Below are positions 1 through 42,495 of a DNA stretch of 42,495 bases, piece by piece. A program made the translations under genes and the position numbers. The stretch covers positions 1-42,495 of the forward strand of contig CAYHCQ010000006.1 of assembly GCA_964355115.1 (NCBI GenBank), written 5' to 3'. Source of the stretch: an uncultured Prolixibacteraceae bacterium. GTDB taxonomy: Bacteria; Bacteroidota; Bacteroidia; Bacteroidales; FEN-979. How positions within the stretch are numbered: the first letter of the stretch is position 1; each line of letters opens with the position of its first letter. Below the pieces are notes generated by a model. That model searched no databases. It saw only the letters and a program-made list of their open reading frames with translations, and was not told the origin of the DNA.

Positions 1-1
1 T

Positions 2-178
2 AACCCTACCGCCTCCGGCAAGATGCACACGGGAACCATTTATTTCAAGCGCGATAAATCAAAAGGAATAATAAATTTCCTTTGGAAAAGCACCCTGAGC
101 GGACTAAAATCAACCATGGGCTTTAACTCCAAGGCACAGAAAGAGATCATCAAACACGAAAAGCAGCAGAAGAAGTAA
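2..178 (+). CDS. 3' end of a hypothetical protein, truncated by the window edge
   Basis: Open frame 2 reads NPTASGKMHTGTIYFKRDKSKGIINFLWKSTLSGLKSTMGF...KK* with stop TAA at 176-178; not in the ORF track because the start is off-window. Confidence 0.65.
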   Translation, partial: NPTASGKMHTGTIYFKRDKSKGIINFLWKSTLSGLKSTMGFNSKAQKEIIKHEKQQKK

Positions 179-212
179 AAATTTGCGTAATTTTAGCACG
201 CATTTGTAACCT

Positions 213-1091
213 ATGCTGCAACAGGAAGAACGTTATTATCAGCGCCGGATCGCTACCTCTTATGTTACCACGATCATCAGCATTACCCTGGTACTTTTTC
301 TACTGGGTTTTCTGGGCATGATCATACTTCACGCCAAAAAACTGTCGGATTATGTGAAGGAAAATATCGGCTTCTCGATCATGATACGCGAAGGGGTGAA
401 GGAGTCGGGAATCTTTGAGATCAAGAAGCGGCTCGATGCAGCCGGTTACGTGAAATCATCGGAGTATGTTACCCGTGAGCGCGCTGCCGATAAACTTCAG
501 GATGAACTCGGAGAAGATTTTATCGGGTTCCTGGGATACAATCCCCTGCTCCCAAGTATCGAATTAAGGATAAAGGCCCCCTATGCCAATTCCGACTCGC
601 TGGCGAAGATCGAAACACGGCTTATGGCCATTCCTGAGGTGAAAGAGGTGTTTTACCAGAAATCGCTGGTCGATATCATCAATCAGAATCTTGAAAAAAT
701 CAGCCTTATCCTGCTTGGCTTCACAGGAGTCCTGCTTTTTATCGCCATCGTCCTGATTAACAATACAATCCGGCTTATGGTCTACTCAAAACGGTTTTTA
801 ATCCGCAGTATGCAGCTTGTCGGAGCCACCGAAGGATTTATCCGTAAACCCATCCTGATACGCAGTCTGTCCCACGGATTTATCAGCTCACTTATTGCCA
901 TAGGCATGCTTGTGCTTGTAACTTTTTTTGCAGTTGACCAGATGCCCGAATTGCTTGAACTGGAAGACCCGCTCATCCTGGGGGCTCTCGTGATCGCGAT
1001 TATTTCACTCGGCGTTCTGCTGTCGTGGACATCCACCTGGCTCGCTGTGCGCAAATACCTGCGAATAAGTACCGATCTGCTCTACGCATGA
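213..1091 (+). CDS. ftsX: Cell division permease FtsX
   Basis: N-terminal TM, periplasmic loop with GEDFIGFLGYNPL, then INNTIRL and MQLVGAT..FI.KP motifs and further TM helices. Confidence 0.93.
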   Translation: MLQQEERYYQRRIATSYVTTIISITLVLFLLGFLGMIILHAKKLSDYVKENIGFSIMIREGVKESGIFEIKKRLDAAGYVKSSEYVTRERAADKLQDELGEDFIGFLGYNPLLPSIELRIKAPYANSDSLAKIETRLMAIPEVKEVFYQKSLVDIINQNLEKISLILLGFTGVLLFIAIVLINNTIRLMVYSKRFLIRSMQLVGATEGFIRKPILIRSLSHGFISSLIAIGMLVLVTFFAVDQMPELLELEDPLILGALVIAIISLGVLLSWTSTWLAVRKYLRISTDLLYA

Positions 1092-1109
1092 TTGTTTGAA
1101 AAGATTACT

Positions 1110-1117
1110 TACCTTTG
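1110..1117 (+). promoter_or_regulatory. Bacteroidota sigma-A -7 element TACCTTTG
   Basis: Matches TAnnTTTG, 22 nt before the ATG at 1140. Confidence 0.65.
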
Positions 1118-1139
1118 CCCCTCCAATTCCTACAGTGTC

Positions 1140-1439
1140 ATGGAAAAGTTCAAGAAAAAAACCACCTCCGAAAAACATACCGAAGCGACCACAAAACAGC
1201 CTGCTTTTTCGGCCCGGGTGGGTGAATTTGCCTTCGGTAAAGAAAACTACCGGCTTATGCTCATCGGCCTGGCTTTCATCGTTGTCGGGTTTCTCCTTAT
1301 GATCGGCGGCGGTTCCGACGATCCCAACAAGTTCAGCGAAGAGCTTTTCAGTTTCCGCCGGCTTACCCTTGCCCCCGTGATGATCCTGGCCGGATATGTG
1401 ATTGAGATTTTTGCAATCATGAAAAAACCGAAGGATTAA
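1140..1439 (+). CDS. DUF3098 family small membrane protein
   Basis: FGKENY..MLIG...GF.LM.GGGSDDP..F..E.FSFRR.TLAP signature, between ftsX and uppP; ATG 1140 preferred over TTG 1092. Confidence 0.85.
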
Positions 1440-2218
1440 TGACTTTTCTCCAGGCGATAATCATTGCCATCGTGGAAGGGATAACCGAGTTTCTGCCGGT
1501 TTCTTCGACGGGGCACATGATCATTGCGCAAAGCATCCTGGGCGTGCAGAGTACCGATTTCGTCAAAGCCTTTACCGTTAACATTCAGTTCGGAGCCATC
1601 CTCTCAGTGATCGTTCTCTACTGGAAGCGTTTTTTTCAAAGCTGGGACTTCTATTTCCGCCTTTTTGTTGCCTGCCTGCCACTGGTAATCGCCTACCTGC
1701 TCGAAAAACAGATCGATACGATGCTCGAGAGTGTGATGGTCGTGGCTGTTGCCCTGTTGCTCGGAGGGATCCTCCTGATTTTTGTCGACAGCTGGTTCGA
1801 CCGGCCCGAAAACGACAATACCAAACTGACCTATAAAAAGGCTCTTATAATCGGGTTCTTTCAGATCATCTCGGTCATTCCCGGAGTCAGCCGTTCGGCC
1901 GCCACCATCGTCGGGGGTATGAGTCAGAAACTCAGCCGTAAAGCCGCGGCCGAATTCTCATTTTTCCTGGCCGTTCCTACAATGTTCGCAGCCTCTCTCC
2001 TGAAACTGATTGGAAACTATAAACTGATCTCAGCCGATAACATTAACCTTCTGCTGGTCGGAAATGTTGTATCCTTCATTGTCGCACTCATTGCCATCAA
2101 ATCATTCATTGCATTCCTTACACGCTACGGATTTAAATGGTTCGGATATTACCGCATCGCGGTTGGCCTTGCCATAATCATCCTGCTGCTCACCGGTCAA
2201 AGTCTAACCATACTCTGA
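1439..2218 (+). CDS. uppP: Undecaprenyl-diphosphate phosphatase (UppP/BacA)
   Basis: [14 protein letters not shown] and PGVSRS motifs; multi-TM. Confidence 0.96.
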
Positions 2219-2922
2219 TGTCATTCCAGTTTGAGCAGGGAGAGATACTCCTGGTCGACAAGCCCCACACATGGACATCCTTCGATGTGGTGGGCCGCCT
2301 CCGGTCACTGATCCGTACCCATCTTGGCATAAAAAAGATAAAGATCGGACATGCCGGCACCCTGGACCCCCTTGCAACGGGACTTCTCATTATGTGTACG
2401 GGAAAATTTACAAAACGCATCGACGAATACCAGGCATTCGAGAAGGAATATACCGGAACCCTGCGACTCGGGGCAAACACCCCTTCGTTCGACCTGGAGA
2501 CGGAAGAGAATCAGACCTTCTCCCTTGATGGTATAACCGATGAAAAAATCAGGGCTGCCGCAATTCAGCTAACCGGCACGTTTGATCAGATACCCCCTTC
2601 ATATTCAGCCAAGTGGATCGATGGCCGCCGTGCCTACATGTTTGCCCGGAAAGATATTGAAATCGAGCTGAAGGCCAGGAACGTTACCGTCATCGATTTT
2701 GAGATAACGCGGATAGCCCTGCCTGAGGTCGACTTCCGGATTGCCTGCACCAAAGGTACCTATATTAGGGCACTGGCAAGGGACATGGGCCTTATCCTGG
2801 GCTGTGGCGCCCACCTTTCGGCCCTTTGCCGGACCCGGATCGGACAATATCACCTACGGGATGCATACCAGCTTACCGATATAGAAGAAATGCTCCGCTC
2901 CTCAGCGCAACACCCGGAGTAA
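2218..2922 (+). CDS. truB: tRNA pseudouridine(55) synthase TruB
   Basis: DKP..WTSFDVV, GHAGTLDPLATG, C.KGTYIR motifs; ATG overlaps the uppP stop (TGATG). Confidence 0.96.
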   Translation: MSFQFEQGEILLVDKPHTWTSFDVVGRLRSLIRTHLGIKKIKIGHAGTLDPLATGLLIMCTGKFTKRIDEYQAFEKEYTGTLRLGANTPSFDLETEENQTFSLDGITDEKIRAAAIQLTGTFDQIPPSYSAKWIDGRRAYMFARKDIEIELKARNVTVIDFEITRIALPEVDFRIACTKGTYIRALARDMGLILGCGAHLSALCRTRIGQYHLRDAYQLTDIEEMLRSSAQHPE

Positions 2923-2929
2923 ATTATCA

Positions 2930-2937
2930 TAACTTTG
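2930..2937 (+). promoter_or_regulatory. -7 element TAACTTTG
   Basis: TAnnTTTG match upstream of the 2979 ORF. Confidence 0.6.
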
Positions 2938-2978
2938 CGGGAAGATCGTTAAACTCTTTATCCTAAGGTTATTTAACC

Positions 2979-5774
2979 ATGAAACCCTCTCCCCTTTTTT
3001 CCATCCGCAGGCTGAGCATCTTCTGCATTACAGGCCTCTTCATTCTCAGTTGCGGGACCATCTTTGTATTAACAACAAAAAAAGCAGAATCCGACAAGCG
3101 GAAGAAATTTGAAACCACACTTCTGGAGATAAATAAAAGCGCACCACTGGGAAAAAAGAATGAAAAAACCGGCGGGCACGGGAAGGACCAGCCAGGGATG
3201 GACCAGCCCGGAATGGATCAGCCCGGGATGGCGGCATTCCACGAATTCCTGATGACCTTCGATCCGGCTACGGGAAGCATCCCCAGGGAGCGTATGCTAA
3301 CGGCCATGAACCAGACGAAGGTCATGCAAACACAGAAAAATTCGTCGACGATACAGTGGTCTGGATACGGAGCCAATATGGGGGGCCGCACCCGAATGAT
3401 AATGTACGATCCAAACGATCCCACCCAAAAGAAGGTCTGGGCAGGCGGGATTACCGGGGGTTTATGGTACAATCAGGATATTACCTCTCCTACCAGTGCC
3501 TGGGTGCCGGTGGGGGATTTCTGGAGCAACCTCTCCATCCGTTGCATGACTTACGATCCGAATAACAACCAGGTGTTCTATATCGGCACCGGCGAGGTTG
3601 AGACTGCCATGCAGACTTATCGCGAAAGTTCCGGCCTGGGAACCGGCATCTGGAAATCGGCCGACGGCGGGCAGACCTGGAGCCAGCTTCAGACAACCAC
3701 AGGTTTTGCCTATGTGACGAAGATTATCGTCCGTTCCGAAAACGGGAACAGTGTGATATATGCAGGTGTTGCCTCGGGCCTGTACAAGGAATCAAATCAC
3801 CAGAGTCAGCCCACCGACGGGCTCTATCGTTCCGATGACGGGGGAAACTCCTGGAACCAGGTACTCCCCGACATCAACGGGTCAACGGTTCCCTATGCTG
3901 TAAGTGATATAGCAGTGGGAGCCGACAGCCGGATTTACGTTGGCTCGCGCCCTAACCTGAATGGTGAAGGAGCGGCAACACTGCTTTTTTCCGACGACGG
4001 ACTGAACTGGACAGTAAACGACCAGTATCTTACTGAAATTCAGAACAGCCCATCCAACAACATCCCGGGCCGGGTTGTTCTGGCCGCAGCTCCCTCCAAC
4101 AGCAATGTAGTTTATGCCCTCATTGCCTCGGGATACATCAATTCAGCGAACAATTTCAAGTATTTTAACTGTCATCATGTCCTGCGGTCGGCCAATCGCG
4201 GTCAGACATGGACAAAACAAAGCATCCCCTCCGACATCACATCGGGGAACAATTTTGCCACCATCGCCTGGCATGCACTCGATATTGCAGTCGATGAGAA
4301 CAATGCCGACCGCATATTCGCCGGAGGCCTCGATATGCACAAGTCAGTAAACGGTGGCATTTCCTGGACAAGGATCAGCGACTGGGCGAAAATGTACAGC
4401 GGTGGCGGACCCGACTATCTCCACGCCGACCAGCATGCCATTGTTTTTAAGCCCGGCTCTTCCAGTGAAATTCTATTCGGCACCGACGGGGGAGTCTTTT
4501 ACACCGCAAACGGCACAGGCTCGGCCCCTGCCATGGAGGAGCACAACAGCAACTACAATACCTTGCAGTTTTATACCTGTGCAATCCATCCTTCGGCAGG
4601 TACCGACCTTTTTTATGGCGGACTTCAGGACAACGGCACGCTTCATTACACAGGCAATCCACTTACCATTTTCGACATGGTGAGCGGCGGTGATGGCGCA
4701 TACTGTTTCTACGACAATGACAATCCGGCCCTTACCATAACTTCGGTCTATTACAACCAGTATTATATTTTCATGAACGGAGGGTTCCTGAATACAACTT
4801 CCAACTGGACAAGCGGCACATTCATAAGTCCGGCCGATTTTGACTATAAACTCAACACTATCTATTGCAATGCTGTTGATTATGTAGGCAATTATCAGGA
4901 TCATCTCCTGCGCCTTACCAATCTCACCGGTAATATTGTTGGCTCCTACCTTACAATGGGGACCGGTTCCGGTGTCTGCTTTTCTGCAGTTAAATACTCC
5001 CCGTGGTCTCCTGCCGGCAAAGCCACCCTGTTTGTGGGATCGCAGTCGGGACGGCTTTTTAAGGTCACCGAAGCACAATCAAATAGCCCGGTTGTTACAG
5101 AGTTTACCGGAACAGGTTTCCCGCTGGCAAACCTCTCGGGTATTGCTGTTGGCGGATCCGAAGACACACTGATGGTTACCTTCTCCAGTTACGGCGTAGC
5201 CTCTGTTTTTAAAACCTTTGATGGAGGCCAGTCGTGGCAGAATGCAGAGGGGAACCTGCCCGATATGCCCATCCGGGGGGCCATCTTCCATCCGCAGTCG
5301 GGCCGCCATGCATTGCTTGCCACCGAAACGGGGGTGTGGGAATCCAATGACCTGGGGCAGGGCACAACAGTGTGGACACCGGTAAACAACGGCATGGCCA
5401 ACGTGCGGGTCGACATGCTTCAGGTGCGCACTGCCGATAATACGGTACTCGCTGCCACACATGGCCGGGGTCTTTTCACCACCATCTGGGACGTTGTTAC
5501 CGGCCTTGCTGAAAACACCCTGATTTCACAAAGGGTATTTCCCAATCCCACCAAAGATTTCGTCACGGTGAGGGCCAGTCTGAAAAGTGATGGGATCGCT
5601 GAGCTCAATGTATACGATCACGCCGGGAATATTGTAACCAGCCGTCAGGAACAGAGTTCCGCAGGATTATTTACATGCCGGCTCGATCTTACGGGACAGC
5701 CACGCGGAATCTATTTTATTACAATGAAGGTTAACGGCAGGATAGTTTTCACGGAAAAAACGGTAAGAATTTAA
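2979..5774 (+). CDS. Secreted BNR/Asp-box (sortilin/GH74-like) beta-propeller protein with T9SS type A CTD
   Basis: Repeated S.DGG.TW Asp-boxes, HADQH, ATHGRG; C-terminal VFPNP...G.YF T9SS signal. Confidence 0.8.
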   Translation: MKPSPLFSIRRLSIFCITGLFILSCGTIFVLTTKKAESDKRKKFETTLLEINKSAPLGKKNEKTGGHGKDQPGMDQPGMDQPGMAAFHEFLMTFDPATGSIPRERMLTAMNQTKVMQTQKNSSTIQWSGYGANMGGRTRMIMYDPNDPTQKKVWAGGITGGLWYNQDITSPTSAWVPVGDFWSNLSIRCMTYDPNNNQVFYIGTGEVETAMQTYRESSGLGTGIWKSADGGQTWSQLQTTTGFAYVTKIIVRSENGNSVIYAGVASGLYKESNHQSQPTDGLYRSDDGGNSWNQVLPDINGSTVPYAVSDIAVGADSRIYVGSRPNLNGEGAATLLFSDDGLNWTVNDQYLTEIQNSPSNNIPGRVVLAAAPSNSNVVYALIASGYINSANNFKYFNCHHVLRSANRGQTWTKQSIPSDITSGNNFATIAWHALDIAVDENNADRIFAGGLDMHKSVNGGISWTRISDWAKMYSGGGPDYLHADQHAIVFKPGSSSEILFGTDGGVFYTANGTGSAPAMEEHNSNYNTLQFYTCAIHPSAGTDLFYGGLQDNGTLHYTGNPLTIFDMVSGGDGAYCFYDNDNPALTITSVYYNQYYIFMNGGFLNTTSNWTSGTFISPADFDYKLNTIYCNAVDYVGNYQDHLLRLTNLTGNIVGSYLTMGTGSGVCFSAVKYSPWSPAGKATLFVGSQSGRLFKVTEAQSNSPVVTEFTGTGFPLANLSGIAVGGSEDTLMVTFSSYGVASVFKTFDGGQSWQNAEGNLPDMPIRGAIFHPQSGRHALLATETGVWESNDLGQGTTVWTPVNNGMANVRVDMLQVRTADNTVLAATHGRGLFTTIWDVVTGLAENTLISQRVFPNPTKDFVTVRASLKSDGIAELNVYDHAGNIVTSRQEQSSAGLFTCRLDLTGQPRGIYFITMKVNGRIVFTEKTVRI
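3186..3230 (+). repeat. 3 x 15-bp in-frame tandem repeat encoding DQPGM
   Basis: gaccagccagggatg / gaccagcccggaatg / gatcagcccgggatg. Confidence 0.9.
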
Positions 5775-5790
5775 TACTGAAGTAATTCTC

Positions 5791-6255
5791 ATGGAACGCA
5801 TCTCATATCCATTGTTTTCCGACGACTATTTCATGAATGAAGCCCTGAAGGAGGCCAGGAAAGCCTTCGAAAGAGACGAGGTTCCCATTGGCGCCGTGGT
5901 GGTGTGCGACAGGAATGTCATAGCCAGGGCCCATAACCTTACCGAAACCCTGAACGATGTTACTGCACATGCCGAAATGCAGGCATTTACTGCCGCCTCC
6001 GGCTACCTGGGCGGAAAGTACCTTGACGAATGTACCCTCTATGTCACACTCGAACCCTGCGTGATGTGTGGCGGAGCAGCCTTCTGGGCACAGGTAGGCA
6101 AGATTGTCTATGGCGCATCTGACGAAAAGCGGGGATATTCACGACTCGGCAACTCTCTGCTGCATCCGAAAACCGTGGTACAAGGCGGAGTTCTCGCTAA
6201 AGAATGCAGTGATCTGATTAAACATTTCTTTAAAGACAAACGAAAATTATGGTAA
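5791..6255 (+). CDS. tadA: tRNA adenosine deaminase-type nucleoside deaminase
   Basis: EVPIGAV, HAE, TLEPC..C zinc motifs. Confidence 0.85.
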   Translation: MERISYPLFSDDYFMNEALKEARKAFERDEVPIGAVVVCDRNVIARAHNLTETLNDVTAHAEMQAFTAASGYLGGKYLDECTLYVTLEPCVMCGGAAFWAQVGKIVYGASDEKRGYSRLGNSLLHPKTVVQGGVLAKECSDLIKHFFKDKRKLW

Positions 6256-7118
6256 ACCTCGAAAACCTGCTCAATATCGACAACCTGTTAAATTTCACCA
6301 ATGATATTTTTCAGAAAAAGGAGGTCAGGACGCTGTTACAGGAGGTCTCTGAAGTGGCACAATACCTTTGGGAGCGAAGCTGGGCCGAACGTAATGCCGG
6401 AAATATCTCGGTAAGGGTAACCGGTCATTTTACCGAGAAGGAGCTCGACCGCCTGGGTGTTTATCCGTTTCTGCCACTCCATAAAAGCTATCCCGACCTC
6501 GGACGTCAGCTTTTCCTGGTGAGCGCGACCGGAGCACGAATGCGTGATACGGCAAAAAACCCTGCAGCCAACGTGTGTTTTGTTTTTGTTAACGAACCCG
6601 GAACAGCCTATCATATCATTAGCCAGCCCGGAGAGGAAAACGCCATGAAACCTACATCCGAACTGGCGACACATCTGGCCATTCAGCAGATGCTGCTGCA
6701 AAAAAAGGCCCCCGAAAGCGTGGTGCTGCACACCCATGTACTGGAACTGATAGCGCTTACCCAGCTTCCGCAATTTAAATCGGAAGAGGCCGTGAACAAT
6801 CTGCTCTGGGGCATGCATCCCGAAACCATCCTCTTTGTGCCCGATGGCGTAGGATTTATCCCCTATACCCTTCCCGGATCGGAGAAAATTGCCCAGGCTA
6901 CACTTAAAGGGCTTGAAAACCACCGTGTAATACTCTGGGAAAAACATGGCTGCATGGCTGTCAGCAACAGCCTGGCGGAAGCATTCGACACCATCGACAT
7001 ACTTGCAAAATCGGCCAAAATCTATTTTCTGAGCAAATCCACCGGCATCGAGCCGGAAGGCTTGTCAAACGATCAGTTAAGAGAGATTGGAAACAGTTTT
7101 CCGGCGAAGGTTGAGTAG
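6249..7118 (+). CDS. rhaD: Class II aldolase, rhamnulose-1-phosphate aldolase-like
   Basis: WAERNAGNIS, PTSEL..H, HTH, WEKHG motifs. Confidence 0.8.
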   Translation: MVNLENLLNIDNLLNFTNDIFQKKEVRTLLQEVSEVAQYLWERSWAERNAGNISVRVTGHFTEKELDRLGVYPFLPLHKSYPDLGRQLFLVSATGARMRDTAKNPAANVCFVFVNEPGTAYHIISQPGEENAMKPTSELATHLAIQQMLLQKKAPESVVLHTHVLELIALTQLPQFKSEEAVNNLLWGMHPETILFVPDGVGFIPYTLPGSEKIAQATLKGLENHRVILWEKHGCMAVSNSLAEAFDTIDILAKSAKIYFLSKSTGIEPEGLSNDQLREIGNSFPAKVE

Positions 7119-7193
7119 GTGCGGGTTAGTTTTTTTTATTTGATAGGTCAATTATACGGTATTCTTTTGTATATTAGTGCTCCCTTTCTCCCG

Positions 7194-7898
7194 ATGGACA
7201 CAACAAAAGTAGTAATCTTTGAAGATGAGTTCCTGCTGGCCAATGACCTGAAGCGGCAGCTTTCCCAGTATGGGTATGAGGTTTCTGCTATGTTTAAAAA
7301 GGCAGAGGATGGCTTGAATTATCTGGCTCTTGAACATTCAACCATCCCGGATGTGGTTTTGATGGATATCTCGCTGGCCGGAAAGATGAGTGGTCTTGAT
7401 GCAGCCGTGGTTATTGGTGAAAAATACAGCTGTGCTTTGGTTTTTCTGACAGGCTTAAGCCAGATCGCGGTTTTTGAGGAGACTTTCAGATCAAGGCCCC
7501 ATGCATTTCTCCTTAAGCCTTTCGACGCGCAACAGGCCGTTGTAAGCATCCGGCTCGCCGTGTACCAAAAGACACTTGAAATACAGTTACTAAAATACCA
7601 GAAAGAGCTGGAATTAAAGGTGCATGAACGTACCCTGGAGCTTGAAAAGGCCCGCGACGAGGCAGAGGAGGCCAACAAACTGAAAAACAATTTTCTTTCA
7701 AATATCAGCAGCCAGATCCGGGAACCCATGTATGGCATCCTGGGAATAACGGCCATGATGAAGGAAGAGATCCAGGATAAGCCGCAGCTTCAGAAGCACA
7801 TTCAGTATATCGATGATAATGCCCGTCACCTGTTTTCGTTACTCAATAAAATTGCCGAATTAAGCAATGACCGCAACACCAAATCAGTCACTTCCTGA
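7194..7898 (+). CDS. Response regulator receiver + coiled coil + HisKA-like dimerization domain, no ATPase domain
   Basis: FEDE, LMDISL.G, FLT, KP receiver motifs; ERTLEL...AEEANKLKNNFLSNISSQIREPM. Confidence 0.8.
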   Translation: MDTTKVVIFEDEFLLANDLKRQLSQYGYEVSAMFKKAEDGLNYLALEHSTIPDVVLMDISLAGKMSGLDAAVVIGEKYSCALVFLTGLSQIAVFEETFRSRPHAFLLKPFDAQQAVVSIRLAVYQKTLEIQLLKYQKELELKVHERTLELEKARDEAEEANKLKNNFLSNISSQIREPMYGILGITAMMKEEIQDKPQLQKHIQYIDDNARHLFSLLNKIAELSNDRNTKSVTS

Positions 7899-8268
7899 GA
7901 TTCTGCTCCTCGAAGATGACTTTGCCACCACGAGCATCCTCCGCATCTGGCTGAAGGGGATCTGCAACATTACAGCCGTTGCCGACGGAGTATCCACCCT
8001 CACCGCCATCGAAAACCTTCTACTCAAAAACAGGGTGTTCGACCTGATGCTCTTCGATATTAATATTCCTTTTCCCTGGAACGGACTCACCCTTATGGAG
8101 GAGATCTGCAAGCGATTCGAAGCGTATGAAAACGTTCCGTTCATTGCACAAACGGCCTATGCCATGCCACAAGACCGGGACAGGCTGTTGTCGGCGGGTT
8201 TCTGTGATTATATGGCCAAACCACTCAACCGCGAACTCCTCATCAGGATGGTACAGGGCCACCTATAA
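7867..8268 (+). CDS. Single-domain response regulator (receiver)
   Basis: LLEDD, LFDIN, IAQTAYA, Y.AKP. Confidence 0.85.
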   Translation: MTATPNQSLPEILLLEDDFATTSILRIWLKGICNITAVADGVSTLTAIENLLLKNRVFDLMLFDINIPFPWNGLTLMEEICKRFEAYENVPFIAQTAYAMPQDRDRLLSAGFCDYMAKPLNRELLIRMVQGHL

Positions 8269-8277
8269 CACAGAATA

Positions 8278-9699
8278 TTATTGCCTGAAGACCTTCCTGG
8301 CCAAAGTGAAGTTGTTGCCTGAAATGCGGACAATATAGAGACCGCCTGGCAATGCAGACAGGTCAATTACCGACCGGGTCCCCTGTATCGTCGTCTCAAG
8401 ATATTTCCTTCCATCAACACCGTAGAGTTCCACCTTGCACGGATCCTGGTTTACATCTGAAAGGGCTATGATCAACTTATCCTTTACCGGATTGGGATAG
8501 ATCAGTACTCCAGATCCGGCATCCTCATTAACGCCGAGCGGGGCGGATGTCGCCACATTCGAAATCGAACTCTCTTCTGAACCTGATTTCAGCGAAGGAT
8601 TGCAGGGTTCAAGCCTCACGACGCCGATATAATAGGTCGCCAGTCCGCTGGTGGTATACAGGTCGGTATAGGAATCAACGTTGGAGGCAACGGAATCAAT
8701 AAGAACCCATGGGCCGGCACTGAGTTTCCTGTAAATCTTGTAGGTTTTGAATTCAAACCCCAGATAATGATTCCAGATAAGGTTGAAACCGAAAATGCCG
8801 GGATTGATGTTCAGGTGAATCGATTTGTGAGCAGGGCCTTTTTCGCCTTCATGGCCGGAAGTATCCACGATACTGAGTGCATACCGGAACGATTTTACCA
8901 GCGGGTTCGAGTTAGTATCGATGAAAATGCTGAAAGCAGCGTAAGGCACTTCGGCGATTTTTGAAAAGACGTTGTTCTGGTAAGTCTCCTTGTAGATATT
9001 GAATTGTTCAATATGGCCTGAAACAGGTTTGTTCCAGATCAGCTTGTTCCTTTGTGAAGCTGTATCGAAAGTCACCATACAGAGGTTTCCGGCAGGGGGG
9101 TAACCCGATGTACTTACAACCGCAACCCCTTCCATATGCCTTGAACATTCACTGCCATCAACATATGCCAGGCATGTATAATTTCCGGGCTGGTTGATGA
9201 GGCCGAAAGAGATGGGGTTTCCGGTTCCCGTTACATGAATGCCGGCATACTGGCCGTTTTTAAAGAGTTTGTAAATGATATTGACCTGCGAACCGCTAAG
9301 TCCTACGGCTACTCCTGCTCCGCCTGCCGGCAATGTGCCTCCGCCGGTCATGTGGAATACAGCAGGCTGTTCAACGATAATTACCGGAAGGGTCTTGGTA
9401 CAGGTTTGGCCTTCCCAGTGGATGGAGAGGACAACATGTTTTTCACCCGGGGTGGTCCACTGAACAAAATAGGGGCCCTGGCCCGATCCCGAGAGCACAT
9501 TGGCTCCATCGAAATTCCAAGTATATGTCGCATTGACCGAAGCGCCGCCGGTATAGGTGATTTTAACCTCCTGCAACACGCACGCCTTTGTGGCAACAGT
9601 GAATTCGCAGCTGAGTGTTAAGGGCACATCCTGAGCGAAAGTCGCAGCAGAGGCGAAAAGCATCAGGATCAAAAACAGAAATGAGTATACTTTTTTCAT
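8278..9699 (-). CDS. Secreted protein with PKD/FN3-like beta-sandwich domains and T9SS CTD
   Basis: Signal peptide ...ATFAQ; YTWNFDG PKD-like motif; IYPNP...G.YIV C-terminus. Confidence 0.75.
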   Translation of the reverse strand: MKKVYSFLFLILMLFASAATFAQDVPLTLSCEFTVATKACVLQEVKITYTGGASVNATYTWNFDGANVLSGSGQGPYFVQWTTPGEKHVVLSIHWEGQTCTKTLPVIIVEQPAVFHMTGGGTLPAGGAGVAVGLSGSQVNIIYKLFKNGQYAGIHVTGTGNPISFGLINQPGNYTCLAYVDGSECSRHMEGVAVVSTSGYPPAGNLCMVTFDTASQRNKLIWNKPVSGHIEQFNIYKETYQNNVFSKIAEVPYAAFSIFIDTNSNPLVKSFRYALSIVDTSGHEGEKGPAHKSIHLNINPGIFGFNLIWNHYLGFEFKTYKIYRKLSAGPWVLIDSVASNVDSYTDLYTTSGLATYYIGVVRLEPCNPSLKSGSEESSISNVATSAPLGVNEDAGSGVLIYPNPVKDKLIIALSDVNQDPCKVELYGVDGRKYLETTIQGTRSVIDLSALPGGLYIVRISGNNFTLARKVFRQ

Positions 9700-9829
9700 G
9701 GCAACTAGTTTTGGTTCAGGTTATAAAGATAATGGTATTTTCATAACAGACAATTATTTCACAATAAAGTTGTCTGAAGGATGGCGCGAATATCAGCGAA
9801 GTTCATACCGGCAACACAATAATAGTAAC

Positions 9830-9837
9830 TATCTTTG
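9830..9837 (+). promoter_or_regulatory. -7 element TATCTTTG for tRNA-Val
   Basis: TAnnTTTG 7 nt before the tRNA 5' end. Confidence 0.75.
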
Positions 9838-9844
9838 TTTTCCC

Positions 9845-9919
9845 GGGACGTTAGCTCAGCCGGTTCAGAGCGCATGCTTCACACGCATGAGGTCACTGGT
9901 TCGAATCCAGTACGTCCCA
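9845..9919 (+). tRNA. tRNA-Val (anticodon CAC)
   Basis: Acceptor GGGACGT/ACGTCCC, anticodon arm CATGC-TTCACAC-GCATG, T-loop TTCGAAT; CCA not encoded. Confidence 0.95.
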
Positions 9920-9930
9920 CGTCAAAATCA

Positions 9931-9962
9931 ACTACTTATGAAAATTCCGTAAGTGGTTTTTT
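9931..9962 (+). terminator. Probable intrinsic terminator of tRNA-Val
   Basis: ACTACTTATG...CGTAAGTGGT stem with G-U pairs followed by a T run. Confidence 0.55.
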
Positions 9963-10107
9963 CATTTATTGAATACATATAAACCTACCCGATTTCGATA
10001 CGGCAAATAATTATTTCATTACCCCCAATGGTCGGTTCGCCGGGAAGAGTTCAAGTGAATAAACAACTGTTTTTTTGTCAGATGAGAGAGGAATAAATAA
10101 TATCCGG

Positions 10108-10857
10108 TTACTTTTTTCCGGCGTAAATTTTGAATGACCCGATCCTTTTTTTATGCAGGAAATGGGTGACGGAGGTTTTTAAAACCCCCAATCCGTAGAT
10201 CGAGCTTCTCCTGAAGTTGATGGAGGAGGCCTCCGGGAAATATTTGGTCGGGCAGGTGATCTCGGCAATCTCGAAACCGGCCATGAAGATCTGCGAAAGC
10301 ATCTGGTTGTCAAATACGAAATCATCGGAGTTTGCCTGGTAGTTGATGGTTGTGAGCACCTCACGTGAAAAGGCACGGTAACCGGAATGGTATTCGGAGA
10401 GTTTCTGGTTGATGAGGATGTTCTGGGTCATGGTGAGGATCCGGTTGAAGAAGTATTTGTACTTCGGCATGCCTCCGCGTAAAGCACCACGACCCAGGAT
10501 GCGGGAACCTATCACAACAGGATAGAGGCCGCTGGCGATCATGTGGGACATGGCGGGGATGAGTTTGGGCGTGTACTGGTAGTCGGGATGTAACATGATC
10601 ACAATGTCGGCACCCAGACTGAGCGCTTTGTCGTAACATGACTTCTGGTTCCCCCCGTATCCTTTGTTCGTGTTGTGCCGAACCAGGTGTTCAACGCCAA
10701 GGGAATTGGCCAGCGCCACTGTATTATCGGTGCTGGCATCGTCGACTACCACGAACTCATCAACAAGTTCGAGGGGAATTTCTGCTATCGTTTGCTGAAG
10801 GGTTTTTTCTGCATTGTACGCAGGGAGCACGACTATGATTTTCTTATTGTATAACAT
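10108..10857 (-). CDS. Glycosyltransferase family 2 (DPM1-like)
   Basis: VVLPAYNA, VVDDASTD, GYGGNQK, HPDYQY; reverse TATCTTTG promoter at 10902-10909. Confidence 0.9.
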   Translation of the reverse strand: MLYNKKIIVVLPAYNAEKTLQQTIAEIPLELVDEFVVVDDASTDNTVALANSLGVEHLVRHNTNKGYGGNQKSCYDKALSLGADIVIMLHPDYQYTPKLIPAMSHMIASGLYPVVIGSRILGRGALRGGMPKYKYFFNRILTMTQNILINQKLSEYHSGYRAFSREVLTTINYQANSDDFVFDNQMLSQIFMAGFEIAEITCPTKYFPEASSINFRRSSIYGLGVLKTSVTHFLHKKRIGSFKIYAGKK

Positions 10858-11049
10858 GGAAAGAGTACGCTTTGAGACTTATGAACCTTTCTTATTTGAT
10901 ACAAAGATAGAATTTTAAGCGAAATTTTACGGGCAGATAAAAAACCTCAATCCTGATAATTTAAAATAAGATTAAATACAAATAACATAATATTATCGTA
11001 TCTTGCGCCACTATTTTAATTAACCGAGTATTTATTTAAAACCGTTGAT

Positions 11050-11784
11050 ATGAAGAAGTATATGATGTTGCTGGCAATTGCCGGATGTTTCGCAGTAAAC
11101 GCCTTTGCCCAGACCAATACCGGAAGCACGCCACTGGCGGTTGAAGGATTGATGATTATGCCCAAGCAGGGGATGGAGGAGAAGTTCGAAGCGGCCGTAG
11201 TGGCACACAACAAAAAGTTCCATCCTGAAGGTCCCTACGTGGCCGGATTGAGGAAGATCGAATATGGCCCAAAGACTGGCTGGTATGTATGGGTTTTTGG
11301 CCCGGTTCCTTATGGTTCGCTCGATACACGTCCTACAAAGGAGAATGGTCACCAGGAAGACTGGACAAACACAATTGATCCGCTGATCGCAGAGTACGGC
11401 CCGGCGGGTTTCTGGAATTACAATAACGATCTTTCCTACGGACTGGATATCTTCAAGAAGGCAAAGCACTACGAATCGTGGGGCGTTGACCTCAAGCCCA
11501 AGCAGTATTACCGCTTCAAGGCGCTGACCGCGAAGCTGAAAAAAGCCTATGAATCGCTTGGAAACACCGCCTTCATCGTGCTCGAAAATAATCTGCATTT
11601 CAAAGAGGGTCCCGATATTATCCTGATCTGGACTTTTAACACTTACAGCGACTGGCAGAAGGATCCGGGCCCCAAGGCCGCCTACGAAAAAATTAACGGC
11701 GAAGGTTCCTGGCAGTCCGCTATGGACGAGTGGATGGATATAATCAACGGGTACAATTCTGATATCAGAACCAATATCCAGTAA
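11050..11784 (+). CDS. Secreted hypothetical protein, possibly two ferredoxin-like/NIPSNAP-like repeats
   Basis: Signal peptide ...NAFAQ; two similar halves (PKQGMEEKFEAA / PKQYYRFKAL). Confidence 0.7.
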   Translation: MKKYMMLLAIAGCFAVNAFAQTNTGSTPLAVEGLMIMPKQGMEEKFEAAVVAHNKKFHPEGPYVAGLRKIEYGPKTGWYVWVFGPVPYGSLDTRPTKENGHQEDWTNTIDPLIAEYGPAGFWNYNNDLSYGLDIFKKAKHYESWGVDLKPKQYYRFKALTAKLKKAYESLGNTAFIVLENNLHFKEGPDIILIWTFNTYSDWQKDPGPKAAYEKINGEGSWQSAMDEWMDIINGYNSDIRTNIQ

Positions 11785-11808
11785 ATCAGCAAATTAATTC
11801 AAATTCTT

Positions 11809-11852
11809 CGTTTCAGGGCTGACCGGCATTCCAGATGGTCAGCCCTGAAACG
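11809..11852. terminator. Strong hairpin between convergent genes, probable bidirectional terminator
   Basis: CGTTTCAGGGCTGACC ... GGTCAGCCCTGAAACG perfect 16-bp stem. Confidence 0.8.
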
Positions 11853-11916
11853 TTTTCGGGACTGACGACTTCAATCCTGAGAACAGCATGGTACAGTTAA
11901 GTCCCACCCTGGGAAA

Positions 11917-12273
11917 CTACGACAACAAAATCTCGGCCGGTATCCCTAATTCATTGTGAAACAGCCGGGCAAGTTCCAGGGTAAGAGGTTTGCGTTTATT
12001 CAGAATTGCCGACACATAACCCTTTGAACCCGCTTTACCTACGAAATACTTGTTCTTGATCCCCAGATCCTGCATCTTATTTTTTATGGCATCGATGGGA
12101 TCCGGCATTGGAATCGGATAGTGCTGATCTTCATATTGTTTTATCAAAAGAAGTACTATCTGAAGTTTATTTCCTTCAGGAGTTTCCGGGGAAGCCTTTT
12201 TGTCAAACATTTCATCAGCCCAGTCAAGATATTGCTGATATTCCTTTAAGGATGTGATGATTTTCAGGTTCAT
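11917..12273 (-). CDS. higA: HigA-type antitoxin (HTH)
   Basis: LI..YE..HYPI..PDP.DAIK and GSKGYVS.ILN.RKPLTL......LGIPAE.L. Confidence 0.88.
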   Translation of the reverse strand: MNLKIITSLKEYQQYLDWADEMFDKKASPETPEGNKLQIVLLLIKQYEDQHYPIPMPDPIDAIKNKMQDLGIKNKYFVGKAGSKGYVSAILNKRKPLTLELARLFHNELGIPAEILLS

Positions 12274-12587
12274 GTTCGCTTTCTTTTAATCGTTGCAACT
12301 GTAATATCGGTTTCATTATATTCTGCATGTGTACCAAACCACTTTATCTGGATGGCTTTAAATTGAAAAACAATCCTTACAACCAAACGGAATTTGTTGC
12401 CCATGATATTAAACACAACCCTGTCGTCGGTAACCAGGCTTGCATTTCCATACACTTTTTTAAGTTCGTTAAAATTTCTGAACTCTGATTGAACCAACTC
12501 ATGATACCACTCCTGCAAAGCCAATGCTGCAATAGGATATTTTTTACAATAATCCAATAAGGTTTTACGGGCAATGATATTAAACAT
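12270..12587 (-). CDS. higB: HigB-type mRNA interferase toxin
   Basis: II.RKTL...W......F.ELK...NAS....RVVFNI.GNKFRLV......GTHAEY; 4-bp overlap with higA. Confidence 0.9.
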   Translation of the reverse strand: MFNIIARKTLLDYCKKYPIAALALQEWYHELVQSEFRNFNELKKVYGNASLVTDDRVVFNIMGNKFRLVVRIVFQFKAIQIKWFGTHAEYNETDITVATIKRKRT

Positions 12588-12591
12588 GAGG

Positions 12592-12645
12592 CAAATATAC
12601 AAAAAAGTTTTCTGTCAGAAAACATATTTGTCAAAATATTTTTGA
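12592..12645 (-). promoter_or_regulatory. higBA promoter (-7 TATATTTG) with palindromic operator(s)
   Basis: Reverse TATATTTG at 12592-12599; GTTTTCTG-T-CAGAAAAC at 12607-12623; TCAAAA-TAT-TTTTGA at 12631-12645. Confidence 0.65.
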
Positions 12646-12668
12646 AAGCAGGGTGAAGTTACCCAGAT

Positions 12669-13676
12669 TCACACTTTATACTGATCTGCCATTTGTGCAA
12701 TTGTTGCCTTTAGTTTTGTCCTGAGTGCGACTGGGGAGAGAAGGGTAACATCCTTTCCATAACCCAGGATAAAGGCAATAAATTCATAGGTGGGATGCAC
12801 TTCGAAGCTGAAAACCACGCGCTCTTTTGTTTCCCTGACTATTTTCTGGCTTGAATGGATGGGTTGGGTCAACAGGTACTGTGCCTGCTGTTTTCTGAAT
12901 GCCAGTTTGATTACAGGCGGTTTTTCCTGCGGGGCGATCATGCCGATGGTATGTTTGAAGTACTCTTTGGCATTGAATTCCGACAGGCGGAATGGAACCT
13001 GGGTAATTTCAAGTGATTTGACCCGGTCGAGGCCGAATGTCCTGATCTCATTGATCGCATCGTCGAGTCCTACGATGTACCAGCGGTTCCTGTACTCCTT
13101 AAGCAGGTAGGGATGAACAATGCGGATTGCTGCTTCCTGCTTTGAGAAGGACCGGTGGCAGATTTTCAGGACCTGCCTCTCCTTGATGGCGCTGATAACG
13201 GGTTCAATGAATCCCGAACCTTCAATATACACGGGCGTTTCAAACTGCACATACTCTTCAAACTCTTCCTGGCTGAGAAGGCGGCGCACATCCACCACGT
13301 CGAGGATCCGGTCGATGGCTTCGGCATATCTGCCAACGATCGAAAACCCCCGGAACTGGCGCAGGATACGCGCGGCGAATTCGATTGCGTCGATATCGGC
13401 ATCTTTCAGCATGATGTTGCTGATGGAATATCCCGGGTCGGTATAAAAATAGCCCCGGTTAAGCCGGTCGTAGGCGATCGGTGCATAATAACCAGGCTCA
13501 GGCATCTCCTTCATGGCCCTCAGGTCCTTTTCTATGGCTGAGAGAGAAATGGATCGTTCGAGCCGCTCCCGGCACTTTTCGAGAAGGTAGTCCAACGACG
13601 GATATGGACGCTGCTTATTCCGCAGACAGGCATCAATGACCTGGTAACGGATGAATGAGTTTTTCGACAATGGCAT
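12669..13676 (-). CDS. WYL-domain transcriptional regulator (wHTH-WYL-WCX)
   Basis: RY..ID.CLRN, HPYLLKEYRNRWYIVG, FGLDRV, YL.TQPIH.SQ; start MPLSKN at 13676 behind reverse TATCTTTG (13698-13705). Confidence 0.9.
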   Translation of the reverse strand: MPLSKNSFIRYQVIDACLRNKQRPYPSLDYLLEKCRERLERSISLSAIEKDLRAMKEMPEPGYYAPIAYDRLNRGYFYTDPGYSISNIMLKDADIDAIEFAARILRQFRGFSIVGRYAEAIDRILDVVDVRRLLSQEEFEEYVQFETPVYIEGSGFIEPVISAIKERQVLKICHRSFSKQEAAIRIVHPYLLKEYRNRWYIVGLDDAINEIRTFGLDRVKSLEITQVPFRLSEFNAKEYFKHTIGMIAPQEKPPVIKLAFRKQQAQYLLTQPIHSSQKIVRETKERVVFSFEVHPTYEFIAFILGYGKDVTLLSPVALRTKLKATIAQMADQYKV

Positions 13677-13716
13677 AGTTCTCCGGATAAATATTTTCAA
13701 AGATAGGGAAGAAATT

Positions 13717-13752
13717 TTCACTCCTCAAATAGATTACGGTGTGAGGTGTGAA
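13717..13752. promoter_or_regulatory. Inverted repeat, candidate WYL regulator binding site
   Basis: TTCACTCCTCA-N14-TGAGGTGTGAA, 10/11 complementary, in the divergent intergenic region. Confidence 0.55.
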
Positions 13753-13777
13753 TTTTGCTTTATCAAACTGACTGAAA

Positions 13778-14014
13778 ATGGTAGAACTTTTCAATATCAC
13801 AACGAAAAACGGCCGCTCCCTGGGAAGGTCAATGATCTTTGCAACAGTGGAAGAGGCTGTGGGCAGTGCAAATACTGAATCCTATTCCGATTACCTGATC
13901 TATGATCTTGCCAGCGGGAGGCTTATCGACTGGAATGAGATCCATGTACGGGAGCCGGAATACGAATATTATTGCGAGGAGGACCAATCGTGGCACCGGT
14001 TGTATCCATGGTAA
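13778..14014 (+). CDS. Small hypothetical protein (78 aa) divergent from the WYL regulator
   Basis: AT-rich leader, ATG start, fills the intergenic gap, plausible composition. Confidence 0.65.
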   Translation: MVELFNITTKNGRSLGRSMIFATVEEAVGSANTESYSDYLIYDLASGRLIDWNEIHVREPEYEYYCEEDQSWHRLYPW

Positions 14015-14051
14015 ATTTTTTTTACTTTTACGGCAGAAAAAACGAAAAGCC

Positions 14052-14156
14052 ATGACAAAAGAAAAGAGTCAGACCAAGGAAAAGAAAAAGGAGCCTACAA
14101 AGTCGCTGAAAGAGAAGCGCGCCGCCAAACAGGAGAAGAAGGCCGCCAAGAGGTAG
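14052..14156 (+). CDS. 34-aa Lys-rich small protein
   Basis: MTKEKSQTKEKKKEPTKSLKEKRAAKQEKKAAKR with A-rich leader and a TACTTTTA -7-like element at 14023-14030. Confidence 0.65.
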   Translation: MTKEKSQTKEKKKEPTKSLKEKRAAKQEKKAAKR

Positions 14157-14198
14157 AACAGCCGCGAGGTAGAAGCCCCGCGAGGCTGAAGTTCCGCC

Positions 14199-16400
14199 TC
14201 AGAGCAGGATCAATCCGTTTTCGCGGAGGGTTTGCATGGCTGCGCTGTTCCAGAACAGGTTAAAGTCGGCCGGCACCTTCTGTAAAAAATCCTGCTTCAG
14301 CATTTCGAAAGTTATTGAATCCCGGTTCCTGACGCACAACTCCGGAATCCGGTTGCTGAGCCATTCTCCCTGTACACCGTTTAGCGCTATGCCGATATCC
14401 CTGTCCCTGTTGTGGAATGTGAGTGCGGCCATGGGAATGGTTTTCCCTTTTTTCGTACGTACATAATTCCTCAGGGAACAGCTTCCTCCGAGCCAGATCA
14501 CCTTTGTGCCCGGAAGTGGTAGTGGTTCCTCCTCCGTTTCGAGCAGTGATTCAATAAACCGCGGCGCGACTGTGGTTTGGGGGATCTCGAAATCAAACCA
14601 ATCCTGCAGCGGGAAATCGAAACAGATCCCGTGCATGTAGTTGTAGAGCGCTTTTCGCAATCCTTCGCCGAAGTCTTCGTGGTTGCATCCTGCCTTATCG
14701 GTATGGAGAAGATCGTTGTTGGCAAAAGTTCCGGTTTCATTGGTTAATCTTACCGCTCCGAATTTTTCGGGATCCTGTCCTACAGGGCTGTGGGCCGTCA
14801 TGGCAAACAGATGCCAGAATCCCGACTGAACCAGGCCATGTTTGAACATTTGCCGCACCACCTCAAGCGAATCGATGGTTTCGCGGGCCGTTTGCGTCGG
14901 GAAGCCATACATCAGATATGTATGAACAAGGATCCCTGCATCCGTAAAATGCGAGGAGACCCGTGCTGCCTGTGAAACACTCACCCCTTTGTTGATGAGT
15001 TTAAGGATCCGGTCGGAGGCCACTTCAAGTCCACCGGAGACTGCAATACATCCCGCGGCTTTCAGCAGCCGGCACAGGCCGGGCGTGAAATTCTTCTCAA
15101 ACCGGATGTTGGTCCACCAGGAGACATTCATCTCCCGCCTTAAAATTTCGAGTGCAAGATCCCGCAGCAACACAGGCGGGGCGGCTTCGTCGACAAAGTG
15201 AAATCCCGTGTAGCCAGTTTGTTCGATTATTGCCTCCATCCGGTCGCAAATGGTGGTGGCCTGGTTGGGCTGGTAGCGGCTGATATAGCCGAGGGTTACA
15301 TCGCAAAAGGTGCACTTTCCCCAGTAGCAGCCGTGGGCCAGGGTAAGGCGGTTCCAGCGGCCGTCGCTCCAGAGCCGGTGCATCGGGTTGGCGAGTTCGA
15401 TTACGGGAAGGTAACGGTCGAGCGGCAGTCCGGCGTAATCGGGTGTACCAGCCTCTGAAGGGATGCAATCGGGGTCCCCCGACCCGTCGAAAAACTGAAC
15501 ATGGTCGTTCTGAAGTGCGAACGTTCGTTTTAGCGACAACAATTCACGTCTTCCGGTCAGGTGTTCAACAAGATTCAGGAGCGGCACCTCCCCGTCGTCG
15601 AGAATTATGTAGTCGACATGGTCAAAAACCCGCGGATCGGAGAGGGAGCGAAGTTCGGTTCCGGCATATCCGCCGCCAAGGGCAACCTTTATTTTCGGGT
15701 GGTGTTTTTTCAGCCAGGTGCCGCATCGCAGGGCGCTGTAGAGGTTGCCCGGAAAGGGTACCGAAAGGGCGACCAGTGAAGGAGAAAATTCGTCAATTTT
15801 TAGCCCCAGCCGACTGACCAGGATCCGGTCGGTGAACGTTTCGGGGCCGGCCAGTTTTTCTGATAGTTCATCGAAGGTTGCAGGGGAGCGTCCGAGTCGT
15901 TCGGCATAACGGCTGAAGCCGAAATCGGGGTCGACAGTTTCACGGATCAGGTCGGAGAGATCTTCGAGGTAAAGGGTGGCCAGGTGACGAGCCTTATCGC
16001 GTATACCTAAGGTTCCAAAGGCCCTGGCAAGGTCGGCTGTCTGGGCAAAACGACCGGCTTGCGGAAGCCATTTTTGTCCGCAGATCAGGTTGGCAACAGA
16101 ATCATCTTTGTCCTGCAGGAACCTGATAACTGCATCAATAGTACGGGTATATTCCTTCTGCATGGCCACGATACGACTGCAGTTTTCTGACAGGTCGGAT
16201 TTCAGCAAGCCTATTTCACTGAACAGCCTCTTCAAACCACCCGAAGAATAGATTTCCAGGAGCACCTCCAGCCCCAGGTCGGCCTGGTACGAATCGATGT
16301 TTTTCAGGTTCATGAACCCCTTCAGGCAGGCCGTAGCCGGGTAGGGGGTGTTTACCTGTGTGAATGGAGGCGTAATGAAAAGGATGGCAGGATCTCTCAT
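14199..16400 (-). CDS. B12-binding domain radical SAM protein
   Basis: TPPFTQ.NTPYPAT N-terminus, CYWGKCTFC cluster motif, FVDEAAPP; reverse TACCTTTG at 16421-16428. Confidence 0.88.
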   Translation of the reverse strand: MRDPAILFITPPFTQVNTPYPATACLKGFMNLKNIDSYQADLGLEVLLEIYSSGGLKRLFSEIGLLKSDLSENCSRIVAMQKEYTRTIDAVIRFLQDKDDSVANLICGQKWLPQAGRFAQTADLARAFGTLGIRDKARHLATLYLEDLSDLIRETVDPDFGFSRYAERLGRSPATFDELSEKLAGPETFTDRILVSRLGLKIDEFSPSLVALSVPFPGNLYSALRCGTWLKKHHPKIKVALGGGYAGTELRSLSDPRVFDHVDYIILDDGEVPLLNLVEHLTGRRELLSLKRTFALQNDHVQFFDGSGDPDCIPSEAGTPDYAGLPLDRYLPVIELANPMHRLWSDGRWNRLTLAHGCYWGKCTFCDVTLGYISRYQPNQATTICDRMEAIIEQTGYTGFHFVDEAAPPVLLRDLALEILRREMNVSWWTNIRFEKNFTPGLCRLLKAAGCIAVSGGLEVASDRILKLINKGVSVSQAARVSSHFTDAGILVHTYLMYGFPTQTARETIDSLEVVRQMFKHGLVQSGFWHLFAMTAHSPVGQDPEKFGAVRLTNETGTFANNDLLHTDKAGCNHEDFGEGLRKALYNYMHGICFDFPLQDWFDFEIPQTTVAPRFIESLLETEEEPLPLPGTKVIWLGGSCSLRNYVRTKKGKTIPMAALTFHNRDRDIGIALNGVQGEWLSNRIPELCVRNRDSITFEMLKQDFLQKVPADFNLFWNSAAMQTLRENGLILL

Positions 16401-16512
16401 CTGCAGGCAACAATTTGAGTCAAAGGTACGATATCTGCAAATCAGGTAATTGTATTCAGTCTAAATTAATTCGTATCTTTGCACAGTTTTATTATGAACC
16501 GATTATCCGATA

Positions 16513-18042
16513 ATGTCAAACGACACAGAACAAGGTAACACGAATCAGACAATCCCTTTTTCAACGTTCCTTTCCACCTTTAAAAACCGGTTAAACCACC
16601 TTTTTCACACCCGTGAAAATATCGACCGGCTGAGTGTTACACGCGGAATACCTCCCTATATGCTCCGCGATATTCTGGCGGCCCAACCGTTTTCGGTGGC
16701 CATTCCGGAGCGATTTGGCGGCCGCGGTGGCCATGTCAAAGAGTGTCTTTCGCTTATGGAGACAACTTCTTACGAATCGCTGGCACTCTCCCTTACCCTT
16801 GGTATCAACATTGCCCTCTTCCTCCAGCCATTTTCAAAATACGGGGATGAGAGTGTGAAGGCATCCGTATTTTCCGGTTTTCTCAATGAACAGAGGATGG
16901 GCGGACTGATGATCACCGAGCCCGACCATGGCAGTGACGCGTTACATATGCAGACCAGCTGGACCCGGGAGGGCGAGCATTTTCATCTCGACGGGACCAA
17001 ACACTGGGCCGGTCTCACCGGATGGGCTGATTACTGGCTTTTAACGGCACGTCAGAAAACATCCTCGGGTGCACTTGCACGGGATGTCGATTTTTTTCTG
17101 TGCGACAACAACAGTGAGGGACAGCAGATCGTGGTTGAAGAGAAGTTCAACAATCTCGGGCTTTACATCATTCCTTACGGAAGGAACCGCATCGATGTGA
17201 AGGTTCCGGTGGCCCACCGGCTGCAACCCCACACGACAGGTGTAAAACTAATGCTGGATCTGTTGCACCACAGCCGGATGATGATGCCGGGGACGGGACT
17301 TGGGTTTATCAAACGCAACCTTGATGAGGCCATTCGTCATGCCCATGAGCGAAAGGTTGGCGGAAAGCCGCTGATTGCCTTTGACCAGGTTCAATCGCGG
17401 ATTGCCACCATCCAGGCGGCCTATACCATCTGTTCGGCGATGTGTGTTTACAGCAGCAATAAGGCGGCAACGGAAAGAGATCTTGCATCGCACGGCTTTG
17501 AGGCCAATATCATCAAAACGGTTGTTTCGGACCTGATGCAGGAATCGGCCCAATCGTTGCTGCAGCTCACCGGAGCCAAGGGTTACAGGCTTGACCACAT
17601 AGCAGGACGCGGAACCGTCGACAGCCGCCCTTTCCAGATCTTTGAAGGGTCGAACGACATTCTTTATTTCCAGATCACCGAAAGTGTGATCAAGGCAATG
17701 AAGCATACCCATGAGCACTCACTTTACAACTTCCTGACAAACCACCCGTTATCGGCCCGCGCTGCAGCCTTTGTAAAAGACCTTACCCAATTCGAACCCG
17801 CGGTAAAGTTTGCACAGCGCAAGCAGGTAGAGCTTGGCAAGGCAATTGCGCGCATATTCTCCATGGGTTTCGTATTGAATCTCGGCGACCTGGGTTTCCG
17901 CAGCGAGCTCATCGACGGAGCCATGGCGATGCTCAGGCAGGAGGTTGGGGCCATCATGGAGTCGTACAAATTCAGCAATACTTCCGGAGTGGTTGAAGAC
18001 TATCGTGAAAACGGCGGGTGGCTGCAATATTTCGGCGTGTAA
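16513..18042 (+). CDS. Acyl-CoA dehydrogenase family protein
   Basis: ITEPDHGSDA, GTKHW, QIFEGSNDI; TATCTTTG promoter at 16474-16481. Confidence 0.88.
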   Translation: MSNDTEQGNTNQTIPFSTFLSTFKNRLNHLFHTRENIDRLSVTRGIPPYMLRDILAAQPFSVAIPERFGGRGGHVKECLSLMETTSYESLALSLTLGINIALFLQPFSKYGDESVKASVFSGFLNEQRMGGLMITEPDHGSDALHMQTSWTREGEHFHLDGTKHWAGLTGWADYWLLTARQKTSSGALARDVDFFLCDNNSEGQQIVVEEKFNNLGLYIIPYGRNRIDVKVPVAHRLQPHTTGVKLMLDLLHHSRMMMPGTGLGFIKRNLDEAIRHAHERKVGGKPLIAFDQVQSRIATIQAAYTICSAMCVYSSNKAATERDLASHGFEANIIKTVVSDLMQESAQSLLQLTGAKGYRLDHIAGRGTVDSRPFQIFEGSNDILYFQITESVIKAMKHTHEHSLYNFLTNHPLSARAAAFVKDLTQFEPAVKFAQRKQVELGKAIARIFSMGFVLNLGDLGFRSELIDGAMAMLRQEVGAIMESYKFSNTSGVVEDYRENGGWLQYFGV

Positions 18043-18119
18043 TACTATGATAACCAGTCACAAACAAAGTGATTAGATTTTTGTATCTTTGCCGGGTATT
18101 ATTGTGAGAAGTGATTGTA

Positions 18120-19760
18120 ATGAAGGATCTGCTTGAAGGGCCCACCAAATGTCTGCTTGTTCAGACAAAATTTTCAGCATTCAGTTTTTGGAATTACCAG
18201 GATGTATGTGATATCGTGGGTGCAAAATACCCGGCGGCTCCGCTTGGGTTGCTTACCGTGGCTGGATTATTTCCTCAGCACTGGACATTCAGACTTGTTG
18301 ATGAAAACGTAGAACCTTTGCTTGACGAGCACCTGCTCTGGGCCGATATTGTGTGCACAGGAGGGATGCTGCCGCAGCAGAAGAGCATGCTGGAATTCAT
18401 AACCCGGGCTCATGCGCTCGGACGAATTGTGGTTGTTGGAGGTCCCGATCCTACTTCACAGCCGGCGCTTTACAGTGAGGCCGATTTCCTCGTGCTGGGG
18501 GAAGGAGAGATCACCATACCCATGTTCCTTAAAGACCTGGAAGCAGGGAAACCCAAGGGCACCTATGTTTCAGAGGAGCGTGCCGACATGCTTCATTCTG
18601 TGGTGCCTCGTTACGACCTGATCAGGTTCAGGAATTATATTATGATCGGCATGCAGTTTATCCGCGGATGTCCGTTTAACTGTGAATTCTGCGATGTGAT
18701 CGAGCTCTTTGGCCGGACCCCGCGGTTTAAAACCACGACGCAGATCCTCAAGGAACTTCAGACACTTTACGATCTGGGTTATCGTGGCCACATCGACATG
18801 GTCGACGATAATTTCATCGGCAACAAAAAGAAGGTGAAAGAGCTTCTCCATGAGATAAAGGCATGGACGATTGAGCGGAAATACCCGTTTTATTTTACCA
18901 CTGAAGCCTCTGTCAACCTCGCCGATGATGATGAACTGCTCCAACTGATGCAGGATTGCGACTTCAGATACGTTTTTCTGGGCATTGAAACCCCAGAAAA
19001 CGACGCCCTTGCAAAGAACAACAAGAGCCAGAATGTGAATAAACCAGTGGCCGATGCGGTAAACAAGATTCTATCGTACGGAATGGTGAGCAATGGCGGC
19101 TATATAATCGGCTTCGACAGTGAAAGCAGGCAGATTGCAAAGAACATGACCGATTCCATCCAGGAATCAGGAATTGCGATGGCGATGATAGGTTTGCTGT
19201 ATGCATTGCCAAATACCCAGCTAACGCGGCGACTTGAGGCGGAAGGGCGGCTTTTTCATCAATCGGCCCAATCGGTGAGCGATACCGACATCGACCAGAT
19301 GACCAGCGGGCTTAATTTCGCCACGCTGATTCCCCGGGCTGAAGTTTACAGAAATTACATTTCGGTTATTGATACGGTTTATGAACCATCATATTATTAC
19401 AAGCGGGTCATCTATACCGGACTGACCATAAAGCCTAAATACAGGCATAAGCCCAATTTTTCCACATGGCTTATTTATATGCGATCGTTCCTGCGGGTAT
19501 GCAGGGAGGCGGGATTTTCGAAAGAGACAGGTTTGCAATACTGGAAAATGTTCTTCACTGTCATTTTTCGCAACCCCATGGGAATTGAGGTCGCTGTGAA
19601 CCTTGCGGCCATGTTCATCCATTTTCAGAAACAAAAGGCCTACATTGTTTCGGCTACAAACAAATCAATTGCTGCGCTGGAAAATACCGACGAAGCAGCC
19701 TATAATGAGCGGATGACCGGAAACGGCAACACGGTTATGGGCCGACAGTCCCACTGTTAA
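18120..19760 (+). CDS. B12-binding radical SAM protein, DUF4070/HpnP-like class B methyltransferase family
   Basis: PLGLLTVA, VDENV, VGGP, RGCPFNCEFC, VDDNFIGNK; TATCTTTG promoter at 18084-18091. Confidence 0.85.
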   Translation: MKDLLEGPTKCLLVQTKFSAFSFWNYQDVCDIVGAKYPAAPLGLLTVAGLFPQHWTFRLVDENVEPLLDEHLLWADIVCTGGMLPQQKSMLEFITRAHALGRIVVVGGPDPTSQPALYSEADFLVLGEGEITIPMFLKDLEAGKPKGTYVSEERADMLHSVVPRYDLIRFRNYIMIGMQFIRGCPFNCEFCDVIELFGRTPRFKTTTQILKELQTLYDLGYRGHIDMVDDNFIGNKKKVKELLHEIKAWTIERKYPFYFTTEASVNLADDDELLQLMQDCDFRYVFLGIETPENDALAKNNKSQNVNKPVADAVNKILSYGMVSNGGYIIGFDSESRQIAKNMTDSIQESGIAMAMIGLLYALPNTQLTRRLEAEGRLFHQSAQSVSDTDIDQMTSGLNFATLIPRAEVYRNYISVIDTVYEPSYYYKRVIYTGLTIKPKYRHKPNFSTWLIYMRSFLRVCREAGFSKETGLQYWKMFFTVIFRNPMGIEVAVNLAAMFIHFQKQKAYIVSATNKSIAALENTDEAAYNERMTGNGNTVMGRQSHC

Positions 19761-19857
19761 ACATCTCCATGATTTCCGGGTTCATGATGAACACCAGGAA
19801 AGCAATTACCAGGATAACGGCAACAACTGCGAGAACACGTTTGGTTGTTTTACTCAT
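19735..19857 (-). CDS. 40-aa single-TM small protein (not in ORF track)
   Basis: MSKTTKRVLAVVAVILVIAFLVFIMNPEIMEMFNSGTVGP*; starts 18 nt after the upstream minus-strand stop. Confidence 0.55.
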   Translation of the reverse strand: MSKTTKRVLAVVAVILVIAFLVFIMNPEIMEMFNSGTVGP

Positions 19858-19875
19858 AAGATATTCTTTCTGTTA

Positions 19876-21105
19876 TCATGGATTCGGATGAGAAGCGACC
19901 CTGTCGCCGTCCATATACCGGGCAATAAAGGCATCTTTCACCTTGTTTTTGGTCTTCAGCTGATAGAGGAAAGCTTTTGCGGCATTCAGTGTTGTGAATG
20001 AGCCCACGGTATACCTGTACCATCCTTCGGTATATTCCTTGTAAACAGGCTGCATGATGTGGAACCGGGCGCGGATTGATTCCGCTGTATGTTCGTCGGT
20101 TTTGAAGGCATAAATCTGAACCCTGTATGAGAGTCCGGCCGGGGCAGGTCCCGACTGAACCTCCTCTTCCTCCTCACCGGCGAGATCGGTTTCAACAACC
20201 AGCCCGGTAGCCACCTCATGTTTCACCTCAGGCTTTTTAAGTACCATAGCATCTTTTTTTACCGGAGATTGCAATACAGGCTTCTGAGAATCGAGGTCAA
20301 CCGGCTTGGGAGCAGACTTTGGAGCCTCCGGCAGGTCGGGTTTCGGAGGTACCGGTCCCATATTTTTCCCCATGTTGGCTGTTTTGAGCGCTCCGGGGTT
20401 CCTTTTGTTGAAGTTATAGGTAAGATTTACAGAAAGGAATGAGGACATATCGTACTTGAAGCCGCCCACAGTAGCGTCGAGGCGGTCGGTATTGATTCCA
20501 TGCAGCGTCCATTCAAAGCCCAGATTGACCTTGTCGCCGATGTTATAATATGCGCCCAGTCCGGCCGGGATACTCCCCTCCTTGGTCAAGTCGGGAAAAG
20601 CCTTGCCGGCCTCCCCGATTTGTGTATGGGTTACCAGATTGTATTTTTTCGTGTGCCAGAAGGTCATCCCGACCCCCACAGTTCCGTAAACAAAGAATTT
20701 ACGGGTGGGGCTGTACCCGAACATATTCATAAAGTTCACCATCACATTGAGGTTCGGTTCGGCCATGTAACCTTCAAAATACTGGTTGCAGGGGGCTCCG
20801 TCGGTGTAATTCCGTTTGGTACCGGCAATCTGTCCGTAGAGAAGTTGTCCGCGCACCGAAAAGACATGGCTGAACTGCCGGATGAGGTAAACACTGCCGG
20901 CTACTCGCCATTCGTTCATGTTGGTACTTGCCGGCCATAAACGGTTAACCTTGAGGTCGCCGAAGAAAATATTGGGGCCACCGCTGATTCCCAGCGACCA
21001 GTTGTCGAAGAAGCGCTTTCCGAGGACCCCTTGTGTTTGGGATCGTGCAGAAATGTTGATAAATATGAGGATAATAAGGGTTAGGAACAGTATTGTTTTT
21101 CTCAT
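19876..21105 (-). CDS. Outer-membrane beta-barrel protein with Pro/Lys linker and C-terminal SPOR-like domain
   Basis: Signal peptide, GG.N.FFGDL barrel start, TD.LD, LTYNF; YRVQI.A...YRYTVG.F...DAFI. Confidence 0.75.
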   Translation of the reverse strand: MRKTILFLTLIILIFINISARSQTQGVLGKRFFDNWSLGISGGPNIFFGDLKVNRLWPASTNMNEWRVAGSVYLIRQFSHVFSVRGQLLYGQIAGTKRNYTDGAPCNQYFEGYMAEPNLNVMVNFMNMFGYSPTRKFFVYGTVGVGMTFWHTKKYNLVTHTQIGEAGKAFPDLTKEGSIPAGLGAYYNIGDKVNLGFEWTLHGINTDRLDATVGGFKYDMSSFLSVNLTYNFNKRNPGALKTANMGKNMGPVPPKPDLPEAPKSAPKPVDLDSQKPVLQSPVKKDAMVLKKPEVKHEVATGLVVETDLAGEEEEEVQSGPAPAGLSYRVQIYAFKTDEHTAESIRARFHIMQPVYKEYTEGWYRYTVGSFTTLNAAKAFLYQLKTKNKVKDAFIARYMDGDRVASHPNP

Positions 21106-21361
21106 TCGATTTTCTCTTGTACAGGGATGCGTAAAGATAAAATACCTGATATCCTGAAAAGTAGATAATTACCGAACTTTATCAACAACAGGATGTTATA
21201 AGAAGTGCATTGAAAATGAGACGGATAGCGTATAGTCTTAAGAAAATCCGAAGAGATTGTCTTTTTATGGTCAGAATGCATGAGGACGTTGTTAATTGAG
21301 GATAAATGGAGAGAAATCCGGAAAAAATGATTGCGGCTATTGCTTTTCTGATGACTTTTCT

Positions 21362-21369
21362 TAATTTTG
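21362..21369 (+). promoter_or_regulatory. -7 element TAATTTTG for tRNA-Asn
   Basis: TAnnTTTG just upstream of the tRNA. Confidence 0.7.
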
Positions 21370-21380
21370 CAGTCCCAAAT

Positions 21381-21454
21381 TCCTCCTTAGCTCAGTTGGT
21401 TAGAGCATCTGACTGTTAATCAGAGGGTCGCTAGTTCAAGTCTAGCAGGGGGAG
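21381..21454 (+). tRNA. tRNA-Asn (anticodon GTT)
   Basis: Acceptor TCCTCCT/AGGGGGA, anticodon arm TCTGA-CTGTTAA-TCAGA, T arm GCTAG-TTCAAGT-CTAGC. Confidence 0.97.
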
Positions 21455-21465
21455 CCTCACTGGAC

Positions 21466-21490
21466 AAGCCGGCAGAAATGCCGGCTTTTT
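21466..21490 (+). terminator. Intrinsic terminator after tRNA-Asn
   Basis: AAGCCGGCA-GAAA-TGCCGGCTT plus T run. Confidence 0.85.
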
Positions 21491-21525
21491 CTTTTACTGT
21501 TAAGGGATATGGTGATTGCAACCCG

Positions 21526-22611
21526 TTATCTTGAAAAAAGTTTAACAAGAGGCTCGTTGACATAATAATTTCCAACCCCAAGTTTCTTTTTAATAATTAG
21601 ACCATCCTCTGCAAGCCGGTTAAGATAAGCGGACGCTGTGATCCTGGAAACCCCCAAATCCTTCTGGATAAATTCAATTTTTGTATACGGATGACGGAAC
21701 AGGTTATTGATCAGTTCCTGGCTGTAAAATTTGTACCCGTTTCGTATGCGGTGCTTATAATCCATCATCAACTTTTTTATTTCAAGGATCAGGGAGATAG
21801 TGTCCTGCGAGGTCTTTTCAACACTTTCCAGCATAAAAAGGATCCAGGGTTCCCATTCATTCTTCTCTCTGACATCCTGAAGAAGCTGATAATATTGGTT
21901 TTTATTTTCTATGATATACCGGCTGAGATAAAGTATCGGCAAATGAAGAAGCGAATTCCGGATAAGGTAGAGGATATTGATGATCCGTCCGGTCCGGCCA
22001 TTCCCGTCGTAAAAAGGATGAATGCTCTCGAATTGAAAATGAATGACTGCCATTTTTATCAGTGGATCAGCATCGCACATCGAATTATCATTCATAAATG
22101 CCACCAGATTACTCATTGCAGAAACAATTTCATCATAATCCTGAGGGGGCGTGAATACCACCTGGCCGGTCTGAAGGTTCTTCAGAACAGTGCCCGGCAA
22201 CCGTCTGTAACCGGCTTTGTTGTTTTCAAGTACCGATTGGATCTTCAAAATATGGTTCGAGGTGATCATCTCAGATTGCTCAACCAGGTCAAACCCTTTC
22301 TTCAAAGCTGCAGCGTAGTTCTGTACCTCTTTTGCTGCAGCTGATCGCCATCCCGTTAAATTCAATTCTGCCTTAAACAATTCGTCATGTGTTGTAATGA
22401 TGTTCTCAACGGCAGAACTATCCCGTGCCTCTTGTAATCCCAGGGTGTTCAGTAATATAGTTTGATTGGGAATGGTGCTTCCTATGCCTTTCAGTTCAGC
22501 CAGTGCACGGTGGGCCGCAGGTAATTTCTTAAGTATTTTCCTGGTTTCCAGCTCATGATCTGGCGGAAGCAATGTTGGTTTCCACGGGACATTTGTTTGT
22601 TCGGCCTCCAT
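21526..22611 (-). CDS. Fic family protein (class II-type, N-terminal inhibitory helix, C-terminal wHTH)
   Basis: HPFYDGNGRTGR catalytic motif; SSAVEN inhibitory motif. Confidence 0.93.
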   Translation of the reverse strand: MEAEQTNVPWKPTLLPPDHELETRKILKKLPAAHRALAELKGIGSTIPNQTILLNTLGLQEARDSSAVENIITTHDELFKAELNLTGWRSAAAKEVQNYAAALKKGFDLVEQSEMITSNHILKIQSVLENNKAGYRRLPGTVLKNLQTGQVVFTPPQDYDEIVSAMSNLVAFMNDNSMCDADPLIKMAVIHFQFESIHPFYDGNGRTGRIINILYLIRNSLLHLPILYLSRYIIENKNQYYQLLQDVREKNEWEPWILFMLESVEKTSQDTISLILEIKKLMMDYKHRIRNGYKFYSQELINNLFRHPYTKIEFIQKDLGVSRITASAYLNRLAEDGLIIKKKLGVGNYYVNEPLVKLFSR

Positions 22612-22677
22612 ATGTCAAGAAATTTGAATTTCCTTTCCGAATGATCTCGGTATGCAAAGAATTCTTGATTTTCTTTG

Positions 22678-22721
22678 CAAATATACACACATATGTAAAG
22701 AAAAGGCAAATATCTTTACAT
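22678..22721 (-). promoter_or_regulatory. Fic promoter (-7 TATATTTG) with inverted-repeat operator
   Basis: Reverse TATATTTG at 22678-22685; ATGTAAAGA-N11-TCTTTACAT at 22693-22721. Confidence 0.6.
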
Positions 22722-22760
22722 GTCTTCAGGTACAGGCTGGGATAATAACATCATTGGCCA

Positions 22761-22775
22761 GTTGCAACTTTGAGC
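22761..22775 (+). repeat. Left-half copy of the 28-bp site
   Basis: GTTGCAACTTTGAGC, lacking the TAAGGGGAGCC half; between the two intact Fic genes. Confidence 0.8.
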
Positions 22776-22968
22776 GGCGTATCCAACCAATTACTGCATG
22801 GCCTTTGACCAGATAATTCACAATATATGTCCTTCCCTCTTGAATATGAACAATTACAAAATTTTCCCTGGGTGTAAATATCCAGAAAAGATGTTGCGCC
22901 GTGTCGCATTCATACCGTAAAAATCCTTTTGCATTCAATTCCCCGATCAGGCCGAGACCTTATATGTA

Positions 22969-24120
22969 TCAGTCATTAATTGGTAAAAATCCTTTCTCGC
23001 CAAGAGAATTAATAATCCCACGGAGAAGAAAGTTATTATTAAAACTGATCATGTATTTCCTTGCACCTTCTTTTTCAGGTGATAGCATCTTCTTCTCGAT
23101 CAGTTTCTTAATCTGGCGGGAAATGATAGCATTATCCTGACCCACAAACAGGTCTTTTATATCCAACGCTTGTATAAGTGGTTTCTCAATAGCTCGTTTC
23201 AATATCTTGGCTTCAATATCCGTGATGTATTTCCTTTCAATAGAATGTGTAATAGCAGGTAAAAGGATTTCCAATTTCAAGAAATCATAATCCAGCAATT
23301 TATCGATCTTTTCGATCTCATCCTTCAAACCCTCCAATACATATTCGCACCAGGATAAGATTCCACTATTTTTTCCAGAATCCGCTTCAGATAATTTCTG
23401 ATAGTAAGTGATCCTGTTACTGCAAAACACGGCAGTAGGGTTCAGAATTCTACCTTTGCTGACATTAAATCCCAGCCGGATCATCATTGCATAGGTGAAA
23501 AGGCGGACAGTTCTTCCGTTTCCATTGCCGAAAGGATGTATCCAGACAAAACGGTGATGTGCGATAGCCACCTTGAGCAAATCATACTTGGGACTATCAT
23601 CACGGTTTATGAATTCGATCAGTTCATTCATGTAATCTTCTGCCTTAATCCAGTCTGGCGGTATATGATTAGACTTGGCAATTTTTACATTGTGTTTGCG
23701 ATACTCACCTGGTGTGGCATCACCCTCTTCATCCGGGGAGAGACCATCAACGATCATTTTATGCAACTCGCTTATAAATGCTCTGTTGATTGGATAATCT
23801 TTTACTATATCCTCAATAAATGACATTGCCTTTTCGATGTTCTGGATTTCCCTGATACCAGAGGGAACAGTCTTGGTTTCGACCAGCTTGGTTTCAATAA
23901 ACTCTGCGATGGTGGTATTGTTGCCTTCAATCCGGGCAGAACCAATGCTCTCAAGAGTATGGAAGATATGCTTTAATTGAAAGAATACCTTTGGATGGGT
24001 TGAACCACTAAGACGCTTCCGGCGAAGGTGATCAAGCTCAATGATCAAATCAGTCAACGGAGAACCAAAAGAGGGTTCGACTAGAGATAGATCATAGTGT
24101 ATGAAACTTGGCTTTGTCAT
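22969..24120 (-). CDS. Fic family protein, second subfamily
   Basis: HPFGNGNGRTVR motif; SARIEG inhibitory motif; ATG 24120 chosen. Confidence 0.92.
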   Translation of the reverse strand: MTKPSFIHYDLSLVEPSFGSPLTDLIIELDHLRRKRLSGSTHPKVFFQLKHIFHTLESIGSARIEGNNTTIAEFIETKLVETKTVPSGIREIQNIEKAMSFIEDIVKDYPINRAFISELHKMIVDGLSPDEEGDATPGEYRKHNVKIAKSNHIPPDWIKAEDYMNELIEFINRDDSPKYDLLKVAIAHHRFVWIHPFGNGNGRTVRLFTYAMMIRLGFNVSKGRILNPTAVFCSNRITYYQKLSEADSGKNSGILSWCEYVLEGLKDEIEKIDKLLDYDFLKLEILLPAITHSIERKYITDIEAKILKRAIEKPLIQALDIKDLFVGQDNAIISRQIKKLIEKKMLSPEKEGARKYMISFNNNFLLRGIINSLGEKGFLPIND

Positions 24121-24397
24121 TTGAATACGGATTTGCAAACATTTGACAAAAATAACACATTTATTTGACAATAATTATTTTAATGAACTATTTTTCAGCT
24201 ATCTATCAACATTACTATTCCGTGATCATTTGACCTAATGAATAAAAACAATTGACAGACAGTGTGTGACTCATTTGATGTATTTCAACTCCGTATAAGT
24301 TGAATGTTTTTTACAAAAAAGTGTTGATTCCCATTCTTTACTAAAACAGAACAATCAGAAATTGAACGCTTTAAATTTGCAGGAAGGAAGTTGAGTA

Positions 24398-24425
24398 GTT
24401 GCAACTTTGAGCAGTAAGGAGAGCC
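24398..24425 (+). repeat. 28-bp site copy (att-like)
   Basis: GTTGCAACTTT GAGCAG TAAGGAGAGCC. Confidence 0.9.
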
Positions 24426-24429
24426 TCAA

Positions 24430-24477
24430 GTAGGCCGGTCATGCTGACCACATTGTGCCGATCTGGCTGACCCCTTT
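24430..24477 (+). repeat. IS21-like terminal remnant
   Basis: CCGGTCATGCTGACCAC...CCGATCTGGCTGACCCC tandem GCTGACC boxes resembling IS21-family ends. Confidence 0.4.
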
Positions 24478-24490
24478 AACTGATTAACAA

Positions 24491-25510
24491 TCAATTTATC
24501 AAGGTGGTTATTAAAATTGGCGGAGGCTGGTCAATGTTTGCATATTGTCCACCAATTCTTTCTCCTTCTTTGATCACTGTTTCATAACCCTTTGAAGTAT
24601 TGATCAATAAATCTTGATCGATGCGAATTTTGTTTTTTTCAAACAGCAGCACTACCGTAGAACCCCCGAATTTGAAATACCCTTTCTCGTCCCCTTTTTT
24701 TACAGAATTCCCTCTATAAGTCTGTACGATACTTCCTACCAGGGTCGCACCTACTTCAGCCATTACAACATCTCCAAAATTGGGGTTTGAAATGATGGTA
24801 AACTCCCTTTTGTTCAGGCAGAATATTTCAGTCATTTTGCGCAAAGCAAGGGGGTTAACTGAATAATAATCACCGTTAATCCGGGTGATGGGTGATACGC
24901 TTCCGCTTATGGGAAAATGGAAACGGTGGTAATCGAAAGGGGCAAGCCGGATGATCACCAGGGTGCCATCAAGGTAATTTTGAGCAAGGCGGGCATTATT
25001 TAAAAACGAAAAAATATTGAAGCGGTATCCTTTGATGATAAAATCACTGTTACTGATATTGGCATATGCCAGTATTTTTCCATCGGCAGGCGATACTGTA
25101 ACGTTTGTATTGGTATCTACCGGCCTGGCATTATTCTTAAGTTTCCGGGTAAAGAAATCATTGAAAGAGTTGAATTTCTTTTTCTGGGAGGTACTCATGT
25201 CGATATCAAGTTCTTCAACAAAGGGTTGTATTTTTTTTGTCGATGAAGGAAGATCCATCCTGTTGCCATAAAGAGACGAAACCATCTTTCTTTTGGCCAG
25301 CGCCCACAATGTTGCTTCGCCAACCGGATTATTGTACAGCCACACCAGCCACTTTTCGCCGGCCACTTTTTCCGTTTTTAACAAGCCACTTTGCCTGTCG
25401 AAATATTGGATGGGAGCTTGCGGAGGCAACGGATATGAAGCCAGTATGGCAATGACGGCAAGCAATAACAAAATGAGGCCCCACCTCTTTTTGGTTTTTG
25501 AAATGTACAT
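24491..25510 (-). CDS. psd: Phosphatidylserine decarboxylase family proenzyme
   Basis: FNDFFTRKL, SPADG, RLAP.DYHRFH.P, F.FGGSTVV self-cleavage motif; N-terminal TM. Confidence 0.92.
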   Translation of the reverse strand: MYISKTKKRWGLILLLLAVIAILASYPLPPQAPIQYFDRQSGLLKTEKVAGEKWLVWLYNNPVGEATLWALAKRKMVSSLYGNRMDLPSSTKKIQPFVEELDIDMSTSQKKKFNSFNDFFTRKLKNNARPVDTNTNVTVSPADGKILAYANISNSDFIIKGYRFNIFSFLNNARLAQNYLDGTLVIIRLAPFDYHRFHFPISGSVSPITRINGDYYSVNPLALRKMTEIFCLNKREFTIISNPNFGDVVMAEVGATLVGSIVQTYRGNSVKKGDEKGYFKFGGSTVVLLFEKNKIRIDQDLLINTSKGYETVIKEGERIGGQYANIDQPPPILITTLIN

Positions 25511-25594
25511 CGGTTATTATATTGGTAATGGGTGTCACGTTTCACGGTGCTAAGCTATTAAAAAGACTCAAAATAAAATTCCTCTCAGGGTAAG

Positions 25595-25717
25595 TTATTC
25601 GGTAATTATTGCAACCGCACTGGTGGGCGACCCGTCCGCGTTCTCAACCTTCACTGGTAAGCACCGGAAGGTAAAGCCAGACGGCAGGTCAATTTCAGTT
25701 CATGGTTGGTTTTCTAT
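25595..25717 (-). pseudogene. C-terminal remnant of a cyclase/kynurenine formamidase family gene
   Basis: Reads IENQP*TEIDLPSGFTFRCLPVKVENADGSPTSAVAIITE*, like the family C-terminus IENL...LP.K....DGSP.RA.A; internal stop, no 5' part. Confidence 0.55.
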
Positions 25718-25779
25718 TCTGATTGTTTTACATTTGTTCAGTTCCAGGGATCAATCATTTGGTTAAACCGAACATCTGA

Positions 25780-28700
25780 ATGGTTATTAATCGATTGCTT
25801 CTCATCTCCTTTTTGCTGCTCCCCATGGCGGTTTTACCCCAGCGGTATTTCTTTTCCACATATTCGCTCGGGGAAGGATTATCGCAAAGCGTGGTCAATT
25901 GTCTTTACCAGGATTCCCAGGGGTTTATCTGGGCCGGGACGCAGAACGGATTGAACAAATTTAACGGGTATACATTCGGGGTTTATTCCTATAATCCGTC
26001 TGACACAAACTCCTTGTCCAACAACTGGATCTATTCACTATCCGAAGACCGGGAAGGGGATCTCTGGATTTGCACAAAAAGCGGTCTGAACAGATTTATC
26101 CGGAAAGAGAACAGGTTCCAGCGGATCCATTATGCTAACGGATACCCCCGGGATGTCACAAACTATCCCTATGATGCCATTGTTAGTGCAGACGGAAAGA
26201 TTTTGATAAACACCCCTCCCGTGCTGACAATTTTTGATCCCAGGAAAGGGACCTTCACTCATTTTACCAGCACCCTCGAATATGACGGATCGGTCAAGGA
26301 CAACCGGATTCCCCTCCTGGAAGACAAGAACGGGCTTATCTGGATGGGTTCAACCCGAGGGCTGACCTGCTTCGATCGAAAATCAAAGACTTTTCGCTAC
26401 TTTCCGGCGGTTCCGGGCAGGAAGAATGCCATCAGCGATAACACCGTTACGGCCCTTTTTGAAGACCGCCAGGGATATTTATGGGTAGGCACGGCAAACG
26501 GGTTGAACAGGTATGACAAGAAGACCGGACAGTTCACAGCCTATTACCATGAACCGGGTAATTCACTTTCATTAAGCCATAACTTCATCAGGTCGGTCGT
26601 TGAGGACAATACGGGGAACTTCTGGATCGGAACGGAAGGGGGCGGCCTCAACAAACTCTCTTTCCTGAAGGAGGATCAGCCGTTCTTCGAGGACTTTACC
26701 AGCGAAAATAACCAGCTAAGCCATAATATTGTAAATTCCCTATTCATCGACCGGTCTGAAAACCTATGGGTCGGTACTCTTCAGGGCATCAGCAAGGCCG
26801 ACCTGAAAAAGCATAAGTTCAACCTGTATCGTCGGAGCGATTCTCCAAATTCCGTGGATCTCCTGGGGAACGTCATCGCCTCCATATACAAGGACAAGGA
26901 AGGGATCCTCTGGATCGGGAACTGGGGGCAGGGATTGAATCTTATTGATCGCAGAACTGGCCATGTTGAACATTACTCCACCCGCGAGAAGGGGAACCAC
27001 CGTCTGACGAATGATTTTGTTCACGTGGTTTTCGGCGATCACGACCACCGTATCTGGATAGGGACGCGTGACGGCATTTTCATTTTTGACCAGGCGAAAC
27101 ACCGGTTTTTGAGAATGGATGAGTACTTTAAGAATAGCCGGTTGCCAGATCTTAAAGGGGTCAGGATCTTTATGATAATCCAGGACAGGGATGGAAATTA
27201 CTGGATCGGGACGCAAAACGGTCTTTACCGGGTCAGCGCCTTGAACGGTGCCACTGAGCATTTTTCAGAGCACGCTGACGAGAGCCACCGGATCAGCAGC
27301 AATCTGGTTTACTCCCTGCTGGAAGACCGCGATGGCTTCATCTGGATTGCCACGCTCAACGGACTGGATGCGTGTGATCCGCACAGTGGAAAACTCAGCC
27401 ATTTCCGGAAAACCGAAGGTTCTTCCAACTCTCTCTGCGATAATTTCGTCATCTCCCTATGTGAAGACCATACCGGAGCGATCTGGATAGGGACAAGCAC
27501 CTACGTAAACCGTTTTACAAAGAAAGACTCCCTGTTCACGTATTTCTCCCAGGAGAGCGGGTTGCCTAACAACCGGATCTTCGAAATCCTGGAAGACGGG
27601 CTTCATAATGTCTGGTTTGCGACCGGAAACGGGTTATCAAGGTTTGATTCTGTTTCACAAACCTTCAGAACTTACACTGTTCAGGAAGGGTTGCAAGGTC
27701 CTGAATTCAATCTGCGTGCAAGTTTCAGAAGCGATGACGGGGAAATGTTTTTCGGCGGAATGAACGGATTTAATTCTTTCTATCCCGATTCTATTAAGGA
27801 TAATCCTTTTATTCCGCCGATCGTCTTCACCTCGTTTTACACAATTGTCGGCGGGATAAAAAAATTCCGTGATGTCCAGGAAACACAGGAAGTGGTCCTT
27901 GATTATAATGAAAACACCTTTACCATAGAATTTGCAGCCCTGGAATACAGCAATCCCGGGAATAACCGGTATGCCTACCGACTTGAGGGGGTTTCGGATG
28001 AATGGATCGACCTTGGTAACCGCCGGTTTGTTCCCTTCACGAACCTCCCGGCCGGTGAGTATCGTTTCACAGTCAGGGGATGTAACAATGACGGTAAATG
28101 GAACGAGACAGGAAAAAGCCTGCGTATCGTGATCCATCCTCCCTGGTGGAGAAGCTGGCCTGCCTACATCGCCTATTTCATTTTTTTGGTTATTCTGGTT
28201 ATTCTGTATATCAAATGGAGAGAGCGAAACCTCATCCGGCAGCGGAAGGTCCTTGAAAAAAAAGTTGAAGAGCGGACATTCCAGATTGAGCAGCAGAAAG
28301 AGGAATTGGAGCACCTGAACGCCACGAAGGACAAATTCTTTTCCATAATAGCCCACGATCTGAGGAGCCCTTTTCATACGATCCTGGCATTCTCGGACAT
28401 CCTGCTGTCCGATTTCCGGCAGTTTGACCCGGATAAGATCGAAAAACACCTAACCTACATCAAGGATGCTTCCCACCAGACCTATGAACTTCTTCAGAAC
28501 CTCCTTTTCTGGGCCCGTTCTCAAACCGGCACCCTGGAGTTCAATCCTGTTCCTTTTAACCTGAACGAACGGATCGGGGAAAATCTTTCCCTGGTGAAAA
28601 GCCAGGCGGAGAAAAAAAGTATCGGGATCACACATTCGGGTGCTGAGGGAAAAACAGCACTGGGGGATGTCAATATGATCGATACGGTGCTGCGGAACCT

Positions 28701-29001
28701 GCTAACCAATGCATTAAAATTCACACCGAAAGGGGGCACCGTCAGTGTGCAGGTTAAGGAATCCGGCGATCGATTGGAGATTACCGTAAGAGATTCCGGT
28801 GTTGGCATTGCGCCGGAGAACAGGGCAAAGATTTTCAGGGTCGACAGTAAGTTCACCAAGCATGGAACGGATAATGAGCGCGGTACAGGCCTGGGACTGA
28901 TCCTTTGCAAGGAGTTTGTCGGTCTTCACGGCAGTACGATACATGTTGAAAGTGACCCGGAACGCGGCAGTGAGTTCAGTTTCTTTTTATCCAGGGGATG
29001 A
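25780..29001 (+). CDS. Sensor histidine kinase with two-component regulator propeller repeats and Y_Y_Y domain
   Basis: Many D..G..W.GT..GL repeats, Y.Y.LEG, TM, IIAHDLRSP, NL..NA.KFT, D.G.G, GTGLGL; TACATTTG promoter at 25729-25736; no receiver or AraC domain. Confidence 0.92.
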   Translation: MVINRLLLISFLLLPMAVLPQRYFFSTYSLGEGLSQSVVNCLYQDSQGFIWAGTQNGLNKFNGYTFGVYSYNPSDTNSLSNNWIYSLSEDREGDLWICTKSGLNRFIRKENRFQRIHYANGYPRDVTNYPYDAIVSADGKILINTPPVLTIFDPRKGTFTHFTSTLEYDGSVKDNRIPLLEDKNGLIWMGSTRGLTCFDRKSKTFRYFPAVPGRKNAISDNTVTALFEDRQGYLWVGTANGLNRYDKKTGQFTAYYHEPGNSLSLSHNFIRSVVEDNTGNFWIGTEGGGLNKLSFLKEDQPFFEDFTSENNQLSHNIVNSLFIDRSENLWVGTLQGISKADLKKHKFNLYRRSDSPNSVDLLGNVIASIYKDKEGILWIGNWGQGLNLIDRRTGHVEHYSTREKGNHRLTNDFVHVVFGDHDHRIWIGTRDGIFIFDQAKHRFLRMDEYFKNSRLPDLKGVRIFMIIQDRDGNYWIGTQNGLYRVSALNGATEHFSEHADESHRISSNLVYSLLEDRDGFIWIATLNGLDACDPHSGKLSHFRKTEGSSNSLCDNFVISLCEDHTGAIWIGTSTYVNRFTKKDSLFTYFSQESGLPNNRIFEILEDGLHNVWFATGNGLSRFDSVSQTFRTYTVQEGLQGPEFNLRASFRSDDGEMFFGGMNGFNSFYPDSIKDNPFIPPIVFTSFYTIVGGIKKFRDVQETQEVVLDYNENTFTIEFAALEYSNPGNNRYAYRLEGVSDEWIDLGNRRFVPFTNLPAGEYRFTVRGCNNDGKWNETGKSLRIVIHPPWWRSWPAYIAYFIFLVILVILYIKWRERNLIRQRKVLEKKVEERTFQIEQQKEELEHLNATKDKFFSIIAHDLRSPFHTILAFSDILLSDFRQFDPDKIEKHLTYIKDASHQTYELLQNLLFWARSQTGTLEFNPVPFNLNERIGENLSLVKSQAEKKSIGITHSGAEGKTALGDVNMIDTVLRNLLTNALKFTPKGGTVSVQVKESGDRLEITVRDSGVGIAPENRAKIFRVDSKFTKHGTDNERGTGLGLILCKEFVGLHGSTIHVESDPERGSEFSFFLSRG

Positions 29002-29035
29002 CCGTTGTTTCCAATGGCCAGGATGCAGGTCTCCG

Positions 29036-29063
29036 GTTGCAACTTTGAGCAATAAGGGGAGCC
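29036..29063 (+). repeat. 28-bp site copy (att-like)
   Basis: GTTGCAACTTT GAGCAA TAAGGGGAGCC. Confidence 0.92.
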
Positions 29064-29068
29064 ATACA

Positions 29069-29104
29069 GGACAAGCCGGCAGAAATGTTGGCTTGTTTCG
29101 TTTT
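29069..29104 (+). terminator. Duplicate of the tRNA-Asn terminator
   Basis: GGACAAGCCGGCAGAAATG (29069-29087) identical to 21462-21480; 3' arm TGTTGGCTTGT still pairs via G-U. Confidence 0.8.
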
Positions 29105-29185
29105 ACCACCCCCAGAAAGACTTGATAATTGGGCAATTAGCCGACCTTTCCAACCAGCTGGCTGATCATCAACTAAAGTATTATA

Positions 29186-30715
29186 TCATTTGCTAAGCAG
29201 ATATGCTTTTACCCGTTGCCTGTAACTATCCACTATTTCGAATCCAACGGATTCACAATAGCCCACACCATCGTTATGCGTGGCTGACAAATCTTCGTAG
29301 TCTACCGGGTTCTCGCTGATAACCTGCAATGACTGTCCGTTAAAGGTGCCGTCGATGAACCAGGGAGTCGCTTTCCCGTTTAAAGACACACCCACACTTG
29401 TAATATTGGCATATTCCCATTCGGAGGGGTACAGGACCTGTGTAGAAGAGGGATCATCAACGATGGCAGGGTGGCCCACAAAATTTTTGAGCATCATCTC
29501 GCCAAAGATGAAGATGGATTCCCATCCGGTTGAACTGGCATTGGGCTTGATATAATAGCCATAACTGAATGGCACGGAGGGTTGCATGTTCCCCAGCTGA
29601 AATGAAGCTCCTGTATAAGCATCCCCCTGTTCGAGGTTAAAATACTGCCAGCTCCAACCGTTGTATGGCTTCACCTCTTCCAGGAAGGGGATTGGGTGAA
29701 CCGCATTGCCGGCATTCTTCAGGCTGTGCATCATCAGCTGGTGGTCCATCCACCCGTTGCCACCTTCAATGGTATAGGTTTTCCCTTCCAGCAGGATCTC
29801 ATTGGAAGCGGTGGTATCCAGCCGAAGCTGAGGCCAGCTGTAATAGATTCCCGGAGAAGGAACTCCAGTAAAACCTGTTCCTGAGAAGGTGGAAGGATTG
29901 GGAGCCCCCTGAAGGAAAAACGCGTTTTGTGATTCCATGCCGGCCCTTGGGATAAGCGGTAGTGAGAACGACATGTTAGTGCCGTCTTTCACTTCCATGA
30001 CGAGGGGCAATACATTCTGGCCTCCTGTCAATTTATCATTGCCGCAATAAAAAGAGAAATCCTGTCCGGGAACACTGAAACCGCCATTGCCCCCCAGGGC
30101 AGGCAACTGCAGGTTTTCGCTCCGGCGGATGATCTTTGTATTTCCGGGGAAATCGATGGTAGCGGTAACCAAACTGACAAACAGCATACAGCCATTATCG
30201 GAAAACCCGTACTTCTTCTGTGTAGTGAGTCCGATGATGCGCTGTTTCTGGATGGAAAGGAGAATACCAATCCTCCCTTTGGCACCCGATGCATCGGTTG
30301 CACCGAGGCTTAAGCCAATGTAATACCATTCAAATCCCATTCGGGCATCCATATGGTGTGCAGCAGGGAACGTCAGTCCCGCATTAGGATCCGGCAACTG
30401 GCAATCCACATCACTTGCCCTGCCCAGAAGGGAATAAATGCATGCCGTATATTTCTCCGGATCATTCACGGATTCGATATTTGCTGCGGACTGATAGATG
30501 AGATCGAAATCAGGGATTTGGAGTGGCCCTCCTGTGGTGGTATCGGTGATCGCCGCCACCGAATCCTTTACCAGCAATAGATGGGATTGAACCGCTTCAG
30601 TGAATTTGTTGTCGGGGGAGGAATCGGGTTTGTTCTTTTTGCATCCCGCCATGATGGTGAAGCAACAGATTAATGCCAGAATCCCTGCTGTTTGAAAACT
30701 TGTGTTACATTTCAT
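29186..30715 (-). CDS. Lipoprotein with AttH/CrtC-like (lipocalin-like) hydrolase domain
   Basis: Lipobox MAGC; FP..H......EWYY, YYS.P.L, G.GWMDHQ, GW.W motifs; reverse TACCTTTG at 30745-30752. Confidence 0.75.
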   Translation of the reverse strand: MKCNTSFQTAGILALICCFTIMAGCKKNKPDSSPDNKFTEAVQSHLLLVKDSVAAITDTTTGGPLQIPDFDLIYQSAANIESVNDPEKYTACIYSLLGRASDVDCQLPDPNAGLTFPAAHHMDARMGFEWYYIGLSLGATDASGAKGRIGILLSIQKQRIIGLTTQKKYGFSDNGCMLFVSLVTATIDFPGNTKIIRRSENLQLPALGGNGGFSVPGQDFSFYCGNDKLTGGQNVLPLVMEVKDGTNMSFSLPLIPRAGMESQNAFFLQGAPNPSTFSGTGFTGVPSPGIYYSWPQLRLDTTASNEILLEGKTYTIEGGNGWMDHQLMMHSLKNAGNAVHPIPFLEEVKPYNGWSWQYFNLEQGDAYTGASFQLGNMQPSVPFSYGYYIKPNASSTGWESIFIFGEMMLKNFVGHPAIVDDPSSTQVLYPSEWEYANITSVGVSLNGKATPWFIDGTFNGQSLQVISENPVDYEDLSATHNDGVGYCESVGFEIVDSYRQRVKAYLLSK

Positions 30716-30811
30716 AGTTGATGGGTTTAACCGCGGAAATATTTCAAAGGTAGTGTTTCCAGGCAGATTTAGGTTGGTTCTTTCTATTAATAAATTCTGT
30801 TGGACTTATAT

Positions 30812-30912
30812 TGCATAAACCGGATAAACTGACCACTTTAACTTTTTTATAACAATGTTTTGGGGCGGTAAAATTAATCGGCGTAATATGGTCAATTTGG
30901 TCAGCGTATGCA
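30812..30912. mobile_element. ~101-bp MITE-like remnant with IS21-like terminal inverted repeats
   Basis: Left TGCATAAACCGGATAAACTGACCA vs reverse complement of right end TGCATACGCTGACCAAATTGACCA (17/24); no clear target duplication. Confidence 0.45.
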
Positions 30913-30933
30913 TTACAGATAGGAAGTCAGATG

Positions 30934-30961
30934 GTTGCAACTTTGTGCTGTAAGGGGAGCC
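30934..30961 (+). repeat. 28-bp site copy (att-like)
   Basis: GTTGCAACTTT GTGCTG TAAGGGGAGCC. Confidence 0.9.
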
Positions 30962-30969
30962 TCGGAATA

Positions 30970-31052
30970 AGTGAAGAGTGAAGAGTGAAGAGTGAAGAGC
31001 TTTTCGTTTTTCACTTTTCTTTTTTCACTCAACTCTTCTCATTATTCACTTT
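30970..31052. repeat. Heptamer tandem repeat (AGTGAAG)x4 followed by degenerate complementary heptamers
   Basis: 30970-30997 perfect x4; TTCACT-type units in 31000-31052 can fold back. Confidence 0.85.
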
Positions 31053-31077
31053 CCGACCCCTGGAAACCTCTGAATGG

Positions 31078-31605
31078 TTATCGTTCAAACAAATTCAGAT
31101 ACTTTTCAAAAATGAAGATGCGGTTTCTCTTGAATCCTGTTTTTTCGGTGAGGATATTGAGTTTCTCAAAGTTCTGAATTAACCGGTTTGCCGTTGAGAT
31201 ATTCACAGCAAGTACTGTCGCCACTTCGGAGGCATCTACGACAGGCTTGGTGTATAAATACCGGATCAGTTGCATTGCAAGCGGAACTGGTTATTCTGAG
31301 TTCTCACGGCGGTTAGGTTGTGGCATTTGCAAATCTTCATTGTTCAATAATTTTTCAAGATCGCTCATCAATCCGGGCACTTCACTGTGATGGGGCGGAA
31401 TATAGGCTGCATCATTCAGCGTAGCGCCCCCAATCCAGTTTTGCGAGGTACGGAACTCACCGGGCAATTTGTATTTCCCCCGGATAAAAAAATCCACATC
31501 AGGAACCTTCATCGAAAAGGCATTCAACTCACCAAGTTTCCTGGTAGCATCATTCAGTAGCCGGTTTACCTTTGCATCGCTTACCAGCCATTCGTGGTTC
31601 ACAGT
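31078..31605 (-). pseudogene. Internally deleted Fic family gene
   Basis: LL..A...LGELN, PGEFR.SQNWIGG, IPP, SDLEK and the C-terminal TG.KRNRIF wHTH are present; the SxxxEG and HPFxDGNGR motifs are missing; split by a stop. Confidence 0.85.
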
Positions 31606-31614
31606 TAAACCATT

Positions 31615-31646
31615 ATCTGCAATTATAAAAATTTATATTTGCAGAT
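31615..31646. promoter_or_regulatory. 32-bp near-perfect palindrome upstream of the Fic pseudogene
   Basis: ATCTGCAATTATAAAAATTTATATTTGCAGAT; 15-bp arms with one mismatch, containing -7-like elements on both strands. Confidence 0.6.
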
Positions 31647-31706
31647 GACTCCTAAATTGTCATATGCGGTTTGAAAACTTTCCACCCCCAGAAAGGAAGT
31701 TGTCGT

Positions 31707-31734
31707 GTTGCAACTTTGAGCATTAAGGGGAGCC
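31707..31734 (+). repeat. 28-bp site copy (att-like)
   Basis: GTTGCAACTTT GAGCAT TAAGGGGAGCC. Confidence 0.92.
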
Positions 31735-31741
31735 ATAGTGG

Positions 31742-31775
31742 ACAGGAGGTCAAAATCGACCTCCTGTTTTTTTTT
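31742..31775 (+). terminator. Intrinsic terminator right after the 28-bp site
   Basis: ACAGGAGGTC-AAAATC-GACCTCCTGT plus T run. Confidence 0.85.
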
Positions 31776-31984
31776 CGACCGCTGGATCCACCCCTACAGA
31801 CAAAATGATGGTTATTCTAAATCAGCCCGTGGGAGGATGATTTGAGTATCTGGTTTTTTAATATATTTGGGATAAATTATGCGTGATTGTAAAACACTAT
31901 GGCAAGCATTTTGAAAATATCAGAAAACTGCGGGAACGTTTGCGAATCTGTGAAACAGGTGCATAGTAATAATACCATAAGGCC

Positions 31985-33226
31985 ATGAAAATTCTTCGTA
32001 TTTTGCTTCCTGCAGTTCTCCTACTGGCGGCAGCCTGTTCTAAAAACAAAAGTAGCGATCCATATGTACCGGTTTCCGATCCCACGCTTGTAACCCTGCA
32101 ATCCATGGTAACCCATTTGGATTCGGCTTACAAAGCAAAATATCCGGGTTTCCCTGGCGGACTTGCGCTGAAAGTCATCACCGGCAGAGGAGAGTGGTTC
32201 GTCTCGTCGGGGATGCCGGGAGGGACTTCCGGGAATGTTTATTTTCGTACAGCTAGCGTGACCAAGACTTTCACAGCCACCGCCATTTTACGGCTTGCCC
32301 AGGAAGGCAGAATTAATCTGAACGACAGGATCACCGATACCATCCCCGGCATGTTGATGACCTATGTCCCCGACGACGAAAACTACGCCATTCCTTACAA
32401 GAACTTTATCACCATCAGGCAGTTGCTGCAAAACAAGGCCGGTGTGTTTGACCTCCCCAACGACGAGATTCCCGATACGGTTTCAGTCCAGGTTCCCTAT
32501 AAAGGTCAGAACTACCTTGACTGGGTCATGTTAAGCGATAAACTTCACACCTTTACATTCGACGAACTGTTAGGGGTTGTTGCAAAATGCCGCCTTTATT
32601 ATTTTTTCCCCGGAACAGGATATCATTATTCGAATACCGGGTTTTCAATTTTGGGAAAGATCATCGAACGTGTTTCGGGCCAGTCATACGGCCAATATGT
32701 CTCGGAACATATATTGCAACCCATGGGATTGGATCACTGCAGTCTGCCCTACCTTGGTAGTGACACAAACCTTCCGGTGCCGTTTGCTCCGGGATATCTT
32801 TATCAGCCCCAGGTAAATGAAGTCACTTACCAGAACATGTCAGCCAATGTGGCAGAAGGGAACCTCATCACCACCCCCGACGATCTTTCGCACTTTGGCC
32901 GCCGGCTTTTCCGGGGTGAGGGCGTACTGAGCTCCTTTACAGTCAATGCGGAAATGCTCAAACCGATGGTTCCGCCCGATACCATGCAAAACTATCTTTG
33001 CGGTGTGGAGGTATTCCGCAACCTGGGATACGGCCATGGAGGGAATCATCCGGGATATAATTCCCTGATGGTCAGCGATCCTGTGAATGATTTCACCTGC
33101 GTAGTGTTCATCAACGCCTGGAATGCATCGCTCCCCGGGGCCACAGGCATCATCGAACAGGTCACGAACATGGTGTATGAGAGCGCTTACCAGGCCCAGC
33201 ACATTGTCCAGGCAGGAAAAAAGTAA
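31985..33226 (+). CDS. Serine hydrolase lipoprotein (beta-lactamase class C / D-Ala-D-Ala peptidase fold)
   Basis: Lipobox AAAC; ASVTK, YSN, GHGG motifs. Confidence 0.9.
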   Translation: MKILRILLPAVLLLAAACSKNKSSDPYVPVSDPTLVTLQSMVTHLDSAYKAKYPGFPGGLALKVITGRGEWFVSSGMPGGTSGNVYFRTASVTKTFTATAILRLAQEGRINLNDRITDTIPGMLMTYVPDDENYAIPYKNFITIRQLLQNKAGVFDLPNDEIPDTVSVQVPYKGQNYLDWVMLSDKLHTFTFDELLGVVAKCRLYYFFPGTGYHYSNTGFSILGKIIERVSGQSYGQYVSEHILQPMGLDHCSLPYLGSDTNLPVPFAPGYLYQPQVNEVTYQNMSANVAEGNLITTPDDLSHFGRRLFRGEGVLSSFTVNAEMLKPMVPPDTMQNYLCGVEVFRNLGYGHGGNHPGYNSLMVSDPVNDFTCVVFINAWNASLPGATGIIEQVTNMVYESAYQAQHIVQAGKK

Positions 33227-33324
33227 CAGCCAAATCCGTTTAAACAGATGGTTGTCTCTTCCGATCGGCCTGGGGTGGTCAATACCGTCGGTTTGTCCAG
33301 ATAAACTGGCTCTTCTTATTTTAT

Positions 33325-34443
33325 TCAGGAAACTAGAATTTTTAAAAGCTCATGGAAGACATGCATCGGATAGGGATATTCACCGTTGAAGAAGATGATG
33401 ATCGTGATGTTTTTCTGAGGATTTCTAGCAGCAAAAGTGTGGTAACCCATACCATCACCGGCATGACCCAGATAATTGTCGCGGAACCTCATAATCCCCA
33501 AGCCATATTCCATGTCTTGGAATATCGGAGAGAAAACCTGCATCTGTTCAAAAAGGGAAGATGAAACCAAACTTCCGGAAGTTAGCTCGTATATCCATTT
33601 CCTCAATTCATTCATGTCGGATATGATAGCACCTGCTGAATAGGCCACTGACATGTTGAATTTCTCAGTAACTTCAAAATATTCATAGTTATCGTCAAAC
33701 ATATATCCATTGGAGTAAGTCTTTTCCTCAGGCATAAATTGCGATTCGGCAAATGATGTATTCCCCATATCCTGGGGTTGGGTTATCCTGCTATGAAGTG
33801 CGTTGCTGTAAGGTGTACCTGTGAGATCTTCGATTAAAATTCCAAGAATGATGAAGTTTGAATTGCTGTATTGAGTTTTTTCGCCAGGCTGAAAATCGGG
33901 TTCGTGCCGTTTTATTGCTGCCAGAAGCTCCTCCCGACTAAAATAATGATTTGGGTCATTATCGAATTCCTGAGCAATAATCGAATCATTGTTTACTTCA
34001 AACAAACCGCTTTGCATGGCGAGCATCTGACGGATAGTGATCTTGTCTCCGTTAGGAATACCAGGAAGGTATTTGCCAATGGTATCTTCCAATCCTATTT
34101 TCCCTTCATCCACCAGTTGCAGCAGCATGACAGCAGTGTATGTTTTGGTCACACTTGCGATTCTGAACAGATCGGCGACCTGCATTGGTCTTTTAATTGA
34201 GAGACTGGAATAACCTTTGGGTTTCAAATATGTGTACCCCATATCCGGAGCCCAGATGCCGATTATCAAACCGGGAAGAGGCACATTTTTCCCGTGGAGC
34301 ATAAGGTCGGTCACCAAAGAGTCGGCCAGCTGGTCTATTTGTGCTGTGTACTTGTCAACATGTTGCACATCTTCTTTCTTCTTGCATCCTGTCAAAATGA
34401 CTAAACAGATCAGAATGACGTTGATCAGGTTGAGTACTTTCAT
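33325..34443 (-). CDS. Serine hydrolase lipoprotein (beta-lactamase family fold)
   Basis: Lipobox LTGC; FRIASVTK, YSNS, GHAG motifs; start MKVLN at 34443. Confidence 0.9.
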   Translation of the reverse strand: MKVLNLINVILICLVILTGCKKKEDVQHVDKYTAQIDQLADSLVTDLMLHGKNVPLPGLIIGIWAPDMGYTYLKPKGYSSLSIKRPMQVADLFRIASVTKTYTAVMLLQLVDEGKIGLEDTIGKYLPGIPNGDKITIRQMLAMQSGLFEVNNDSIIAQEFDNDPNHYFSREELLAAIKRHEPDFQPGEKTQYSNSNFIILGILIEDLTGTPYSNALHSRITQPQDMGNTSFAESQFMPEEKTYSNGYMFDDNYEYFEVTEKFNMSVAYSAGAIISDMNELRKWIYELTSGSLVSSSLFEQMQVFSPIFQDMEYGLGIMRFRDNYLGHAGDGMGYHTFAARNPQKNITIIIFFNGEYPYPMHVFHELLKILVS

Positions 34444-34516
34444 AGTTATGAATTTTGGATACATTAAAATTAATGGTTTAGAGGCAAATACCAAGGTAAA
34501 AAATGAAAGTCTTCAT

Positions 34517-34539
34517 GTTGCAACTTAGAGAGAGAAGCC
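34517..34539 (+). repeat. Degenerate copy of the 28-bp site
   Basis: GTTGCAACTTAGAG..AGAAGCC, intergenic, same orientation as the others. Confidence 0.6.
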
Positions 34540-34591
34540 AAACCCCGATTACCAAGTGTTTCATCAGTGACTTCAGAGTATCTATAATGGG

Positions 34592-35788
34592 TCAGGGGTT
34601 GAAATAGTTTTTCAGGTCGATCTCTTCCCAGCCGGAGTACTCCCTGACTTTGAGCCATATCTTAAGTTCTGAAGGCTGGGCCACGACTGAATAGATCGTC
34701 TTAACCAAGCCTCCCTCGGGAAAGGTCGCCCCTCCCTCCGGAATTGTCTGGTCAAAAATCTGCATCATTTTCTGCGGGGTGATCTCTCCCTTGTATTTCT
34801 CTCCAAGCTTAATCAGGTTCATGCGCCGGGTGCAGGTGTAGCCAATGCCCTCTGTGGTTGTGTCAAAAAAGACGATCGGGTAGTTGTGCCATGAAGGGTC
34901 AATATAGTCGTTGGTAGCAGAGATCAGTCCCTCGCTGTTGCGTGCTGCACAGCGAAATGTTGACCATTCGTAAATGGTGGCGTGCGTCGGAAACGAACCG
35001 TTCATGATCAGTCCGCAGTCTGGAAGGGTGGTATTGAACCAGCGGTCAACTTCCTCGCTCCTGATATTCCGGAAGAGGCTTTCCAGGAGGAGATTGTTTG
35101 CATTCTCGCGCCCCGATGGGTGAAGCGTGTCAGAATTCTCCCCGTTCTGCAATTCCAGGAAAATGCCTTTATTGTTGATGGAGGTCTGGTAAAAGAGGCC
35201 TCCGATATAGTCGATATTGGCAACGGATGCGGGATAATCGGTTGGGTTCCAGACAACGATACTCATATACTTGCTGAACCTCCTCAGGTTTTCAAAAGGC
35301 AGATCGAGGTTTCGGCCTGTTACCGTATGATGATCCGGGGTGTAGTCTCCCCATGCCGACAGACTGCTGCATCCGCTGAAGGCGATATTAAGCAGGGCTT
35401 CCGAAAGAATGTACGTTTGGTCGGGCGTCAGTCCATTGGTCTCAGCCATGCCATCAAGGTAATCCCTGAACATCTGTGAAAAGTCATTGTAGTAAAGCCG
35501 ACCGGCTGCGACCAGTTCGTCATAGGTGATACCCTGCTCACCGATCAGGAAATCAACCACCGACTCCTGATAAAACTCTCCGATCTGCTGCTTCAGCAGA
35601 AGTCCGTATTGACGTCCCATCTGATGAAATGTGCCGTGCAGTTCAGCAATGTAGAAAGAGCCCGAGGGGCTTTTATACAAGCTCCCTCCCTCGAAAGAAT
35701 CCAGTGGTTGAGGGGTAGTGTCGTTTTTTGTGCAGGCTGTCAGGATCACCAGGATCAGCGACATCATTACAAACAGTTTGGTTTTCAT
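34592..35788 (-). CDS. C45 family Ntn-hydrolase (autoproteolytic acyltransferase/peptidase) lipoprotein
   Basis: Lipobox LTAC; MGRQYG, GC|SS nucleophile site, GRNLD, IN..G, TN. Confidence 0.85.
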   Translation of the reverse strand: MKTKLFVMMSLILVILTACTKNDTTPQPLDSFEGGSLYKSPSGSFYIAELHGTFHQMGRQYGLLLKQQIGEFYQESVVDFLIGEQGITYDELVAAGRLYYNDFSQMFRDYLDGMAETNGLTPDQTYILSEALLNIAFSGCSSLSAWGDYTPDHHTVTGRNLDLPFENLRRFSKYMSIVVWNPTDYPASVANIDYIGGLFYQTSINNKGIFLELQNGENSDTLHPSGRENANNLLLESLFRNIRSEEVDRWFNTTLPDCGLIMNGSFPTHATIYEWSTFRCAARNSEGLISATNDYIDPSWHNYPIVFFDTTTEGIGYTCTRRMNLIKLGEKYKGEITPQKMMQIFDQTIPEGGATFPEGGLVKTIYSVVAQPSELKIWLKVREYSGWEEIDLKNYFNP

Positions 35789-35816
35789 TTTGAGTTATTT
35801 TGTAAGTTGAATCAGT

Positions 35817-36000
35817 TCAGTAGTTGTTTCCATGTAAAATATTCATGAACCGCTTGAAGAGGTAATCCGGCTCCGTTTCAAGCAGGCAACAAGCATGATT
35901 CATCATCTGAATAATTGAATATCCCGCTGGTCATGTTGCAGAGCATGGTAATGGTGATGCTGTCTGACCTGGGGTATTCAGGAAAACACTTCGACAATTT
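35817..36000 (-). pseudogene. Collapsed remnant of a third serine hydrolase
   Basis: KLSKCFPEYPRSDSITITMLCNMTSGIFNYSDD joined to a C-terminus EPDYLFKRFMNILHGNNY*. Confidence 0.7.
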
Positions 36001-36081
36001 GGTCTTCAAAACTACTGATTTTCACGTAAAATTATAATAATAAAAAGGAATAATTATAAATATTTCCCTTTTGAGTTCTTG

Positions 36082-36815
36082 TCAAGGAATAAATAATTGG
36101 TTATGCTGCAACTCCACAACTTCTTTATATTTTTGTTTTCCTGCATCAGATAGAAATGACTTATCAACAAGTAACTGCATATCCGCTTTAGCTTCACGAA
36201 ATTCCTTTTCTACTGATAGAAGAATCCTGTCTCTTATATTTAATCTTCTACCTAATTCAAGGAAATCTCCAATTTTATAATTGTATGTGGCAGTTAGTAA
36301 ATTTTGTTTTGTTCTCTCCATTTCTTTGAATAAGTTCATTGCTATTTGTGGGTCATTGATGTGAAGTTTTGTATTCATCAAATCATACGATGGAGACAAT
36401 AACATGTCGCCATCAGATGATTCCAAAAGAGAAAGGTTTTTTAAGTGAACATCTCCATTCCCTGTGAGGAAATTGAACACAAGTATTCTAATAAAACTAA
36501 TCTGATCTGTAGGATTAAGCCGGTTTCCAATATCTTCGTATGTAAACGAATTATACTTGTAAAGTCCGTGGTCGTTTGTGCCTGGAGTGGCCTTTAACAC
36601 AGAAACAAAATCTTCCTGACGCAGTACTTTTCTTTCTTTGTCCCTGTCAAATCTTCTTGTAAGATAAGCTGGCTCACCGTTAGCGAATTTTACAAACCCA
36701 CATTTTGCAGTTGAGATATTGAACAATTGGTCGGCCATAATCATAGTCAAATGTTCATTTGCCGGAGAATCTATGTATAAAGTCCTCCTTGAATCTAAAA
36801 AGGGCTTGATAATGA
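36082..36815 (-). pseudogene. 5'-truncated HipA-like kinase (HipA C-terminal domain)
   Basis: FIIKP...PANEHLTM, YLTRRFDR, QEDF, GNGD.HLKN.S, LSP.YD; N-terminal part replaced by the psd fragment; AT-rich. Confidence 0.8.
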
Positions 36816-37133
36816 ACTCATGTCGATATCCAATTCTTCAATAAATGGTTGGATTTTTTTGACCGATGAAGGACGATCCATCCTGTTGCCATAAAGAGAC
36901 GAAACCACCTTTCTTTTGGCCAGCGCCCACAATGTTGCTTCGCCAACCGGATTATTATACAGCCACACCAACCACTTTTCGCCAGCCACTTTTTCCGTTT
37001 TTATCAAGCCGCTTTGCCTGTCGTAATACCGGATGGGATTTTGCGGCGGCAACGGATAAAAAGCCATTATGGCAATGACAGCAGACAATAGCAAAATGAG
37101 GCCCCACCTCTTTTTAGTTTTTGAAATGTTCAT
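36816..37133 (-). pseudogene. 5' fragment of a second psd copy
   Basis: Collinear with 25193-25510 with scattered substitutions; fused out of frame to hipA. Confidence 0.9.
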
Positions 37134-37303
37134 CTGTTATTATTTGTTTTTAATGAGACAGATGGAATAGTCATGTTTGCTTTGTTTGCCTTGAATAGCA
37201 AATATAATGGACAAAACGGATCATATGTATTTTTAAATAGATTTAGTATCTTTGGTATATTAATTTGTTAATATACCATGAACATTACAAAAATTGTCGT
37301 CTT

Positions 37304-40300
37304 ATGAAAAACTTTACTCTCAGGTCTTTCTTATTTCTGTTGTTTGCATGCTCCATTTCGGGAGGCTATTCCCAGACATGGCAATATGGAGCAGCTTTTG
37401 ACACAACGGCACCCCCTTCGGTATATTCCAAAGTAGCCTGCAGTTATCCGCGAACTTACCTCCTCGACTCGCTCAAATTTCCTTATCCTACTACCTCCTG
37501 GTTTAAATGCCTGTTCCTTTCAAGGCTGATCAATAATGTTTATCCCGATAGCATGGCCGGCTGTGCTCCGGTATTTACCTATCCCTATGCCGTTGGTTTG
37601 GGCGCCATGCCGGAACCGGGGTATACATCATACGCAAAAGCATGTAACAGACTAGGGCTCGGTTATCAGCCTTATGCGGTTACAGTTTCTTCAACTGGGT
37701 TTCCCGGAACCAATTCAGTCACTTTTTCCTCGGGCTTTGACTGGTATTTTGGCGCTGTTGATTCCAACCTTACCCCGGACATGATCACATTCAAGCCCTT
37801 CATCAAAAAGTACGATGACCTGTCGGTTACGCTGAAATACCGCCGTGAAGACGGACAGCCTGGCTATATGGAAGCTCCTATTGTCAAAGGCATGCCGTAT
37901 GTCACCATGAAATATTCAGGGATGACCCCTTACTTTGCTTCACAGGGACGCACCTTAATTGCCTATTCCACCGATGGGATAAATTATATAAACCTTCCCA
38001 ACCCCGGCCCCGTTACAGCCACGAGTAACAGGTTTGTCCTTCAAATGGCGGCTGATGGTGGCGGTAATAATTACATCTATTACGTATTGTACGCTTCTGA
38101 ACCTGTTACTGTTAATATATATTACAATTACATGAGCGAGGGATCTCCCTTTCAGGGTGCAGTGATCTTTCAAAATAATTTTACCGGATACCTGCGTGCT
38201 GCATATCTTGCAGCCAGATCAAACCCGGATACAAATGTTCATTATGATGACACTCAAAACATGGCGCAAAAGCTCACGGTACTGGACAATTATTGCAATT
38301 TCTACCCTACCGGTGGCACTTTTTCTGCATCTATCGATAGTAGTGCTGACATTGCAGACTTGAAATTCCAGTGGACCAGCAACGATCCGTCAAACGACTC
38401 CCTTTTAATGCTGGCGCTTCCGCATCACCTTGACATCATGAGTACATCTACACTTAGAGATACAGTTCTGACGCAATACCAGTGCATCAAGGGACAGCTT
38501 ACCGCTATCAGTGGTAAAACCTGGAATATGGAGGAACCATTGATCAACGCGGGGTGGATATCGCCGGATCATAACCTTGCCAATAATACAATCGATAAAT
38601 ATCGTCATGAACTTCTGACCACCCTCAAAGGAGATCGGGACACAATTGCCGGTGCCACCGCTTACATACCAGGGTACCTCAACCAAATCAATACCTCTAC
38701 GTATTTTGGCGGAAAGCAGCTGGCCAAAAAGGGCCGGCTCGCCGTGATCGGGGATGAACTGGAAACCTGGTTTCCGGAGGCTGACTCAGTATCTAAATCC
38801 ATTCGTGATACACTGAAAACAGAAATAAACCGATGGCTCGACGGTACTCCATTGGTCATTATGCCTGGCTGGCTGCAAAACGCATTCAGATATGATACCG
38901 TTTATGGGGGACTGGTAAACTTAATTGATCAGAATAATGTCGGCGCCGATTTTGGCAACTCAGTATATACCGACCACCACTTTCATTATGGGTACTTTCT
39001 TTACGCGGCAGCCACCCTTGCCAAAGGAGATTCCAACTGGGCCCAGACCTACAGGCAAAAGATCCTGCTTTTAGCAAGGGATATTGCAAATCCATCCGGC
39101 ACAGACAAGTATTTTGTCAAACACCGGAATAAGGACTGGTATGACGGTCATTGCTGGGCCCAGGGCCTTTCAGATGCATCGGGTGTTGGCAACAATCAGG
39201 AAAGTACCAGTGAGTCGGTGAACGCATGGTATGGAATGATGCTGCTTGGCCAGGCGCTTGGGGATAAAAATCTGGAAAATACCGGTCGTCTTTACGCATC
39301 CACAGAAATCCGGTCGGCAAAAAAGTACTGGCAAATTGGACCAAATTCCCATTACCCGGCCGGGTACACCAATTTTTACAAGGTGGTAGGAAATCTTTAC
39401 GCATCAAGTATTAATTCACTGGTGGCATTTGGTGCCCCTGGTGATCCCATGATGGTATATGGGATACAGATGATCCCGACCACTCCGGTTAATTATAATC
39501 TGTTGCATGAACCATGGAGCGATTCTGTTTATAACCAGTATTACGTAAATGCCCCGATGTTCATCTCCGATACTGCATCACAGCTGGAACTCCAATGGGC
39601 AACGGTAAATTTAGCAGCCTACAGTCTTTCCAAGCCTGGGAATGGTTATGCATTCTACCATAAAATGCTGGATAACTATTTATATTACTCGCAGGACGCT
39701 ACCCGGAACATAGTGAATTACGATGACGGGGAGAGCAAAACCAATGTCCTGTATAATACCATTGTTAGCGCTGGATCAAATGGACTTGACTATAAGCTGC
39801 TACTTGATGTCAGGCTCAAGGTGATCAGTGAGGATACCATGGGAAACTGCCAGGGAAAAATAGAGATTGAGGTCTTTAACAGTGAACAGGCCAACCCTCC
39901 ATTCCATTATTTCCTGCAAGTTGCCGGCAGTAAAGAGGAAGCGTATTACAGCAGCAAGTTTATCGACCACCTATGCCCGGGGACATACCTGCTGACTGTT
40001 ATTGACGCGGAGTTCAATATTGGTTTCGGACATGTGACCGTTAAGAATTTATTATCGGTGAATGAGAATACTTTTGACCACAATCTCCTTATATATCCGA
40101 ATCCTTCACCGGATGGCAGTTTTACCATAAACTGGGGGAAAACCGGGAAAAAAGCGATTGAAATCCTTGTTAGCAATAGCCATGGCCAGACGGTATTTTC
40201 CGGAAGAACAGTCTCCGGGGAAACTTGCAGTCAAACGATAAAACTGAAGGGCCAGCCTGCCGGAATTTATACGGTAACGGTAATCTTTGCTACCGGGGAA

Positions 40301-40339
40301 AAAGGACATGCGAAAATTGTAAATCGTAACCGCTTATAA
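37304..40339 (+). CDS. GH81 endo-beta-1,3-glucanase with T9SS CTD
   Basis: G.PY.T, ALPHH, DFGN..Y.DHHFHYGYF, NQES.SE catalytic motifs; IYPNPS CTD; TATCTTTG at 37247-37254. Confidence 0.9.
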   Translation: MKNFTLRSFLFLLFACSISGGYSQTWQYGAAFDTTAPPSVYSKVACSYPRTYLLDSLKFPYPTTSWFKCLFLSRLINNVYPDSMAGCAPVFTYPYAVGLGAMPEPGYTSYAKACNRLGLGYQPYAVTVSSTGFPGTNSVTFSSGFDWYFGAVDSNLTPDMITFKPFIKKYDDLSVTLKYRREDGQPGYMEAPIVKGMPYVTMKYSGMTPYFASQGRTLIAYSTDGINYINLPNPGPVTATSNRFVLQMAADGGGNNYIYYVLYASEPVTVNIYYNYMSEGSPFQGAVIFQNNFTGYLRAAYLAARSNPDTNVHYDDTQNMAQKLTVLDNYCNFYPTGGTFSASIDSSADIADLKFQWTSNDPSNDSLLMLALPHHLDIMSTSTLRDTVLTQYQCIKGQLTAISGKTWNMEEPLINAGWISPDHNLANNTIDKYRHELLTTLKGDRDTIAGATAYIPGYLNQINTSTYFGGKQLAKKGRLAVIGDELETWFPEADSVSKSIRDTLKTEINRWLDGTPLVIMPGWLQNAFRYDTVYGGLVNLIDQNNVGADFGNSVYTDHHFHYGYFLYAAATLAKGDSNWAQTYRQKILLLARDIANPSGTDKYFVKHRNKDWYDGHCWAQGLSDASGVGNNQESTSESVNAWYGMMLLGQALGDKNLENTGRLYASTEIRSAKKYWQIGPNSHYPAGYTNFYKVVGNLYASSINSLVAFGAPGDPMMVYGIQMIPTTPVNYNLLHEPWSDSVYNQYYVNAPMFISDTASQLELQWATVNLAAYSLSKPGNGYAFYHKMLDNYLYYSQDATRNIVNYDDGESKTNVLYNTIVSAGSNGLDYKLLLDVRLKVISEDTMGNCQGKIEIEVFNSEQANPPFHYFLQVAGSKEEAYYSSKFIDHLCPGTYLLTVIDAEFNIGFGHVTVKNLLSVNENTFDHNLLIYPNPSPDGSFTINWGKTGKKAIEILVSNSHGQTVFSGRTVSGETCSQTIKLKGQPAGIYTVTVIFATGEKGHAKIVNRNRL

Positions 40340-40408
40340 ACTAAAATATTCCTAACTGAAGAAAGGAGAAAAGCTATGACAGATTCATTAAAGACCACTT
40401 TCCGGATC

Positions 40409-41467
40409 ATGAAAAATCACCTCAATATCAAAGCGATGGCGCTACTCCTTTTTATTGTTGTGATGCTGAGTGTCAACTGCAAAAGCAAAACGGAAGAACA
40501 GCCAGGAACGGGAGAGACGCTTCGTTTCGTCTTCATGGCCGACTGCCGCGGTAAATCACCTGCGGATCAGGTGAACTACCCGGTGTTCAACACCATCATT
40601 GCTCAGATCGGTGCTTTGTCACCCAAGCCCTCCTTTGTAATGTTCGGCGGAGATATGTCCTACAGTGGCTATATCAATTCCGCTTATACATTCCAGGCAT
40701 GGAAAGACCTGTTTGCACCCCTCACCGGAAATGGAATATCCTTATACACGGTAATGGGCAATCATGAACTCTATCTAGAGAGCTCTGATTCCGGTTTCCA
40801 TATCGGAAACCAGCAGGCGTTCCAGCAGGTATTTTCGGAGAACCCCGCCAACGGGCCTGCCGGCTACGAGCACCTGGCTTATTCCTTCACTTCACCGGGG
40901 GGCAATTCCTTCTTCACAGTATTAGATGCCTACTTCCTCACACACAGCTTTAAAGACTCGACCATGGGGGGCAACATCGATTCTACCCAGATGTCATGGT
41001 TAAAAGCACAGGTGGCCCAAACCAAGGCAACACACAAATTCTTCTTCATGCATTCACCCTATTACTATGTCACATTCGACCCGGAAGAGCCATCCGCAGC
41101 AAACAAGTCCTATACAGAGCTCTGGGCTTTCCTTGACGCCAACAAGTTTGATATGTATGCCTGCGGACATTCGCATCTCTATTCCCGAAAGACTATTGAC
41201 AGCAGTGTCCTCCCGAATCCACAAACTACACCACCGACTCCCTTGTGGCAGAACAATGTTGTTCAGCTGCTAAATGGCACCTGCGGCACACACCCGGAGA
41301 CAACCCCCATCGATCCTGCCATTAGAACCCTCTGGAATGTGCACAATGACACCCTGACTTATTACTTCAGTGTTGTCGACATCTCGGGCAGCACTGTAAC
41401 GGTTAACAGTTACAGTGGTAGCACAGGGGCCTATAAAGTGTTCGACACCTTCACCATTACCAGGTAA
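40409..41467 (+). CDS. Calcineurin-like metallophosphoesterase, probable lipoprotein (start uncertain: 40376/40409/40436)
   Basis: D.R, GGD, GNHE, H.P, GHSH motifs; SVNC lipobox-like. Confidence 0.85.
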   Translation: MKNHLNIKAMALLLFIVVMLSVNCKSKTEEQPGTGETLRFVFMADCRGKSPADQVNYPVFNTIIAQIGALSPKPSFVMFGGDMSYSGYINSAYTFQAWKDLFAPLTGNGISLYTVMGNHELYLESSDSGFHIGNQQAFQQVFSENPANGPAGYEHLAYSFTSPGGNSFFTVLDAYFLTHSFKDSTMGGNIDSTQMSWLKAQVAQTKATHKFFFMHSPYYYVTFDPEEPSAANKSYTELWAFLDANKFDMYACGHSHLYSRKTIDSSVLPNPQTTPPTPLWQNNVVQLLNGTCGTHPETTPIDPAIRTLWNVHNDTLTYYFSVVDISGSTVTVNSYSGSTGAYKVFDTFTITR

Positions 41468-41554
41468 GAACACACATTGACAGTTTGCCCTTACCCGGCT
41501 ATTGGTTGATTATTATTTTCCTGGATTCAGTGCCTGTATGTAAAAAATGCCCGA

Positions 41555-41678
41555 GCAGAACTATCCCGCGCCTCTTGTAATCCCAAGGTGTTCAGCAATA
41601 TAGTTTGATTGGGAATGGTGCTTCCTATACCTTTAAGCTCTGCCAGTGCAGGGTGGGCTGCAGGTAATATCTTTACAT
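41555..41678 (-). pseudogene. Remnant of a close homolog of the first Fic gene
   Basis: 41555-41668 collinear with 22412-22525, then joined to AATATCTTTACAT matching 22709-22721. Confidence 0.85.
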
Positions 41679-41723
41679 ATTATACAGTAAGCCTTTTCTA
41701 TCTTTGCCGGTGAAATCCAACAA

Positions 41724-41830
41724 ATGCTGACTATGCACCTCATTTTGTTCATCGCCGCCGTAATTGTATGCGCCGCCTTCCTTGCCTTGCTCGAGATCCA
41801 GATTGAAGGGGCATCTGGTGGATCTTTATG
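41724..41830 (+). pseudogene. Probable truncated membrane protein gene
   Basis: Hydrophobic N-terminus then ALLEIQIEG..G behind a TATCTTTG promoter (41699-41706); the rest of the frame looks non-coding and overlaps the next gene. Confidence 0.4.
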
Positions 41831-41940
41831 CCCAAGCTCTACTGGATTCTTTTGCCGGCAGGGGTCATCCTGTATTATTTTTCTGAACCGGCAAGACCCT
41901 CGTGGTGAAACCAGAAGTATCCTCATCTTATTTTCCTTGT

Positions 41941-42495
41941 ATGAACAAGATAATGATCGTTTGTCTCTGCCTGCTCCTGGCCGCTCCGGCCGGTTCCCTG
42001 GTTGCCCAGAAGGGCTTCTGGAGTGCCGGGATCGAAGGTGGCCCTGGACTGTCGCTCATCTATGGCAGCCAAAGCATTTACAGCCATTCCACATTCTCGC
42101 TGGCGGGGGCGGCGGGGATTTTCGGTGAATATGGATTCGCCCGGAACTTCTCGGCCAAACTGGCTCTGCATTACGAGAGGATCAGCACCCGGACCGACAA
42201 TTACTCGGCCATGCTTCCCCCGGGCGGGATGTTGCAATACAACCTCGATTACATCTCTCTTCCGCTGCTGGTGAAATGGAGCTTCGGCGGCAGGATCAGG
42301 TTCTTTGTCAATGCCGGCCCGTGCCTGTCGCTGTTGATGCAGGAGTCGCTGTGGCATCTTCCTGAAAACGGCAGCAAGGTGAAGGTGGCGGAGGAAAAGG
42401 AGGCCTATGTTCCCGTCAACCTGGCGGTGACGGCCGGCGCCGGAGTGGCCATTCCCGTCGGAAAGAGTCTCCTGGTCACACTGGAGGTGCGCAAC
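41941..42495 (+). CDS. PorT-like outer-membrane beta-barrel protein, runs off the window (not in ORF track)
   Basis: MNKIMIVCLCLLLAAPAGSLVAQ signal; GIEGGPGLS, YNLDYISLPLLVK, FFVNAGP..S.L strands. Confidence 0.8.
   Translation, partial: MNKIMIVCLCLLLAAPAGSLVAQKGFWSAGIEGGPGLSLIYGSQSIYSHSTFSLAGAAGIFGEYGFARNFSAKLALHYERISTRTDNYSAMLPPGGMLQYNLDYISLPLLVKWSFGGRIRFFVNAGPCLSLLMQESLWHLPENGSKVKVAEEKEAYVPVNLAVTAGAGVAIPVGKSLLVTLEVRN

What the first reader, a model, noticed from the sequence alone, without database searches (positions are those of the whole stretch)
21381..34540. tRNA-Asn-anchored tandem cassette array delimited by a repeated 28-bp recombination-like site, with no integrase
Seen: GTTGCAACTTT-N6-TAAGG(G/A)GAGCC occurs at 24398, 29036, 30934 and 31707, with partial copies at 22761 and 34517. 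All six are co-oriented and intergenic, and I found no copy longer than 9 bp in the first 21 kb. The last 8 nt (GGGGAGCC) equal the tRNA-Asn 3' end at 21449-21456. The sites cut the island into self-contained units: Fic (1.3 kb), Fic (1.6 kb), psd plus kinase (4.6 kb), AttH-like lipoprotein (1.9 kb), Fic pseudogene (0.75 kb) and two serine hydrolases (2.8 kb). Established: tyrosine integrases target tRNA 3' ends (e.g. Bacteroides NBU1/NBU2), and tandem islands can accrete there. Inference: these units are too small to be ICEs and carry no integrase or mob gene, so they look like non-autonomous cassettes added one at a time by a trans-acting recombinase. That would be an integron-like system using a tRNA end rather than attI/attC.
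Basis: partly seen in the sequence, partly recalled or inferred. Interest (0 to 1): 0.9.

Follow-up and report, generated by a model that had tools for sequence, protein, structure and literature searches.

The report
Cassette-like gene array behind tRNA-Asn
Behind a tRNA-Asn gene lies a row of small, horizontally exchanged gene modules, each ending in the same 28-base junction sequence; in relatives a small serine-recombinase module sits at that junction, so this looks like a new Bacteroidales counterpart of staphylococcal cassette chromosomes rather than a new kind of integron.

Summary
GTTGCAACTTT-N6-TAAGGRGAGCC occurs four times (24398, 29036, 30934, 31707; 0 expected by chance). There are two decayed copies (22761, 34517). 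The full motif occurs nowhere else in this genome.

It recurs in 33 of 90 genomes of the family and in 10 sampled genomes of 8 other families. It usually forms co-oriented clusters downstream of tRNA-Asn.

The units between sites are 85-96% identical across genera, while core flanks are 67-78% identical. Homology stops at the site ends. The sequences that follow the tRNA end and those that follow 28-mers come from one shared pool. The sites are therefore junctions of site-specific recombination.

The window and its genome do lack any dedicated integrase. However, in relative G047 a 2.2-kb module (a large serine recombinase plus a 122-aa ORF, ending in the 28-mer) sits exactly between the tRNA end and a Fic unit that is homologous to the window's first unit. 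Recombinase remnants follow 28-mers in two other arrays. A roughly 55-nt trace follows site 31707 in the window.

My best reading is an SCC-like composite island at the tRNA-Asn 3' end, driven in trans by a mostly absent serine recombinase. The catalyst is inferred, not shown. The chromosomal dif and classical integron readings were tested and rejected. The island extends at least to the contig end.

The parts
21381..21456 (+). tRNA-Asn (GTT). Its last 8 nt, GGGGAGCC, are the left partner of the first junction.
   Evidence: ARAGORN; Rfam tRNA, 69 bits; sequence.
21457..22788 (.). Unit 1. It has a T-type left end (terminator hairpin at 21466-21487 and a TTGCAAC word about 60 nt after the junction), Fic gene 21526-22611 (-), and a decayed right-end site at 22761-22788.
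   Evidence: It is homologous (78.7% over 1275 bp) to the unit that follows a 28-mer in G047, starting 7 nt before the tRNA or site end.
22789..24425 (.). Unit 2. Fic gene 22969-24171 (-) and intact 28-mer at 24398-24425.
   Evidence: It is 87.7% identical over 1480 bp to a G042 unit, with homology ending exactly at the site end in both. It is 90.1% identical to a G010 copy.
24426..29063 (.). Unit 3. Long phosphatidylserine-decarboxylase paralog 24491-25510 (-), Reg_prop/Y_Y_Y histidine kinase 25780-29001 (+), and 28-mer at 29036-29063, 35 nt after the kinase stop.
   Evidence: The PSD gene is 88.8-92.9% identical in DNA to copies in seven arrays of other genera and 84.1% to same-genus G075. 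A second, shorter psd lies on C74.
29064..30961 (.). Unit 4. T-type left end, 509-aa protein of unknown family at 29186-30715 (-), and 28-mer at 30934-30961.
   Evidence: In run X23 this unit is 99.0% identical while the neighbouring kinase piece is 94.8% identical. Contigs break at both sites.
30962..31734 (.). Unit 5. Long repeat-hairpin terminator at 30973-31019, a Fic_N-like fragment at 31291-31602 (-), and 28-mer at 31707-31734.
31735..34544 (.). Unit 6. A roughly 55-nt remnant of the serine-recombinase module's left end (31735-31790, with hairpin 31740-31769), beta-lactamase-family genes 31985-33226 (+) and 33325-34494 (-), and a decayed site at 34517-34544.
   Evidence: (20 aa, 70% identity, E 0.009).
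34545..37220 (.). Eroded continuation. C45-family acyltransferase/hydrolase 34592-35788 (-), HipA_C fragment 36082-36750 (-), and a duplicated 5' part of the PSD gene at 36795-37133 (-). No intact site is present.
   Evidence: Repeat D1: 36816-37115 is 91% identical to 25193-25492. Homology to PSD units of seven arrays in other genera and of same-genus G075.
37303..41470 (+). GH81 glycosidase (with a T9SS tail) plus a metallophosphoesterase. This is the same module that is bounded by two 28-mers in G010.
   Evidence: It is 85.9% identical over 4168 bp to G010 (with the G010 layout).
41555..42495 (.). Fic fragment (41555-41673, 92% identical to 22412-22530) and the start of an outer-membrane beta-barrel module that is site-bounded in G039. 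It is cut by the contig end.
   Evidence: repeat D5; 85.6% over 582 bp to G039; OMP_b-brl.

Best explanation
The 28-mer is the conserved right-end junction sequence of a family of small integrative modules of 0.8-5 kb, each carrying one to a few genes. These modules accumulate head to tail at the 3' end of tRNA-Asn.

Each module begins with a terminator-like hairpin and ends with GTTGCAACTTT-N6-TAAGGGGAGCC. Recombination takes place at or within the shared GGGGAGC, so the tRNA end and any 28-mer are equivalent left partners.

The most likely catalyst is a large serine recombinase (LSR). It is carried by a minimal 2.2-kb driver module made of the LSR, a 122-aa ORF that looks to me like an HTH/antitoxin-type protein (no family hit), and the 28-mer. 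This module inserts with the recombinase's 3' end against the tRNA end. It can come and go, or decay, leaving integrase-less cargo modules behind.

This genome has no serine recombinase. Its array is therefore a composite island that is now immobile unless a driver arrives. In logic it resembles staphylococcal and enterococcal cassette chromosomes with their ccr-less pseudo-elements.

What is shown: the sites, their link to tRNA-Asn, module exchange with breakpoints at the sites, and the position of the recombinase at the junction. What is inferred: that this recombinase acts on the 28-mer, and the pick-up and delivery cycle.
For: Distribution:
- the motif (up to 2 mismatches) gives 64 matches in 33 of 90 family genomes and 7 of 13 genera. 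The reversed-pattern control gives 0.
- 13 of 401 order genomes match, 10 of them in 8 other families. Control 0.

Link to tRNA-Asn:
- in 10 of 17 array loci a co-oriented tRNA-Asn lies upstream. In 6 of the other 7, the contig ends upstream of the array.
- the sites sit at the right end of units whatever the gene orientation. Plus-strand genes stop 4-55 nt before a site.

Exchange of units:
- Units are 85.9-94.2% identical between genera. Core flanks are 66.9-78.4% identical, even within a genus.
- Homology ends at the site end, with offsets 0/0, +2/+2, +2/+2 and -1/-1 in four genome pairs.
- The window's tRNA-adjacent Fic1 unit equals G047's unit that follows a 28-mer. So G047 is the same arrangement plus a 2.2-kb insert placed exactly at the tRNA end.

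Shared pool of left ends:
- 19 of 20 distinct tRNA-Asn downstream ends cluster with sequences that follow 28-mers. There are 7 mixed clusters holding 36 of 66 site ends.
- Caveat: 5 of the tRNA ends came from contigs that were chosen because they carry the recombinase.

The recombinase:
- the G047 insert encodes a Resolvase + Recombinase protein.
- no second junction lies between that gene and the 28-mer.
- homologs of 54-62% identity abut the tRNA-Asn 3' end in G060 and in 7 metagenome contigs.
- recombinase 3' remnants start directly after 28-mers in G035 and G050. A 55-nt trace follows site 31707 in the window.
- it is the only recombinase listed in the Pfam tally of 75 array ORFs (the first 25 of 71 families are shown).

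Strain-level data:
- In run X23, identity jumps from 94.8% to 99.0% at site 29036-29063.
- An 8.9-kb X5 contig leaves the window sequence at 28996.
Against: - No serine recombinase is present in this genome (0 hits; 94.9% complete).
- None was found in 5 of 5 site-bearing genomes of other families.
- A close full-length copy is present in only 2 of 90 family genomes, against 33 with sites.
- None of the metagenome recombinase contigs, including a 15.5-kb one, carries a 28-mer with up to 5 mismatches.
- Serine integrases normally use unlike attP and attB sites and leave inert hybrid sites. Tandem growth, and recombinase remnants in mid-array, therefore require either non-canonical site use or later insertions at the tRNA end.
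- The 8-nt identity with the tRNA end and the 11+6+11 layout would suit a tyrosine recombinase as well.
- No circle, empty site or excision joint was seen. Only contigs could be laid.
- Site decay is not ordered by distance from the tRNA. The copy nearest the tRNA is one of the two decayed ones.
Confidence: 0.55

Rival explanations
1. The 28-mers are sites of another, unidentified recombinase encoded elsewhere, for example a tyrosine recombinase. On this view the serine-recombinase elements are just further passengers that target the same tRNA-Asn hot spot.
For: - Sites are far commoner than the serine recombinase: 33 against 2 of 90 genomes. In other families, 0 of 5 site-bearing genomes have it.
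- Recombinase contigs lack 28-mers.
- The 11+6+11 layout and the 8-nt identity with the tRNA end fit a tyrosine-recombinase core.
- The genome holds an integron-type integrase on C147.
Against: - This genome has only three tyrosine recombinases: an XerC-like, an XerD-like and the integron-type one.
- The integron-type enzyme heads its own array with its own, quite different repeats in G056.
- No tyrosine recombinase lies on the array contigs of the 10 relatives scanned.
- In G047 the recombinase module is bounded by exactly the same two junction types as every other unit, with no extra junction inside it.
Confidence: 0.2
2. The array is a fossil of classical tRNA-targeted islands. The repeats would be displaced tRNA 3' fragments left by integrases now lost. 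Nothing moves as small units; similarity between genomes would reflect transfer of larger islands followed by deletions.
For: - The sites end in the tRNA's last 8 nt.
- Two sites are decayed, and the junctions beyond 34.5 kb are eroded.
- No recombinase is present in this genome.
Against: - Only 8-10 nt match the tRNA. The other 18-20 nt are not tRNA-like, yet they are the best conserved part, at about 2 bits per position over 54 copies.
- Single units recur in different genera with different neighbours, and homology ends at the sites.
- Units as small as 0.8-1.6 kb are individually bounded.
Confidence: 0.12
3. The 28-mer is a regulatory or RNA element, such as an insulator, a promoter-like site, a small-RNA start or a processing signal placed before a terminator. 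The modular pattern would then arise from gene transfer plus homologous recombination.
For: - Every intact site is followed by a hairpin. The three best terminator-like hits in 21-36 kb lie just after the tRNA and after two of the sites.
- GTTGCAAC is a palindrome of the kind that dimeric regulators bind. A second TTGCAAC word lies 57-59 nt downstream in 9 of 62 copies, against 0 of 62 upstream.
Against: - No Rfam family matches any of the sites.
- The motif is confined to this one locus in the genome.
- It sits at unit ends whatever the gene orientation.
- The tRNA end substitutes for it as the left partner at exact breakpoints. An 8-nt identity cannot support homologous recombination of that kind.
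Confidence: 0.08
4. The 28-mer is the chromosome's dif site, and the array consists of Xer-dependent (IMEX-like) modules.
For: - The site has the 11+6+11 = 28 bp architecture.
- 17 relatives have exactly one copy.
- No integrase is present.
- In the complete genome G056 the site lies at 51.6% of the record.
Against: - A canonical dif-like 28-mer is single-copy in G000 (C179:161-188), G075, G056 and G065.
- In G056 that dif-like site (9,648) sits at the plus-to-minus GC-skew switch. The tRNA-Asn site (1,830,834) lies about 90 kb from the minus-to-plus switch near 1.74 Mb.
Confidence: 0.01

Closest known systems
Staphylococcal and enterococcal cassette chromosomes (SCCmec, ECC) and their ccr-less pseudo-SCC neighbours
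   Same: - Large serine recombinases insert elements at the 3' end of a conserved gene.
- The elements are bounded by direct-repeat att sequences.
- Gene content is highly variable.
- Remnants and recombinase-less elements sit beside the insertion gene.
- The recombinase genes often lie on small contigs.

These ECC and SCCmec features come from passages of PMC6222049. That ccr-less pseudo-SCC elements form tandem composite islands is my own recollection, not from a call.
   Different: - The target here is a tRNA-Asn 3' end, not rlmH.
- The host is Bacteroidales.
- There is a single recombinase, only distantly related to Ccr: CcrB 92.6 bits and CcrC 78.3 bits against cut-offs of 900.
- Units are much smaller, at 0.8-5 kb.
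- The recombinase is missing from most arrays.
- The att core is different.
Tycheposons and tRNA-linked islands of Prochlorococcus
   Same: - Elements integrate at tRNA genes.
- New arrivals push older ones further into the island.
- Fragmented integrases and partial tRNAs mark older events.
- A minority of these elements carry a large serine recombinase.

These points come from passages of bioRxiv 10.1101/2020.12.28.424599.
   Different: - Tycheposons mostly use tyrosine recombinases (910 of 937) and often carry replication modules.
- Here no replication genes were seen, the units are single-gene sized, and the repeated junction is a 28-mer of which only 8-10 nt are tRNA-derived.
Integrons (gene cassettes with attC, integrase IntI)
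   Same: - The outcome is similar: a row of small exchangeable units, each ending in a conserved recombination site, drawn from a pool shared between genera, beside one primary site.
   Different: - No IntI lies next to the array.
- No hairpin-type attC structure is present.
- Genes lie in both orientations, with their own intergenic regions.
- The candidate enzyme is a serine recombinase, not a tyrosine recombinase.
- The family also has a separate classical integron.
Xer-dependent elements at dif (IMEX) and dif modules
   Same: - The modules lack an integrase and are bounded by a 28-bp site with an 11+6+11 layout.
   Different: - The true dif is elsewhere and unrelated in sequence.
- The array is not at the terminus-type skew switch.

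Membership tests
Integron | An integron integrase (IntI) encoded next to the primary site and the cassette array. | tested here: not met
   No PF00589 hit on contig C6. The genome's IntI-like gene is on C147. Its G056 homolog heads a different array.
Integron | attC sites, which are imperfect palindromes with conserved outer boxes (consensus recalled, not from a call). | tested here: not met
   The conserved part is a one-sided 28-mer followed by unrelated hairpins. No conserved 3' box is present, except a TTGCAAC word in one left-end type.
Integron | Mostly promoterless, co-oriented single-ORF cassettes. | tested here: not met
   Genes lie on both strands. Some units hold two divergent or convergent genes.
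Cassette chromosome (SCC/ECC-like) | A Ccr-type large serine recombinase. | tested here: not met
   The window and its genome have no serine recombinase. The relatives' enzyme scores 92.6 (CcrB) and 78.3 (CcrC) bits against cut-offs of 900.
Cassette chromosome (SCC/ECC-like) | Site-specific insertion at the 3' end of one conserved gene, with elements bounded by direct att repeats and tandem elements with or without the recombinase. | tested here: met
   The tRNA-Asn 3' end takes the place of rlmH.
Large-serine-recombinase integrative element | A recombinase gene with Resolvase and Recombinase domains at one end of the element, next to the att junction. | tested here: met
   Met in relatives only: G047, G060 and 7 metagenome contigs. 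In the window only a roughly 55-nt trace remains.
Large-serine-recombinase integrative element | Simple att sites of about 40-50 bp with a central dinucleotide and imperfect dyad symmetry, with attP unlike attB (recalled). | tested here: inconclusive
   I found only a weak dyad by eye. The crossover cannot be placed more precisely than within or just after GGGGAGC.
tRNA-targeted genomic island of the tyrosine-integrase type | A tyrosine integrase in the island and a displaced tRNA 3' fragment at the far end. | tested here: not met
   No tyrosine recombinase lies on the window's contig or on the array contigs of the 10 relatives scanned. Only 8-10 nt of the site match the tRNA.
dif / Xer-dependent element | The site is the single chromosomal dif at the replication terminus. 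| tested here: not met
   A canonical dif lies elsewhere.

The most novel reading that the evidence does not exclude
This would be a true gene-cassette system of Bacteroidales that works like an integron but is built on a serine recombinase. A minimal 2.2-kb driver cassette (the recombinase plus a 122-aa ORF that may encode an HTH-type protein) would dock at the tRNA-Asn 3' end. Using the 28-mer as a universal cassette end, it would excise, carry and deposit single-gene cassettes from a pool shared across at least nine families. The tRNA end and every 28-mer would be equivalent recombination partners.
Probability: 0.3. Interest if true: 0.8.

Novelty: new variant of a known kind. Interest (0 to 1): 0.6.

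Why it matters
- **A route for gene exchange.** If the reading holds, environmental Bacteroidales exchange single genes between genera through a dedicated docking site behind tRNA-Asn. The cargo includes Fic enzymes, secreted T9SS proteins, lipoproteins, hydrolases and a second PS-decarboxylase.
- **A wider principle.** It would extend the cassette-chromosome principle, so far described in staphylococci and enterococci (PMC6222049, passages), to another phylum and to a tRNA target.
- **An unusual enzyme target.** It would add a serine recombinase to the enzymes that target tRNA 3' ends, a role usually ascribed to tyrosine integrases (abstract of PMC4383910, as listed).
- **A possible tool.** A 2.2-kb self-contained recombinase module with a short defined site could be useful for engineering Bacteroidota.
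- **A practical marker.** The 28-mer is also a simple marker for finding these hypervariable loci in MAGs.

Tried and rejected
**Chromosomal dif / IMEX idea.** It was suggested by the 11+6+11 layout, the single copies in 17 relatives and the mid-genome position in G056. It was rejected. DnaA-box clustering and gene-strand bias were too noisy to place the origin.

**Promoter reading.** The motif holds a TTTG-type word, but no gene follows it on the + strand and a terminator comes at once.

**Known RNA families.** Nothing lies at the sites (E up to 5).

**Integron-integrase link.** The C147 enzyme is integron-like, but it belongs to a separate attC-type array.

**Carriers.** There was no exact 28-mer in viral contigs. 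The recombinase has no close relative in plasmids or phages (below 27% identity).

**Reads.** Only contigs were available. No excision or circle joint was found. The one long 'skip' (21455 to 30970, run X5, 30 letters on the short side, 9 letters between) is most simply another organism's tRNA-Asn followed by a similar terminator. Parts without cover in X5, X7 and X23 prove nothing.

**Generalisation to other tRNAs.** Distant recombinase homologs abut tRNA-Leu and tRNA-Met. I found no repeated tRNA-tail copies in the stretches fetched.

**T-type left ends as recombinase-gene scars.** The alignment is suggestive but not significant.

**G011 recombinase remnant.** It is not next to a site.

**Same-genus comparison.** G075 has tRNA-Asn and the PSD gene but no 28-mer in the stretch examined (up to 6 mismatches) and none genome-wide at up to 2 mismatches.

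**Literature.** Searches found no description of this locus. Supplements were closed and not seen; the dif tables of PMC3025954 may bear on the dif call.

Full report
**1. The observation**

- The pattern GTTGCAACTTT-N6-TAAGGRGAGCC matches four times on the + strand, at 24398, 29036, 30934 and 31707. None is expected in shuffles.
Each keeps the left part and has 9 mismatches.
- tRNA-Asn(GTT) lies at 21381-21456 and ends in GGGGAGCC.
- The window is the whole of contig C6 of a 3.48-Mb, 266-contig genome. The full motif occurs nowhere else in it. Six of the genome's seven GTTGCAACTT words lie in this island.
- The gene calls are mostly right: two Fic genes, a PS-decarboxylase, a Reg_prop/Y_Y_Y histidine kinase and two beta-lactamase-family hydrolases. 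The 'AttH-like' and 'Fic pseudogene' labels rest on weak hits.

**2. The motif is a conserved feature of the lineage and is tied to tRNA-Asn**

- With up to 2 mismatches it gives 64 matches in 33 of 90 genomes of the family (7 of 13 genera). The reversed-pattern control gives none.
- In a sample of 401 genomes of the order it occurs in 13. Ten of these lie outside the family, in 8 other families, again with control 0.
- Matches are often clustered and co-oriented.
- I fetched 17 array loci. In 10 of them a co-oriented tRNA-Asn lies upstream. In 6 of the other 7 the contig ends just upstream. One locus (G015:C31) has no tRNA-Asn within 9.4 kb.
- Two loci from another family also show tRNA-Asn about 1 kb upstream.
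- A record title printed suggests that the family is Prolixibacteraceae.

**3. Anatomy of a unit**

- Over 54 copies the 28 positions carry about 1.4-2 bits each, apart from the semi-variable six in the middle and the last base. Conservation drops sharply on both sides.
- The site always sits at the right end of a unit. Genes on the + strand stop 4-55 nt before it. Genes on the - strand start 20-280 nt before it.
- Directly after the site comes a hairpin with a T run. In the window, the three best terminator-like hits between 21 and 36 kb are those after the tRNA, after site 30934 and after site 31707.
- Cargo across 75 ORFs of 15 arrays is mixed: T9SS-tailed proteins 9, Fic 7, PS-decarboxylase 5, Fib_succ_major lipoproteins 5, plus kinases, hydrolases and outer-membrane proteins. 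The only recombinase listed (first 25 of 71 families shown) is one Resolvase-domain protein.

**4. The units are exchanged horizontally, and the breakpoints are at the sites**

All figures here come from an all-against-all DNA comparison.

- Unit identities between genera:

| Unit | Genome pair | Identity |
|---|---|---|
| Fic2 | window vs G010 | 90.1% |
| Fic2 | window vs G042 | 87.7% |
| PS-decarboxylase gene | window vs seven arrays of other genera | 88.8-92.9% |
| GH81 + phosphoesterase | window vs G010 | 85.9% over 4168 bp |
| (unit) | G010 vs G065 | 94.2% |
| (unit) | G005 vs G065 | 91.3% |

- Core flanks are only 70-78% identical to the same-genus genome G075, and 66.9% to G056.
- Homology ends at the site end with offsets of 0/0 (window and G042), +2/+2 (G005 and G065), +2/+2 (G010 and G065) and -1/-1 (G015 and G052).
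- The array's PS-decarboxylase is a second, longer paralog. A 249-aa psd lies on C74.
- I compared the sequences that follow GGGAGC at tRNA-Asn ends with those that follow it at 28-mers. They belong to one pool. Nineteen of 20 distinct tRNA ends fall into 7 clusters that also hold 36 of 66 site ends. Five of those tRNA ends came from contigs picked for the recombinase.
- The tRNA end and the 28-mer are therefore interchangeable left partners of a precise junction. That is the signature of site-specific recombination, not of homologous exchange.

**5. A recombinase at the junction**

- The window has no integrase. Its genome has just three tyrosine recombinases (XerC-like, XerD-like and an integron-type enzyme) and no serine recombinase.
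- No tyrosine recombinase lies on the array contigs of the 10 relatives scanned.
- In G047 the first unit after tRNA-Asn encodes a 584-aa ORF with Resolvase and Recombinase domains. Its 3' end runs into the tRNA end. A 122-aa ORF follows, which looks to me like an HTH/antitoxin-type protein but has no family hit, and then a 28-mer.
- The unit after that 28-mer is homologous to the window's Fic1 unit, which in the window follows the tRNA directly. The homology starts 7 nt before the tRNA end in one genome and 7 nt before the site end in the other. G047 thus looks like the window's arrangement plus a 2.2-kb insertion exactly at the tRNA end.
- Homologs of 54-62% identity abut the tRNA-Asn 3' end in G060 and in 7 metagenome contigs. 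Of the 12 long matches, one further contig abuts tRNA-Leu, three are cut before the C-terminus, and one has no tRNA.
- Remnants of the recombinase's 3' end begin right after 28-mers in G035 and G050. A second remnant in G035 lies about 0.9 kb after another site.
- The window keeps about 55 nt of the same left end after site 31707.
- The enzyme is far from characterised families: XisF 101 bits, CcrB 93 and CcrC 78, all far below their cut-offs. It has no close relative in plasmid or phage collections.

**6. How it most likely works**

What is shown:
- The junctions and their equivalence.
- The mobility of the units.
- The recombinase module occupying the same junctions.

What is inferred:
- The serine recombinase integrates circles at the tRNA-Asn end.
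- It can excise from the tRNA junction to any downstream 28-mer.
- It is itself often lost or decays, leaving integrase-less cargo units behind. This would resemble cassette chromosomes with ccr-less neighbours (ECC/SCCmec passages of PMC6222049; the ccr-less pseudo-SCC part is recalled) and the push-along arrays of tycheposons.

Weak points:
- The recombinase is rare relative to the sites: 2 against 33 of 90 genomes, and 0 of 5 site-bearing genomes of other families.
- Recombinase contigs without any 28-mer exist.
- Serine integrases normally leave inert hybrid sites, so tandem growth needs non-canonical site use.
- No circle or excision joint was observed.
- A second TTGCAAC word lies 57-59 nt after the junction in 9 of 62 copies and at 100 nt in one more, against 0 of 62 upstream. 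This hints at a more complex site than a minimal serine-integrase att.

**7. Strain-level data**

- Run X3, from another study, holds the same array at 100% identity.
- An 8.9-kb contig of X5 matches 28254-28996 and then continues with unlike sequence, about 40 nt before site 29036.
- In X23 the kinase piece 28229-29062 is 94.8% identical, while unit 29049-30961 is 99.0% identical. Contigs break at both sites.
- These data are consistent with unit-level exchange but do not prove it.

**8. Extent of the island**

- Beyond 34540 the array continues in eroded form.
- It holds a C45-family gene, a HipA_C fragment and a duplicated 5' part of the PS-decarboxylase gene (36816-37115, 91% identical to 25193-25492).
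- Next comes the GH81 plus phosphoesterase module, which is bounded by 28-mers in G010.
- Then follow a Fic fragment and the start of an outer-membrane module that is site-bounded in G039. This last module is cut by the contig end.

**9. Rejected readings**

- The dif reading fails. A canonical dif-like site is single-copy elsewhere (G000 C179:161-188). In G056 it lies at the terminus-type skew switch, while the tRNA-Asn site lies about 90 kb from the origin-type switch.
- The integron reading fails on integrase position, site structure and cassette form. The family's integron-type integrase heads its own array.
- No Rfam family matches the sites.

**10. Verdict**

- The finding is real and conserved.
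- It is best described as an SCC-like composite island of small modules at the tRNA-Asn 3' end, with a distinctive 28-bp junction and a likely serine-recombinase driver.
- It is a new variant of a known kind, not a categorically new system.
- The literature searches found no description of it.

Noticed in passing
G000:C179:161-188 (not in the window); also G056:C1:9648-9675, G075:C54:72662-72689 and G065:C23:94251-94278: There is a single-copy canonical dif-like 28-mer that is nearly identical across four genomes of three genera. In G056 it coincides with the plus-to-minus GC-skew switch.
   Followed up: partly
G000:C147:429-1526 (L153); G056:C1:634665-641200 (L155:4666-11300): A 365-aa tyrosine recombinase scores as an integron-type integrase (TIGR02249 231 bits; NF040815 226 bits, above its cut-off). 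In G056 its homolog is followed by six small co-oriented ORFs separated by attC-like imperfect palindromes. This appears to be a classical chromosomal integron in this family. In several assemblies the gene sits at a contig edge.
   Followed up: partly
G056:C1:3510404-3510883: dnaA lies near the terminus-type skew switch and near the dif-like site. It does not lie near the origin-type switch at about 1.74 Mb.
   Followed up: no
window 36816-37115 vs 25193-25492; window 36082-36750: A 300-nt duplicate (91% identical) of the 5' part of the array's PS-decarboxylase gene lies next to a HipA_C kinase fragment. It looks like a second, truncated PSD unit.
   Followed up: partly
window 41555-41673 vs 22412-22530: A 119-nt fragment near the contig end is 92% identical to the 5' part of the Fic1 gene.
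   Followed up: no
window about 21513-21527, and 57-59 nt after 9 of 62 sites in relatives: A second TTGCAAC word, preceded by a TAAGGGA-like word, lies at a fixed distance downstream of the junction in the T-type left ends. In the recombinase-type left end examined by eye (G047) a similar word lies about 100 nt downstream, inside the recombinase's 3' coding end; one of the 62 copies counted has a word at 100 nt.
   Followed up: partly
window 30970-31020: The terminator after site 30934 is built from tandem GTGAAGA-type repeats. Similar repeat-hairpins follow tRNA-Asn or 28-mers in other genomes.
   Followed up: no
G033:C187, G035:C47 (tRNA-Leu); G068:C2, G053:C209 (tRNA-Met); L142 (tRNA-Leu): Distant homologs of the serine recombinase (23-27% identity; 58% for L142) also abut, or in G053 lie within about 150 nt of, the 3' ends of other tRNA genes. 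This suggests a wider tRNA-targeting clade of serine recombinases.
   Followed up: partly
G010:C7 vs G037:C12 and G037:C133: Two genomes filed under different genera carry the same site sequences with identical spacing, and one site even has the same contig coordinate. This could be cross-binning or very recent transfer.
   Followed up: no
L047:10736-10790 vs L047:8820-8860: In G047, a 40-50-nt piece of the region upstream of the recombinase gene recurs right after the second 28-mer.
   Followed up: no
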